In this document: positions 1 through 64,000 of the stretch, piece after piece
Layout: each line of letters begins with the position of its first letter
Numbering within the stretch: the stretch's first letter is position 1
Source of the DNA: Euglena gracilis
Taxonomy: Eukaryota
Direction: 5' to 3'
DNA length: 64,000 bases
Assembly: GCA_039621445.1 (NCBI GenBank)
Contig: CP154954.1
Span: 21,402,954 to 21,466,953, forward strand
Notes under the pieces: model-generated
Told to the model about the DNA's origin: nothing
The model's database searches: none
Seen by the model: only the letters and a program-made list of their open reading frames with translations
Made by a program: the position numbers and the translations under genes

Positions 1-177
1 CCTCAGACAGCAAAAAAAAAAAATCATTGGATTGCCTAAAATCAATGGATTTGCCAAAACTCCCAAAAATTCTGGCGCCTTTGTCGGTTTTTGGCCCATC
101 TGGAGCCAAAACCAGTCAGTCACGCCAAAAAAAAGGCAGTCAGTCACCCTGGGTCGGAACTTGAAACAAGCCTGTCC

Positions 178-298
178 TTCACAACATCACTGCCTTGGTT
201 GATGACAATGGTCACCTGATGTGCGTTGGACCCGTCCTCCACAGGCGAAAAGCTGACTCCCAGCCCAATGAAGTTGGACGTAAATCCAAAGTTGTCAC
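178..298 (-). CDS. Candidate host exon (unknown protein)
   Basis: Minus strand reads ttttcgtagcag|GT GAC AAC... and gives a stop-free, non-repetitive peptide (G)DNFGFTSNFIGLGVSFSPVEDGSNAHQVTIVINQGSDVVK between repeat-like flanks. No canonical GT donor seen. Confidence 0.25.
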
Positions 299-3200
299 CT
301 GCTACGAAAAATGGGTTCCCTGTTGCCAGGGCTTGGGATGAAAATCAAATAAACCGCCATCACTAGCAGACAAAAAAGCACCTCAGTCTCCCAAGTTGTT
401 CAAATGTTCAAATCAAACCCTGTTTGTCACCCACAATGAAAACACACCACTTGTCGAAGGTGCATCACCACTGATCCCACACCATGTGTTGCATTTTCAG
501 CAGGACTGGGCTACCATGGTGTTTGGGTTTGCATTTGGGGGGGGGGGGCTTAATTAATTTGAGGAACAAAAAAGTACAGTGTCACCCAATCTCTCACAGC
601 ACAACCTAAAATTGACCAAAAATTGGCTGGTGGAGGGAGGTGGAAGTGGAATTACCATTCTGAAGCTGCTTTTTTTTAACCTACCACAGGGGAGCCCCTT
701 CGGGATTTCGGCCTAGCTCAGGAACTTTCCTCAGAAAACAGGCCATTTTCCTTGAAAACGGGCCTTTTTGAGCCTTCCAGCCCCAAAGGGACCGGGGGGC
801 CAAGGTCCCCACCCTACCAGGCCCCCCCCCCCCCCGGGGTGGGGTCGGCACCCGACTTGAGAGGGCATGGTAGGATAACCGAAAGGGGGGTCTGCAAAAG
901 ACAACAGACGGGGGGGGTTGGGGTCACAGGGGGGCTCGCGGGGGGGGGGAACAGGTTTTATATCATGGGGGTTGGGGACGCGGGGGACGCGGGGGCACCA
1001 CCATTCTGGGTACCGTGATCTGGCTCATTGTGGGAAGTTGGTGATGGATTTTTTGGTGGTCACCAGTGATTAGTCGCCAGCGAATGGTCGCCAGCCAGCA
1101 ACTGTTGGTGACAACAAATTGACCCCCAAATGTGGGTTTTCAAAGGCATTTGGGTGGGTCGAGCCATTTTCCTCCATGAAACGCATGGTCCTCAATGGTC
1201 GGCAGTAACATCTAAATGGGAAGAAATTTTCATCTATATTGGCATTGCACACAACCATCCATCTTCCTTGAAGAAGTGTTCCCAACTCCGGGACTCCTCC
1301 AGACCCCCAATTAGCCCATTGGAGGCCGCTCGGGGGGGGTCCGACCCCCCCCTCCCCCCCACCCTGCGCAGCCGCCCGCGCGGCCGCTCGCCCCCCCCCC
1401 CCCCTGGACCCCCCCCTCCCCACTGTGCCTAGCATAGCCAAGAAAAAAAATTTTGTGAAAAAATCGCGAGTTTTTTGAGGCCCAAAAATGACCAAAAGTG
1501 ACCATTTTCGGACATAAAATGGAAAATTTGGGGGCCGCGCGTTCTGCGCGCGGCCAAAAAAAGCACTTTTTTTTGGTCAAAAATGCCCAAAAATGGCAAA
1601 AAATGACCACTTTTTGGACCCGAAAATCACCGATTTCAGGATGCGCGCTGCCTGCGCGGCCGCCCTCGGACCCCCCTCCCCCCCCCCTCCCCCCCGCGCG
1701 GCCGCCCGCGCGGCCGCTCACCCCCCCCCTCAGCCCCCCCCCCCCCCCTTTTCCTGGCCCCCATTAGGGGTGGGGGGACAACTGGGTGGGGGAGGGAGTT
1801 TTTTCCAGCGAATTTTAAAATTTTTGAAACGGACGTTTTTGGAGGTTTCCTGAGCCCTTCGCGACCTTGCAGAAATTGGCCAGTCAAAAAGGTCTAAAAA
1901 TCCCTGTGTGGTTAAGTTCGGACCTCGACAGGGGGGTTCTGCTGTAGGGTTCTGCTGTTCCCGGTGCCTGGGCTTCCCAACAAAACTTTGTTAGTCCAGA
2001 CCCCGGACCCCTCAAACTCGCGGTCAGGTTGAGTTCGCAACTTGACAGGGGGTCCCGCAGGACCCCCACCCCCTGTGCCTGGGCTCCATGGGGGGGGTCG
2101 CTCTCCCAACGCCCCGTTTTTGGCCTGAAACCCATGAACTTTGGGTTGTTTTAAGCCCATGTACCCCCTCCCTGGATTTTGGACAAAGCCCGTGGACCCC
2201 TACACAGGACTCAGGACAAAGCCCGTGTACCCCCCACCAATTTTGATATAGGGTCAAAAACAGCGAAAAAAACCGAAAACTTTTCTGTTGCCCAAAACGG
2301 ATCTCTTAACATTTCAGGAATAACTGTAAGTTCCCGTAAATTGCAGGTGCTTAATTTGTAAATCATAAATTATGCGAAATTTGCAATGCTCATATTGGCC
2401 GTCCATTACATGCAACTCTCATAAAGAGTCAGTACTTTTCAAAACCTGGTCAAATAGAGAGGGGGTGAGGGTAACAAATTGTCCTCCACAAGCGATTAAC
2501 CATTTTTCGATCAACCATCCTACCTTTTTCTCCCGCAGAACTTGCCACAAAATCTTTTGTGGTTTGCTTGACTGCGACATTCCTATGAAGTGATTTTTTG
2601 TCATTTTTGGAAGCCCGAATTGGGTTCAGACTGGAGACGGGGGTCGTCTGAGGGGCGTCGCAGAAGGGGTGTCTCTTTGGAGGTTCGGATGGGGTAAGAA
2701 TGGCTTTTGATGAGGGGTGGGGGTGGGTTTGAAAAACTTGCCCCAATGACAAGGCCACACATGACCTTATTCTCGAAATAATCGTCACCTCAGTGGTGTT
2801 GAGGTTGTGCTGGGACCACAACCACCCTGGAGACTGCGAAGTTTTGGATGTGAGACGAATGAATCGTCGATGTGTACTTTTGCTCCTCCGCCAAAGTTCC
2901 AGCCATGAATGAGCCGCATGCCATCATCATCCAATTCATCAAAAGGTGGCGACAGCGAAAGAGAAGCGGAATGCGAAGAACTTGAAACAAGAATGAATGC
3001 AAAGGAAACCAAAAAGCACAAGCACATCACTGCTCCTGTGGGAAAAAAATTGATGAACATGAGCGGATAGGACTGTTTTAACCAGACCGTGTCCAGTACA
3101 GGGATATGTCTGTATGAATATGAATGATGAACATGTGGTGATGAAAAATTTGAACGGGCGTCGCGGAACACAAGTAAGCAACACCAAAATGCGGACCAGG

Positions 3201-4761
3201 TATTCCTAATTCATGGTTGTCACGTAGAACCCCACTGAGTCCGCAAGGGACGACGTGGAATGTACATTTCAAATGTGCGCCGGAGCACCATGTACATGAG
3301 CGTTGCACGCGGGTTATATATTTCGCACTTGGCCTTCTGCCACTTGGCACTCAGAAGAAAGATTTTGGAATCAAAAAAGGTTGTCTGCCGACTCGAACCG
3401 AGCGTGCCGAACCGTGATTTCAGGCGACTTGCTGGACAGTGTGACCTTGACAAGGAGTGGACGGCAATTGTTTTGTGAAACTGAATGAGGAATTTCGACT
3501 TTGCAGTCTCGACATCACACATCTGGGTCAGATTGCTCCTCAGATCGCCTCCCTCTGGGTTAAATAAACCTTAACAGGCTTTTGATTGATACCCCTGACG
3601 ATATGACTTGGTGAGGACAGTGGGCTTTTTTTTTGGTGCCGACCCCGGGGCAGCAAAGCATAGCACCCCTGCCGACCGTCCCCGGGGGGTGGGTTTCGGG
3701 GGTGGGTTGGGCAGCCACCCCTGTCCAGCGACCACTCCCATTTTCTTTACCCTTTTGGAAAGGGTAAAGAACCACTCGACCTTGGGTACCCTGGCAGGCA
3801 CCCTTTAGCACCCCCACCCCCCCCCCTCACCCACCACCCCGGCTGTTTGGCCGATTCCCGTTCTGCCCTGCCCCCCCCCCCCCCGGGGGGTGGCGCAGAC
3901 AAAATACGTGAAATCTGTGAAAATGCTGTGGTGGGTGGGTGGGTGGGGGGGGGTCGCCCCACCTCCAGTGGGGGGGGGGTCAACCACTCACCCCACCAGG
4001 CCTTCCCATTCTGCCCTGCCGGGAGGCGGTTAAAAATGCACTGGTTCTGGTGGCCGACATTAACCGCCCCCCAAACAACCTGTCGGGGCTGCTCCTTGGC
4101 AGTGGGAATGACTTGGCGATCAGGGCACTTTTTGTCTAGGATTCTTGAAACCAAGAGAGAAAAGGGATTTTTTTTTTGGTTGGTTCCAGCCGCTCTCATT
4201 CCCGTCAAACTCCGGACCGACACAACCAAACCAACACAAAAATGGATGTTGGGGAGGTGCAAATTTCTACACATATTTCGTGGATATTCCCCTTTACTCA
4301 GCCTGAGAAAGAGAGATATCCACAAAATATCTACAATAGTGAATTAGGGGTCCGATCGCCTGCCCTGTATTTCGCTGGGATGCATCACGCAACGAAAACG
4401 CACAAGTTTTTTTTTTTTAGGGGGTCTCCCACATTCTGATGCGAAAACTGTGCCAGAACGCCGGTTTGGGCGTGAAGCCGTGGCTCAGAACGCCGGTTTG
4501 GGCCGCCCGAACCGGCGTTCTGGACACATTTGTTGAAACCGTGGATTTGGGGCTCTGGCTTCACACCCAAACCAGCGTTCAAGGAATCAGGGCCAATTTC
4601 GCCCTAAATACCCATTTTTGGGGCATTTTTGAGCTCCCCCCCCCCCGGCCCCCCCCCCTGGGGGGGGCCCCAAGGAATCCCCTGGCGGGGCAATCATCCG
4701 GGTAATCCAGGAGGGATGTGTCCCACTCTTACCGTGCTCCCCCACAGGCCTCAACCCTGCT

Positions 4762-4929
4762 GCCCTCCCCACGATGATGCACCCCATCAGCCCCCTGCGC
4801 TTCATGCTGGGCGTGATGACCGTCGGTCCCCTCTCCTTCATGGGCCTCGTCTGCGGGCTGTACAACGCCGAGGAGGCGTACCACACCCCGGCCTGGCGCC
4901 AGAGCCGCCGCGTCGTGCACAGGGCAGGG
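4762..4929 (+). other. Exon-like 168-bp island, copy 1 (PTMMHPISPLRFMLGVMTVGPLSFMGLVCGLYNAEEAYHTPAWRQSRRVVHR)
   Basis: GC3-biased codons; preceded by a pyrimidine tract and CACAG; near-identical copy at 17767-17934. Confidence 0.45.
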
Positions 4930-5221
4930 TCCCCCCTCTCGTGTATCCCCAGTGCCGTGCTCAGCAGAACTTTGAGGCTCGTGGCAGCCAGGGTTTATCT
5001 ATATCTATATCTACATACCCTCACCCCCCCCTCAAAGTGGCCACCCTCCAAACACCGTGGGATCCCAAAATTTTCTCTTTTTTCTTTTGTTGGACTTTGC
5101 CAAATTCCGACGATCGCGAGCGCATCTCTGGCTGTGTTAATTGTTCAGGTGCAAACTCACCCCTCAATCGCTTATCATCAGACGACTGGTGATCACCACC
5201 AAATTCAGCCATGCTGCACAG

Positions 5222-5577
5222 TACTCCACCCCCCCCTTTATCCCCTTTATTGTTCCATCGACCTGCCCCCGGGAGGCCTATCGGACAATAAGGGGGGGGG
5301 GCAACAAGACCGTACCACCCCCCCCCCTTTATTGTCCCCCCCCCTTTATTGTCCCTGGGCCCCGGCCGACGGGGGTTTTTTTTGGCCCGGCCAATGAAAT
5401 TCCTTTGGTACCCCTTTATTGTCCCCCCCCCTTTATTGTCCGGTCGGGCCTCCTGGGGGCAGGTCGGTGGGACAATAAAAGGGGGGGGGGTACCAATTGG
5501 CCGGGCCAAAAAACCCCCCGTCGTCCGGGGCCCAGGGACAATAAGGGGGGGGGGCAATAAGGGGGGGGGGGTGGTAT
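5222..5577. repeat. Foldback-like element built from CCCCTTTATTGTCC / GGACAATAAGGGG motifs
   Basis: The motif recurs in both orientations. A related copy at ~6955-7490 is interrupted by MITE R1 and flanked by (TATG)n. Confidence 0.5.
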
Positions 5578-5645
5578 TTCCTGTCACAGGCAAAAGCCTA
5601 ATTTGACCCGGACCCGGAACGGAAGGTCGTCGATTTGAAGAGAAA

Positions 5646-5692
<47 letters not shown>

Positions 5693-7001
5693 ACTGTGGC
5701 CCAACCACCCCCACACATTTTCTTGGGCATCACCCAAATTTGTATGGATTTTTCCTTTGGTCAACCAAAAAATGTGCCCGGCCAAAATCCGGGACGCGGG
5801 GGGGACGCGGGGGGAACACCCCCTCTGTATGGTTCATTCCAAGGTTGGTTTTTTTTAATCTCTGGAGCATTCATTTTTTTTGCTTTTTTTTGGGTTAAAA
5901 ACGTGTTCAGCCCGCCAAATGCCTGCCCTGAAATTTGTGGTCATGAACACGTTTTCCATTAGGGCATCTGTGGCAATGACACGTTTTCCATTTAGGCATC
6001 TGTGGCAATTAAAAAAAAATCGCTGTCATGAAAATGTGGCGAGAGGTTGAGAGGCCGGGTGGTCCTCAAGGGGGGCACTCTACAACACAAGAAACGGCCA
6101 GAGGTTGCCTTTGAGCAATACAACAGGGAGTGTTAGACGTCATGGAAGACAACATGCTTCACACAAAAAAGAGCCATATTTTGGTGGCCGCCGCAAATCT
6201 TGGCATGAGAATGGTATGCCAAACTGCAGCCGTCACACACCACTTTCCTCAGCTCCACACAATTTGGATTTTTGGGAAGAAGAAGGAAGAAGAGGAGGGG
6301 CAGTGGGACTCTGGCGGCAAGCCATCGAGGAAGCGGAGACCACCGCCAGGATCCGCACCAATGAAACCCACCTGGCAGCCGCCCCCATCGCTATGTGCAG
6401 GGTGTTAAGTGAGCTGTGGTTTTGCGGGGGGGGGGGACTGAGGGGGGGGGGTTAGGGACATTAAAAAAAACTTGGTGAATGTTGTGACCAATTCTTCAAA
6501 AAAAGCTCGCAAAAACGCCTTTCTTCGTCGCAAAAAAATTCTGGCACTTTCTTCCACTTTCTTTTCTTTTTTTTGCGCAGGGGGAGAGGGGCATAGACCC
6601 CTCATTTAATACCCTGGCCATGTGAGGCAGGCATGGCCCCCATCCAAGGTATCTCCACAGCTGTGCTGGGATTCTCTCAATCCAAGCTCCAAGCTTTTGT
6701 TTGTGCTTAAATTGTCCAGACATTGTCTTCTTCGATGGCTTTCAGTGATTTGGTACCAGCGTTTACCAAATTATCCTGTTATTGTTTTTATCCTGTTATT
6801 TAAATGCATACAGGGGGCAGGTGGCAACCTCGAGCATTGTTTGCATGTTTTTTAAATGTCTACAGCAATTTTCCTGGCCCAGACCCCACGTCCACCCATT
6901 GCTTTCAAAAACAGTCCAGTTGTGTATGTATGTATGTATGTATGCATGTATGTACCCCCCCCCCTTATTGTCCCACCGACCTCCCCCCGGGAGGCCCGAC
7001 C

Positions 7002-7358
7002 AGGCAATTGCTTAAGCACTGACCAACCCCCCCCCCCGGGGGGGGTGGGTGACTGGTTTTTTCAAAGTGGCGGACTGGTTTTTGGCCCGGACCCCTCCCC
7101 CCCCCCCGAAGGGGTCGGCCAGGAGTGGGCAAAGTGGCTTGAGTGACCCCGGCGCCGAAGGCGCCGGGAAAATTTTTTGGGCCTAAAATGGCCAAAAGTG
7201 ACTGGAAAGTGGCCGTTTTTCTGAGTGGCCGACCCCCCCCCCCCCCGAGGGGGGTAGTGACTGGCTGGTTTTTTGAAAATGAGTGACTGACTGGTTTTTA
7301 AAAAAGTGGAGTGACCCCCTTCCCCCCCCCCCCCCCGGGGGTGGGTAAGCAATTGTAT
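7002..7358. mobile_element. MITE family R1, copy 1
   Basis: Ends AGGCAATTGCTTA...TAAGCAATTGTAT; 10-bp TSD AGGCCCGACC (6992-7001 and 7359-7368); internal GGCGCCGAAGGCGCC hairpin at 7151-7165. Confidence 0.9.
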
Positions 7359-8105
7359 AGGCCCGACCGGACAATATGGGGGGGGACATATGTGGGGGTA
7401 CCAAAGGAATTTCATTGGCCGAGCCAAAAAAAACCCCCTGTCGGCCGGGGCCGAGGGACAATATGGGGGGGGTGGGGTAAATATGGGGGGGTTTGAATTT
7501 AGGTATTTATGTATTTATGTATGTATGTATGTATGTATGTATGCATGTATGTATGTAATTGTGCAAGTGCAAACTCGTGGTGCCAATCTTAAGCCAATCC
7601 CGGTTCCAGCCAGCCAGCCAGTTCCTTTTTCTTGCTTTTTTTCCCGACCAGCAGCCCCCAGCCTGGTTGCGGGCCCTGGCTGTTGTCCACATGTCCCCCC
7701 CATTGGCGCAGGCTGATGAAATGGGCGGGTACCAAAGCTGGAATGGCACTTTTCTCAGCAATGAATGAAGGCAGCCGCTTCCCAAATTATAAACCTTTTG
7801 GGGAATTTGGACCAAAAGATCGTTGGTCTGGGCCCCGGGCGGATGATTGGCTATGACGATCCCGGAGGTCGTACCGACCATGGTCGGCCCGACCTATGGT
7901 CGGCCCGACCTTGCCGTTATCGACCACTGGAGGTCGGGCCGACCAGGTCTGCCCGACCTCCAATCAACCGCATTACCCCCCCCCTTTTTTGAAATTTAAG
8001 CCCCCCCTCAAATTTTTATTCTCTTAATTTGGCTGAAAATGCATAAAAACACATTGGAATGACCTCCAAACCGGCAAAAAAACGTCCCATTTTTGAAAAA
8101 TTCGA

Positions 8106-8455
8106 TTAGAGTTAGCGTCAGGGATACAGTTATGGTTAGGGTTTAGGGTTAGGGTTAGGGATACGGTTAGGGTCAGGGTTAGAGTTAGGGTTAGGGATAC
8201 GGTTAGGGTTAGGGTCAGGGCTAGGGTTAGAGTTCGGGTTAGGGGTAGAGTTAGGGTTAGGGCTAGGGTTAGAGTTAGGGTTAGGGATACGGTTAGGGCT
8301 GGGGATTAGGGTTAGGGTTAGGGATACGGTTAGGGTTAGGGTCAGGGTTAGAGTTAGGGTTAGGGATACGGTTAGGGTTAGGGTCAGGGCTAGGGTTAGA
8401 TTCAGTGATACGGTTAGGGCTGGGGATTAGGGTTAGGGTTAGGGATACAGTTAGG
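8106..8455 (+). repeat. Interstitial degenerate telomeric array (TTAGGG)n
   Basis: TTAGGG units interspersed with TTAGAG, TCAGGG, CTAGGG and recurring GGATACGG variants. Confidence 0.9.
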
Positions 8456-8473
8456 TTATTTTGGGTGGGGGGT

Positions 8474-8906
8474 GTAGGCCGACTAAGTTAGCACAAAGGG
8501 AGTTTGTTGGGGGGCGCGTTTTGGCCATCCTTGCCTTGCACACAAAAGGATTTTGTTAGGATGCGCGTTTTGGCCACCCTTGCCTTGCACACACAAAGGG
8601 ATATTGTTATTTTGGGCGGGGGGGATCCGGGGGGGGCGGCAGCCCCCCCCCGGAGGAGGCCGTAGGCCGACTAAGTTAGCACAGAGGGAGTTTGTTGGGG
8701 GGCGCGTTTTGGCCATCCTTGCCTTGCACACACAAAGGATTTTGTTAGGATGCGCGTTTTGTCCACCCCTGCCTTGCACACACAAGGGGATATTGTTATT
8801 TTGGGCGGGGGGGGTCCGGGGGGGGGGGGGGGGGGGGAGGGGGGGGCGGCAGCAGCCCCCCTCCTCCGGCAGCCCCCCCCGGAGGAGGCCGCAGGCCGAC
8901 TAAGTT
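8474..8906 (+). repeat. Tandem duplication, ~190-230 bp unit (two copies plus the start of a third)
   Basis: AGGCCGACTAAGTT starts at ~8476, ~8664 and ~8894; internal CCTTGCCTTGCACAC subrepeats. Confidence 0.85.
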
Positions 8907-10407
8907 CATTAGGGTCTCTTTCTTTAACATAGGACGTTTTGTTGCCAGTTTCAAGCTCATTCTAATGTTTTTCCATGCATTTTGAGTCAAATTTTACTGA
9001 ATACTGCTTCAAGTTTCCGGGGGGGGGGGGGCTTAAAAATAAAAAAGGGGGGGGGTAAAGCGGATGATTGGAGGTCGGGCCGACCAGGTCGGCCCGACCT
9101 CCAATGGTCGATAGGCCATAGCCAACGGTCGGCCCGACCTAGGTCAGCCCGACCATGGTCGGTACGACCTCCGGGATCGTCGTAGCCAATCATCCGCACG
9201 GAGCCGTTGGTCTGTGATCATCCATCATTTTAACGTGACCCCCCCCCTTATTGGCCAGAGCCTCATTTCAAAAGGAAAATGCCTTATGACGGGGGTTTTT
9301 CGGGGGTTCGCGACTTTGAAGGCCGGTCCCAGGTGGCCAATTTGGCAATTTGACAACCCTGCCCCTAATTGGCCAGAAGGCGGGATCCAGTCCAGGGGGT
9401 TTCTTAAGCCGGAGGGGACCCAGCCAGCCAGCACCTTTTTTCCAGCCAGCAACTCCCAGCCGGGCTGCGGACCCCGGGGCGGGGCGGTCCACTGAAATCA
9501 GGGATCCTCACACGTCCTGAAAGGGAAAATTCACAGAGGATCACGGAAACGGACGGAAGGCCATTTTCACGGAAATCACGGAAATCCACACGGATGAGGC
9601 GGAGGGTTTGGGAAAAATTTTGGGCTCTTTTTTGAATGTGCTTTGTTTGTGCAGATACATTTTTCTTTATCTTGATTATTCTTTGATTCTTTGCACTTTT
9701 TTTTTGGGGGGGAGAGGAAAATTTTTTAAACTTTGCCATCCTTCTCCCCCCCCCCCCCGAGGGGCAGATTGCTATCAATGCATTGAATGCATTTTGGGTT
9801 CCTGTTGTGTGTACCAGCACCTGGAGCATTCCAAGGATCCCAGCCCCCCAGGACTGGCACCTTAGTTGCAGGTGCAGTCACTGACTTGTATCGTGTCGAC
9901 TCGTATTTTTTGTGGCGTTGTGGGAAAAGCAATGCCACACCAGGGCGTAGACTGGTGGGGAGTATTTTCTCTGCATTTTCTATGTTCTGGGGTGGTGTGC
10001 TATGTGATCTTTCTCTTGAACATTTTTTTAATGCAGGAGAATGTTTCTGATGAGGAATTTCTTTAAGTTTCGGGTGTGTTTTTCTTGCAATCACCAAACC
10101 GCCTTTTTTTTGCTTTTTTGGGGTGGAAGTTGAGCAAAAAGTTGCAGTAAATTCTTTCACGCTTTCTTTGGAAGAAACTCATGGGGATTTGCTGTGGAGA
10201 CATCTCGCATTTAAATGTTTTGGTCGGTGTGAGCAAATGCGCACATGGATTATACAATCACTTAGTCACTGCCCCCCCTGACTGGTTTTTGGCCCGGACC
10301 CCATCCCCCCAGCCGAAGGCGCCAGAATTTTTTTTGGCTTTTTTCCATGTTTTTGGTCAAATTTCCTTTGGATTCCAAAGTGGCCGACCCCCTGTGGGGG
10401 TGCCAGA

Positions 10408-11256
10408 CGGTAGACTGGGGGGGGGGGTCCTGGGTGGTCGGCCGACTAGTCGGCCGACCACCCAACTGGTCGGCCGACTAGGCCTGGTCGGCAGCTAGTC
10501 GGCGAGGGGGGGGGGGGGGGGGTAGTGGGTGGTCGGCGGATTAGTCGGCCGACCACCCACTCTAATGTAGTTACGGGCCAGTCTCGCCGACTTTTAAGCC
10601 CCCCCTGAGAAAAAACTTTTGTCCAAATCACCTCAACACCAGTCAAAACCCACCCAAATGGCTCCAGAACCCCCCAATCGGGGGTGAATATGCAAAAAAA
10701 AATTTGGGGGAAAATGTCCATTTTGGGCCACTTTTGGCAAAAGAACACCTCTCCCCGTCGTGCGGGGGGGGGGGCGGAGCCCCCCCCCCCCCCCCCCCCT
10801 TTGCCAAAGTGAGCCACAAAAAGACTTAGCCCCCGAGTATGATGCCAACACAGAAGAGATTTTGTTATCTGAGGCTCGGATGGGGGTGGAGGGGGGAGTT
10901 TTCAGCCTGTCGTGATGCAGAATGCTTGCATTTCTAAAGGATTTTCATGTAACCCCTGTTTCGTCATTGGTTTTTACCCCTCCGGACCCCATCAAGGGCC
11001 CACCGACCCCCCACCGACCAAAGATTTCCATCTGAGGGTGTTCCTGTTGGTGTAAGGCACTTATTTGGACCCAGGACCGTTTCCGGGTGGTTTGGACCCG
11101 CCACAGACCATTTTTATGACCACCGACTAGCCACCGACTAGTTTGCATACAATTTTCTTCATAAAAAGTCGGCGAGACTTTTATGAAGTCTCGTAAAAGT
11201 CGTAACTAACTACATTAGAGTGGGTGGTCGGCCGACTAATCCGCCGACCACCCACT

Positions 11257-11297
<41 letters not shown>

Positions 11298-11364
11298 TCT
11301 CGCCGACTAGCTGCCGACCAGGCCTAGTCGGCCGACCACCCAGGACCCCCCCCCCAGTCTACCG
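10408..11364. mobile_element. Foldback/MITE-like element with ~160-bp TIRs
   Basis: 10408-10575 (CGGTAGACTGGG...CACTCTAATGTAGTTA) is the reverse complement of 11207-11364. TIRs are rich in GTCGGCCGAC palindromes. No clear TSD. Confidence 0.75.
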
Positions 11365-11862
11365 CCTAGAGCCCGACCCCCCCCCCCCTAGGGGGCAGTG
11401 ACTGGCTGGTTCCCCCCCCCCAAAGTGATTGACTGGTTTTTCGAAGAGTGGGGTCAGGGGGGTGAGGACCCCCCCTCCCCCCGGGGGGGTCGGTGAAAAA
11501 TTGTATGATATGGACCTCTGCACAAATTTGTGTCATATTGGGTATACGCATTCGGTCCATTAAAAGCGGCAGTGTTCCAGAAAGGTTTGTTTTTATGTCG
11601 CAATCATTGTCTACCCCCCTTGGATTGCCCGTCCAAACTCGGGGGGGATCTGGCACGGGGGGTGCCCTGTCCTTGACCAAAATGGCTAACTTGGGGGGGG
11701 GTGTAAACTTTTTCTCAGGGCCGGAAGGCCAATTTGGGGGGGGGTAAATTTTTTCTTGACCATTTTTGTATGGTTATTTTCCGAATTTTTCCGAATGCCC
11801 AATTTGGCCCGGGTATTTTACAAAACCCAAAAATCAGCCTTGTGCTTAGTCGGGTGCCAACC

Positions 11863-12220
11863 AGGCAATTGCTTAAGCACTGACCGACCCACCCCCCGGG
11901 GGGGGGGGGGTGACTGGTTTTTTCAGAGTGAGTGACTGGTTTTTGGCCCGGACCCCCGCCCCCCCCCCGGGGGGGGGTCGGCCAGGAGTGGGCAAAAGTG
12001 GCTTGAGTGACCCCGGCGCCGAAGGCGCCGGGAAAATTTTTTTGGCCTAAAATGGCACAGAGTGCAGGGAAAGTGGCCTGTTTTATGAGTGGCGGACCCC
12101 CCCCGGGGGGGGGGGTAGTGACTGGCTGGTTTTTTGAAAATGAGTGACTGACTGGTTTTTAAAAAAGTGGAGTGACCCCCCCTCCCCCCCCCCCCCCCCG
12201 GGGTCGGTAAGCAATTGTAT
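11863..12220. mobile_element. MITE family R1, copy 2
   Basis: Same ends and body as copy 1; 10-bp TSD GGTGCCAACC (11853-11862 and 12221-12230). Confidence 0.9.
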
Positions 12221-15200
12221 GGTGCCAACCCCACGGGGGGGGGGGGGCTGCTAGGGGCAGGCACCCCATAGCACCCGATCCGACCCCGCCCCCGGCGGGG
12301 GGGCAGGGTTTTGGGAGGTGCCTGCCCGTGGCAGGAACCCCCTCCGACCCCGGCGCAGAAGGCGCCAGGGGCCTGGAAAAGGCCATTTTCAATGAAAATT
12401 TTATCGGTCCCAACGGACCCCTACCCCCCGGGGGGTGTGTGCCTGCTAGGGGCAGGCACCCCACAGCACTACTCCCCCCCCCCCCCCCCCCCCCGGTCGG
12501 TAAGCACAAGCATGACCCAAATGCCCAATCTTGGGGGGGGGGAGGACAATCTGGAGGGGGGGGGGTGATCTGCAATGTTACTGCAGATCACATCGTCCAA
12601 ATGATAGGATTTCGTTCGGTGTCAAACCGGGGATGTAACCCCCCAAATAACTTGGCTTAATGTTTCATAATCCGATGATCAAGGAATTATCCAGTGATCG
12701 TACAAATGGAATTTTTCAATGTGCAATTGATTCCATTTCCTCTCAAATGAAAACATCATCCCAAGGGCTCTGATGACACTTTCAACGTTTTGGATCATTT
12801 ATGGACCATGTCCTCCCGCTTCAAGCGCCCCAGAAATCTGGGGATGGGGCAAAGAATTTTTTTAAAGGTTTGTGGCCCAGGGGGGGGTTGGGCTGAGTGG
12901 GCACCCTGCCGGAGGCGGGGTTTTGTTCTATTTTTTGGCGCAAAGTGCAAAAATAATTTTTGGACTCCAAAAACTGACCCCCCCCCCCCACAAAAGCGGG
13001 CCCCGAGCCCTCCCGGGGGGGAGGGGGGGGTTGACCCCCCCGGGAATGTCTTGGATGGGGGTCCGCCTCTGAATGTGTTTTTTTCCCGGTGTGCAAGCAA
13101 CGACGATGTCGTCGCCCTGATCTGCACTGGCCTCCCTGGCTGCCATGGCCCATTGCCATGGCTGCCACCCCCATACCGGACATCGTTCTTTCCCCTCCAC
13201 TTTACACCCCCTCACGCACCCTTCTGGCGTAGCTCTTGCCGGGGGACGTTCCGTGCAGAGGTGTACTCTCCATCCAGCCCTGCTCTGTGGACTTCTTGAC
13301 ATAAAGTGTGTTTGTGTGTGTGTGCGTCTGTGCATTGCTTTTAAGACGACATACCCTCCCAGGTCAATGAGCTGGGGGGGAATATATTTGATGAAAATAC
13401 ATCTCTTTTGCATCCTTGCAGTCAACTGCACAAGGGCACCGTACTGCACCGGGGGATCCAGTCAGCCTTCACCCCTCTTCGGGCAACTGGACAGCGACGG
13501 ATTGCTTGCTTTCGGGGGTGCAGGGCCAAAAATGGGTCAAAAATGGGCGAAAATGGGTCAGAAAAGGGCTGGCCAGGTCAAATTTGGGGTCAAAAAAATC
13601 GACTTTTTGCATAATTGGCAGTTTTTGGGGGACATTTTTGCAGAGCATTTTTTCAATTTTTTGGCACCCGGTTCGACCCTGGCCGGCCGGCTCCTGGGCC
13701 CCGGGGGGGGGGGGGCAGCAGCCTTTTTCCAGCCAGCCCAAATTTTCCAGCCTCTGAGCTGGATCCCCCAGGGTCATTAAAAAAACGCCCTGTGCTTTAC
13801 GAGACCACCTGGCCACCTGCCATGTGGCTTGTTTGGGACCATCAGGGACTGGGTTTGATATTTATCAACACGAGCATATCATTCTTCATCCATCACACCT
13901 TGCCGTTTTGGACATCTCAGGCCCAGATCTGAACATTTCCTCATTGATTTTGATGTGGGATCAGTGCAAAAGCTTGCTTAGCAGTCTGCCCTCCCAATCC
14001 CTTGTAATGCCTGAATTCGATGAAGAAAAAACGTGTGAAGGGTTTGTGCAGCTGCGTGTTTGTGTGCACATCCATGTGTGTTCACTGAATAGGTTTGCCA
14101 CACCACAAAAATGAAAGCGTGGCATTTTCTATGTGAGGGTGGATTTGACAGCAGCAGTCCAACGACAGCCCTGTGGGAGGCTGACAACCTCTCTTTCAGC
14201 ATAAAGTGCCCAAGTGTATGTATGTGTCTGGGAGGCAGGGCTTGGTCCTGCCCCCCAATCATCCTGGGCATGGCCCACCCCACTGGTAGTTTCTCATTTC
14301 CACTCACCAGGCAGACTGCCGCACATCGATGCTTCTCCATCCATCTGCCATAAGAAGGGAATGCATTGTAGTTCAGGCAAGGATTTGTCGGCAAGGATTG
14401 CCACAAATTTGTGCCACAAATACCGGGGGGGGGGGGAATTGGAGGCCGAAAAAATTGATTGGGAAAAACCTGGCCCTTTTTTGAAAATCCTGCCTCAAAA
14501 ATTTCAAAATCACCCCTTTTCCAGTCATCTTGCAAACAAAACCTGCCAATTTTTTCCGGGCCGTTTTCAGGTTTGCCACCAATTTTTTCGGTTTCCAATT
14601 TTGTCAGCTCTAATTTTATCTAGCTTCAATTTTTTCCCTCCCCGGTAATCACAAATAATCACAACCAAGCACGCAGTTGAGGATTTTCAAAATCATGAAT
14701 ATTCACAAATAATCATGAATAATCTTGAATAATCACAAATGACCATGAACACTAAAATTAAGGAATTTCAGTTTTCATTGGTCAAGAATTTGGGGGGAAA
14801 ATATTGCCAAAAACTCCCAAAATGGAACAAAACGTCACTCAGAAGAATGAAACAAAAAAGGTTTCCAAGACATTGAAATCTGTTTAGGTCAGGCGATTTC
14901 CAAGAAGGCGCCCGTTTTTGGACCAGAAACCACTTTTTTTTGGCAATGTCTCCGTCCAGACGGTCGGTCGGTCGGGCGAGATGCCCACAAAATTTCTGTA
15001 GACAAAGGTGAGGTTTATTTTTCTTGCGGGGGTCCGGGGGGGGGCACTGGAACAGTTTCATACGTCGCGCAATTGGCCCACAAAATAAGTATGTAGACAA
15101 AGATGAGGGTTTTTTTTTTCTTGCCGGGGGGGGGGGCGGGAGCCCCCCCCCCCCCCCCCCCGGGCACTCAAACGGTTTCATACGTCGCGTGATTTGCCCA

Positions 15201-15933
15201 GAAACCAATGCTTCGGAAAAGGTATACGGTGGGTAACCAACTGTGCATAGTATGGGTAAAGGAATGGGGTGGGTGGGATATATGGGGGCATGGGGGGGGG
15301 ATGGGGTGTGGCAGGGTAGAACGGGAATCGGCCGAACAGCCAGGGTTGTGGGTAGGGGGTCGACCACCCCCCCACCCCCTGCATCCCAAAACCCCATTTT
15401 TTCACACCTTTCAAAAATTCAACATTTTCTCAAAATTTTGTTTTTGGGAGGTTTTTGAAGCAAAAAAAAAATGACATTGGAAGTCCAAAAAAATTTCAAA
15501 CAGGAAAAATGTCAGTAAAATTTGATTGTACCAAATTTGGTCCATTTTTCTTGACCTTCGACAGGGGGGGGGAGGGAATGCGCTGCGCATTTTTCCGCAT
15601 TTTTTTGCGCATTTTTGTCCAGAAATGCGCATTTTTTGCGCATTTTTTACATATTTCCCCCCATTTTTGCATATTTTCCATTTTTTGTGCATTTTTTGTG
15701 CATTTTTCACCCAATCTTGCACATTTTCCATTTTTGCGCATTTTTTGCCCAATTTTGCACATTTTCCACCCAAATAACATGCTCACCGAATTTTGCCCAC
15801 GTTCAACTGACCCATTTCTGTAACCAACGAACCCATTTTCGCACTTTTTTTCCCACCCAAGGGACCCGCCTCAAGAGAAACAAGCCTTGGGTGATGAGGT
15901 GTGGGTACTCATCCAATGACGATGAGGATACTA

Positions 15934-16241
15934 CCTACCTCCCCCCCCCCCGGGAAACTGTCATGCCCAAGAACCTGTCAGGGTCCCGCCCGGGAAACTG
16001 TCAGGGTCCCCGGTACCGGCCAACCTGTCAGTATAGGAAGTTGTCAGGGTCCCCGGTACCGGCCAACCTGTCAGGGTCATTTTTCATTGACTTTCCCTTG
16101 AAATGCCCTGTCAGGGTCCCGCCCGGGAATCTGTCAGGGTCCCTGATACTGGCCAACCTGTCAGTATAGGAAGTTGTCAGGGTCCTCGGTACTGGCCAAC
16201 CTGTCAGCTGACAGTTTCCCGGGGGGGGGGGGGGAGGTAGG
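15934..16241. mobile_element. Small TIR element with internal CCTGTCAGGGTCCC minisatellite
   Basis: Inverted ends CCTACCTCCCC...GGGAAACTGTCA and TGACAGTTTCCC...GGGAGGTAGG; interior made of repeated CTGTCAGGGTCCC/GGCCAAC units. Confidence 0.65.
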
Positions 16242-17766
16242 GGTTTCAGAGACCCCACATTGACACGTAACCAAGGCGGGAATCCCACTCCCCTGGTCAC
16301 AAGTAAGGGGCACCATGGCTGACATTGTTGGTTATGGTGAACGGAGAGTGACGCCTTGGTCATATATTTTTTGGCCAAAATGCATTCATTTCAGCTCTTT
16401 TTTGGTGATTTTGGTTTAATTTTGGGTTTACTGTTGGAAATTTTTCCAAGTCCTTTTTCCCTTAGGAATGTCACAAACTCAGCGCATTTTTTGCGCATTT
16501 TTTTGCGCATTTTTTCCGAGGGCCGTCCAGCGCATCCCCCCCCCCCCGCCTTCGTTTTTTTCATCCCCCTCCTGAAAACTACCAGTTTTTAACCCTGAAA
16601 TTTTTGAGATTTTTTTTCTGAAAAAAATTTTTCTTCCCATCAAAAAATCATGTGGTTTGGGTTCATTTTTCAAAAAACATTCAAAAAAAATTTCAAAAAA
16701 ATTTCTGGCCAAAATCCCCGTTTCCCCAAAAATGCTGTGGGGGGTAAACCCCCCCACCTCCCAGGTGGGGGGGGGGTCGACCCTCCACCAGGCCTTCCCG
16801 TTCTGCCCTGGGGTGTGGGGCATGGGGGCCCCATTTTGTGCCATGACTCATAGATGATTTCCAATTTATGAATGATAAGTGCTGGTGAATGAAAGGTCAA
16901 GGTAATCGGGACAAATGCAAGCTGATGAAATCTGGCCTCCTGCAGTTTGTGCAACAATGGCCATGAGGATATGTGTTTTTCAAATTTGCCAAAATTTGCC
17001 AAAATTCACCAATTTTACTGAATTTTGGCAATCTCTTGGCCTTTTTGGGGTTTTTTTGCCAATTTCTGCTGGGAAGTAATCCCATCCCGACTTGGGAAAA
17101 TTTCGCAGATTTGGACCAGATTTTTACCTGCAATCGCAAGTCAAGGCCAGGGCCCGAGAAAAAAATTCGCAGTTTCAGTCATTTTGTGAAATGGGTGTAT
17201 ATTTTGAGCTGTCATTCACACTTTTTCAACAAAAAGCCCCCCAAAAACATGACTTTTGCAATTTAGGGAACAAATATAGAATTTGGTGGCTGAAAACCCC
17301 GAAAATGAAAAAAATTAACAACAGTTTTGCTCCGCCATTTTTAAGGTTTTTTTCCCTCAAGTGCAGATTTGTTCCCTGAGGTTCAGTCATGGCCTGGGCC
17401 AATGATGGCCCTGAATATCTCTTTTTTGGGGGGCACGAACCGCCGGATTTTTTTCCTTGCAGTCAGGGTTTTCCCCCCTTGTCGAAGCACCCACATTACA
17501 AACATATCACTCCCCTCCACTTCATCTTCACCCCGTCTCTTCCGGTGCTTTGACCTCCCCTGGGGGGGGGGGTCGGGCCGAGTGCCCCCCTCTTCTCTAC
17601 CGCCAAGGTTCCGGTCACAGGTTGCAGGTCATGGGGGTGTTACGACCACTCCCCCCGGTCACAGGTTGCAGGAACCCGGTCGTACAACAAGGGGGGGGGG
17701 GCGGGTAATCACTTGGATGGAAAAAGGGGGGTGGGCCTGCTCTTACTGTGCTCACCCCCACAGACC

Positions 17767-17934
17767 GCCCTCCCCACGATGATGCACCCCATCAGCCCCC
17801 TGCGCTTCATGCTGGGCGTGATGACCGTCGGCCCCCTCTCCTTCGTGGGCCTCGTCTGCGGGCTGTACAACGCCGAGGAGGCGTACCACACCCCGGCCTG
17901 GCGCCAGAGCCGCCGCGTCGTGCACAGGGCAGGG
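17767..17934 (+). other. Exon-like 168-bp island, copy 2
   Basis: Differs from 4762-4929 at two positions seen by eye (GGT/GGC, ATG/GTG); preceded by TCTTACTGTGCTCACCCCCACAG. Confidence 0.45.
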
Positions 17935-18382
17935 GCCCCCTCTAATGGCATGGTCCATCTCGTTGTTGTTTTTTTTTTGCAAGCAGACATCGAGCCAGAC
18001 TTTTTTTCAGTCGGGTGCCTACCCCACATGGGGAGGTGGGTGCTAGGGGCAGGCACCCCATAGCACCCCTGCCAACCCCCCCCCCCCGGGGGGGCAGGGT
18101 TTTGGGCAAGCATCCGACCCTGGGTACCCCGGGCTCCCCCGCCCCCCCCCGGGTGTGCCTGCTATGGGCAGGCACCCTATAGCACCCACCCCCCCCCCTC
18201 CCCCAGTCGGGAAAAAAAAAGCTGCACCAAGCCAATTTTTTTGTTTTTCTTGTCTTCCCCTCCCATTGACGTTCGGGTCAAGGGTGATGGACGTTTTTTT
18301 GTTGACTTACACCTGCGCCTTCCTTGCGGGACCTCTTCGGGCCTTGAAAGGGTCCAAAGTCTTGGCTTTGGGTCTCCCAATC

Positions 18383-18754
18383 AGCCAGCCCCGATTCTGG
18401 TCCAGCCAGTTGGAGCCCCCCCCCCCCCCCCGGGGGGATGCTCCTTGCCCTGCTAGCCAGCCCCTTTTTGGAGGGTCCAGCCCAAAAATTTGCAGCGCAA
18501 AGGGCCGGAAAAAGGTGTTCAAAAATGGCAAACATGGTGTTTTGGAGCATTTTTGGGGGGGTTGTATGTGCTCATTTTTTTCAATATTGTGTTTTGCAGG
18601 TATTTTTTTTTTCGGCCATTGTCCGATTTTGGTCCAGCCTGGCCCACCTCAGGTCCAGCCGGGGTCCAACCTCCCCCCCCCCTCGCTGGGGGGGCTAGCC
18701 AGCCCAAATTTCTAGCCCTGGCTCAGCAACCCCCGGGTCCTTAAAGAGATGCAT
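18383..18754. mobile_element. MITE family R2, left-truncated copy
   Basis: Matches the interior and right end (CCTTAAAGAGATGCAT) of 22339-22790; flanked by (T/G)CTCCCAATC at 18373-18382 and 18755-18764. Confidence 0.75.
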
Positions 18755-21700
18755 GCTCCCAATCTTCTTTTTTTGGGTGATTCTGAATTTGCTGCACCGA
18801 GAAAGGTTGAACCCCTTGTTGTATGTCCACCCATGTTGAACGATCACCCCCTGGTCGTTCGCTGTGGGTTGGGGATTTCGGCGACCCACGCCATTGACTG
18901 CAGTGCTCATCAGTTTCCTTTTGGTTTGGGCGGTTGGTGACTCGAGGAAGGGGTGCTTTTCTTTGAAAAGGTGACCCTTCTCAAAGAATGTCTTTGAAAG
19001 GTCATCCAAAATGGAACATTTTTTCCCCCAAATCCCCATTTAGCCCTACCCGTGGGCCTTGGTCCAGACCAATTGCTTTCATTTCGATGACATTTGTTGA
19101 ATTTGAAAGATTTGGGATGCAAACGGCAATGCTATCCCGCCAAGGTGTTTCTGCAATGTCATTTGTGTGTTCTCAATCCAGGCAGGGGATCTTTTTTTTC
19201 ATTGTCTCCAAAGTCAATTCAACATCCTACCCGCCCCCCCCCCCTTGTCGTACGACCACCCCTCATTTACGACCCCCCCCCCGGTCACAGGTTGCAGGTC
19301 ATGGGGGTGTTATGACCACCCCTCCCGGTCACAGGTTGCAGGTTGCGAAAAATTTAACACCACCTTACCTACAACCGCCCCCTCATTTACTACCACCCCC
19401 CGGTCACAGGTTGCAGGAACCCGGTCATACGACAAGGGGGGGGAGCGGATAACAACAAATTCGCCCAGGCTTCTCTGCTCCTCTGTAAAGCAAAGGGAGA
19501 GGGAGGTTCGACCCTCCAACCCCCGAAAGCGTCACGTTTCCTTTTCCCAGCCTGCCCCTGACCCAGGGCAGCGGTGAGCAAGTGGGACCCTGGCGGCAAG
19601 CCACCGAGGAAGCGGAGACCACCGCCGGGATCCGCACCGATGCCGCCGCCCCCATCGCCATGTGAGGCAGGCACCGGACCCCATCCAAGTAAGGCAGCCC
19701 CAGAGCATCTTCACAGCTGTGCTGGGACCCTTTTGAGCTTGGCCGACAGTTCCAAAGTTGGCACGAGCAGCGGGTTTGCTTTTTTGAAATGGAACCTTGC
19801 CCACCTTCAACCCCACCCCTCGAAGCGTGTGGCAGTGGCATTGGGGGCAGCATTGGGGCGCTGTGTTGGAAGAAAAGGGCCTTTTTGCCAATCCCCTCCC
19901 CTTTCCTGCTCATATTTGCCCTCCCCCCCAAAGTTGGTTTATTTTTCCCCCTCCTCGGTTTCTGCGGAGGTTCTCCGGAGAGTCTGGTTGCCTGAGGGCC
20001 CAAAGGTTCCCAGGCTTCAGGACTGGCGCCTGCGTGGCAGGTGCCGTCACCGACTCGCCCATCCCATCGTCTTGTCGTTGTGTGTTGTTGTTGTTGTCGT
20101 GGAAGAAACAACGTCGTGGCAGGGCGTGGACCAGCACAAAAAAAGTGAAGAGCACAAGGTTCAAGCCATTTCAGATTCCGTCTTTTTTTTTGCATTTGTC
20201 GTCAAACTTGAAGCCACCGTTTATTTTTTGATATTTTTTATTTTGCCGGAAAAATTTCCACTCTCTTCGAATGCGTAAGTTTGCTAAAATCTCTGACATC
20301 AGCCACCAAGACCAAGGTTTGGTGGCCCTCGGCTGGGGGCCCGGCGTCCAAGCCAGCAGCCCCCAGCCACGGTGGGGGGCCTGGCCTGTAGCCTGGTGTT
20401 CAGTAACAGGGGAATTAAAATACCTTTACATTAGGCATTTTAGAGCTTCAACTTTTTTTAGGTTCCTAATGCTTTCTTTTGATTTTCCAGTTTTGATATT
20501 TTGAATTTTTTTGACTTTTTGACCCCCCCCAAAATGGCCCCAAAATAGCCAAAAAAGGCTGCATTTGGGGCCAGGCATACAGCTGGCCCTGGCATCCCAT
20601 ACGGAGTGATGGATGGTCCCAGGGGCTTTTTTCTAGGTCAAAATATTTTTTGAAAAATCGATTTTTGGAAATAAATTTGACCCAAAATCTCACCTCGGCG
20701 AAATGTGGTGAGGTGGCATGGCCTGCCCAGTTTGGACCCTTTTCAGTTGAATTACTCACGGGTCTGGCAGGGAGTTGGGGGGGGGGGTCAAACGGGGGTG
20801 CTTCAGAAAGCCGCGATCCAGTCAGATGTGACTGAAAGATAATTCCAGGAATGGGGCCAGTGAATTCCGGGAATGGTGATGATCTGCAGTTTGCATTGCC
20901 GACAGGACTGGAGGGGCTGGACCAGGAGTTTTCTTATCTGCAGGGGGGGGTCCAGCCAGCTTTTTTTCCAGCCGAGCTGTGGACCCCGGGGGTCCGCTGA
21001 AATAAAGTTTGGGCCAGCCGGGCAAACCCGGGCTGGACCAAAAGAATTCTATGCGCAAATTGCTGAATTTTTTTGAAAAAGGGGTCAAAAATGGCCACAA
21101 AAAAATGGCATTTATGGGTGGTTTTTGGGTCTTCACCACCTAATTTTGGCAGAAAAATGCTAACCAGTTGGATTTGGGCTTTTTTGGCAATTTTTTTTGG
21201 TACCCGCTGGGTCCAGCTCCCAGCCAGCCGGACCCCCCGCACCCCCCCCCCCCGGACTCCCCACCCCCTAGGGGGGGTCCAGCCAGCACCTTTTTCCAGC
21301 CGGCCCGCAGGACCCCCTGTTGGTCCTTGAGAAATCCCTGGACACCCTTTTCCCGGTGGTAAAGACAAAAAAAAGACAGGGGGGAGGTGGAAACACAAAC
21401 ACGTTTTTTGAGGGTTTTTTACGTTTTTCGCTTTTGGAAAAATTGGCGGTTTTTTTTGTGTTTTTTTCCCGGCGATTTTGGTATTTTTTTTGTAAATGTC
21501 CTTGACAAAAGACATTCCTTGTTTTGGCCCCGATTTTCCCCTGAGACCAGAAATTTGGTTTATTTTTTGTCATTTTTGCATTTTTTGGTGTTTTCGGCCG
21601 ATTTCGACTGGATTTTGGGTGAGTGGGTGGGTGGTTGACCCCCCCCCCCCCCCGGAGGGTCATGGGTGGGTGGGTTTGCCTTGGTCTGCCCCCCCCCCCC

Positions 21701-22075
21701 CAATGTGATTTGGCATCGTACCAGGCTTCTTGTGAAGTCAGATACCCCCCCCCAGTCTGGCAGGGCAGAACGGGAATCGGCCAAACAGCCAGGGGGGTAG
21801 ACCCCCCCACCACCCACTCTTCCCGTTTTTCTGGTGACACCAGTTTTTGGACCCCAAGAATTTTTCCCGGCGCCAAAGGCGCTGGGGGTGTTTTGGACCC
21901 ATTTTGGGACCCATTTTGGGACCCATGTAGGAGGTCCCCCCAAACCCCCATTTTTTCACACTTTCCAAAATTTCAGTTTCTCAACATTTTGATTTTGAGA
22001 GGATTTTGAAGCAAAAATGCCATTGAAAATCCAACAGAAACCCTGGACCTCTGGCCGGGACCCTGGCTTGGGGTC

Positions 22076-22891
22076 AGACAATTGTTTAAGCACTGACCAA
22101 CCCTCCCCCGGGGGGGGTGGGTGACTGGTTTTTTCAAAGTGACTGACTGGTTTTTTTGCCCGCACCCCCCCCCCCCCCCCCCCGGGGGGGTCGGCCAGGA
22201 GTGGGCAAAAGTGGCTTGAGTGACCCCGGCGCCGAAGGCGCCGGAAAATTTTTTTGGCCTAAAATGGCCTAAAGTGACTGGAAAGTGGCCGTTTTTCTGA
22301 GTGGCCGACCCCCCCCCCCAGGGGGGGGGGTAGTGACCATACATCTCTCTAAGGTTTTGCGAACCCCCCCCCCCCCAGGGGGGCGGCTGCAGCCAGCCCT
22401 GATTTGGGCCCAGCCCAGCCGCAGCAGCACCCCCCCCCCCCCGGGGGGGGGGGTGCTAGCCCAGCTAGCCAGCCCCTTTTTTGGGGGTCCAGCAAAAAAT
22501 TTTTCGGCGCAAAGCAAAGAAATTTTTTGAAAAATTGTGTTCAAAAGTGGCCAAAAATGGGGTTTGGGGGGCGTTTGGGGCATTTTTGGGGGGTTTCAGA
22601 TGCGTCATTTTTTCAAAACTGTGTTCTGCAGGTCATTTTTGGGCATTTTTCCGATTTCAGTCCAGCTGCCCCCGTTCGGGTCCAGCCGGGGCCTAGCCCC
22701 CCCCCCCCCCGGGGGGGGGGGCGGGCTAGCCAGCCCAAATTTCTAGCCCTAGCCCAGCACCCCCCCCCCGGGGTCCTTAAAGAGATGTATGGTAGTGACT
22801 GGCTGGTTTTTTGAAAATGAGTGACTGACTGGTTTTTTGAAAAAGTGGAGTGACCCCCCCCCCCCCCCCAGGGGTCGGTAAGCAATTGTAT
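22076..22891. mobile_element. MITE family R1, copy 3 (interrupted by R2)
   Basis: Ends AGACAATTGTTTAAG...TAAGCAATTGTAT; 10-bp TSD GCTTGGGGTC (22066-22075 and 22892-22901). Confidence 0.9.
22339..22790. mobile_element. MITE family R2, nested in R1
   Basis: TIRs ATACATCTCTCTAAGG and CCTTAAAGAGATGTAT; TSD GGTAGTGAC(C/T) duplicated from R1 sequence. Confidence 0.85.
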
Positions 22892-24309
22892 GCTTGGGGT
22901 CCCGGCCACAGGCCCGGGTGTGGGTTTCAGCGCAAAGCGCCGAAAAAATTTTGGGGAATGGACAGCCCAATTTTTGGGGTGTCCCGTGCTGGGCTGGGTG
23001 GGGGGGACCCCCCCCTCGCCGCGGGGGCCTTCAAAAGAAGTCTGCATCGTAGTCAGTGACGTTGGAATCGGCAACCTTTTGCACAGCTGGCCCCACCTTT
23101 TCAGTGTGTCGCCGCCCTGGCTTGCACTGGCCATCCTCCCCTCCGTGGCGGCCGTCTGGCCCATCGCCGTGGCTGCCACCCCCGTATCGGATATCGTCCC
23201 TCCCCCTGCACCTTGCACCCCCTCGTGCACTCCCCCGGCGTAGCTCTTGCTGGGGGTGTCCTCTGCGGAGGTGTACTCCCCACCCAGCCCTGCTCAGTGG
23301 ACTGCACTCCCTCTGGTGGGTGTAATGTGTAAATGTGCTTTCAAAGGTGTTCTTTCTGTCCCCTCCCCCGCCCCGATGTCCAATGAGCACAACAGTCACC
23401 TCGCTGTTTGTTGGACACAAGGGGGATCAGATTCCGTTTTTTGCAGAACGTATTATAAGTCAGCATTCCATAGTTCAAACGTAGGTTCCCCCCCACCAAA
23501 CACATCACGGTATGAGAAACAGTTGGCGGAAGAGGGTTTGAAGACAATTTTGATGTAAATGCGTTGCCTTGACCTCATTCACTCGAAAACCATTGATTTC
23601 ACGTGTGAAAGCCACACCTCAGCAATGACAAGGGTCCCAGCCAGTGCCCAAGAGGGGTGGGGGGGGGCACAGGGGAAGAAAGCTCAAAAACGGAAACAGT
23701 GAGAAGAGGGGTGAAGGCATCGAACACAGGGCGTAGGGGGGCTCGCGAGTGTGTGTGAACCAGGGGTTTTTTTTAGACTTGGACCCCCTCCCCCGGGGGG
23801 AGGGGGGGTAGGGTGGGTGGGTCCCTTGGACCCCCCTCCCCCCACCCTGGGGTTTTTAGTAAGGCGGGGGGGGGGGGAGGGGGTCGGCACCACCCACCCA
23901 CCCCCTGGGGTGGGGCCCCCCCGGGGGAGGGGGGGGGTCCCGGGGGGCCCACCCACTTTTGCCCGAAAATGGCCAAAAATGCTACAAATAGAAGCTTTTT
24001 CAAATTTTTTGACGCCTGCGGCGCCGAAAAAGATATACCCACCAGCCCCCACCCCCACTGGTGTGAACGCCCAGCAGTCCACAGCAACCGTATGGGAGGC
24101 GCACCATCGCCTCCTGTCTCAGGGTATTTCAGAGCAGCACACCAACGCATCACTGGCTTCGGATGCCAACAAGCTGTCCCCAGTTTTGTGGCCCGATTTG
24201 AGTTGTCGTCATTCAACCGCTTTTCTGCAATGTATCCATCGCCCAGGGGCGGATGAGCTGTTGATTTGCGTCGCCATCGAAGGGAGTATGCCCACAGGCA
24301 GGCACCTAT

Positions 24310-24427
24310 GCCGACCGCAGCCGACCGCACAGCCGACCGCAGCCGACCGCAGCCGACCGCGGGTTTCAGGACTGTCATAGGTGGGGTGCCGACCGCAGCC
24401 GACCGCAGCCGACCGCAGCCGACCGCG
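24310..24427 (+). repeat. GCCGACCGCA 10-bp tandem repeat (also at 25492-25531)
   Basis: Direct tandem units; CTGTCATAGGTG follows a block of units at both loci. Confidence 0.85.
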
Positions 24428-24535
24428 CAACTTTTTTTCTAATTGATGTCAATTTTTCAGTGAGAATGAGGAATTAGGCTCATTTTTATCCCAGATGTTG
24501 AGATTTTTCTGGCTCATCTGGCTCATGTTGTCACT

Positions 24536-24960
24536 TTTGGCCACTTTTGGCCACTTTTGGCCATTTTTGGTCGCTTTTGTCCCCTTTTGGCCCATTTGTC
24601 ACCATAATTCACCCATTTTGATCTATTTTGACATTTTTTGGCCACTTTTTGCCCACTTCTTGTAGTCTTGGGCCATTTTGGGCCATTTTGGGCCATTTTT
24701 GACCATTTAAAGCCATTTTCGACTTTTTCTTTTGTTATTTTTGCCCATTTTTTGGTCTCTTTTTGGTCCAATTTAACCATTTTCAGCATTGTGAGTGAAC
24801 AAAAGCTGCTAAAATGACCCAAATTGGCCAAAAGCAGGGTCATTTTGGGCCATTTTTGGCTTTTTTGGACCACTTTGGGCATTTTTTTTGTTATTTTTGC
24901 CTGCTTTTGGAACTTTTGGCCATTTTAATCATTTTTTGCCACTTTTAGGCCATTTTTAGG
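24536..24960 (+). repeat. Degenerate TTTTGGCCAC-type ~10-bp satellite (inverted related tract ~25320-25420)
   Basis: Periodic T-tracts alternating with GGCC. Confidence 0.7.
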
Positions 24961-26533
24961 TCACGTTTGACTGCTCTTCGTGTCAAAAGCAACAAAAAGC
25001 AACAAAAGCGACCAAAAGAAAGCAAAGGCAAAATGGGCGGAATGCCCCCGCTCACCCATCACACATTCCCGCACAATATTCCTCTCAACTATTAGCTTGC
25101 ATTACCGTTCCTCGCTTCAACATAATACCGTTTCCCAAAGGCCGCAACCCTCCCCACACTCCGACATCTAAACCACCATAAAAACATACACCAACGTCTC
25201 AATCCCTTCTTCCATCCTATCATTCCATTCCTTCCTCCCCCCTAAAAAAACTTCCAACTTCAAAAGGACGGGCCTTCATATAAGTCATGAAGAAAGTACT
25301 CCTTAAAAAAAAAAAAAAAAAAGCAGCAAAAATCGACCAAAAGTCGGCAACAGTGGCCAAAAGCAGTCCAAAAGCATCAAAAACTGCCAAAAGCAGCGAA
25401 AAGTGGCCAAAAGTTGGCAACAGTGGATTGTGTGATTGTGATATATGCTCATTTTTTGTTGGCCTGCCCCCCACCCACGGCCAACTACTTTGCCGACCGC
25501 AGCCGACCGCAGCCGACCGCAGCCGACCGCGGGCTAAAATTTGGAATCTGTCATAGGTGCTTGTGGGACATTTCTGGGAAGACGGGATGGGCCCTGCCTT
25601 CTGCCTCTTATTCAAACAGCCACTGCCAGCGATGCCTGAAGCTTTGCTCTGTCCCAGGCCTGGCCCTGCCCCTCATCCTCCCGGGCATCGCCTGCTTTCC
25701 ACGGTGGTCGTTGTCGCTTTGATCCTGACCGGTACAGTGCCGCACATCGTTCTCTGTCTCGTCAACGTCACATCGTTCTTGTCTTCGGCAACGCCAAAAA
25801 AAAGAGGGCAAAGTTTGCACCTCCCCAACGCTGCTTTTTCGCTTTCAAAGGCAAAAATGAAAGCAGTGACCACCAGGCTCCAGGCGGCGCATTGCTGAAC
25901 TAAGACCTGTCCCCCTCCCCCCCGCGGGGGGGGGGGGGGGGTGACGGATGGGTTTTTCCAGACTGACTGGTTTTCTGGCCAAGAACCCCTGGGGGGGGGC
26001 AGGCCCGAAAATGGCTCGCCCGGCGCCGAAGGCGACGGAATTTTTTGGGGATTTTTTTGAGACTTTTTGGCCACACATCCTCCTTAACAAACGTTCAATC
26101 CTCAGCCGACCCACATCCTCCTTGGCAAATGTTCAATCCTCAGCCGACCCGACACTTGCCATTGTGAGGCCATGCGACCATTCGGGCTCCGCACAGCGAG
26201 ATGGTGAGGTCCTGCTTTCCTTGCCGGCTGTTCAGTTCTGGTGTGTTTGTGCGTGTGCGGGCGTGCTTCTTACTGCTTTTTGTTGCCGGAGTTGGCTGAT
26301 TCCTATTTCTGCCCTTCGACCTCAAGGAGAAAGAGTTTTACTTTTACGAGTTCAAGTGGAATTATTTTACGAGGAGTACTACTTTCCCGAAGACCATCAC
26401 TTTGACCAACTGGTGGACCGAACTTTTTCGGAACTTCAACTTCCTGACGGAAGAATTCAACTCTTCGAGTTCAACTGGAATTATTCCCAGAAGTATTGCA
26501 ATTTCCACAACAGAGATCAACAACTAGACTTCC

Positions 26534-27298
26534 ATGAAGAATGAATTTCAAAGAAACTCTGAATTTCAAGAAGAACTTCAAAGAACTCCCAAGAAGTCAG
26601 CTGAAGCTGGGGAAGGTGGAGGGGCGGCAGCAGCACACCTGTCCGTGGCCATCGCAACCCCCCCACCCCCCAGAGCATCAGAGATTTCAAAATCCCCCTC
26701 TCAACATGAGAATGGCCATGGAACATGGACAACTGTGGTCAGGAGGACAAGAAGACAGAAGGGGAATACCATCACAGGTCCAACAGACTCCCCCCCTTTT
26801 TCTATGTCCCCCCCCGTCCAGGGGACAAAGCCAGGGCTATGGCAGCCTTTCAACAAATATCAAAAATCCAAAGGATTCAAGTCATCATGGCTATGGCAGC
26901 CAGCATCCAAAAGGACCTGGGGTCCAGAATCAAGGCTATGGAAGCCATCATTCAAGAGGGCAGTGGGCCCATGGGCAAGGCTATGGCAGCCAGTGCCCCA
27001 GCCTGGAAAGATCCCACTGGGGAAGGGTATGTCCAACTTACCCCACAGCTCTCTCAAACATAAACCCCTCAGGAGCTGCCCATCCAAGCAAGCAGCCCCC
27101 CCTTCAGGGGAAGGCCAATGGAGGCCATTATATGCAAGAGGCCAATGGAGGCCAGAGGAAGCATCAAAATATCAAGGCCAATGGAGGCCATTTCAATCAA
27201 AATCAGGAGGCCATTGGAGGCCCAGTGCATTCCAGATCAGATCATCCCTTGGGGGGGAGGCCCAAGATTGGCTACACCAGGGCCCCCCCAGAAGGTAA
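26534..27298 (+). CDS. DIRS gag-like ORF1 with repeated W-Q/R-P motifs
   Basis: Position between the left ITR and RT; low-complexity repeats. No diagnostic motif recognised. Confidence 0.45.
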   Translation: MKNEFQRNSEFQEELQRTPKKSAEAGEGGGAAAAHLSVAIATPPPPRASEISKSPSQHENGHGTWTTVVRRTRRQKGNTITGPTDSPPFSMSPPVQGTKPGLWQPFNKYQKSKGFKSSWLWQPASKRTWGPESRLWKPSFKRAVGPWARLWQPVPQPGKIPLGKGMSNLPHSSLKHKPLRSCPSKQAAPPSGEGQWRPLYARGQWRPEEASKYQGQWRPFQSKSGGHWRPSAFQIRSSLGGEAQDWLHQGPPRR

Positions 27299-27489
27299 TC
27301 AGCCCACACCCCCCAGCTATATATGTGCCTCCCCACTGCACACACAGACCTTCCCCCATCTTTCAAAATCAGGGGGAAAGCCTGTCTTTGAGCAGCCCTA
27401 TGGCAGGGCCAGAGGTGACCCCAGTGATGGGGCAGCCAGGGAGGACCCCAGTGATGGGGCCAGGGGGAAGGACCCCAGTGATGGGGCCT

Positions 27490-28815
27490 GTGGAATCCCC
27501 AGACACATTACACCCAGGGGTGCCCCCCTACAGAGCCCTGCAGGCCAGCATTCCCCATTGGGTCAAGGCAGGAGCCAGCACAGAGGTATTAAACTTAATA
27601 AGGGAAGGGGTCAGGGCAGATCTTCCCGTCCCCCCTCAGATGTCCTTAAAAGTTCCCTTCAAAACTCCCCAAGAAATAATGACTGCCCAGAAAATTCTGA
27701 GGGAATACGAATGTGCAGGGGCAACCAGGCAAATCACCCCAGAGGAGGCAAAACATTTTGTCCCTTATTTTATCATTTCCAAAGAGGAAGGGGGAAAGAC
27801 AAAGGAAAGACTAATTTCAGATTGTCGACAGTTAAATCTCCATTTCACCCCCCAGAAGTTCAGATTGGAACACATGGGAAACATCTTCCCATATCTCAGA
27901 AAAGGTTGGTTCTGTGGAAAAATAGATCTGAAAGATGCTTATTTCCACTTAAAGCTGCACAGCAGCCTGGAAAAACATTTTTGCATGCAGGTGGGGGGGA
28001 AACGTGGCAATTTCAAGCTGCATGCTTTGGTATAAGCAGCCTGCCACAAAAGTTTATGACTCTAATGAGAGTCTGGGAAAGGAAATGGAGAAAGGAAGGA
28101 AAGGTAGTTTTCATCTACCTGGACGACATTTTGCTGTTAGCCCCCAGCAAAAAGACAGCAGCCCAACATTTGGCAGAAATGAAAAAAGATCTTTTACTGG
28201 CAGGTTTCAGAATAAACCTCCCCAAATCATGTCTGGAACCAACACAAGAAATAAAGCATTTGGGCCAGTGGATCAATTTGAAAAAAGGCCAACTGGAAAT
28301 TCCACAGGAAAAACTGAAATCCTTAAGAAAGGAATTAGGAAAGGTGCTGACAGCACAAAAAATGAGCTGCAGAAAACTCAGCTCTATTGTAGGGCAAGTA
28401 AGAAGCTATTTAGTTTCAATGCCTTTTCTCAGAATTCTGACAGATCAACTTTGCAAAATGGTGGATTTGCACACCAAGTGGGGTTGGGACCACACCTTGA
28501 CCATTCCCCAAGGGGTCAAAGATCAAATTGTGGAGTTAAAGGCATTTTTGCAGCCAGGTGTGGGCAGAGCATTTCAATCCCAGGCCTCTCAGGAACTCTT
28601 CTCAGACAGACAGCAGCACCTGGCAATGGGGGGGGCTGGACAAAGATTCAGGCCAAAAGGTGCAGGATTTTTGGAGGGACCTGCATGTCCTTCACATCAA
28701 TCAAAAAGAATTGCAGGCTGCAGTGGAAACTGTAAAATCTTTGGCCAAACCAAAGCAAACGATTGTGCTTCATGTGGACAGTCAGGTGGCTGTCAGTTAT
28801 TTAACAAAATGGGGA
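27490..28815 (+). pseudogene. DIRS reverse transcriptase / RNase H (frameshifted near 27995 and 28605)
   Basis: PYFIISK...RLISDCRQLN, DLKDAYFH, CFGISSLP, YLDD, HLG, HIN.KEL across ORFs 27118..28035, 26541..28967 and 28558..28923. Confidence 0.9.
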
Positions 28816-28920
28816 GGGGGGTCCTATTTTTGGATTTTTGCTCGATCGGCTCAGGGGGGGTCTTATTTTTGGGGGTGGTCTTATTTTTGGGGGGGGTCTT
28901 ATTTTGGGGGGGGGTTACCA
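28816..28920. repeat. GGGGGTCTTATTTTTGG repeat at the left breakpoint of the split DIRS
   Basis: Its reverse complement, CCAAAAATAAGACCCCC, is repeated at 46985-47060 near the other breakpoint. Confidence 0.7.
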
Positions 28921-29089
28921 TAGGGCTTAATGCACCTGTTTTGCCTATCAGGTATTCTCCATGTTGATGTGGTTGGTTGACATACCATAGGGGGGCCTCT
29001 GTGGGTCCCCCCCTTGATTGAATGATCGGAAATTGAAAAATATTCATTGGAGGGGTTCTTGCCCCTCCCTCCAAAAGGACCACTGTGGG

Positions 29090-29728
29090 TGTGGGCGGCG
29101 GCGGCCTGAGCGCATGCGCACACAAAGTAGCGGAACCCTCCGCTACTACCTGACCACCCCCTTTCTGCATTTGCCTTCCGCAGGCTCCCTTGTTTCCATG
29201 GATTCAATCTGATTTGTGCATTGGAATTCAAGTTTTCAAGTTCAATTGTTCAATTCAATCAAATACAAAGATTTCAAAGAAACCAAAGGAAACTGCCAAA
29301 GGAGAAATTACCTTCAAGGAGATCAAAGAAAACCTCAAGGAATTGGCCTACCAGGAGCGCCCCAAGGCAATTTCAAAGGTACTTGCTGGATTTGGCTGGG
29401 CTAAGTGGCTATAAGGGTGGGAAGCACCCCCTGAAAACCCCTAGCACCCAGGCTTTTCCGCCCCCCCTCTGTCCCCCCTCAATTTCCCCCCCTGCGAGGG
29501 CCCACCTAAGCGGCTCCGCAGACCCCCAGAGGCATCGCAGGAGGCCCCCCCCTCCACTCCGCCGCCGGGAATACTAAAAAATGGATCCCAACCCATTCCA
29601 AGCACCCACGGAGCTTCCCAGGGCCTCCGTGGGGGCTGAGCCCACCCGCGCACCCCCCCTCGCCGGATCCGTGACCCGGGACCCACCCTGCCGGAACCCC
29701 AGCGAGACCGGGACCCCCCCTGGGAAAC
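29090..29728 (+). repeat. G1 5' LTR
   Basis: Starts TGTGGGCGGCGG; direct repeat of 43199-43838 with only a few differences. Confidence 0.95.
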
Positions 29729-32700
29729 TGGTAGCAGAGGCTTACGACCCTACCCCACACAACAACCCATTCCTCGCGGCCCACTCTGAGGTGAACCTTC
29801 AGATCACCGGCCGAGGCCCAGCACTCGGCGACCCCACCCCAGCGATGCCCGCAATCCCCTACGGGGGCCCCCCATCACATCTCCGTGGTAGCCCCCACGG
29901 GGATGCCCAATGCACAGCCCTAGCCCTGCTGTCCCCAAGTACAAATGATTTTGATCTCGATAGCCCTCGGGATCGAACCCCCACCCCACGGAAAGGAAAG
30001 TCAACCGGAAATCCCCTTTTCCCCCCGTTCCCATCGCTCGATGAAGCCCCATCAGTGCTGCCTCCACCCTTCTCCCCCACCGACTCCGACCCAAACCATC
30101 CCTCCATCTTCTCCATCCGTCCCCCACCCTCCTCCTCATACACCCCACATCCCCCATCCTTCAGCCCTCATCCCCCATCCTACTCCTCCCCGACATCCGA
30201 CGTCCCGGACCCAACCGACGGACCGCAGCCCCCCCAAGGGAGCCGAGACATGGGGCTGCGGACCCCGTTCTCCTCTGGGGCCACTCCCCGGCCCCAGAAG
30301 GTCCCGAGACTCTCCCCAGAGGAAGGGGGAGCAGAGGAGACGGAGCAGGAGCAGTGGGAGGAACAACGGTGGGAACCATGGGGGTCTGAAGGAGGATGGT
30401 GGCCTACTGAGGGTGACTACAAGCAGGACGAAGTGTTCAACGACATCAAGGCGACGGCGGCACAACAACAACAAGACATCGAGACAGTCAAACGACAAAT
30501 CACCGCATGCGACACCGCAGTCAATCTCGTGCGTGAGCAAGCAACCCGTGCGTATGACGTTTCGATGCGATGCGCGGCAGAGACTACAACGCTGCACGAA
30601 GCGGCGAGCGCCGCGCAAACCGCGATCACACAGCACGAGGTTCGCTTCGCGATGGTGGAACGAGATGTCCAAGGGTTGAAGGAGCAGATCAAGACCGAAG
30701 CGGCTTCATCGTCCTCCAAAGGTGCAACCGTCGACGCCGCGACAATCCACACTATCAGCAAACACGATGCGCGAATCACCGTCGTCGAAAGCGAGGTTCA
30801 AATGGTGAAGGAGCAGATCAAGATGGAGACAACAACGCGAAACAGCGACATCCGGTCCCTAGTGGAAATGATGCGGCGCGAACACGAGCAACAAGCAGCA
30901 AAAGGATCACCAAAACCGCAACAACCTATCCAGAACCCGGAGATGGAGGTGGCAATGAACAGAATGACAGTGCGGATCCAAGAAATCGAACAATCGAAAG
31001 ACCGACTGAAACGGGCGACGGTGGAGGAAGTGACGGTCATCAAGAAGGAGGTGGAGGACATGAAACAAGCACAGCAGACACAGGTGGCGGTGATGGCGAA
31101 GGAGATCCAGGAGATGAAGCAAAAACAACAGACATCGCAACCCCAACAACCGACCACATCCGACACTCTCATCCAGGATCTGATCTTCAAGGTGCAGGCC
31201 CTCGAGCAGAACAACAAGCAGTTCAAACGCGAGACGACGGAGTACATCCGGAAGCTCGAGATCCAGGTGCACGACTTCCACCACCTTGGGGCCAGGGTAC
31301 AAGCCCTGGAGACCTCCATGGCCCGATCCAAAGATGAGAAGGACAGAGACCTTCTCCGGCTGAGCAAGAAGGTCGAGGTGGCGGACGAAGCACTGGCAAG
31401 GGCCATGGAGCGGGTGGAGAACAAGATGCACGAGGAGATCAAACGACTTCAACTTCCACAACAACCACTCCAATCAACGGAAGAGGTGGAGGACGGCATC
31501 CGACAGCTGCGGGAGAGAGTGCTCCATGGAGAGGGAGCGTTCTCCAAGGCCATCAAGGAGACAAAGACACAGCTCAGGGAAATACAGAGGGACATCCAGC
31601 TAATCCGGCAACAATCACGCCCCAATGTGAGCAGCAGTGAACAGATGGAGCGAGAAGTGCAAGATCTGGCGAGACAAGTCGCACGGCTACAGCTCAGCAC
31701 AACAACGCCCATCCAGGAACCACACATCCCCCGTGAAGAAGTCCGTCAACGTGCAGAGGTCCACACATTCCCGTCCCAACCGTACCCAGAAATACAAGCA
31801 CGACAACAATCTTCGGTTGCGGTGCGACCGGAGCTCAGGTTGGCAAGAAAGAGCACGCGATCAATGGTGCAAAGTGAAGCAGTGACATCAATCCCAGTAC
31901 AAGCAGTGATGCCAATGACGCAAGTGACACAGCCACCCAGGAGCACAACCGGAACGGCGGTGCGGGGGGGGGAGGTGACCATCGCCCCAGTGCAAGCACA
32001 CACCGTCAGTCCACAACTCCAACTCCTACCCCCACAACTCCTGGAGTCCATCAGCGGCAGACATCCCGGAAGGTTCAGCGGGATTGCAGAGGACTGGCCA
32101 ATGTGGAGAAGAAAGTGGATTCCGTTTCTACGAGAAACGGAAGGGCTGATGCCAGCAATGACCGATGCACAGCGATTGGCGTTGCTGCGAAGTGCACTCG
32201 ACGAGGCCGGGGCTCTCCTGGTGGACCAGGAGCTGGAAGCCAATCCGGACCTCGGGTACGAAGAGTACTGGGCGCGCCTCGACCTGGAGTTCGGGGCGGA
32301 AGACAAGGAGGTCCTCCGCCGCAAGCTCCACCGGCTGAAGATGGCGCATGCGGGCAAGCCAACAGAGAAGTCGTGGCGTGAGCTCTACGCACAGATGATG
32401 ACCCTGGGTGGGCAACTTGGCGATGTCAGTGATGCAGAACTGAGTCGCCTGTTGATGAATGCGATCCCAAGGGATCCGTGGCGAAGGAAGCTGGCGATGG
32501 AGGAGGACAAAAGGACAGAGAGGGGCACCTTGGTGCTCGATGGGCTGCCAATCGATGTGGCCACAGAGGAGGTGGAGAACATGGTGCTGGCGGAGACCGG
32601 GCTGAGACCACTTGCCGTGCGACGGTTCGGCAAGCGAGTGAAGGTGACGCCGCAAGGGGAAGAGCATCGGCATGCCATCAAAATGCTCTATGACCGGCAG

Positions 32701-33369
32701 CGGCTCCAAGGCGGGAGCGTTGTCAAGGTCTCCCCGGACAATGCGGAGTTGGGGCCAAAAGAAATCAACGAGCTGATGACTCGTTGGCTCCGAACGGAGC
32801 AGCGGATCGCCAACGCGCCCGAGCCGCAGCAAATCTCCGGCCCCCAAAGGCAAGACCATCGGCCACAGCCGCGGTGGCACCGGGAAGTGGATGCAGAGTG
32901 GGATGGTGCGGAAGAAGAAGAGGAAGAAGCTGTCCGGCAAGTGGGCAAGGGAAACAAACGGCAAGATAAGAGGCCCCCGACACCTCCAAAGGTGTCTGAG
33001 AAGAAGGAGGAGCAACCGACAAGCACGGTGCAACCCGGACCACAGCCCACCCAAAGTGCACCGTCACCGCCACCGGCGGTGAAGGGAGGAGATCGACAAC
33101 CAGAGTGGTCATCATCGGGACAGTGGCAGAATGCCCCGTACCAAGGCGGAGCGTCGTGGAACAACTCATGGGATGCCAAAGGCAAGGGAAAAGGCAACCC
33201 ACAATGGTCAAAGGGAGGAGATGGCAAAGGTGGTGGACAAGACAAGGGTGGCAAAGGCAAAGGCGATGAGAAAGGCAAGAGCAAAGGAAAGGGAGATGGA
33301 AAAGGCAAAGGAGGAAAAGACGGCGGCCGAGGGAGGAGTGTCGCCGCAGTGGAGGAGTGGGAGGAGTGA
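29581..33369 (+). CDS. gag: G1 Gag (Pro-rich N-terminus, long coiled coil, capsid-like region, RRM-like domain, GK-rich tail)
   Basis: 1262-aa ORF; the HPGRFSG..EDWP.WRRKW block is conserved with G2. ATG 29581 lies inside the LTR; the first in-frame ATG after the PBS is 29845. Confidence 0.88.
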   Translation: MDPNPFQAPTELPRASVGAEPTRAPPLAGSVTRDPPCRNPSETGTPPGKLVAEAYDPTPHNNPFLAAHSEVNLQITGRGPALGDPTPAMPAIPYGGPPSHLRGSPHGDAQCTALALLSPSTNDFDLDSPRDRTPTPRKGKSTGNPLFPPFPSLDEAPSVLPPPFSPTDSDPNHPSIFSIRPPPSSSYTPHPPSFSPHPPSYSSPTSDVPDPTDGPQPPQGSRDMGLRTPFSSGATPRPQKVPRLSPEEGGAEETEQEQWEEQRWEPWGSEGGWWPTEGDYKQDEVFNDIKATAAQQQQDIETVKRQITACDTAVNLVREQATRAYDVSMRCAAETTTLHEAASAAQTAITQHEVRFAMVERDVQGLKEQIKTEAASSSSKGATVDAATIHTISKHDARITVVESEVQMVKEQIKMETTTRNSDIRSLVEMMRREHEQQAAKGSPKPQQPIQNPEMEVAMNRMTVRIQEIEQSKDRLKRATVEEVTVIKKEVEDMKQAQQTQVAVMAKEIQEMKQKQQTSQPQQPTTSDTLIQDLIFKVQALEQNNKQFKRETTEYIRKLEIQVHDFHHLGARVQALETSMARSKDEKDRDLLRLSKKVEVADEALARAMERVENKMHEEIKRLQLPQQPLQSTEEVEDGIRQLRERVLHGEGAFSKAIKETKTQLREIQRDIQLIRQQSRPNVSSSEQMEREVQDLARQVARLQLSTTTPIQEPHIPREEVRQRAEVHTFPSQPYPEIQARQQSSVAVRPELRLARKSTRSMVQSEAVTSIPVQAVMPMTQVTQPPRSTTGTAVRGGEVTIAPVQAHTVSPQLQLLPPQLLESISGRHPGRFSGIAEDWPMWRRKWIPFLRETEGLMPAMTDAQRLALLRSALDEAGALLVDQELEANPDLGYEEYWARLDLEFGAEDKEVLRRKLHRLKMAHAGKPTEKSWRELYAQMMTLGGQLGDVSDAELSRLLMNAIPRDPWRRKLAMEEDKRTERGTLVLDGLPIDVATEEVENMVLAETGLRPLAVRRFGKRVKVTPQGEEHRHAIKMLYDRQRLQGGSVVKVSPDNAELGPKEINELMTRWLRTEQRIANAPEPQQISGPQRQDHRPQPRWHREVDAEWDGAEEEEEEAVRQVGKGNKRQDKRPPTPPKVSEKKEEQPTSTVQPGPQPTQSAPSPPPAVKGGDRQPEWSSSGQWQNAPYQGGASWNNSWDAKGKGKGNPQWSKGGDGKGGGQDKGGKGKGDEKGKSKGKGDGKGKGGKDGGRGRSVAAVEEWEE
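29729..29740 (+). promoter_or_regulatory. Primer-binding site, tRNA-iMet type
   Basis: TGGTAGCAGAGG directly after the LTR, complementary to the 3' end of eukaryotic initiator tRNA-Met. Confidence 0.85.
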
Positions 33370-33421
33370 AGTGTCCGCCCAGGCCTCAGGGGGGTAGGCC
33401 TGGGCAGGCAGTCAAAACCCC
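33367..33421 (+). promoter_or_regulatory. Candidate gag-pol recoding signal (TGA, 7-nt spacer, H-type pseudoknot)
   Basis: Stem GCCCAGGCCT/AGGCCTGGGC; loop GGGGT can pair with downstream ACCCC; covarying equivalent in G2. Confidence 0.65.
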
Positions 33422-33879
33422 GAGCCGGAGACCGGCAAGAGGAAGTGCACGAGGTGAGAACCGTGCAGGTGTGCTCCACCACCCTGTCCAGGCATCGAGA
33501 GGAGGAAGGATGGCAGGTGGTGGAGAAAAAGAAAAGAAACCGCAAGCCAAGACAATCACCTCCGATGACACAACCCGACAAGGATCAAGGCGCAAAGGGA
33601 AGGAAGGAAGAAGGGGAGAGAAATCTATGCCAAGGAAATGGCAAAGATCAACAACGAAGAACAACAACCACTCCAAGGGAAAAGGAAGTAAGAAGGAAAC
33701 GACAACCTCATCGCGACAACCACCTCAAGGGTCAACATCTACCACACAACACCCTCCCCGCGACACCAACCGGCATCCACAACAAGAAAAGCAACACCTA
33801 CCCCAAAGAAAGCAACATCCACTGCGCGACACCGACCGGCATCCACCACAAGAAGAGCACCCAAGAAGCCTAACAGCCA

Positions 33880-35170
33880 TGCAACAGCCCGACAACAAGC
33901 GACACGAAACCCGGCAGCCACCCCACGAGCATCATCCGCCACAAGAACCGCCATCTCCACCCCAACTTCCCCATCATCAACAGCTCCCACCAGAACGCTC
34001 CTCTAACCCGCTGCAGCCACCCCACGAGCATCATCCGCCACAAGAACCGCCATCTCCACCCCAGCATCTCCACCATCGACATCTCCCACCAGAACGGACA
34101 TGCAACCCGCAGCAGCCACCCCACGAGCGTCATCATCCACAAGAACCGTCATCCCCACCCCAACATCCCCTCCAACGACATCTCCCACCAGAACGGACAT
34201 CCGAACCCCGACCCCGACTGCAGCCGCCGCCACTAGAACCGACACCATCATCCAAGCTGCATCCTCCCCAACGACCACTCCCACCAGAACCTTCATCTTC
34301 ACCGCAACAACTACCTCGACAGCAGCTACCCCACAAACCCGCATCATCATCAGAGCGACATCTACTCCAACGTCAACATCCACCAGAACCTTCATCTTCT
34401 CCACAGCATCCACCATCGCCGCTGCCGCCACGAGAACCGACTCCATCATCTAAGCCACATCCACACCAACCACAACTCCCACGAGAACCTTCATCCACAT
34501 CACGACATCCGTCATCGCAGCCGCTGCCACGAGAACTGTCTTCATCTTTGCAGCGACATCCACCCCAACATTATCGTCCACCAGAACCTTCATCTTCTTC
34601 GCGACACCCACCTTCGCGGCTCCCACCACGAGAAACCGTCTCCGTCATCTCAGCGACACCCCACACCAACTTCGTCGCCCACAGGAACCGTTATCTCCTC
34701 CGCAACATCCACAATCGCTACAACCGCCACGAGAACCGATTTCGTCATCTCAACAGCATCCACATCAACCTCAACTCCCACCAGGACCGTCATCTGCATC
34801 ACCACGACAGCTGCCTCTGGAACCGTCATCAAAGCGACATCCTCATCAACGATATCACCCACGGGAACCGTCATCTACTTCGCGACATCCACTGCCACTA
34901 CAGCTGCCACTCGAACCGCCATCATCATCACAAGGAAACACCCCGCTACCTCTCCCACAAGAACCTTCATCTTCGTCTCAGCATTCACCTCAACAACAAC
35001 CTCCACTGGAACCGACTTCTACATCGCTGCATCCCCACCAACAACACCAACCACCAAGCGATTCCCAGCATCAACCACAAACGCCTCAAGAAGGATCAAG
35101 ACAACATCTACAACAAGAAACACCGCATCCACATCCAACATCCAGCAACATCACCCAAGCCACATCCACA
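33880..35170 (+). repeat. Low-complexity repetitive linker (Ser/Thr-rich in the DNMT frame)
   Basis: Repeated CCACCAGAACC-TCATC units; in frame with the DNMT apart from one TAA at 34451 (CAA in a sister repeat). Confidence 0.6.
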
Positions 35171-35173
35171 TCC

Positions 35174-38100
35174 GTGCTTCCAGGCTCGGTGACGCCAGAA
35201 GCAAAAGAAGAGAAGCACCAGCAGAGCCGCGGACGCGAGCTCTGGGCACTGGACCTGTTCTCCGGGACGGGCAGTGTCCGCCGGGCCCTCGAGGCAATGG
35301 GCTACCATGTCGTGAGTGTCGACTGGGACTCCCGGTGGCACCTTGATGTGGTGGCGGACATCCGGCGATGGGAGTACTGGCAGCAGTATTCCCCTGGTGA
35401 CTTCGATCTGGTGGCAGCATCCCCACCATGCACCGAGTACTCGTCGGCAATGACGACAAGGCCGAGGCGGTTGAGGGAAGCAGATGCGGTGGTGAGGAAG
35501 ACAAGGGAGATCATCCAGTACCTCGCTCCGGCGAAGTGGTGGATCGAGAATCCCCGGCACGGGCTGCTCCGCAGGAGGCGAGTAGTCCGAGACCTGGCCT
35601 TCGTGGACCTCGACTACTGCATGTTCGAAGACTTCGGCTACCGGAAGCCCACCCGGTTCTGGTTACCGAAGGAGATGGCCAGGGATCTCACCAACGTGTT
35701 GTGCGATGGCCGATGCAAAAGCTCGGTGCAAGGGGACAAAGGAAGACGGCGCCACCGGTTCCAGCTGGGAGGCAGGTGCCCCCACAGAGTGTCACGAGAG
35801 GAGGCGTACAGAATCCCAAGCGGCGTGGTGGAGTACCTGTGCCAAGGCACAGGACCACAAGCAGCAACCGAAGCAGAAGGAGCAGTGTCCAACAGCAAAG
35901 TGCAAGAGGTGACCATCAAGCCGTGGCACGTAAAGCCGGCCCGCTTTCGAGTGGGCAGGATGCAAAGGAGAGGAGGCGGATGCCAGCTGCTGCTGGAAGT
36001 GACCGTGGAAGCCAATGGTGAGTGCTACCAAGCAAAAGCGCTCATCGACACCGGAGCCCAGACGTCTCTCTGCCGGAGGGACCTGCTGCCAGAAGCCTGC
36101 TTCACGCAGTCCAGCAAGCCGCTGCTGCTCAAGACAGTGAGTGGCGAAGAGCTCAACGGAGGGAAGAACGAGGCCACCCTCACACTCTCCTTCGAGGCAA
36201 GGAGTGAAGAAGGCGTGCCAGTGGGCAGCCAGTGGAGCAGCACCGTCACCGCACACGACGGGGACATCGGCTGCGACCTCATCCTCGGATATCCGTGGTT
36301 GAAGGTCAATCGCCTCGACGTGCAGCCGTGGAGGGATGCACTCCAGCTGCATGATCCGCCACGGTGGGTGCTGTGGGCGCAAGAGGACAGCACCGTCCAA
36401 GGACAAGGAAGATCGACAGCAGCAGTGGTCACCCAGCAAGAGCCGCAACCACACCCAGCATCCTCAACCCAACATCCCCTCCAACAACCCCTGTCATCAA
36501 CGGCAACACAACATCAAGAGGAAGAAGAGTGTCTGTGGGAAGAAGAAGAAGATGTGGAGGAGCAAATGCTGGCATTGGTGCAGAAGATGCGGATGTGCAT
36601 TCCCGGAGAGATCCATGAAGCCGAGGAGGATGAAGGTGCGTCGGATGAGGAGATCTCCGACAACGAGGCACTCCAGGAAGCAGCAAGGCACATCCTCCAA
36701 GTGCAGGGCGAGCAGGTGGAAATCAGAGGCGTGGTGCAGTCAGACGACGAGCATCCAGATCCACTGGCATCCAAGCTCCGGCAAGAAATCCTGGATGAAT
36801 ACGCAGGACGCGTCTTCCGGGAAAGAGTGTGGCCAAATCCCCCAGCAAGAGGGACGCACGGCAAGGCCGTGCTCAGGCTGAAGCCAGGTGCAGTGCCAGT
36901 GGTGGGCAGAGTGATCCACCTGAGAGGAGAAAGGCATGATGCCCTGAGGGAAATGGAGGTAGAGTGCCGGAAGGACGGCAAGCTGGAACCCGGGAGGGGA
37001 CCGTGGAGAGCAGCCGCCTTCCCAATAAAAAAAAAGCGGGAAGTGGAGACTGGTGTGCGATTACGCGCTCACCAACAAGCAGCTGCAGCCGGACAGCTAC
37101 CCGCTGCCCCTCACCGAGGAGATCGTGGCCGAGCAAGCAAGATGTGAGCTGTTCAGCACAGTGGACCTCCGGGATGCCTTCCATCAAGTCGCCCTTGACG
37201 CCGAGTCCCGGCCAATCACCAACATCCAAATGCCGGGCGGCCTGTGGCAGTGGACTGTGGTCCCACAAGGGATCAATGTGGGCCCGGCACTGCTGCAACG
37301 GGACATCGATGCGACGTGTGCCGGACTGCAAAGGCACTCAAGGCCGTACTTTGATGACATCATCATCTGCACCAAAAGAAAAGTCGGCCAATCGGAAGAA
37401 GACTTCCTGAAGGCCCATGCCGCAGATGTCCGGGAGACGCTGGCAGCGCTCGAGCGCGACAAGTGGGTCTCGGACCCCAAGAAGGTGAAGCTGTTCATGC
37501 GCCGAGTGGAGTTTGTCGGCCATGTGCTGGGAGGAGGAAGAAGGTCACCAGCCCCAGGGAAGCTGGCAGCTGTCCAGAAGTGGGAGCTGCCCAAGAACGT
37601 CTCCAGCCTCCGGGCATTTTTGGGGCTGTGCAATTATTACAGCGGATACGTGCGAATGTTCGCCGAATATGCGGCACCGCTGCAGGAAAAGCTGAAGTTG
37701 CCCCGGGAGCTCGCCAAAGCAGGCAGCAAACACCCGGTGACATGGACCAAGGAGGAAGAGAAGGCATTCGAGCGCCTGAAGCAGGCACTCGTGGCGGACC
37801 TCGAGCTGTACCACATGGACCCCACCAAGCCGTTTGTCCTTCGGACAGATGCATCGGACTATGCGGTGGGTGCGGCGCTGGAGCAGTTCCCACTGGTGGA
37901 AGGACTCCCGTCCCTCGCGGACATCAAGCCAGGTGCCTCCATCCCCGTGGCCTTCATGAGCCGCAAGCTCACCGATGGCCAACGGCAGAAGTGGGACACC
38001 AGGGACAAGGAGACGTATGCAATCGTCTCCGCCCTGGACAAGTGGGCGCCGTACATTCTGGACAACGAGGTGCTGGTGCTGACAGACCACAAGAGCCTAC

Positions 38101-40509
38101 AAGGGTGGTACAAAGAGCATGTCGCAGGAGTCGGCCCACAAGGCCGCCGAGCAAGGTGGCATGCAAAGCTCAACAACTTCCGGCTGGAAGTCATCCATGT
38201 GCCAGGCCAAGCAAACACCATCGGAGATGCGCTCTCAAGATGGGCATATCCCGCCAGCCAAGGCTTCAAGGACATCACCTGGCATGGCACCGATCAAGAC
38301 ACGAAAGAAATGCAAAAGCAAATCCAGAAGGAGAAGGAAGAGGAGAGATCGTGTCCAAAGGCCACTCACCCAATCGACACAGCCACCGAAGAAAAGCAAG
38401 TACAAGCACAAAACCACCGAGAACACCGAAGTGGCAGTGACCACCCGAGCACAGATGAAAAAGAACCAGGCAGCACCAACAGCCAAGGGGTCCACCGACA
38501 TGGAGACGCCAAGCCCAGCACATCAAGGCACAGCAAGACCCACCAGACCCACCAGAGAAGCCAGCAGCATGCCAAAGAAAAACGAAAAGCCAGCAGTCCC
38601 ACAGACCAGCAGCAAATCAGCCAAGGACTCAGTGGAGGACGAGGAGGACGTGGTGGAAATCACAGCACCCACAGCAGAAACACCCAAGGAAAAGGATGCC
38701 ACAACATCAACCGCCGACCCAACAACCTCATCACCCCATCAACATCCCGACACCTCTATCATGCAGCCGCAACCTCCGTCTTCCAGCATCCCAGCACCCT
38801 TACCATCCTCATCATCACCCGACATCCCAACATCCTCCCCAACCACATCTGCCCCTGATCATCCCATCACCGACCCCGCAGACGCCGAGGAGGACATCGA
38901 CATCTACACCATGGACTGGGGACCGCACTACGAGAAGTGCCCCAGATGGCAAACCGTGTGGCACGACACCAAGATCGGAGACCCGTGGCCCAAGGGCTAC
39001 CGGGTTGAACACAAGAGGCTCCTGAAGGATGGGGTCTGGTGCGTGCCAACGGGCCTGGTGGGCAAGGTCCTCAGAGCACAGCATGCCCAAACGGGCCATT
39101 GGGCAGGCGAGATGCTGATGAAAGAGGCTCACCGTTTCTTCCAGTTCGCCGACGAGGAGGAGGCAAAGAAGCTGGCCGAGAGGATGCAGAAAATCTGCAG
39201 CTACTGCCAAGCAGTGGAACACCCCCACCAGCCGCTGCACCTGAAGGTGACACCGACACCGGTGCCGCCCCACATCATGACCAGCGTCTGCATCGACCTG
39301 TTTGTGATGCCCGAGGTGGAGTTCGAGGGCAAGCTGTTCAATGTCGTCGCGGGCTGCGTCGACAGACACAGCGGCTGGGTGGTGGCCACGGCACACCACA
39401 CGAGGGGGTTGACGGCAGCCAAGGTCGCCAAGGCGATGTACCGCAAGTGGTGGTCGCCCCATGGGATCCCAAGCGTGATCACCTCCGACAGGGGGCCCCA
39501 CTTCGCAGGAGCGTGGTGGCGAACCATGTGTGCCCTGCAAGGCGTGCGGCATGCTTACTCCCAAGCACACCACCACCCCGCCAACGGCAGAGCAGAGCAG
39601 ATGGGGGCACAGCTGCAGAAGCAGCTGCGGCACATCCACGAGGAGAAAGGAATTCCGTGGGTGGAAGCACTCCCCATCGCTGTCCAACGCCTCAACGACA
39701 AAGAAGGACCAAGCGGGTTGTCACCATATGAAGTGCTCTATGGAAGGCACCGGCCGTATGCTGGTGTCCCCTACGAGCCACCCACCAAGGCCGAAGATGC
39801 AGTCAGCTTCTTCGAGCGGCAGAAGCTGGTGGACAAGAAAGTCGCAGACACCGTGAACCAGCTGCATCAAAAAAAGACCGAGCAGTTGAACAAGCGACGC
39901 AAGGAGCTGCCACCACTGCAAGTGGGCAGCAAGGCGTGGTACCTGCGGCCAAGGGGCAGGCCAGGGGAGAAGCTGGAGAGCTACTGGCTGGGCCCATGCC
40001 GCGTGATGGAGAGGAGGAGTGAGCACGGCTACGTGGTGGAACTGCAGGAAGGAAGGATGCAAGAAGCACACCGGTGCCAGCTGAAGGCGTACACAGAGGG
40101 CGATGAAGAGCTGGGATCACCGGTGAAGCTATTCCACTTCAAGCAGGCCCGGTCAGATCCTCCAACCGGGATCGATGAGTGGAACGTCGAAAAAGTGGTG
40201 ACCCACCGAAGAACGCCAGGAGGAGAGTTGGAGTTCAAGGTGCAGTGGGAAGGTTCCACCGAACTCACCTGGGAACCACTGCACCATTTCTTCCACAGCT
40301 ACAGTCAGCCCATCGTTGATTACTTCCAGAAGAAGAACCTGAAGGAGGATGTCATGGCTCATCTGGCCAAACACCCAACAGAGGTGTCCAGGGTGTGGCT
40401 GTCAGCAGTAGAAGGAGGACCGAGGCAAGACAAGAAGTGGCCACTTGAGTGGGAAGAGCCCCCCACTGAGTGGACATGGGAGGAGAAGGAGGCGAACCAG
40501 CAGCTGTGA
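35174..40509 (+). CDS. pol: G1 Pol: DNMT, aspartic protease, RT, RNase H, integrase, chromodomain (frameshifts ~37030 and ~38400)
   Basis: PR LIDTGA (~36047); RT CDY..N, DLRDAFHQ, YFDD; RH TDASD...KE...TDH...DALSR; IN H-H-C-C, IDLF, TSDRG, NGRAE; chromodomain EWNVEKVVTHR...FKVQWEG...TWEP (~40177-40330). Confidence 0.95.
35240..35845 (+). CDS. C5-cytosine DNA methyltransferase domain in G1 Pol
   Basis: Motif I LDLFSGTGS, motif II VSVD, motif IV ASPPCTEYS (catalytic PC), motif VI IENP, motif VIII-like YRKPTRFW, C-terminal AYRIP. Confidence 0.92.
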
Positions 40510-41650
40510 GGGGCAGAAGCCCCCAGAACCCCAGCGACGGGGCCGCCAGCAAGAGGAGAGACAGCAAAACCGCAGAGACAAAAACACCCCACCAGCACAA
40601 GAGAAAATGGCGAAGAGCCACCACAGCACCCAACGAGAAACGGGAGAGACCGACACCAGCCGAGGGAACAGCAAGCCAGGAAGGGGAGAGCCCCAAAAAC
40701 GCCCAAGCCCACGCAGGCCAAAAGAGAGGCCCACCATAGGCGCCCGGTCGGGTCCACCTGGCCTAGACAACGGCAGAAGCGGCAACCTCAACATAGCTCC
40801 CACCTCCAACAGCACCCTCAGCTTCTAGCTTCCCCAACCTCTCCCCACAACCCATACATCAGCTCCGTACCCCAGTGCCACCCCAATCCCGCAGCCCCGC
40901 AGTTCCCCTCACCTCAGCCTCCAACCCACCGACCCGTCTCCCACCGCACCGCACCGCAGCACACACCGACCAGTCACCACGCAGCACCGCCCGAACACGT
41001 GCCCCCATGGCACGTCCCACCCCATGCACGGTACCATGCGACCCAACGCAGCCGTGCGTGCCCGTGTGGCACCGAGCCTGAGCCTGCCTCACCCAGGTCT
41101 GACGGTTCGTACCCAGGCTTCCCAGTGACCCGTCCCTCGCATCCCAGGCGGGTAGGGGGCCCACCACCGGAGGGACCGGCCCTAAAGGCCCAGCCGGCCC
41201 ACGGTGCGACCTGGCGGACCGGACCCAGCCGGCCGCCGCCCGTTTGCCCCGGCTACCCAAGCCTGAGGGGGGCGGGGGGGAAAGCGGAAAAGCCTGCTGC
41301 CAACCTGGGGTGAGTAAGGGGGTTTGGGCGGTACCATCGTTTTGTTCAATCTGCATCGTTTACCGTATTGTTTTATCTGCATCCTGGTGCCCATCGTCAG
41401 ATTTTCTCAATTCAACAGTGCAGCGCAGCTGTGGACAGTGCGGTTCGGCGAGCAGCACAGGAGGCTGTGGTTGACCCTGTGGCGAGGGTTGACCCTGGAC
41501 CGCACCTTTTCCCTGTCCCTCTCTTTCCTTTCCCGGACAACCGAACCCCCTAACCCCGGCCTCAAGGAAGGCCACGGCACCCCGGCCCAGGTGGGAAGGG
41601 GCGCCAGGCAACAGCGGGGGGCAAGAGCAGGCACGCCACCCGCAGAGCAT

Positions 41651-42722
41651 GCACACCCCAGGCGCCACGAGCGAGCACCAGCCAGCCAGGGGCCGGGGCC
41701 CCCCCCCCAGCCGGCAGACCCAGCCAGCCAAAGGCAGGGCCCCCCCCCCCCCAGCCAGCCAACCAGCGGGACCCCCCCCCCCGAGCCAGCCCGGGAGGGG
41801 ACACCCAACCAAAACCCCCCCAGGCAGCCAAAAGGCCCGGGAGAGCCCAGGAGAGCCAGAGCCAAAGACAGGAGACCAGCCACCCCCACCCCCACCGCAG
41901 GACGAGCGGGGAACCCAGAGCCAAGCAGCAAGACGAGCCCCACGACAAAGGCCCCACGAACCACGAGGGGCAAACCAGAAGCGGGGCAGACCAACGAGCC
42001 CAGAGGGGCCAAGCCAGCAAAGGGGCCCGGAGGGGGCAGGCAGGCCAGACACCCCCCGGCCCAAGAGAAGGGCAGCCCAGAGAGCGCGCACGCCCCCCCC
42101 CAGCACAGGGAAGGGCAGCCACGCCGCGCGCACCCCCCCCACACACAAGGCAGCCCAAGACACACAGCGAGCACGCCCCAGCGCACAAGGGGCAGGGCAG
42201 CCCAAAGCCGCGCACAACACGCGAGCCCCCCCCAGCGCACAACGGGAGGGGACCGCACGCGCCCAAGGCAGCCCCCCCCCCCACGGGGGGAACCAGACCC
42301 GGCAGACCCCCCCCCGGGCACGAAGGGGGCACCAAACCCCCCCAGGGCAGCCCAAAAGAAAGAAACCGCCCCCCCCCGGGAACGGCAAAAAAAAAAAAAA
42401 AAAAAGCGCCCCCCCCCCAGGGGGCGGCCAAAAAAAAAAAAAAGCCCCCCCCCCCCCCAGGCGCCGCCAAACAAAAAAAAAAAAAACCGCCCCCCCCCCG
42501 GGGGCGGCCCAAAAAAACAAAAAAAACCCCCCCCCCCCCCGGGCGCGGCCAAAAAAAAAAAAAACCGCCCCCCCCCCCAGGGGGCGGCCAAAAAAAAAAA
42601 ACCGCCCCCCCCCCAGGGGGCGGCCAAAAAAAAAAAAAAAAAACCCCCCCCCCCCAGGGGCGCCAGGCCAGGAGCACGCACACCAGCCAAACCGACCAGC
42701 CAAACCCAGGAGGCAGCCCGCC
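41651..42722 (+). other. 1,072-nt tract with no T on the + strand
   Basis: Last T at 41650 and next T at 42723 by direct reading. Confidence 0.9.
42360..42662 (+). repeat. Tandem repeat of GGGGCGGCC-A(n)-CCGC(n) units (~35-40 bp, about 8 copies)
   Basis: Alternating A-tracts and C-tract/G-tract hairpin modules. Confidence 0.85.
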
Positions 42723-43184
42723 TCTGCCACACGGAGGCCTGCCCCCAGCTGGATTGTCCGCCGCGGGCAGACGATCGAAGGGCTGAGAGCTCCAACCAGG
42801 CTTCCGTGGAGGCAAGCGGCGCGGCCCAGGCCGAGCGAGGCACGCCCCCCCCCGGCCAAGGGCGAGCCCAAGCACGCCCCCCAGGCCCGCCGGGGAGCGC
42901 ACATGCCTTGCACACCCAACCCGAGCCCACAGAGCCCCGCCCGCAGCCGGTTCCACCGCTGCGGCGGGAAGCCACACAGCGCTCCGCGCCCGCGGCTCTG
43001 TGGAGGGACGGCGGAGCCAAAGCCGACCCCCAGGCCGAAGTTCCCTCAAAACGGCCCCATCATTGCTTCCCTCAGTTATAACGTTCCTTTCCTTTTTTTG
43101 TACATAGTGCACTCGATGCCTGGTGCGCACCGCTCCCGCCCCCCACCGCCGGGGTAAGCCAAAGGCAGGCGAGGCCGGCGCCTC

Positions 43185-43198
43185 GGTAGGAAGGGGAG
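43185..43198 (+). promoter_or_regulatory. Polypurine tract of G1
   Basis: GGTAGGAAGGGGAG abutting the 3' LTR. Confidence 0.85.
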
Positions 43199-43838
43199 TG
43201 TGGGCGGCGGCGGCCTGAGCGCATGCGCACACAAAGTAGCGGAACCCTCCGCTACTACCTGACCACCCCCTTTCTGCATTTGCCTTCCGCAGGCTCCCTT
43301 GTTTCCATGGATTCAATCTGATTTGTGCATTGGAATTCAAGTTTTCAAGTTCAATTGTTCAATTCAATCAAATACAAAGATTTCAAAGAAACCAAAGGAA
43401 ACTGCCAAAGGAGAAATTACCTTCAAGGAGATCAAAGAAAACCTCAAGGAATTGGCCTACCAGGAGCGCCCCAAGGCAATTTCAAAGGTACTTGCTGGAT
43501 TTGGCTGGGCTAAGTGGCTATAAGGGTGGGAAGCACCCCCTGAAAACCCCTAGCACCCAGGCTTTTCCGCCCCCCCCTCTGTCCCCCCTCAATTTCCCCC
43601 CCTGCGAGGGCCCACCTAAGCGGCTCCGCAGACCCCCAGAGGCATCGCAGGAGGCACCCCCCTCCACTCCGCCGCCGGGAATACTAAAAAATGGATCCCA
43701 ACCCATTCCAAGCACCCACGGAGCTTCCCAGGGCCTCCGTGGGGGCTGAGCCCACCCGCGCACCCCCCCTCGCCGGATCCGTGACCCGGGACCCACCCTG
43801 CCGGAACCCCAGCGAGACCGGGGCCCCCCCTGGGAAAC
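43199..43838 (+). repeat. G1 3' LTR
   Basis: Direct repeat of 29090-29728. Confidence 0.95.
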
Positions 43839-44842
43839 CCTGGGAAATCCCTTTTCCTCCTGGGGCTGGGTCATTGAAAGGGCTACTGTGGGTCCCTTTT
43901 CCGCCTTTTTTTGGCAGAGGGCCACTGTGGGTCCCTCGGGGGATTTCTCCAGCATGAAATTCCTTAGCTTCTTGGTGGCCACTGTGGGTCCACCCTGCTG
44001 GTCTCCAAGGTTTCCATGTGTATTTTTTTTCCATAATCCATCTGTTGGTCTTCTAGGCCTTGATTTCTTCTTGGCCTCCAACCCCACTGGAAATCTGGGG
44101 GGGCTGCTGTGGCCCCCCCCCCATTTTTCCCTTGAGAGGGGCTCTTGTGCAAGATTAATTTGTGGGGTTTGGGCAGACATTTTCTGCCACTTCCTGAGGG
44201 GATTTGCTTGTAAAACTGGCCCCCATGGCCCCTGTAGTGTTGACCTCCTTGGCCTTGATTCCATCTCCCCATCCTTTGGCCAGTTTGTGTACAGGCGACT
44301 GGGCGCCTTTGGGGAGATGCCCCACATGTGTGGGCTGTGGTTGTTCAATTGTGGAGCATTTTGGGCCCCCATGGCCCTTCCTTTGCCCACCAAGGGCTGG
44401 GGCTGACTGCTTTTTTCTGGGCCTTCTGGCCACAGTGGGGGTTTGGCTGGGAAATTTCTGGGGTGGGGGTCTGGGGGGGGGGAAGGGCCACGGTTTGCCA
44501 AGTGTTGACCGCATCTCCAAGTTCTCCAGCTTTTGCGGCCACTGCTCCAGGACGTCCGTGGCCATGCAATTCCAATTTCTCCTCCACTGCATTGCTCATT
44601 GAAGTCAAATTGAAAATTGATAAGTGAATTCTCAATTGATATCCATCTGGGTCGTGCTCCTCTTGGTATTGAATTGATATTGACTTCTTTTCTCGGTTCT
44701 TCTTCGTTCTCGAACTGCCTTCCTTTCTTCTGGGTGTAGCAGGGCAAGTTAGGAATCAGCCAACACCGGCCAAAAAAGCCACTAAGCGGGCTTCCTAACC
44801 CACCGCAGCGAACAATCGCACAACAAACCGCCGGCGAGCAAG
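43839..44842 (-). mobile_element. 5' fragment of a second DIRS family (C): distal left ITR plus gag-like region; probably continues at 29089-28920
   Basis: The reverse complement aligns with 50704-51535; CCACTGTGGGT-type repeats occur on both sides of G1. Confidence 0.75.
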
Positions 44843-46745
44843 TCGGACTCCCACGACAGAGGCAGGGGGAGGAAGGGACCAAGAGGGCGATGCACAAGAA
44901 GATGGTGAGGACCTGCTTTCCTTGCCGGCTGTTCTGTTCTGGTGTGTTTGTGCGTGTGCGGGCGTGCTTCTTACTGCGCCTTTGTTGCCGGAGTTGGCGA
45001 TGATGAGGCTCCTCCGACACCTTGGCGAAGCTGAACCGTCGTGGCCCCGCCCCCCCCCTCTCCCATTGCTGCTTGGTCGGAGGTCCCCTTTCTGGTTGGG
45101 ATGTCTTTCTTTTTCTGCTGATTTTTTGGGTGGGAGGGTTGGGCTCACCATCTTCTTGTGCTTCGCCCTCTTGGTCCCTTCCTCCCCCTTCCTCTGCCGT
45201 GGGAGTCCGAGACCATTCGGGCTCCGCACTGCGAGATGGTGAGGTACTGTGCACCCCCCTTTGGGCCATAATTGTTTGAATTTTTGATACGACCCCGAGT
45301 CGCAAATAATGAGCTTGGAAGGCCCCAAAATTTTTCCACTGACCCAACTGCTGGACTTCTTCCACTTGCAAACCAGCATTTTTCCACCATAAAACCCCAG
45401 CCTCTCTGGTGCTGTGGGGTTTCCAGTGGGTGGTGTCCACCCCCCCCCTCTTGCAGAATTTCTTTGGTGAGGGAATTCACCCTTTCTGATGTCAAGGTCT
45501 TTTACCATCCAAAGACCATAACAAATTATTTTTGTGTCCAACCATGTGGGCTGTCCTTTCCACATGCTCTTGCAATAAATGCCAGGGGCTTATGAGGGGG
45601 GTGTGTGGCAAATTCAAAACTTCCTCCCATCTTGGGAATTGCCACCCTTTCCTTTGCAATAAAATGAAAAATGTTTCTCCCACGAAACTTGTTTTTCGCT
45701 GTGTCCTGGCTAGATCAACCCCCCTGTGGAGGGCCAAAAGCCTCCAACAGATGATGAGTCTGTTTCTGAGCTCTTTCACAGAAAGGTCTGAGAGAGGTGT
45801 TGAATTCCTCAAGATGTTTTCTAGGAAATCAGTGGGGTCCCAAAAATGGGCATACTTGCAGACACTGGAATTCCATTTCCTTTTCAATGGAGCCAGAAGG
45901 GGTGAAAATCTCAATGACCCAAACCCTGGGAGTAACAAGGCTGCTGCATATGCATTTCGTGCAGCATTGATGCTGTGAACAGCAAGATGAAGGATGGCTT
46001 CAGCCATCTTGTGGATTGTGCAATCCTGCAGGGGCACCCCTTTGTGCAACAACTGGCCCACCAATGCCCTGAAGGCTGAGTCATATCTTTTGACATTTCC
46101 CAGATTTTTTATGTAAGTGTCGATACTGGACATCGAAACTTCCTGGGATTGTAATATTTGCCTGACACAATCAAGCAGGCCAAATTCCACCTTGGGGGGG
46201 GGCATCTTCTCCCCCCAGCAGTTGGTGAATAGACCCCATTGGGGGGGTACAGGCAAAACTTCGCTGCCTGGCTGCCTGATTGACATTAATTGGCGCCACC
46301 ATGATGTCGAAGCCCAGTGGGGTACGATGAACAGACATGTTAGGTCTGGGTTTAACACTAATCTCTGAACCCATTGGGGAATGATGCTGCAGGGAGGGTT
46401 GGCATAAACTGAGGGGAGGCCCCTCAAGTCTGCCCTCAAGGCATCCACCAGCAAGGCTCCTTGGTGGGGGTATCGACAAACGAACTTGGGGAATTTTTTG
46501 TTGCTGGGGGTGCAAAACATGTCCACTTCTGGGGTTATGTCCATTCTGAAGAACTGAAGAATTTGGTGAAAGATGTTCAGGTTTAGGGTATAATCCCCTG
46601 GGTCCTTTTGCTCCCTGGTCAGGGAGTCTGCCAATTGTTCTTTTGTGGGAACCCAAACCACTTGCAAATTGGTTTGTTTTTCCTGACAATGATACAACAG
46701 AGGTTTTAGGATGGAATTTAGGTGTGGCTTTTTGCCACCCCCCTT
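44843..46745 (-). mobile_element. DIRS1-type retrotransposon, 3' half (element B): RNase H end, MTase-like domain, tyrosine recombinase, ICR, right ITR
   Basis: WVPTKEQLADSLTR, VDMFCTPSNKK...VYANPP, LHRGVDL, HSTR, GQW, HY. Right ITR plus extension 44843-44998; ICR 45144-45245. Confidence 0.92.
45250..46745 (-). pseudogene. DIRS RNase H / adenine-MTase-like domain / tyrosine recombinase (frameshifted)
   Basis: ORF 45492..46796 plus short downstream frames carrying the YR catalytic R, HxxR, W and Y residues. Confidence 0.88.
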
Positions 46746-47099
46746 GATGGCGCGAAGCGCCGGGGACGGTGAAAGTTTTCCCTGAAAAATTACCAAAAAA
46801 CCCCAATTTCACCCACAAAAATGATGAAAGCTCAAAAATTTCCAGATTTTTGAAGGTCAAAGAACATGGTAAGTGTCAATTTACACCAATTTATACATGG
46901 CGCGAAGCGCCGAAGGAAAAAAATTAGCACTCATGGGAACCTAAAAAAATGTTGTTTTTTCGGGCCCGGGTTGGTCAAGAAAAAATCCAAAAATAAGACC
47001 CCCCCAAAAATAAGACCCCCCCTGGAGGCTTCCAGCAACGGACCCAAAAATAAGACCCGGGTCTTTTTTTGGGGGGGGTTTATGTCTTCCAACAACAAG

Positions 47100-50000
47100 A
47101 TACTCCAGAGAGGCGAGCAGAGATGGAGAGAGTGCATGCACATCCCTCCAGAAAAAAATTCTTTTTCCAAAAATTTTCTTTTCCCAAGCCCTAGGGGACC
47201 TAGGGGTGCAATGTCCAACGCCCCCAGCCCAGCCCCCCCCCCAAATTATCTTATCCAGAAAATAAATTCAATGAAGGAAGTGAAGGGAGACACCCCCCTC
47301 CATCAAAGGATGCAAAAAAGCCTAAAATGTCCAACACCCCCAGCCCAGCCCCCGCAAAATCATCAGATCCAGGAAATAAATTCCATGGAGGAAATATGGG
47401 GAGACACCGCCCTTCATCAAAGGTTGCAAAAAAGCTTGACATGGTGGCAAAAAATGCCCCCCCCCAACAACATGTCAACTCATCAGGGATGGCATTCAAC
47501 CCGCCTGGGTAAGCCAACAAAATTGTCCACCCACCCAAAGCCCATAGCGAATATGAACCTACCCCAAGCAGAAAAAATACTGCAGGATTACAAAAAATCT
47601 GGATCCGTAAAGAGGGTGAAGGATTCAACCACCCAGCACCCGATCCCCTGGTTTTTGATTTCAAAACCAGAGGGGGGGGCAGACAAAATGGAGATTAATA
47701 AGCGATTGCAGGGAATTAAATCAAAGGTTCCAAGTGAAAGGTTTCAAGCTGGATCACATCCAGCACATTTTTTCCAGTGTTGGAAAAAGGCCACTGGGCA
47801 GCAAAAATAGACCGAAACGATGTTTACTTCCACATCCCAGTGAGCCAGGACGTAAGGCCATTTCTGAGACCTCAGGTGGGGAGACAGACCTGGGAATTTC
47901 AGTCAGGCTGTTTTGGCCTGAGTTTAGTCCCCCAAATTTTCATTTCAGTAATGAAAACATTCGAAAAACTGTGGAGGAAAAGGGGCCTCCAGGTCTTTAT
48001 TTACGTGGACGACATTTTACTGGTGGCCCAAACAAAAAAAAATCTTACAAAATCACCTGAACACAGCGGTCAGGGTTTTATCAAATCAGGATTCAAAATC
48101 GATGTAAAAAAGTCCACCCTGCAGCTCACCCAAATCGTATATCATCTTGGGTTTCAACTAAACCTCCAAAAGGGAAAATTACAGGTGCCCCCCATTAAAC
48201 TAAAAAGTAAAAAAGGAGCTGAGAAAAATGGTGAAAAAAGATTGCTTGTCAAAAAGGCTGCCATTTTGGGCGAAGTCAGATAAAATCTAATGGCCCTGCC
48301 CTTTCTAAGGGCCTTTACAGATGCCCTAGCAAATTTTCTGGTGGAAAATTCCACAGCCCCTTGGGACTCAAAACACACCATTTCCCGAAGAATAAGGGAC
48401 AAATTAAGAGAAATAAAAATACTACTGGACTCCTGGGGGGGCAGACCCTTCCCCCAAATTGCAACCAGAAAGTTGCACTCAGACAGCAGTACCCATGCCT
48501 CGGGGGGCTGGACATTCGAACAGACAAAATTGTGCAAGAATTTTAGAGGGAAAGCTCCATTTTGCACATAAATGTCAAAGAATTAAGTGCAGCAATAAAC
48601 ACAGTTCAAAGCCTCAGCCAGCCAGGTGAAACTGTGTCCCTGTCAGTGGACAATCAAGTAAGTTACTATTACTTATCAAAGGGGGGGGGCATAAAAGACC
48701 CCTTCAATTCCATGCTAAGACCATTTTTCAAATGGTGCATGGAACACAACATAAACCTGCAAGTAAGGTGGGTCCCTTCAAAGGAATGCCTGGCAGACCC
48801 CATTAGCAGGTGGGAAATGGACAGGGGGCATTTTTCCCTGGACCCCCAACTTTTTCAATGGCTGAGGCAGCAGTTCAAAAATTACATAACCCTGAATACA
48901 GACCTTTTTGCCTCACCAGGCAACAAAAAACTGCCACAATTTGTGGCCAGGTGGCCCCACTGGGAAGCCACAGCAGTGGATGCATTGCAATGTCCACTGG
49001 ACAACATGGGGGGACTTTATGCAACCCCCTGGTCTGTATTTCAAAAATTTCTCCCCAGATAAAGAATGTTTCCACAAGCCAAAGTTTTGATTGTCACCCC
49101 CTACTGGGATTCAGCCACATGATTGCCCCAGTTAATAAAAATGAAAGTACCAGGGACACCCTGCCTGAAAATCACCCCTTGCAAGGGCATGTTCACCAAT
49201 TGCAGGGGGAAAAAATGCCACCCCCCAGGTGGCCCCTGCTTTGCATGATTTGCTCAGGCAAATTCTGGAGGGGAAACTATAACAAAATAAAACCATTACC
49301 TATTTCCTGGGAAGAAAGCCCAGTTTAAAGCGTTATCAAAGCGCTTTTACGCTTTTAAGGGTAAATTTGGACAAAATGGGGGTGCCCCCCCCCCCAAGCC
49401 ACCACTGACCAAGTGGTTGACGCTTTAATTCAACTATTTCAATTTTCAAAAGCCAAAGCACGCAATGCATACAGTGCTATGCTATTGATCCCTGGCTTTG
49501 GAGGCCTGAGGTTCCATGCCATGTTGGCACCTTATAAAAGGCTTTGTAACCAAAATTTGGAGAAATGTGATGCATTCTGGGATCCCCTCCTAATCCTCCA
49601 GGGGCTGGCTCATTCCCCCCTGTCCTCTGATGTATATACATTGTGTACACAACTCATTTTCTGTTCACTAATCCTCTGTTTATGCAGAAGTTCATATTTG
49701 GAACAGGTCCAAAGAACCACCAGTGTGTTGGGGGGGGGCACCCTACATCAAACTTAAACGTAAATATCAAAGAATTAACAAGTGGGAGAGAGCTGTCTCC
49801 ATTTCCCACTGCCCCCAAATCAGTCCCTTTCATTTAATGATGTCTTATGTGGCAGCAACACGTTTTTTTATGAAACCTGTGGGCCCCCTTTGAATTACAT
49901 TAAAACCCCCCTACAAAGCCATTAAGGCAGATACCATTGCTTCTACCAACAAAGAATTTTTGACCAAACAGGGGGCACCCACCCAGGTTTGGGGACCCCT

Positions 50001-50580
50001 CTCCACCAGAGGGGCAGGGGTTGGTTTTCTAAAACAATTGGGCCTTTCTGCCCAAGAAGTTTGTGAAATTGGTCAATGGAAGGGGGTGAAGGCTTTCACA
50101 GCCCACTGTCAAGGACTTGGTGCCCAAGGTGCTTTGGAAGGTTCCCTGGCCCCCCTTTTTTCAGTGCACAGTCGGCCTCACAATGGCAAAGTGCGGAGCC
50201 CGAGGTGTCTCGTACTCCCTCTAGGCAAACGGACAAGGGAGGAAGGGACACCGAGGGCGAAGCACAAAGACATTGTGAGCCCGACCCCCCCAATACATGT
50301 AAGAACATTTGTATTCAAACGCCCTCGGTCAGAAGATGGGTGCCAGGGGGGGGGGGAGGTGGGGGGGGACCCCCCAGGGAAAAAGACAGCGCCATGGTCG
50401 CCACGTCGGAGACAATTCAGCCAACTCCGGCGAGGCGGCACTAAGCGGGACCTCCTAATCCAGCGCAGCGGACAATCACACAGCAAACCGCTGGCGAGCA
50501 AGGCATGGCCTCACAATGTCTTTGTGCTTCGCCGTCGGTGTCCCTTCTTCCCTGGTCGGCTTGCTTCGAGGGAGTACGAC
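47100..50580 (+). mobile_element. Degenerate DIRS1-type retrotransposon (element D, family C), 5'-truncated
   Basis: RT YVDD; RH HINVKEL...DNQ...LADPISR; MT TDLFASPGNKK; YR LSTR/GQW. ICR 50174-50279; right ITR plus extension 50418-50580; many stops and frameshifts. Confidence 0.9.
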
Positions 50581-50664
50581 TCCGGGGGGGGTAGAGTGCT
50601 CACTGGTTTTCCAGACCTCCGCTCACCCCCTGGGGGTCGCTGAGCAATGGCATGGTCATAATCC

Positions 50665-51540
50665 ACACCTCGGGCTCCGCACTTTGCCATTGTGAGGCCA
50701 TGCCTTGCTCGCCGCGGTTTGCTGTGATTGCTCTGGTGCGCTGGGTTAGGAGTCCGTGCTTAGTGCCTTTTTAGCCCGAGTTGGCTGATTCTTAACTTTC
50801 CCTTCGACACACAGAAGAAAGGAAATGAGTTCACGAACGAATAAGAACCAAGAAAAGAGAAGTCAATATCAACTCAATATCCAGAAGGGCACGAACCAGA
50901 TGAATATCAATTGAAAGGTTAATTATCAAAATTCAATTTGGACTTCAATGAGCAGCGGTATGGCCGCGGACGTCTTTGAGCGGTGGCGGCAGCAGCTGGA
51001 GAACTCGGAAATGCGGTCGACACGTGGAAAACCGTGGCCGTTCTTCCCCCCAACACCCCCACCCCAGAAATTTCCCAGCCCAACCCCCCCCCCCAAAAGA
51101 CGGCTACGGTCCTTGGACCACTGTGGCCAGAAGGCCCAGAAAAAAGAAGTCAGCCCCAGCTCTTGGTGGGCAAAAGTTGGGCCATTTAGGCGCAAAATGC
51201 CTCCCAAAGAGGCATTCAAGGCCCACACATCAGGGGCATCTCCCCCAAAGCGACTGGGCGTACAGGCGACTGGGCGCCTTTGGGGGCATCTCCCCCAAAG
51301 GCGCCCAGTCGCCTGTACACAATTTGGCCAGAAGGTGGGGAGATGAAATCAAGGCCAAGGAGGACACCACTACAGGGGCCATGGGGGCCAGTTTTACAAG
51401 CAAATTCCCTCTGGAAGGGGCAAAAAATGTCTTTCAACGACCCCAATTCATCTTGCACAAGAGCCCCTCTCAAGGGAAAGGGGTGGCCACAGCAGCCCCC
51501 AGATTTCCAGTGGGGTTGGAGGCCAAGAAGAACTCAACCC
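50665..51540 (+). mobile_element. 5' end of another family C DIRS (element E): intact left ITR 50665-50788 plus gag-like region
   Basis: The ITR is complementary to D's ICR (50174-50208) and right ITR (50418-50518). Orientation flips at ~51541. Confidence 0.8.
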
Positions 51541-52989
51541 TTTTCATCCTGGGGCTGGGTCATTGAAAGGGCCACTTTGGGTCCCTTTTCACCCCTTTTT
51601 GTGGCAGAGGGCCTCTGTGGGTCCCTCTGAAGACCCTTTCTTTGGTTCGAACTTTCTTCGGATCCTTCAGCGGAGGCCGGCTGTTTTTTGAGGGGGCTGC
51701 CGGCCTTCGAAGTCAATATATTCAAGCTTTTCTTTTTTTTGCTCTTGAGCTTTTCCAAATGAACCTTCAAACTGATTTTTTGCCAAATTCAGGTTCTTCC
51801 AAGCACAAAAAATTAATTTTTTTTTGTAGTCTTCACCAGTACATTGTATGGACAAAGAACCCTGTGTGTGAGGTTGAGTTAGAACTTGGGTGGTTCGATT
51901 TGGGGCTATGCTTAACTAGGAATTTGCTCTTTTCCTACCGACCGGAAAAATTCCGCCGGCTGGTCCAGGAATTTTCGCCAGTTAATGCCGGAAAGGCCAA
52001 AATAGGGGTTCAGGCTTCAAAGGCCTACCCACAGAACCTTTTCCGAACTTTTAATTCGACTGAAATCCAAAAATGGGAGTTTCAGTGATTTTCCAAGCCC
52101 CAGGACCAATTCAGGTCAAATTATTGGTTAAGGACCACTTACCACTTAGAAAAATCTCAGGGAGATTCCGAAAAACGAAAGTAAAATGAGGGGTCCGAAC
52201 GAAAGAAACAAGTTGGGGGGGCACTTTCACCCGTAGTTTGTGTTGCGGATGGTCAGAATGCGTAACATTCTAATAACTTTCGAGTGTCGAAGGAGAAAAG
52301 CGAGGGGGAAGACGGCCCGAGGGGCACGCTAACCCCCATGTGGCACGGTGCGGCGCACGGTGCGACGGTGCGGGCAACGGTGGCAGCGGTCAGCCGCGTG
52401 CGTCCGCCGCATCACCAACGGGGGGAGGGGCTTTAGAGACCCCGTACCACCCCCACAACCACCGTTGTGGGTCTCCTCCGTGATTTCTCCGCGATGAACC
52501 GCGTGTGTGGTCGTGTGTTATTGCAATGTGGCTGGGGGTAAAAAAAAAAGCAAACGGGGGGGGTTGTATTGGGATAGGTCGTCTCACAGCCCGTCTTGCC
52601 AAGGGTTGCGTTTCAACTCGAAAGTTGCACGGCAAGCCTTAACAAGCTCAAATGCACACACTCCCCTTCCTGATTGTCCGCTTTTTGTTGTCCTTAAGGA
52701 ACTTTCCGACTTTTTTGAACGTCTTTTTTTTGGCGTCTTTTAGAACCAAACCACCTTTGTGGTTTACTGCTTTTTTTTGTTGTTGGGCAACCTTTTTTTG
52801 TTGGTTTCCACCTCTTTATCCAACCGTTTCCACCATTTATTGATTGCTTTTGTGTGTGTTCGTGTGTCTCTCGATCTGTTACCTGCTATAGACGAGTACC
52901 AAAAATCAAAAGATCGAAAAGAAAGCGACACCGCAACCCGCGGGACCGATTCCCCGCGAAACTTGGCGCCTTGAAAAAAAATGAAAAAA

Positions 52990-53420
52990 ACTGAGAAATG
53001 GAGAAAACCCCCTGATTTCTCAAACGGAACCCTCCCGAATTCTCTTTTTGAAATACGCCAATGGGTCGATTTTCAAATTTGCCTCTTCGGCGCAAAAAAA
53101 AATTCTCGGGTGTAACGATGGAAAAAATGCCCGATGGGTTCCTAGGTGTTGTCCGACTCATCCCCACCCTTCCATTTCACAAGAAATTGCCAAGGTCCGT
53201 TTGGACCTTTTCTGTGTGAAATAATTTTTTCCACAACATATTTTCCCGGGGTAGCTTCCACATCCTTGGTTTTGCTTTGGTAAAAATTCAATGGTAGGGG
53301 TTCTCCAACGAATTTTACTTCCGCATGCAATTTCAATTGTGTGATGTGCACGCTTTGCATTACAGCAGGTTTCACCTCAATCTGGTATGAACCTTGACCC
53401 AAACGTCGTTTAACCTAACA
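52990..53420 (-). pseudogene. Gypsy integrase C-terminus plus chromodomain remnant (G3), truncated by G2
   Basis: SYQIEV...VHITQLK...KYVVEKIISHRKGPNGPWQFLVKWKG. Confidence 0.8.
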
Positions 53421-53422
53421 AG

Positions 53423-54027
53423 TGTGGGCGGCGGGAGGCGGCCTGGCGCCTGCGCACCTGAATTAGCGAATTATCTGCCCCATTCCGCTACTTTTTTTAC
53501 CCGTGTATCTTTCCCCCCCAGGTTCTCTCTTTTCGAATGTTTCATTCAAAGAATTGTGCATGCTGAAGGAAGGAATTTCAAAAATTCAATCTGAGTTCAA
53601 GGAAACAAGTGTCCAAGAAGTTCAAAAAGTCAATTCGGAAGGTCAAGCAAAAGGCAGCAAATCAATTCGAGAAAAGGGAAGAGCAAGCGGCGCTGGGAAT
53701 CAAGGTGAAGGTGTTCTTCCGCCACCCCCCCCCGCTACCCGTTTTTTTTTAAAAATCAAACCAGGCTTTTCTTCCCCCCCCCCTACTGCTTCAGAGGCAC
53801 CCCCAAGGAGTTGGCCAAAAATACCGTCCCCCCCAATTTTTGTTTTGAATTATTTGGCTGCCGGAACCCACGTTCTGGCTGAATTCAGGGACCGAAAGAC
53901 ACAAAAAATGGAATTTTTGGGCCGCGTGTGCCTATTTTACCGGAGCGCCGGTTTTCTGTTTTCCGCCACTCGGCCTGCCGGGGAGCCCATTCCGCGCACG
54001 GTCACCGAACCAGCGAGAGGGGAAAAC
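53423..54027 (+). repeat. G2 5' LTR (inferred)
   Basis: Same first 12 nt as the G1 LTR and a similar CAGCGAGA...GGGAAAAC end directly before the PBS. Confidence 0.75.
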
Positions 54028-54050
54028 TGGTAGCAGAGGCTTGTTCGATC
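54028..54050 (+). promoter_or_regulatory. Primer-binding site, tRNA-iMet type
   Basis: TGGTAGCAGAGGCTTGTTCGATC. Confidence 0.85.
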
Positions 54051-54096
54051 TACGTTTTCCATTGAAGGCCATTTTCTCGAGTGCCTTCTTTTTGAA

Positions 54097-57000
54097 ATGC
54101 AAAGCGTGCACACCTCCCCAGAATTTTCCACACACGAAGAGGCTACAGCCCACCGGGACACAGACAGGATGCCAACCTTTGCGGCGGACTCTGAAGTGTT
54201 AGCCCCCACCGCAAGTCTTTCCGATAGCCCTCTGGAAGCGCAAGAAAACACCCCGAAAAGGTACCCCCGATCCCCTGCCCCATCCGCACTTCCATCCCCA
54301 CAATCCCCGTTTACCGCGCTCCCAGCCCCACACCAACTCCCACTCATCCCACTCCAATCCGAGTCCCTAGTCGATAGCCCTCGAGACTCGTCCCAAGTCC
54401 CCCTCCTGTTCCCGAAATCAGCCCAGCCCCAGAGCTGGGACCCGACCCCCTGGCTACCACCCGGCGCCCCACCCCCTCAGCTTTTCCCCGGGACCCCACC
54501 CTTCCCCCAGCTGATCCCTTCCCTGCACTTCCCGTTCCCGTTCCCGTCCGAGGTGCCCCACCTGTGGGGCGTCCAGGAGCTGGAGAGTGAGCAGGCCTTC
54601 GCAGGCCTGCTGGTGCCCGTGCCCAGCCCCGGGCCACCGTGGAGCTCTGACGAGGGCATGCGGGCCATCACTTTTCACACCGCCCACGACCTGGGCCCCG
54701 GCGAGTCCGAGGGCCGAGACGGGATCCCCGTCCCCGTGGCTGGCCTGATCCCGTCTGTGCATCCGTACCTGCAGTCTGCTCTGCCACCTGTGCCGGTGGC
54801 AGGGCCCTCGCCGTCGCAGATGGCGTCGTCGTCCAGCCACGCCATCGCCGCACCGGTGGGAGTGCCGCCTCCCTACCGGTCCCCCAGCGAACACCCGAGC
54901 ACCACCGCCGTGCATGCGCTCTTCCGAACCCCACCATCATCGGTCCGGCCGCACAAGGTGCCGCGGCTGGGCCTCTCCGACGACGAAGGAGATGGCGAAG
55001 GTGAAGGAGAAGGAGAAGGTGATCAACAACGCCTGGGAGAAGGTCCTCGTGATGACGACGAGGTGTGGCTGGCGGCCGGAGACCAGAGCGAGATGTACGA
55101 CGTCGAGGAGAAGCCGGACGAGGTCATGCAGGGCACCCGCGAGTGGGAGGCTGCATGCGCTGCGTTGCAGACGCGGATGGACCGCCTCTGCAACAGCGTC
55201 GACTTCATCGGCTCCAAGGCGAAAGAGATGTGGGACAGCTGGGCGGCCGTGCAAATGGCCGCCGCCGTGAAGGACAAGGTCGACGAGCAAGGTGTGGCGG
55301 TGCAAGAGCTGAAGAAAAGGGTGGCGGCCCAAGAAGGGGCCCACGTGGACCTGATGGAGAACGTGGTGAAGGTGAAGGACGACATCGTCAGACTACATCA
55401 AGGAATATCACAACTCCACAAGCTCATGCCCACGGTGGCCACGGCGGAGGAGCGAATGACAAGAGTGGAGAAGTACACCCGCGACGCGCTCGGAGACGTC
55501 GGTGAAGATCTCCGAAGGATGCGGGCGAAGGTGAAGGAGGCAGAAGACAACGTCGCGGCCGCGGTGGTGGCGGTGAAGAGCGGTGTGCCGACGAGTGGAC
55601 TCACCGAGCTGGTGGAGGTGGCGCATCTCAGGGCAGCGGTGGCAGGAGCTGCTGCAGGAAAAGGAGCGGCAGCGGGCCGAGAACACCCAGCTGCAGGGGA
55701 AGCTCAACGCCGTCGAGGTGCAGACGGCCGCATTCACGGCCAAGGTGGAGGCGACCGCGGTGGCGCAAGGCAAGGCGGTGGAGGTGACGCCGCGCCTGGT
55801 GGAGCAGCTGCAGTATCAGCAGGCCGAGAACGCCTGGCTGAAGGAGCAGGTCAAGTTCCTGGGGGCGCAGGTGTCCACCTTCACCAGCAAGGTGGAGCAG
55901 CCGCGGCCAAGGAGCCAAAGGCCGCCGAGCTGCCGCCGCTGATCGTGGAGAGGATCCAGAAGGTGGAGACGGAGATCCAGAAGGTGGGAGCCCAAGCCCA
56001 AGGACTGACCGTGGCAGTGCAACGGCTCGCCGCGGACAGACCCGGTGAAACGATCCGGGTTGTGGAGACCGAAGTGCAGAAGGTGAACGTCCAGACGCAG
56101 TGGTGATGGCCGTGCAGCGGCTGGACCAGATCGTCTCGAAGGTGATCGTATCCTCCCAAGCCAAGGCGGTGCCGGCAATGCCCGCCAAGGCTCCGCCACC
56201 TCCGGCTGAGCAGCAGCCGGTGCCGGTGGCCCAGAAGCAGCCAGTGCCAGAGGTGAGGACAGTCTAGATGGAGAAGCCCGTGCAGGAGGAGTCCGTGGTG
56301 CAGGAGAAGCCGTCGTCCACCCTCCGACCAGCCCTCCGGCTGGTCCGGAAGCAGGCCGCGGCGGGAGGGGGCGGGGTGCCGTCCCTCTTCATCGCCCACC
56401 TGACCACGCCGTCCGCCGTCCCCGTCGCCAGCGCGGCGGCGGTCCGAGAGGTCCGCATCGCCCCGGTGCAGGCCCAGCCAGCGGCCATGCACTTCCTCCC
56501 GGCGCCGCTGGTGGACTCCGTCATCGGCCTCCACCCGGGCCGGTTCTCCGGGCATCCGGAGGACTGGCCGCAGTGGCGGAGGCGGTGGCTCCTGTTCCTT
56601 CGGGAACTTGATCAGGCGTGGCCGTCCATCACGTCAGCTCAGCGCCTCGCCATGTTCCGCGCGGCTTTGGACGAGGCCACGGTGCTGATGCTGGACGAGG
56701 ACATCGAGACCAAGGAAGAGGTGGAGTATGCCGTGCTGTTCGCGGAGGTGGACCTGGCGAACGGTGGAGAGGACAAGGAGGTCCTGCGGCGACGAATGAG
56801 GAAGCTGAAGCTGGTGACGAGCGGGAAGCTGACCGAGAAGTCCTGGACGGAGTATTACGCGCAGATGGTGTCCATGGAGAGGCAGGTGGGCATGGAGGAG
56901 GAGGAGCTGGGGAGCTCCTCGTGGAGGCCATGCCCCTCCACCCCTGGCGCCGAAAGGTGGCGCAGGAGGAGGACAAGCGGGTGGACCACCGGTCCATCGT

Positions 57001-57721
57001 GCTGGAGGTCCTGCCGATGGACACGACGGTGGAGGAGGTGAAGGAGATGATCAAGCAAGAGACCACGGTGGCCCCCGCCTCGGTGCGGAAGGCGGGGCGC
57101 CGCTTCGTGGTGGTGCCAGTGGGCGACGAGCACCGCACCCTGGTGAAGGCCGTGTATGACCGCCAGCGGCTCGAGGGCGGCAGCATCGTCATGGTGACGG
57201 CCGACTCGTGCGATCTACCGGCGAAGGACATCCACAACCTCATGGTGAGATGGCTGCGGATGGAGGCGAAGATGGCCCCCGAGAAGGAGAAGGAGATCCC
57301 GGAGAAGCGGCCGGTACCACGGTGGCAGCGGGACGTGGAGGTCGACGACACCACCGAGGAGCCGTACATCCAGGAGGTGGAGAAGACGAATGTGCCGCCG
57401 AAGAAGGAGAAGGAAGCGCAGCAACCACGCCCGCCGACGCCTCCGGTGCCCGCGCCCCAAGGCAAAGGACAAGGCTAAGGGGGACGTGGGTACCAGGAGC
57501 AGTGGTCATCGAGCCCATGGACGAGTGAAGAAGGAAAAGGAAAGGGTGGTGGGTACCAAGGCGAGCAGTGGACATCGAATGCCCCAAGACAAGATGAAGG
57601 CAAAGGAAAAGGCAGGGCGAAAGGTGGAGCCAAAGGAAATCAAGGAAAAGGAAAGTCCAAGGGCAAAGGCAAGGACGGCAAGAGCAACGTCTCGGCCGTC
57701 CAAGAGCAGTATCATGAGTGA
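54097..57721 (+). pseudogene. gag: G2 gag (several frameshifts and stops)
   Basis: ORF pieces 54097..56106, 56268..57041 and 56618..57478 align with G1 Gag (HPGRFSG, EDKEVLRR, YDRQRLEGGS, PRWQRDV). Confidence 0.85.
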
Positions 57722-60700
57722 CGGGGCCGCCCAGGCCCCAGGGATGGGGGTTGGGCCGGCCGTCAAATCCCAACGCCAGCGTGAGCGTGCGGGCAATCAC
57801 CCAAGAGCCCCGCACGCCCCCCAGACCCAGCAAGCTCCAAATATCCCAAGGAGGGGAGAGACCATGCCCGGAAGCACACGGTCAAGGCGGGGGCCATCAG
57901 ATTTCGACAAACAACTACTGGGCCGTGCTACAGAACAAGTCCCGTCGTTCTGAGCAACCGTCTGCGGCGCGTCCGGTCTCGTCTGCGCAGTCATCGCCCC
58001 CTGCCAAGCCAGCAGCGTTCGTGTCATCGTCTACGCAGCATCGTGTCACCGCGACGCCCCCAGCCTGGCAGCAGAAAGAGCGAGCACCGCGCCAGTCCGC
58101 ACCAAGCCGGACGACGCTGCCCCCGCCATCAGCAGCGCCGTCAGCGGCACCACGCTCCGCACCCGCAGTAACCAGCGCCCCGTTCCCCCCGCAGAGCGCA
58201 CCGTCCTCCCGGTCGGCACCGAAGCCGGCCGCATCGTCACCACCAACCTCATCGCCGAAGAGGTGGGCCCTGGACCTGTTCTCCGGAACGGGTTCGGTGA
58301 AGCGGGCGCTGGAGAACCTCGGCTACTCCGTCGTCTCGGTGGACTCCGACCCGCGGTTGAAGGCGGACAAGACGGTGGACGTGCGGCGCTGGCGGTACTG
58401 GGATGAGTACTGGCCCGGCGACTTCGAGCTGGTGGCCGCCTCGCCGCCGTGCACCGAGTACTCCAGAGCGATTACGACCAGGAGGCGGTGGCTGCGGAAG
58501 GCCGACTTCCTGGTCCGCAAGACGAAGGAGATCATCGCCTACCTGCGGCCGTCCCTGTGGTGGCTGAAGAATCCCCGCTACGGGAAACTCCGCCACCGCA
58601 AGGTCTTCGAGGACATGCAGTACGTCGATGTGGACTACTGCATGTTCGAGGCGTGGAGCTATCGCAAGCCCACACGCTTCTGGATCGCGGACTCCATGGC
58701 CCCCATGCAGGACATCGTGTGCGACGGCCAGTGCGAGAACATCGTGGAGGAGCAAGATGGACGGCGACATCACCGACGGCAGCTGGGTGGGGCATCCCAG
58801 CAGCGCGGCACCCGAAAGCAGGCATATCGCATTCCCGAAGGTGTCGTCCGATACCTGCGTGAGCGCACCCCACCAACCCGCCAAGAAGCCGTGCCACCCA
58901 GTGCGATACCGCCGTCGCCGTCACCCGCACCCGCGTCCGCACCCACACCACCAAGCAGGACGGCGCTGCCCCCGCAAGCAGCGGCGCTGTCCCGAGCTCC
59001 ACGCCAACGACCGCCATCGTGCACCCGCCAAGCATCGTGCACCCCCGCCGAGCCGCCAAACGATGCACCCACCGAGTCCGTCGCCACCGCCGCCGACGAG
59101 CCCCACCCCCGCGGAAGGTCCACAAGTCCGTCCGTGGCAGTATCGCCCCAGCCGGCCCTTCCAGGTGGGCCGCATGGAGAGGCGGGGCGGCAGCTACCAG
59201 CTCATGCTGGATGTGGTAGTCGAGATCGACGGCCGGGAGGAGAAGGCGGAGGCCCTCATCGACACGGGGGCGCAGACATCGCTTATCCGTCGGGACTTGT
59301 TCCCGAACGGATGTTTCCGCCGCAGCGAGCGACTGCTGCTGCTGCGGACCGTGACCGGCGACCTGCTGGCGGGCGGAAGCAACGAGGCGGACGTCCTCCT
59401 GTGTTCAACGCGAGGAGTGAAGGAGAGGGGAGTGCAGGAATGAAGAGGTGGCACAGCCAGATCACCGTCCATGACGGTGATATAGGGTGTGACCTGATTC
59501 TGGGTTACCCCTGGCCGAAGGAGCACAGGCTGGATGTGCAACCCTGGCGGGATGCACTCCAGCTCCACGACGAACCCCGATGGGTCATCACCGGCACCGA
59601 AGCAAGCAAGATCGCAGCGCTGAGCACACGCACCCACGCGACCGTCCGAGCCCGCAGCCCGTCGCCGTTGTCCCGCACGCCGCCCGAAGTGGAGGAGGAG
59701 ATGGAGGCGGAGGTGAAGAAGATGAGGCTCACCGTCGGGGTCAACGGCCCCGACGGAGACGAGGAGGAGGAGACCCTGGACGCCGAGGAGGAGGCAATGG
59801 TGGCCAAGGTGCTGATCGAAGCGGCCAAGGAGGCGAAGGAAGTTCGTGGGGTGGTCACGGCCGACGCGGAGGAGCAGCACCCGCTGGCCGTCCAGCTCCG
59901 CGCAGAGATCCTCAAGGAGTTCGAGGGCCGCGTCTTCTGCGACCGCGTCCACCCCGATCCACCGCCCCGAGGCCAGCATGGGATGGCGGTGCTGCGCCTC
60001 AAGCCAAACGCCCAACCGGTGATGGGGAGGGTAATCCACCTGAAGGGCGAACGGCTGGAGGCGCTGCGGGAGATGGAGGAGGAGTGTCGCCGCGACCGGA
60101 AGGTGGAGCCGGGGCGCGGCCCGTGGCGGGCGGCCGTCTTCCCGATTCGGAAGAAGAACGGGAAGTGGAGGATGGTGTGTGACTACGTGGTGACGAACCT
60201 GCAGATCATGGCGGACAGCTACCCCTTGCCCTTGACGGAGGAGACCGTGGCGGAGCAGGCGAAGTGTACCCTCTTCAGCACCATCGACTTGCGGGACGCG
60301 TTCCACCAGGTGGCCTTGGCGGAAGAGAGCCGACCGGTGACGAACGTCAAGCTGCCGGGTGGGCTGTGGCAGTGGCGTGTGGTCCCGCAGGGGATTAACG
60401 TCCGGCCCGCCCTCCTGCAGCGGGACATCGACGCCACCTGCGCGGCGGTGAAGGCGCACTTCCGCCCGTACTTCGACGACATCATCGTCAGTACGCGGCA
60501 GGGAGCGGAGGAGACGGACGAGGAGTTCTACAAGAAGCACGCCCGAGACGTCCGTGAGACGTTGCTGGCCTTGGAGAAGGACAGATGGGTCAGCGACAGC
60601 CGCAAGGTCAAGCTCTTCATGAGGCAGGTCGAGTTCGTGGGGCATGCCCTGGGGCACGGCAGGAGGGCGCCTGCCCCAGGCGGACTGGGGGCGGTGCAGC

Positions 60701-63700
60701 ACTGGCAGCTGCCGCCGACGGTCAGCAGTCTCCGCGCGTTTCTCGGCGTCTGAAATTACTATGCGGGCTACGTGAGACTGTACGCGGAGCTGGCGGCGCC
60801 GTTGAAGGAGAAGCTGAAGTTGCCGGGGGAGCTGACCAAGGCGGGATCCAAGCACCCAGTGGTGTGGACGGAGCAGGAGAAGGAGGCGTTCGACATGCTG
60901 AATATGGCCCTCTTCGCCGACCTGGAGCTGTACCACATAGATCCAGCCAAGCCGTTCGTCCTGCGTACCGACACGTCGGACTACGCCATCGGAGCGGTGC
61001 TGGAGCAGTTCCCGAAGATCGACGGCGTGCCGCGGGTGGAGGACCTGCGGCCGGGGGCCTCCGTCCCGGTGGCCTTCATGTCCCGGAAGCTAACCGAGGG
61101 GCAGCGCCTTCGGTGGGATGTCCGGGACAAGGAGAAGTATGCCGTGGTGGCCGCCCTCGACAAGTGGGCGGGCTTCCTGCTGGACAATGAGATCCTCGTC
61201 CTGACCGACCACCGCAGCCTGGAGTCGTGGTACAAGGAGTACGTCGCCGGAGTGGGCCCGCAGGGGAGGCGGGCCAGATGGCATGCGAAGCTCAACGAGT
61301 TCCGCATCACCGTGGTGCACGTCCCCGGCGAGACCAACGTGGTGGGCGATGCCACGTCCCGCTGGGCCTACCCGGCCTCACAAGGCTGGCGCGACACCTC
61401 GTGGCACGGCACCGAGGCCGACACGAAGGAGATGAAGGCCCACATCCTGGAGGAGAAGCTGCGCGAGAAGTCCACCCCAAAGGCGGTGCATCCCGAGGAC
61501 GAGGAGACCACGGCGGAGCAGGTGGAGAGGTCAACCCTGAAGGAGGGGAGAGAGCTGGCCGTCATCCAGCTGATCCCGCTCCAGTCGTCCGCCGCGGTCC
61601 CGTCAGCGCCCCACATCGCCGTCACCACGCGCAGCCGCCTCGACACGCAGCGCAACGCCCGAGACGCCCCAGCCGACGCCCCGCACGGTACGCGATCCGA
61701 ACAGCCACGCGAGATGCCCCCGTCAGCCTCGTCTCCCGCGGCCGCAGCAGTCCCAATGTCGGCATCGTCTGCGGCAGTCCCACCGTCTGCGTCGTGCATC
61801 GCATCACCAGCGTCCGTGCCAGCAGCATCATCCAACGCGCCATCGCCAGTCCCATCACCAGCACCGCAGTCCACCGCACCGCAGTCCATCGCACCCTCCA
61901 CAGCGCCCACAGCCGGGGTGTCATCACCGGCCATACCCGTCCCAGTGTCCGCAGCCGGTGTGCCGTCACCAGCCGCGTCAGTCCCGTCTGCAGCGCTCGC
62001 AGCGGGTGTGCTTCAACCGCAGATCACTGGCCTCCGCAGCCTGACCTGGACATCAACGTCTTCGACATGGACTGGAGCAAGGCGTATGCGGTGTGCCCTC
62101 GCTGGAAGCCTGTCTGGGACCAGGCCCACAACGGCCAGGGCTGGGCCAGCGGGTTCCAGCTGGTGGATGGGCGGCTCGTCTCGGCGGGGAGGTGGTGTGT
62201 GCCGAGCGGGCTGCTGGCGGAGGTGCTGAGGGAGCAGCACTCGGTCTCCGGCCACTTTGGCGGGGACCGGCTGGTGGAGGAGGCCGAGCGCACCTACGTC
62301 TTCGCGGACCGGATGGAGGCGGCGAAGGTGGCCGGCGGGCTGCGGCGGACGTGCCCAGTGTGCCAGGCCACCGATCACCCGCACCAGCCGCTGCGGCTGA
62401 AGGTCTGCGCGACGCCCGTCCCGCCGTACATCATGGCGTCGGTGGCCATCGACCTCTTCGTGATGCCGGAGGTGGACTTCGAGGGGCAGCTGTACAACGT
62501 GTTCGCCGCCTGTGTCGATTGCCACAGTGGGTGGGTCGTGGCCACGGCCCACCACACGCGTGGCCTCACTGCCGCCACCGTGGCCAAGGCGATGTACCGT
62601 GGGTGGTGGTCGCCGCACGGGCTGCCCAGCGTGATCACAAGTGATCGCGGGCCGCACTTCGCTTGCGCGTGGTGGCGCAGCGTGTGCGGCCTGCACGGGA
62701 TCCGCCACGCCTACGCCCAGGCGTACCACCACGCGGCGAAAGGGCGGGCGGAGTCCCTCGGTGCGCAGCTGCAGAAGCGGATCCGGAGCGAGAAGGCCGA
62801 GGCCCAGATCACCTGGGTGGAGTCCCTGCCCAGGGCAGTGCAGAAGCTGAACGACTCCAAGACGCAGCACGGCCTGAGTCCGTATGAGGTGCTGTATGGA
62901 CGGCATCGGTGGACTGGTGGCGTACCGTACAAGGCCCCGGTCATGGTGGAGGACCCCGTGTTGTTCTTCGAGAGGCAGAGGGCCGTGGATCAGAAGGTTG
63001 CCGACGTCCTCAACGACTTCCACAAGCGGCAAGCGGACCAGAAGAACAGGAGCAAGAAGGACCTCGAGGAGTTCGCCAAGGGAGACCTCGTGTGGTACCT
63101 CCGGCCTCCGAGGCGGCCGGGCCAGAAGCTCGAGAGCTACTGGCTTGGCCCAGCCCGGGTCACCGTGCGCCGTGGCGAGCACTCGTACGAGCTGGAGCTG
63201 GAGAAGGGCCGCCGCCAAGAGGCTCTCCGCTGCCAGCTGAAGGTCTACCGCGATGACACGCGGTTGTGGGGCCCGCCCAAGATGTTCGTATACCGGCAGG
63301 CCAGACCGCAAGAAGACGTGGGCATCGAGGAGAGGACGGTGGAGGAGATCGGGCGGCACCGCAGACGAGACGACGGCGACTGGGAGTTCGAGGTGAAGTG
63401 GGAGGGCCACCCGACTCTCACGTGGGAGCCGTTGAAGAATTTATTCCAGCGCTACTCTCACCAGATGATCGAGTACGCCAAGTCCAAGAAGCTCAAGGTG
63501 GACCTGCTGGACTACCTCCACCGCAACCTGGCTGAGGTGGCGGTCATCATCGCGGAGGTGAAGAAGCAGGAGCAGGAGGTCATCAACAACGCCGAGTGGG
63601 AAGACCCACCCGAGGAGTGGGTCTGGCCCGACGAGGACGCCAAGAAGGACGAGGAGGCAAGCAGCCAGGAAGGGGAGTCAGCGGACCCCCCAGTGGGCAC

Positions 63701-63797
63701 AGCGGTGCCTGCAGCACAGCACGTCCCGACACGCGATCCACCGCCAGCGCTAGGTCAGGATCCACCGCGGACCGTGGCCGCCGCTGCATCGCACTAG
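57718..63797 (+). pseudogene. pol: G2 pol: DNMT, PR, RT, RH, IN, chromodomain (frameshifts; TGA at 60751)
   Basis: LIDTGA, YFDD, TDTSD, IDLF/TSDRG/GRAE, WEFEVKWEG..TWEP. Confidence 0.92.
58264..58860 (+). CDS. C5-cytosine DNA methyltransferase domain in G2 Pol
   Basis: WALDLFSGTGS, ASPPCTEYS, LKNP (motif VI E replaced by K), YRKPTRFW, AYRIP. Confidence 0.9.
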
Positions 63798-64000
63798 CCC
63801 GTCCCGCTGCACTTCGTGCACCACCTGTCCGACCGTCCCTCCGTCTCTGCGTTTCCCCTGCCGTCGCAGGAGGCTGATCCCCAGATCCCCTCTGCAGCGG
63901 TATCAACCTTGGTGTGTCCATCGACAGGAGCTGAGTGCGCGCAGCCCGTGTCTGCGTTCGCTCATTTGCTGCCGCACGTTGCCCCCCAGGCGGCTGTGGC

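Follow-up and report, generated by a model that had tools for sequence, protein, structure and literature searches.

The stretch of DNA analyzed here (hereafter the window) comprises 64,000 nt of the Euglena gracilis genome (CP154954.1:21402954-21466953) and harbors two long terminal repeat (LTR) elements that carry a DNA methyltransferase (DNMT), referred to as G1 and G2; their features are listed in Table 1, and all coordinates are those of the window. The LTRs of G1 are made up of matching repeats at 29089-29388/43198-43497 (100%) and 29454-29728/43564-43838 (98%). Its DNMT is followed, in further reading frames, by protease, reverse transcriptase (RT), RNase H, integrase and chromodomain sequences (RVP, RVT_1, RT_RNaseH, rve and Chromo), and the LTRs and these domains stand in the order expected for a Ty3/gypsy chromodomain element. 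The PF00145 scores (18.6 and 20.9 bits) fall slightly short of the cut-off value, 22. Conserved among G1, G2 and L001 are the motif LDLFSGTGS and a PPC motif; L001 and L002 are the two least damaged environmental (metagenome) relatives of these elements, and the G1 DNMT is 72% identical to that of L001 across 451 residues. Pfam scans with an E-value limit of 0.01 detected no adenine-methyltransferase (DAM) family. G1 and G2 are Ty3/gypsy-type (chromodomain) LTR retrotransposons with a probable DNMT, residing in a Euglena-type genome.

LTR retrotransposons with a DNMT and a chromodomain have been described in E. gracilis as EpiLTR/DAM-LTR (Fernandez-Moreno et al., bioRxiv 10.64898/2026.05.21.726589); G1 and G2, in which both domains are found, probably belong to this kind. 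The main text of that preprint never uses the terms gag, readthrough, read-through, frameshift, stop codon or pseudoknot.

Table 1. Features of the G1 and G2 elements around the gag-pol junction (window coordinates).
Feature	Position	Strand	Remarks
G1 5′ LTR	29089..29728	+	Direct repeats shared with 43198..43838
G1 gag frame, stop to stop	29578..33366 (33369 with TGA)	+	Window frame 1; 1263 codons
G1 gag stop TGA	33367..33369	+	Preceded by GAG (Glu)
G1 spacer, 7 nt	33370..33376	+	AGTGTCC in G1; AGGGGCC or CGGGGCC in relatives
G1 post-stop coding sequence, gag frame	33370..33620	+	Conserved peptide ...EV.EVR...GWQVV...
G1 conserved hairpin	33377..33405	+	5′ arm 33377-33385, loop, 3′ arm 33397-33405
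C-run	33418..33421	+	Could pair with loop G-run (pseudoknot) or spacer G-run; overlaps conserved Pro codon
Two extra bases in G1	33621..33622	+	Missing from most family copies; put G1 out of frame
99-nt repeat array between stop and DNMT of G1	33914..35028	+	33-residue, Pro/Ser-rich; spacing 99, 99, 99, 200
G1 C5 DNA methyltransferase domain	35249..35551	+	Window frame 2; PF00145 18.6 bits (cut-off 22)
G1 3′ LTR	43198..43838	+	Direct repeats shared with 29089..29728
G2 gag stop TGA	57719..57721	+	Window frame 2; G2-family gag P0009 ends at the same ...QYHE
G2 hairpin	57729..57756	+	Same 5′ arm; 3′ arm 1 base shorter, T for C; pol goes on in frame 1

The gag Frame and Its Stop Codon

The best VIA fold matches of a model of the gag core (31990-32904; pLDDT 64.7) were the C-terminal domains of retroelement capsids, namely those of Copia (Z 10.9, rmsd 2.3, 90 residues aligned), PEG10 (10.1), dArc2 (9.0), MOAP1 (8.9), Ty1 (8.8) and MLV (8.5), values that are not decisive for helical folds, where Z is below about 13, in a model of pLDDT 64.7. 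The same model also matches an RRM-like domain over residues 178-250, and searches with the gag core gave no Foldseek match at E <= 0.001 and no Pfam match. The protein collection yielded 12 gag homologues; of the five that reach the C-terminus, four (P0004, P0006, P0008, and P0009) end at the Glu that precedes the TGA, and the fifth (P0005) passes through the junction in another frame. At the DNA level, the TGA occupies the same alignment column in all four sequences (G1, G2, L001, and L002), and a DNA contig from run X1, which differs from G1 at 16 positions in all, has no difference at the stop.

The Reading Frame across the Junction

In L001, the gag frame runs for 797 codons, from the C-terminus of gag through the DNMT to the DTG motif of the protease, with one stop, while the other two frames contain 21 and 12 stops; the corresponding frame of L002 extends over 749 codons and also has one stop, against 22 and 17 in the other frames. 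Location of pol in the −1 or +1 frame, which the preliminary description had named as evidence against readthrough, was found in neither relative; both have pol in the gag frame, an outcome in favor of the original proposal.

G1 and G2 themselves are defective, frame-broken copies, and production of Pol through readthrough is impossible from either. The G1 gag frame is open to 33873, as originally described; however, beyond 33621 it is not the coding frame of the family owing to two extra nucleotides. The variant that leaves out these 2 nt at 33621 accounts for a depth of 38828.7 of 45883.9 (85%) in DNA run X13 and is also found in the sole X1 contig spanning the site, so that most of the depth of the G1 family restores the frame: without the 2 nt, the post-stop frame of G1 joins a 640-codon open frame (33270..35192). 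In a tblastn search, the L001 post-stop protein matched 33376-33537 in frame 1. The repeat array of G1 is read in window frame 0 and then, past a break near 34640-34665, in frame 2; the repeat spacing and the frame that carries the repeat peptide suggest that this second frame break lies near 34650. The frame of G2 is broken elsewhere too, near 56950 in gag and also within pol.

Spacer, Hairpin and Downstream C-Run

The stop, spacer and stem initially described for both elements were confirmed. The G1 TGA is followed by a 7-nt spacer and a perfect 10-bp stem (33377-33386/33396-33405), the tenth pair of which (33386-33396) is confined to G1, and the common stem is 9 bp, GCCCAGGCC/GGCCTGGGC. The TGA of G2 is followed by a 7-nt spacer that starts with CGG, a 5′ arm that starts at 57729, an imperfect 3′ arm that is short by 1 nt relative to those of G1, L001 and L002, and ATCCC at 57767-57771. 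The suggestion that G2 has lost one base of the 3′ arm fits both the alignment and the other frame breaks in its gag and pol. The spacer is 7 nt long in all four sequences and the stem 9 bp in three, where it can be read either as 9 perfect pairs or as 11-12 bp with bulges; the loops of L001 and L002 differ by a single indel of 3 nt, and the frame is thus preserved. The leaky UGA-CGG context that had been invoked is not general, as the triplet after the TGA is CGG in L002 and G2, AGG in L001 and AGT in G1 (i.e., the next base is C in two sequences and A in two). Some bases are private to G1: nearly all of the depth in the DNA runs has G instead of T at 33372, 33374 and 33395, C instead of T at 33386, and A instead of G at 33393.

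The 59-nt junction of G1 folds at −28.7 kcal/mol (z −2.36), with 5 of 200 shuffles as stable, and the G2 junction gave a z of −2.43 (4 of 200 shuffles as stable); folded alone, the hairpins of L001 and L002 reach −24.8 kcal/mol (z −3.06) and −23.3 kcal/mol (z −2.39), respectively. A 22-nt junction motif occurs at two sites in the window, those of G1 and G2 (expected 0.02). The junction motif was also found in four metagenome contigs, two of which are the true relatives L001 and L002 and two are chance matches; three matches in viral contigs were likewise attributed to chance, and there was none in genome contigs.

Conservation and Selection at the Junction

Conservation around the junction is highest in the block made up of the TGA, the 7-nt spacer and the 9-bp stem, and mean pairwise identity is 0.77-0.88 over 33353-33392, as compared with about 0.3-0.5 in the flanking sequence. 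At the junction, synonymous differences among identical codons numbered 1/14, 3/14 and 3/16 (binomial P 1e-4, 2e-3, and 0.047), while the same measure elsewhere gave 196/313, 34/59 and 23/55 in gag (0.42-0.63) and 136/307 in the DNMT-protease (DNMT-PR) region. From this comparison, selection at the nucleotide level evidently acts on the stop, its distance from the stem and the stem itself. The post-stop peptide is likewise under selection, with a dN/dS of 0.21-0.43 over 32-88 post-stop codons, all upstream of any in-frame ATG; the first such ATG is located at codon +61 to +125 after the stop, and its position is not conserved.

Homology searches with the post-stop protein (queries G1 33370-33870, only about half of which is the true coding frame, and L001 residues 1-200) returned nothing beyond near-identical L001 fragments, and a search of representatives gave two matches, both L001-like. 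The Gag and DNMT-PR proteins had no relatives in viral contigs, and an alignment of five gag sequences had none in prokaryote genomes.

Covariation and the Proposed Pseudoknot

The preliminary description regarded the junction as a covarying pseudoknot, in which the loop pairing GGGGT:ACCCC of G1 was replaced by GGGAT:ATCCC in G2 through a compensatory change. Covariation was examined in the alignment of the four sequences, which represent related lineages, over 13 pairs comprising stem 1 and the proposed stem 2. None of the 13 pairs changed on both sides; 7 of the 9 stem-1 pairs are invariant, and in stem 2 none of the 4 pairs shows a double change, with 68.8% of the cells pairing column-wise. 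The two loop pairings stand in different registers of the alignment, and GGGGT:ACCCC is private to G1, being built on G1-only bases. Because no compensatory change was seen, the four sequences provide no covariation, and this part of the original proposal is not supported.

All four sequences retain a run of G in the loop and, 11-13 nt past the stem, a run of C (3 to 5 C, with 3 in G2). The particular pairing proposed for the pseudoknot is not kept, whereas a G-run:C-run pairing of 3-4 bp is; as a stem 2, it would measure only 3-5 bp, with four G:C pairs in three sequences and GGG plus two A-U pairs in G2, in a shifting register. The spacer offers the C-run an alternative partner, and both RNAfold and RNAalifold pair the C-run with this G-rich segment rather than with the loop. 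A putative pseudoknot between the loop G-run and the C-run would be an additional short pairing. The case for the stem consists of its invariance and of synonymous-site conservation, which another function at the RNA or DNA level would fit equally well.

A Proposed Model of UGA Readthrough

We consider it moderately probable that the UGA is read through under stimulation by the hairpin, which would yield a Gag-DNMT-Pol fusion. In working copies, Gag and a DNMT-protease-RT-integrase polyprotein would be encoded in one frame with a single UGA between them. The majority of ribosomes would terminate at the UGA and release Gag, and a minority would decode it by a near-cognate tRNA and continue into the fusion. 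The hairpin starts 7 nt past the UGA and would therefore be located at the mRNA entrance of a ribosome with the UGA in its A site, where the GC-rich hairpin and the conserved spacer might act as stimulators of readthrough; pairing of the loop G-run with the downstream C-run may add a pseudoknot. Readthrough, its stimulation by the hairpin and the residue inserted at the UGA are inferred.

The depth of RNA runs X21 and X24 is zero over 33318-33419. RNA reads pile up at 33216-33317, where they match a Gly/Lys-rich repeat in part, 859 of 865 X21 reads being less than 90% alike; this pile was rejected as expression of G1, as all of the reads lie only partly on the stretch and come from other transcripts.

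Comparison with Known Recoding Systems

The gag-pol junction of murine leukemia virus (MuLV) consists of a UAG stop, an 8-nt spacer and a compact pseudoknot (PMC3159437). As in the Euglena elements, gag and pol share one frame split by one stop, the short spacer (8 nt, as compared with 7 nt here) is G-rich and is followed by a GC-rich structure, and, according to the consulted part of that report, nucleotides of the spacer and structure are conserved in both systems (PMC3159437). The differences are that the stop is UGA here instead of UAG, that a true pseudoknot is needed in MuLV whereas stem 2 is putative here, that the host is a euglenid, that the DNMT lies ahead of the protease, and that there is no sequence or Rfam similarity. 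Sites with UGA-CGG or UGA-CUA and a 3′ stem-loop have been described in alphaviruses, tobra-, peclu-, furo- and pomoviruses, and coltiviruses (Firth et al., 2011, PMC3159437). The Euglena-type junction resembles them in the UGA, the adjoining CGG (in L002 and G2), the stem that begins 7-8 nt further on and the synonymous-site conservation peak past the stop; however, the viral stems described in the consulted part are typically at least 12 bp and span about 100-140 nt, whereas the structure here is compact (about 30-50 nt), the UGA is followed by A in two of the four Euglena-type sequences, and no compensatory substitution occurs among the four. In Rfam 15, no family reached the gathering score in 29000-64000, and the junction, L001 and L002 gave sub-threshold, chance-level matches only.

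Among retrotransposons, a TGA in frame at the gag-pol boundary, in the conserved context GAA-TGA-CT, is found in the fission-yeast Ty3/gypsy elements Tj1, Tcry1 and Tosmo1-3, and the stop of Tj1 is reported to be essential for transposition (10.1101/2022.12.06.519325). They belong to the same superfamily as G1 and G2 and, as far as the accessible text goes, share with them an in-frame TGA after a Glu codon and conserved nucleotides around the stop. In contrast to the GAG-TGA-(A/C)GG and conserved stem found here, a 3′ hairpin is not mentioned in that text; the lineages are unrelated, and the Euglena elements carry methyltransferase domains. The Candida albicans Ty1/copia element Tca2 has a gag-UGA-pol arrangement with an 8-nt purine spacer and a predicted pseudoknot, and its junction alone produced no readthrough in Saccharomyces cerevisiae and contains a promoter (PMC2194720). 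The likeness in UGA, spacer and predicted structure calls for caution, since, in the part of the report consulted, this layout was insufficient for readthrough in a heterologous yeast.

Alternative Explanations

It is also conceivable, though unlikely, that Pol is translated separately, for instance from an RNA that gains the spliced leader 3′ of gag or by way of an internal promoter, and that the hairpin serves RNA stability after the gag stop, packaging or dimerization. Euglena trans-splices a leader onto its mRNAs, and outrons have been reported in the consulted part of the literature (PMC11170887); the Tca2 junction, with a promoter inside and no readthrough driven by it, would be a precedent (PMC2194720, likewise consulted in part). 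Separate translation, however, requires neither a common frame for gag and pol nor a fixed distance of 7 nt between stop and stem, and protein-level conservation (dN/dS 0.21-0.43) extends over the 60-124 codons that precede the first in-frame ATG past the stop. Past the stop, where RNA coverage was close to nil, the RNA reads showed neither joints nor loose ends.

Also unlikely is the explanation that the hairpin is a miniature nonconventional intron of Euglena, or a mimic of one, with 33377-33407 as the excised piece. Under the rule given for such introns in the consulted sections of two reports, 3 nt precede a CAG, a CTG is followed by 5 nt and a purine, and the ends are base-paired (PMC12501133, PMC11170887). 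The G1, L001 and L002 hairpins conform, with CAG 3 nt in, a paired CTG 5 nt before the end and G as the next base, while G2 has TTG instead of CTG; the arms CCAGG and CCTG equal the E. gracilis consensus at +3..+7 and −9..−6 (PMC11170887), and synthetic 50-bp introns following the rule were spliced (PMC12501133). The pieces measure 31, 31 and 28 nt, compared with minimum lengths of 36 nt (ss-invariant) and 30 nt (ss-variant) in the accessible part of the report (PMC11170887), a length at or below the shortest reported, the 28-nt piece falling short of it. The likeness consists in the paired CCAGG/CCTG at the distances of the rule and in the following purine.

The position and the frame of the hairpin argue against an intron. 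It lies downstream of the stop, which the piece does not contain, and excision therefore cannot bypass the stop; after excision the UGA would remain and pol would be shifted to the −1 frame, so that excision would be a switch to a Gag-only RNA rather than a route to Pol. The frame is continuous only when the piece is retained, and loss of the piece, whose 31 or 28 nt are each 1 mod 3, would disrupt a frame that is conserved together with the hairpin. None of 1160 DNA contigs shows a copy without the hairpin, which indicates that the RNA that is reverse-transcribed keeps it. CAG-centered stems make up about 3% (6/203) of the perfect 9-bp hairpins in the window that are not of low complexity, and a chance match is therefore not remote; a general excess of CAG-centered hairpins (6 vs about 0.5 per strand in Markov shuffles) was considered and rejected, as it reflects a general excess of inverted repeats (6/203).

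A combination of the two, in which the hairpin both stalls or tunes the ribosome at the UGA and is recognized by the nonconventional splicing machinery of Euglena, is a speculation to which we assign a low probability. If it were true, some transcripts would lose the 28-31 nt and have pol out of frame, the ratio of Gag to Gag-Pol would be set jointly by splicing and readthrough, and nonconventional introns could even originate from retrotransposon hairpins of this sort, or have decoys in them.

Programmed −1 frameshifting with the hairpin as stimulator is very improbable. A long downstream frame is indeed −1 relative to gag in both window copies (G1 33270..35192; G2 57718..60753), and a stem 7 nt downstream corresponds to the usual geometry of frameshifting; however, this relation arises from copy-specific indels (the 2 extra nt of G1, absent from 85% of the depth, and the 1-nt stem gap and other breaks of G2), and the −1 frame of G2 is closed by a TGA one codon ahead of the gag stop. 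No slippery heptamer is conserved at the junction, in agreement with the initial description. The frames of L001 and L002, in which pol is in frame 0 and the other frames contain 12-22 stops, and the DNA reads at 33621 led to its rejection.

The reading of the UGA as a selenocysteine or sense codon, with the stem resembling a selenocysteine redefinition element, has a negligible probability: its architecture alone (a stem shortly after a UGA) is suggestive, and it was rejected because no Rfam family, SECIS included, reached the gathering score in 29000-64000 and because L001 (797 codons) and L002 (749 codons) each contain one in-frame stop of any kind, which argues that UGA is not an ordinary sense codon here.

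Implications for Euglena Retrotransposons

If hairpin-stimulated readthrough of the UGA takes place, it would explain the ratio of Gag to enzymes in the methyltransferase-carrying retrotransposons of Euglena, a matter on which the preprint describing EpiLTR is silent in its main text as regards gag and recoding (10.64898/2026.05.21.726589), so that the present interpretation of the junction would fill this gap. A full-text literature search returned no title on readthrough in Euglena retrotransposons among the matches listed, and the junction would possibly be the first euglenid case of structure-assisted UGA readthrough. The cytosine methyltransferase would then first be made as a fusion to Gag, and could therefore be delivered inside the particle.

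The Two Elements and the Identity of gag

Two LTR elements with a probable cytosine methyltransferase (DNMT) domain, G1 and the diverged G2, occur in the window and are 74% identical around the junction of gag and pol; the positions that the preliminary description assigned to both junctions were all correct. The 99-nt repeats of G1 are absent from G2 and from L001, a metagenome relative, and the distance from the stop codon to DNMT is approximately 550–620 nt there versus approximately 1880 nt in G1.

Features of the two elements and their surroundings
Feature	Position	Description
G- and C-rich region	1–25000	Rich in long G-runs, C-runs and short dispersed repeats (e.g., 6996–7385, 11857–12247, 22068–22879)
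809-codon open frame	26538–28964	Reverse-transcriptase domain (RVT_1, E 5.7e-09), directly upstream of the G1 5′ LTR; probably another retroelement, adjoining or interrupted by G1
G1 LTR element	29089–43838	14.75 kb; LTRs 98–100% identical; after gag: 99-nt repeat array (Pro/Ser-rich), probable cytosine methyltransferase domain, protease, RT, RNase H, integrase, chromodomain
G1 gag-frame ORF	29578..33369	Long open frame
G1 gag stop TGA	33367–33369	Followed by a 7-nt spacer
G1 stem	33377–33386 / 33396–33405	Perfect, 10 bp
G1 99-nt repeats	33914–35028	About eleven, between gag stop and DNMT; unit of 33 residues, Pro/Ser/Gln-rich
G1 587-codon open frame	41318–43081	Between the integrase-chromodomain region and the 3′ LTR; no Pfam family found
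40-nt repeats	42311–42707	Eight, inside the 587-codon frame
G2	~54000 to window end	Same design as G1
G2 gag stop TGA	57719–57721	5′ arm of stem as in G1; 3′ arm shorter, imperfect

The label "gag" is based on its place within the element, on 12 homologues from a protein collection and on a modelled conserved core (31990–32904; pLDDT 64.7). The best structural matches of this core were retroelement capsid C-terminal domains (Copia, Z 10.9; PEG10, 10.1; dArc2, 9.0; Ty1, 8.8; MLV, 8.5), values that are suggestive but not decisive for a helical fold. The model also contains an RRM-like beta-alpha-beta domain at residues 178–250, with many RRM matches of Z 8–9, placed within or after the capsid-like helical domain. 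A Pfam search of gag found nothing and recognized no zinc knuckle. The database homologues have a long N-terminal region that is coiled-coil-like.

Frame of pol Relative to gag

Relative to gag, the long frame downstream is −1 in G1 (33270..35192) as well as in G2 (57718..60753), which at first seemed contrary to the proposal in the preliminary description that DNMT-Pol is reached by stop-codon readthrough. A scan of metagenome contigs for the junction motif, performed independently of the stop codon, returned four loci; two (L003 and L004) were chance matches in GC-rich sequence, and L001 and L002, both from a single metagenome, are true relatives. In L001 one frame of 797 codons, with a TGA as its sole stop, leads from the gag C-terminus to DNMT and the DTG motif of a protease; the frame of L002 has 749 codons, likewise with one stop, made up of 622 for gag, the TGA and 126 beyond it; the other frames of these loci contain 12–22 stops.

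When contigs from two DNA sequencing runs were aligned to positions 32400–33913, 2 nt of G1 at 33621 were found to be missing from most family copies (38828.7 of 45883.9 of the depth in run X13) and from the single spanning contig of run X1; without them, the post-stop frame of G1 connects to the open frame through the repeats. A second break probably lies near 34640–34665, judging from a repeat spacing of 200 rather than 198 and a repeat peptide that switches from frame 0 to frame 2. Further changes were observed from protease (frame 2) to RT (frame 0) and from RNase H (frame 0) to integrase (frame 1) (37029–38858, 38083–40509); from gag to integrase, G1 contains at least four breaks despite its near-identical LTRs. 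The break at 33621 is also present in approximately 15% of the family depth, suggesting that a subfamily with this defect has multiplied. G2 is decayed throughout, with gag split near 56950 and at least two changes of the pol frame, so its 1-nt hairpin gap is one indel among several. Taken together, the relatives, the G1 family and the decay of G2 point to an ancestral gag-UGA-pol layout in one frame, and each of G1 and G2 is a defective copy; the placement of pol in the gag frame, on which the readthrough proposal depended, thus held.

Conservation and Selection at the Junction

The 22-nt junction motif occurs at only two sites in the window, the junctions of G1 and G2, compared with an expectation of 0.02. 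In all four of G1, G2, L001 and L002, TGA follows GAG and the spacer is 7 nt long, and intact relatives differ by a single indel in the loop, 3 nt in length. The gag proteins P0004, P0006, P0008 and P0009 terminate at the junction Glu, and the homologue P0005 continues through the junction in another frame. Mean pairwise identity of the four sequences in 30-column windows peaks at 0.77–0.88 over 33353–33392, between flanks of approximately 0.3–0.5. Among codons for the same residue, synonymous differences number 1/14, 3/14 and 3/16 at the junction, compared with 196/313, 34/59 and 23/55 in gag and 136/307 in DNMT-PR (binomial P for the junction deficit, 1e-4, 2e-3 and 0.047). Over 32–88 codons 3′ of the structure, all before the first in-frame ATG (codon +61 to +125), dN/dS is 0.21–0.43, in small samples. 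These observations point to an element that works at the RNA level and is tied to the stop codon, and to translation of the sequence downstream of it.

Separate translation of pol, which we regard as unlikely, would not readily account for a frame common to gag and pol, an invariant spacing and a peptide that is conserved ahead of any ATG.

The Hairpin and the Proposed Pseudoknot

The junction hairpins fold modestly better than shuffled sequences (z −2.4), and shuffles performed equally well in 5 of 200 cases for G1 and 4 of 200 for G2. The preliminary description called the structure covarying; in the four-sequence alignment, none of the 13 pairs of stem 1 and the proposed stem 2 is changed on both sides, and in stem 1 seven of nine pairs are invariant, one changes from G-C to G-U and one is broken in G2. 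Nearly all of the depth in the DNA runs departs from G1 at 33372, 33374, 33386, 33393 and 33395, where the G1 letters account for less than 1% to approximately 2% of X13 depth. The majority form is that of L001, letter for letter, and loses both the tenth base pair and the claimed GGGGT:ACCCC pairing. Compared with the spanning X1 contig, G1 shows 16 differences in 1413 nt, five of them within the 24 nt of 33372–33395 (spacer, stem top and loop); this cluster may represent dead-copy decay, gene conversion or assembly error.

All four sequences retain a loop G-run and, 11–13 nt past the stem, a run of three to five C residues (three in G2). This C-run shares positions with a conserved Pro codon and shifts in register, CCCC occurs in 5–13% of 20-nt windows across these elements, and in the RNAfold and RNAalifold predictions the partner of the C-run is the G-rich spacer, not the loop. 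Since a ribosome on the stop codon would bury the spacer, a hypothetical pseudoknot is sterically possible. An Rfam search of positions 29000–64000 returned no family match at gathering score. The claims of a pseudoknot and of covariation were overstated.

Resemblance to Nonconventional Introns

The stem reads GC-CCAGG-CC ... GG-CCTG-GGCAG, followed by G. Nonconventional introns of Euglena are reported to carry 3 nt and then CAG, paired with CTG and then 5 nt, with a purine opening the next exon (PMC12501133), and the E. gracilis consensus is given as CCAGG at +3..+7 and CCTG at −9..−6 (PMC11170887). The hairpins of G1, L001 and L002 match this code exactly, and the would-be introns are 31, 31 and 28 nt long, respectively; the shortest such introns reported are 36 and 30 nt (PMC11170887). 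That the hairpin is such an intron, or a mimic of one, is nevertheless slightly less probable than separate translation. As a route to Pol, it is opposed by the position of the hairpin 3′ of the stop, by excision of 28 or 31 nt placing pol in −1, by a conserved frame that requires the hairpin to be kept, and by the absence of any hairpin-less contig among 1160 aligned DNA contigs. Moreover, 478 perfect 9-bp hairpins were counted in the window, mostly G-run/C-run pairs, and CAG-centred stems make up approximately 3% of those outside low-complexity sequence, so coincidence is not remote. Splicing and readthrough jointly setting the Gag to Gag-Pol ratio is a similarly doubtful prospect, a shade weaker again.

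Three more perfect 9-bp CAG/CTG-centred hairpins in G1 (30223–30263, 40240–40286 and 42927–43005; 41, 47 and 79 nt) also fit the outline of the code; the first two lie inside the gag frame and the frame 38083..40509, which are continuous without their removal.

Probable Recoding at the gag Stop Codon

The junction feature is real and conserved and most probably serves as a recoding signal. Frameshifting to −1 is very improbable, being contradicted by the frames of L001 and L002, and no slippery site for it was found at the junction; selenocysteine insertion at the UGA, for which there is no support, is the least probable reading. The reading of these sequences with the best support is programmed readthrough of the UGA, assisted by the hairpin, which we consider moderately probable.

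The RNA runs X21 and X24 have zero depth over 33318–33419. Positions 33216–33317 attract RNA-seq reads from two studies in the hundreds, as partial matches of less than 90% identity with loose ends extending into other Gly/Lys-rich sequence; these appear to derive from some unrelated, abundant transcript that contains a GKGKG-type repeat and not from expression of the element.

The closest precedents are MuLV, with a stop codon, an 8-nt spacer and a pseudoknot (PMC3159437), and UGA-CGG sites with a stem 7–8 nt downstream (Firth et al., 2011, PMC3159437). The fission-yeast elements Tj1, Tcry1 and Tosmo1-3, which share a superfamily with the Euglena elements, also belong here: they have a TGA in frame, with conserved sequence around it, and for Tj1 this stop is reported to be essential (10.1101/2022.12.06.519325). 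The main caution for readthrough is Tca2, which has the same predicted layout as the Euglena junction, but whose junction contains a promoter and by itself did not produce readthrough in yeast (PMC2194720). The words gag, readthrough, read-through, frameshift, stop codon and pseudoknot are absent from the main text of a 2026 preprint on DAM-LTR/EpiLTR elements (bioRxiv 10.64898/2026.05.21.726589). The likeness of the hairpin to the odd introns of its host is intriguing and testable, and the junction itself most probably represents a known kind of signal found in an under-studied host.

Follow-up and report, generated by a model that had tools for sequence, protein, structure and literature searches.

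Why would more than a kilobase of a eukaryotic genome do without one of the four bases on one strand? The question is raised by a window of 64,000 nt of Euglena gracilis DNA (the whole stretch analyzed here, numbered from its first letter), where a preliminary description had reported zero T on the + strand for 1,072 nt. A composition count confirms it: the T-free run covers exactly 41651-42722 and is made of 464 C, 325 A, 283 G, and 0 T, with a GC skew of -0.24. The opposite (-) strand of the tract is A-free; among its 325 T are runs of 7-19 nt. After the tract, the longest T-free runs in the window have 128 (40609-40736), 100 (40508-40607), and 96 nt (42808-42903), and all of them lie in the tail of the same element, an LTR retrotransposon that we call G1. 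The longest runs lacking A, C, or G anywhere in the window have 61, 84, and 69 nt, respectively.

The sense strand of G1 has 13.8% T, and 7-9% at third codon positions. The absence had been described as far beyond ordinary skew, and shuffling bears this out. The longest T-free run averages 59.8 nt and never exceeds 115 nt in 200 dinucleotide shuffles of the whole element, and 100 shuffles of the 64-kb window give a mean of 52.8 and a maximum of 76 nt. The log10 probability of a run of 1,072 nt is about -69 at the T fraction of the element (0.138), and about -34 at T = 0.07, the lowest third-codon-position T within the element.

The retrotransposon and its 3' tail

The tract lies in the 3' region of G1, ahead of the 3' LTR, as had been proposed, and more precisely in the non-coding tail between the integrase ORF and the polypurine tract (PPT). 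G1 is a 14.75-kb Ty3/gypsy, chromovirus-like element on the + strand, and its identity and anatomy are nearly certain. It has two long terminal direct repeats, the 5' LTR (29089-29728, 640 nt) aligning with the 3' LTR (43198-43838, 641 nt) with 638 of 640 positions identical and one 1-nt indel; since the LTRs are 99.7% identical, this copy is young. A PBS-like sequence that begins with TGG, as read from the sequence, abuts the 5' LTR (29729-29740), and a purine run, the 3' PPT, adjoins the 3' LTR (43188-43198). No target-site duplication was found for G1.

The domains of G1 follow the order protease, reverse transcriptase (RT), RNase H, integrase. The protease match is weak (E 7.7e-3). RT and RNase H (37029-38858) match RVT_1 (E 1.8e-22) and RT_RNaseH (E 5e-24), and the integrase (38083-40509; rve, E 4.4e-9) has a chromodomain-like C-terminus (Chromo, E 2e-4) and a TGA stop at 40507-40509. 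For the chromodomain (PF00385), with a cut-off of 25.1 bits, G1 scores 21.6 and G2, a second element of the window, 24.0; PF00385-bearing relatives (P0069, P0087) align in this part of G1 at 40-44%. A cytosine-DNA-methyltransferase-like domain lies 5' of the protease (35243-35932; PF00145, E 1.4e-3, 18.6 bits for a cut-off of 22), where a PF00145-bearing relative (P0063) aligns at 41% identity. In relatives at 45-67% identity, the protein that contains RT also bears Dam or DNMT Pfam domains; G1 showed no Dam domain. ORF1 (29578-33369; 3-base periodicity chi2 175.8) has no Pfam match and may be gag-like, a weak lead given by Atlas look-alikes of Gag/PNMA that score 0.77-0.78, below the reliability line. 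Elsewhere in the window, 10 ORFs at 1-25 kb have no Pfam match, and one tRNA-like gene was found.

The tail alternates between T-poor blocks and islands of T. It opens with a complex block of 229 nt (40508-40736) that has a single T, at 40608, in agreement with the very low T previously noted at 40510-40735. Its k-mer content is close to that of shuffles (z 0.5-1.2), and it lacks codon periodicity (p = 0.43). A second copy of the 11-mer of the polypurine tract gives it an internal PPT-like site (40678-40688), which is repeated at the equivalent place of G2 (63667-63677); chance would give 0.11 occurrences of this 11-mer in the window, which has 4. Just 5' of the T-free domain comes a T-rich island (41318-41540), in which 50 nt contain 9-20 T and a polypyrimidine run occupies 41506-41535. 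The tract itself (41651-42722) is followed by an 85-nt T-containing island and by a further T-free block of 96 nt (42808-42903), which holds part of a 32-nt direct repeat (42822-42882). At 43093-43106 a T7, the only sense T-tract of at least 5 nt in the tail, precedes GTACATAG; a loose end of the public run X2 has a TGTAAA variant there. Searching the tail sequence of G1 across the window gave only self-matches, and no Rfam family was found in the window at the gathering level, nor in 40400-43900 at E values up to 1.

Repeats, coding capacity, and strand asymmetry of the tract

The tract is a decaying minisatellite with a period of about 40 nt (37-41), made of homopolymer blocks (C of 6-14, G of 3-6, and A of 7-19 nt), and tandem repeats thus lie between the end of pol and the 3' LTR. 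Its most regular part is an array of 40-41-nt units (42354-42660), in which Tandem Repeats Finder counts 6.8-7.8 copies with 81-82% matches. The unit consists of an A run (7-19), CCG, a C run (9-14), sometimes an A, a G-rich stretch, and GCC, and it forms hairpins in the predicted fold. In the decayed periodic part (41651-42353) C-runs of 6-13 nt stand mostly 30-46 nt apart, the tract as a whole having 19 C-runs of at least 6 nt at this spacing. Decayed units can be traced from 41699, and by their 8- to 10-mers (z -4.4 to -6.8) the 5' 700 nt of the tract repeat themselves more than shuffles do. A core of 237 nt (41815-42051) differs: like the 229-nt block upstream, it is not repetitive beyond its own composition. 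Being complex and non-repetitive, these two pieces, with no T and one T respectively, cannot stem from slippage. The tract had been called mostly non-repetitive, which is right for this middle portion and wrong for the array and for the periodic 5' ~700 nt.

No stop interrupts the tract in any of the six frames, so that ORFs of 410-598 aa cross it. The lack of T accounts for these stop-free ORFs on both strands, as previously proposed, because every stop codon or its complement requires a T on the + strand. The 3-base periodicity of the tract is negligible (chi2 2.6, p = 0.96), against chi2 of 80-176 in the real ORFs of the element: the tract has no codon structure and is non-coding. It is very improbable that it encodes an ORF3, a basic, proline-/lysine-rich, disordered protein starting at the ATG 41649-41651. 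Such an ORF would have 502 codons, from 41649 to 43157, a polypyrimidine run and an AG stand some 100 nt upstream of the ATG, and T-free codons specify hydrophilic residues only. However, the T of this ATG is the last one before the tract, and a long ORF that follows the last ATG before a T-free run arises automatically from the lack of T. The six frames are equally open, 3-base periodicity is absent (p = 0.93-0.96), the repeat period of 37-41 nt is not a multiple of 3, and frame-breaking indels occur at high share among copies, so that the frame is not kept. Neither Pfam nor a homologous-protein search with the ATG frame gave a match or homologue. A full HMMER search with another + frame, the frame-2 ORF of the tract, found no homologue either, its single match being spurious and of low complexity (P0172, E 7e-5), and nothing was found in a homologous-protein search with the - strand ORF of the tract.

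The two strands of G1 differ sharply in signals made of T. TTTTT occurs 4 times in sense and 93 times in antisense across the element, and the sense strand has no TGTAA and one AATAAA. The element has 42 terminator-like matches (27.0 +/- 4.8 in shuffles), 40 of which are on the - strand, the best-scoring ones in the array. There, on the - strand at 42365-42661, eight T-tracts measure 7-19 nt (six of these 12-19 nt), and six of the eight are immediately preceded by a GC hairpin with a predicted stem of up to 11 pairs, the combination expected of a candidate terminator. These long antisense T-tracts are confined to the 3' third of the tract, and 19 G-runs of at least 6 nt are spread over its - strand.

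Variation between copies and the origin of the missing thymine

The absence of T is not produced by the assembly in the part of the tract that public reads cover. We compared the locus with Logan contigs of 4 public runs from 4 studies, one of them from another year and with another organism label. In the runs X1 and X2, 5,184 and 3,145 contigs, respectively, map to 40300-43300, and the depth in the tract is comparable to that in the flanks. The X15 contig of 308 nt matches 41899-42205 with 1 difference and 1 gap, and the X20 contig of 601 nt extends to 41679. The tract is therefore real and inherited by the bulk of the copies of the family, which is very high-copy and shares it. Its length varies between copies. 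The 5 indels listed in the tract are all of 1-2 nt, one of them (-1 nt at 41815) reaching 61% of the depth in X1 and 32% in X2, and the contigs of X1/X2 contain seven joints, each in one low-depth contig, that leave out 33-175 nt within or at the tract.

Of 81 variant places, 40 were listed. Among the places listed, 5 are in the tract and none of them changes to T (0/5), against 9 of 25 rows with a non-T reference letter in the flanks, a difference that is not significant (about 0.1). No T-bearing major variant was found inside the tract among these places. Rare minor forms of the tract do contain T, which is therefore callable within it. It had been argued that T in the reads would betray a consensus artefact, and the contigs of the four runs have no listed C>T or A>T places in the tract. 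That T is really present and miscalled, through assembly or base calling, has thus a very small probability. Homopolymers, which are difficult for long-read assemblies, abound in this region, no library is recorded for the public runs, and 42421-42622 has depth 0 in all four runs, the contigs skipping repeats there. Yet the contigs of four runs from four studies match both flanks and tract, and T is freely called in the adjoining islands.

Retroelements can lose a base through strand-specific hypermutation, which is G-to-A for APOBEC3-type and A-to-G for ADAR-type enzymes, and in HIV-1 APOBEC3 editing is strongest in the zone upstream of the 3' PPT. In G1, T could have been turned into C on the + strand by deamination of adenines in the minus-strand cDNA or in antisense RNA, and the effect would be strongest just 5' of the polypurine tract, where the minus strand would stay single-stranded longest. 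We consider this improbable. The tract does lie 0.5-1.5 kb upstream of the 3' PPT, and its C content (43%) equals the mean of C + T in the element, as read off a 250-nt profile rather than computed. G1 also gains A relative to G2 in a strand-specific manner (A/G 156 vs 63, A/C 143 vs 61), so asymmetric mutation acts on its lineage. The expected T-to-C polarity is however missing: among the places listed there are 7 T>C and 6 C>T in each of X1 and X2, and the comparison with G2, which stands for subfamilies about 30% different and whose 3' tail lies beyond the window, gives 62 T/C and 70 C/T over 3,270 aligned sites. Zero T gives way abruptly at the borders to islands with 9-20 T per 50 nt, and a conversion of 100% over 1 kb exceeds known editing. 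The + strand has kept its A (30%), which excludes the editing of duplex RNA. The suggestion of exhaustive A-to-G hypermutation of an antisense or duplex RNA is hence not borne out. We know of no natural eukaryotic enzyme that deaminates adenine in single-stranded DNA. We also considered a T-to-C pressure acting on the whole element and dropped it: third-position A and T are both at 5-7% in G2, and what sets G1 apart from it is a surplus of A rather than a shortage of T.

More distant relatives did not provide further copies for comparison. A metagenome scan with the integrase ORF confirmed no relative, one with the RT alignment gave 80 loci at 23-46% identity, a scan of viral contigs for relatives gave none, and one of prokaryote genome contigs gave 2 distant loci. 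These 82 loci (~548 kb) are too distant to serve as sisters of G1. Their longest sense T-free run has 62 nt, at a median sense T of 0.267 (minimum 0.167), and in the first 80 the longest run without any one base has 174 nt.

The tract may also escape a base modification, either a host thymine mark (5hmU or base J) directed against transposons or adenine methylation, from which the zone would be barred. As one strand is T-free, neither strand can carry ApT or GATC, and the tract lacks both by construction. Precedents exist: 5hmU is reported to be enriched on the transposons of a dinoflagellate, where its inhibition raises their transcription (PMC11572971), raised 6mA is reported for DAM-LTR elements in a preprint (10.64898/2026.05.21.726589), and relatives of G1 bear Dam or DNMT domains. 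But thymine as such is not avoided: 325 T stand on the complementary strand of the tract, eight T-tracts of 7-19 nt among them. The rest of the element keeps its T, with 51 GATC and 514 AT. The proposal that a thymine modification is avoided comes out weak, and we hold an escape from modification of either kind to be improbable as well.

Another explanation is that the spacer grew by repeated slippage or duplication of short seeds in which T was absent by chance, the sense strand being already poor in it (13.8%, and 7-9% at third codon positions), and was then spread by one recent master copy without any selection on T. We regard this as a serious possibility, if an unlikely one. The copy is young, the family very high-copy with a shared tract, and the tract is made of minisatellite and homopolymers. 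Similar sequence is common around it, the window having 88 C-runs and 73 G-runs of at least 8 nt, and motifs of the tract recur elsewhere in the window. There, however, the same motifs adjoin T-runs. The 237-nt core and the 229-nt block have probabilities of ~3e-8 and ~1e-6, respectively, at T = 0.07. Besides, the 7 regular units of the array differ by at least 17-61 substitutions, none of them to T; for at least 17 substitutions this has a probability of ~5e-4 at the spectrum of the flanks, a value that depends on the alignment. The zero among the array substitutions and the near absence of T in the two complex pieces suggest that a filter against T may have acted.

The cause of the absolute absence of T can only be inferred, and the reading we prefer, with some reserve, is that slippage expands the tract, a hypervariable 3' spacer, and that the sense RNA is kept free of U there. 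The spacer would lengthen and shorten by replication slippage or by template switching during reverse transcription, an origin also proposed for the 3' UTR repeats of plant Tat/Ogre elements, which are put down to abnormal strand transfers (PMC7004042). The composition of its sense strand would be under a constraint that keeps T out. A U-free genomic RNA would gain no start codon, stop codon, T-tract, or U-containing 3'-end signal before the 3' LTR. The complementary strand, with its 19 G-runs and its eight T-tracts, of which six follow a GC hairpin immediately, would oppose antisense transcription, and the spacer would in effect serve as template in one direction only. Yeast RNA polymerase II is terminated by T-tracts in the non-template strand, with no need for a hairpin (PMC7615648), and a mammalian counterpart is reported (PMC11610936).

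Selection against U-dependent termination or 3'-end signals appears to be the best of the causes previously put forward. It fits the strand asymmetry of the element (TTTTT 4 vs 93), and it does not on its own account for the absolute zero. Selection of this kind explains a depletion better than a complete absence, because none of the proposed signals requires every T to be removed. Since C- and G-homopolymers and motifs of the tract are found window-wide, much of the texture of the spacer may reflect a slippage habit of the host or of the reverse transcriptase rather than design.

A stronger version, in which the lack of T is itself what is selected, seems to us rather unlikely. The tract would then be a three-letter cis element, free in sequence and length, with the sole rule of no U in the sense RNA and no T in the coding strand. 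It might work as a one-way transcription gate that lets the sense polymerase pass and confronts the antisense one with T-tracts, hairpins, and G-runs; the antisense polymerase being blocked, less double-stranded RNA would be made. Alternatively, some host factor that targets U or T might fail to see the stretch; a nuclease, a thymine hydroxylase, or an adenine methylation that depends on ApT or GATC would be examples.

Comparison with known elements and implications

Variable tandem repeats in the 3' tails of LTR retrotransposons are already known. The closest parallel may be the Tat/Ogre lineage of Ty3/gypsy, with hypervariable tandem repeats in the 3' UTR (Macas et al. 2009, cited in Vondrak et al. 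2020, PMC7004042). In the part of that account available, the repeat region lies 3' of gag-pol and 5' of the 3' LTR, as in G1, its short tandem repeats vary in sequence and length between copies, again as in G1, and they are presumed to result from abnormal strand transfer or from illegitimate recombination in the course of replication. The differences are that the G1 tract is three-lettered, with no T in 1,072 nt, while the same part of PMC7004042 describes no such base exclusion, and that its units are ~40-nt homopolymer blocks. G1 is also chromovirus-like with a DNMT-like domain, and its chromodomain-like end argues for another lineage.

In this respect G1 resembles DAM-LTR/EpiLTR (10.64898/2026.05.21.726589) and KnitGypsy-Dnmt3 (PMC5890265), which, in the accessible parts of both accounts, are Ty3/gypsy elements with features shared by G1 and G2, namely a chromodomain-like end and a DNMT-like domain. 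It differs from what these parts describe in that its DNMT and chromodomain matches are below the Pfam cut-offs and that it has no Dam domain, and they contain no description of 3' tails or of a T-free tract.

Other likenesses are more partial. Hypermutated retroelements share with G1 the extreme depletion of one base on one strand, in a zone upstream of the polypurine tract; G1, however, lacks T, which would need A-to-G on the minus strand, and it has sharp borders and no polarity relative to sister copies. The array on the - strand looks like a series of intrinsic terminators made of a hairpin and a U-tract, with a GC hairpin ahead of six of its eight T-tracts of 7-19 nt and nothing of the kind in sense; here it is a consensus match, within a eukaryotic transposon. 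In retroviruses, the interval from the last ORF to the 3' LTR can contain cis-acting RNA elements, such as the constitutive transport element and the direct repeats of Rous sarcoma virus. These occupy the same genomic place as the tract and are likewise repeated and structured, but the tract matches no Rfam family in sequence or structure.

Among the papers listed by our search of the literature, none describes a kilobase that is free to vary in both sequence and length and yet excludes one base. Should slippage have produced the tract by accident, it is, however striking, a low-complexity region of an ordinary kind, and the six 'ORFs' of 410-598 aa that it offers to annotation are empty. If the exclusion is selected, it would be a purely compositional constraint on the RNA or on one DNA strand of a transposon, and would point to a host process that reads single U/T residues, or to an orientation-specific control of transcription inside a mobile element.

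The retrotransposon and its 3' tail

The element concerned, G1, is delimited by direct repeats at 29089-29728 and 43198-43838 (638 of 640 positions identical), with a PBS-like sequence led by TGG directly after the 5' LTR and a purine run directly before the 3' LTR. Its + strand encodes a 3-base periodic ORF1, a DNMT-like stretch at 35243-35932 (sub-threshold in Pfam), a protease (weak Pfam match), a reverse transcriptase with RNase H (Pfam E 1e-22 to 1e-24), and an integrase (Pfam E 4e-9) with a sub-threshold chromodomain-like end. Relatives carrying PF00145 and PF00385 align to the weak DNMT-like and chromodomain-like regions. A cousin, G2, at 54-64 kb, has about 69% nucleotide identity to G1 and the same layout, its tail lying beyond the window end. 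LTR identity, PBS and polypurine tract, domain order and the alignments of relatives identify G1, at the sequence level, as a young Ty3/gypsy, chromovirus-like retrotransposon. It is related to the methyltransferase-carrying LTR elements described recently (preprint 10.64898/2026.05.21.726589; PMC5890265).

Several other features of these elements were observed. The DNMT-like domain, found in G2 at 58198-58857, lies upstream of the protease in both elements; relatives combine Dam or DNMT with reverse transcriptase, and an ORF of another element (45492-46808, - strand) has a weak Dam-like match (E 3.6e-3). The reverse transcriptase of G1 shifts frame relative to its relatives and G2 at the exact point where AATAAA is followed by A9 (37024-37057), which is probably a homopolymer indel, real or due to assembly error. 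In both elements, the RNase H and integrase ORFs use different frames and share 0.8-1.0 kb (38083-38858 in G1, 61191-62229 in G2). The shared segment of G1 passes through A-rich sequence whose T content is 6-7% (38251-38750); the arrangement may be a side effect of low T content, or else a frameshift that has been conserved. Within G1, a C-rich ORF contains 48/99-nt tandem repeats (34022-34805; 7 copies, 60-77% alike).

The pol ORF of G1 stops at 40509, and the 2.7-kb tail extends from there to the 11-nt polypurine tract at 43188-43198. More precisely, the + strand shows a purine-rich block of 229 nt (40508-40736) with a single T, a C-rich stretch (12% T), a T-rich island (41318-41540) with up to 20 T per 50 nt and a polypyrimidine run at its end, the T-free tract (41651-42722, 40% of the tail), an 85-nt T-containing island, and a further T-free block of 96 nt. 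The borders between zero-T and T-rich segments are sharp. The only sense T-tract of at least 5 nt in the tail is a T7 run followed by GTACATAG (43093-43106), which we take to resemble UGUAA, the polyadenylation signal used by green algae; a contig of the public sequencing run X2 ends there in a TGTAAA variant. The window contains four copies of the polypurine 11-mer, where 0.11 would be expected: at the 3' end of the G1 tail, at 52661-52671 on the - strand, and at 40678-40688 (G1) and 63667-63677 (G2). The G1 copy, within the 229-nt block and just 3' of the pol stop, has its equivalent site occupied in G2, a hint that an internal (central) polypurine tract is conserved.

Extent and reality of the T-free tract

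The tract has no T over 1,072 nt (C 464, A 325, G 283). Other T-free runs in the 64-kb window are at most 128, 100, and 96 nt long, all three within 1.2 kb of it, and the longest runs free of A, C, and G reach 61, 84, and 69 nt. The longest T-free run averaged 59.8 nt (maximum 115) in 200 dinucleotide shuffles of the element and 52.8 nt (maximum 76) in 100 shuffles of the window. Given the element T fraction of 0.138, such a run has a log10 probability of about -69; with T set to 0.07, the lowest value at third codon positions of the element, the figure is still about -34. The preliminary description was accurate on the T-free run, on the T-poverty of the block at 40508-40736, and on the location ahead of the 3' LTR.

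Contigs from public reads agree with the assembly. Part of 39500-44300 is present in 20 public runs, and contigs of four were placed on 40300-43300 (5,184 for X1 and 3,145 for X2). Summed word depth in X1 and X2 is comparable between tract and flanks, so that most copies of this highly abundant family carry the tract. A 308-nt contig of X15 on 41899-42205 has one difference and one gap. Among the 40 of 81 variant places listed, five fall in the tract (one A>C, two C>A, two A>G), without any change to T; the flanks have 25 listed rows with a non-T reference letter, of which 9 change to T. Minor T-containing forms are present at low depth, hence T is callable there. Within the array, the most regular segment (42421-42622) has zero cover in all four runs, with repeats skipped. 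A consensus artefact, which the preliminary description named as a possible refutation, is unlikely outside this segment, and as an explanation of the tract it is very improbable.

No stop codon interrupts any of the six frames within the tract, and the resulting ORFs measure 410-598 aa; the cause is the missing T, as had been supposed for the stop-free ORFs on both strands. Codon-phase composition shows no 3-base periodicity (chi2 2.6, p = 0.96; p = 0.10-0.43 in other tail parts), whereas the real ORFs of the element give chi2 values of 80-176. Repeat periods are 37-41 nt, and the five indels listed in the tract measure 1-2 nt, one of them, at 41815, accounting for 61% of X1 and 32% of X2 depth. 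The tract ORFs lack Pfam matches, and searches in three reading frames found no homologues. We reject a protein-coding tract on these grounds, as a most improbable reading.

Repeats, slippage, and possible strand-specific mutation

The tract had been called mostly non-repetitive. This holds for its 237-nt middle (41815-42051), as repetitive as shuffles, like the 229-nt block (z -1.4 to +1.2), but not for the rest of the 5' 700 nt, which taken whole exceed shuffles (z -4.4 to -6.8, 8- to 10-mers), nor for the final 300 nt. These form a tandem array of 40-41-nt units (6.8-7.8 copies, 81-82% matches) in the order A-run, CCG, C-run, (A), G-rich stretch, GCC, several of which are predicted to fold into GC hairpins. 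The tract has 19 C-runs of 6-14 nt, mostly spaced 30-46 nt apart.

Slippage and duplication account for the array and the homopolymers. A neutral slippage accident in a T-poor, recently amplified master is a possible, if rather doubtful, origin for the whole tract: the window has 88 C-runs and 73 G-runs of at least 8 nt (up to 39 and 43 nt) and many CnGn and AnTn palindromes, and tract motifs recur in 1-25 kb, there mixed with T-runs. However, the two complex pieces of 237 and 229 nt, with zero and one T, respectively, are T-poor without being repetitive. Moreover, the 7 regular array units are at least 17 substitutions apart and 16 aligned units at least 61, none to T. The probability of 0/17 is about 5e-4 at the flank spectrum of 9/25, a value that hangs on the alignment of low-complexity units. 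Hence, T has probably been filtered out, whether through selection or by a sequence-making process unable to produce T.

The 1-25 kb region has features of its own. Long homopolymers are exceptionally dense in the window as a whole and densest there (e.g. 22050-22950), which may reflect slippage habitual in the host, a repeat dispersed in the region or, in part, the assembly. It holds a G-rich tandem array at 8082-8449 (12/18-nt spacing, 15 copies; GC skew +0.35 in 8001-9000), a dispersed repeat of a few hundred nt (6996-7341, 11857-12202, 22068-22879; 64-92% identity), and a 98% identical 174-nt pair (4762-4935, 17767-17940). Ten ORFs gave no Pfam match. ARAGORN called a tRNA-Gly(CCC)-like gene (16724-16821); at 98 nt, it probably contains an intron or was called falsely.

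Hypermutation would remove T directionally. The APOBEC3 editing gradient in HIV-1 lies upstream of the polypurine tract, a position that the tract matches, but minus-strand hypermutation there would involve the wrong base and lacks the expected polarity, which makes it improbable. X1 and X2 each have 7 T>C against 6 C>T places, and over 3,270 aligned sites G1/G2 differences are T/C at 62 and C/T at 70. The proposed A-to-G editing of antisense or duplex RNA fails on this absence of T-to-C polarity and on the A retained by the + strand, which duplex-RNA editing would also have stripped. Between G1 35243-40087 and G2 58264-63243, A in G1 faces G at 156 sites (63 in reverse) and C at 143 (61 in reverse). 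Third positions contain A at 0.18-0.25 and T at 0.07-0.09 in G1, and A at 0.05-0.06 and T at 0.05-0.07 in G2. By this comparison, the G1 lineage gained sense-strand A at the cost of G and C, without losing T, a pattern suggestive of mutation or selection acting on one strand.

It is similarly improbable that the tract escapes a thymine mark or forms a zone free of adenine methylation: 5hmU reportedly silences transposons in a dinoflagellate (PMC11572971), yet the - strand of the tract carries 325 T.

A spacer of three letters

We tentatively favour, at somewhat less than even chances, a hypervariable 3' spacer of the Tat/Ogre kind that excludes U from its sense strand; confidence in the identity and anatomy of the tail is far higher than in this cause. 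A polymerase on the sense strand would meet no T-tract or terminator-like signal ahead of the 3' LTR, and an antisense one would meet many. The asymmetry of signals fits. TTTTT occurs 4 times in sense and 93 times in antisense across the element, whose sense strand has no TGTAA and one AATAAA. A consensus scan assigns 40 of its 42 terminator-like sites to the - strand, with the top-scoring ones inside the array, where a GC hairpin directly precedes 6 of 8 - strand T-tracts (7-19 nt). The - strand of the tract also carries G-runs (GC skew -0.24). In yeast, RNA polymerase II is terminated by T-tracts in the non-template strand (PMC7615648), and T-tract-directed termination has reportedly been seen in mammals as well (PMC11610936). 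Such a tail might act as a one-way gate for polymerases. Against the U-free spacer, long T-tracts are confined to the 3' third of the tract, no proposed signal demands loss of every T, and the contrast of 0/5 with 9/25, among the variant places listed, is not significant.

In plant Tat/Ogre elements, tandem repeats downstream of pol differ from copy to copy and have been attributed to abnormal strand transfers (PMC7004042). The G1 tail is likewise a hypervariable spacer between pol and 3' LTR, and its tract is restricted to three letters, without T. For comparison, about 548 kb in 82 distant Ty3/gypsy loci were scanned on the sense strand: median T is 0.267 (minimum 0.167), the longest T-free run is 62 nt, and no 500-nt window falls under 12.2% T. 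The T content of G1 and G2, about 14%, is unusual against these loci, and the tract is far outside their range. Among the papers listed by a literature search, none described a retrotransposon 3' spacer with three-letter composition. Hypervariable 3' spacers of retrotransposons are known; within that literature, the three-letter composition is new.
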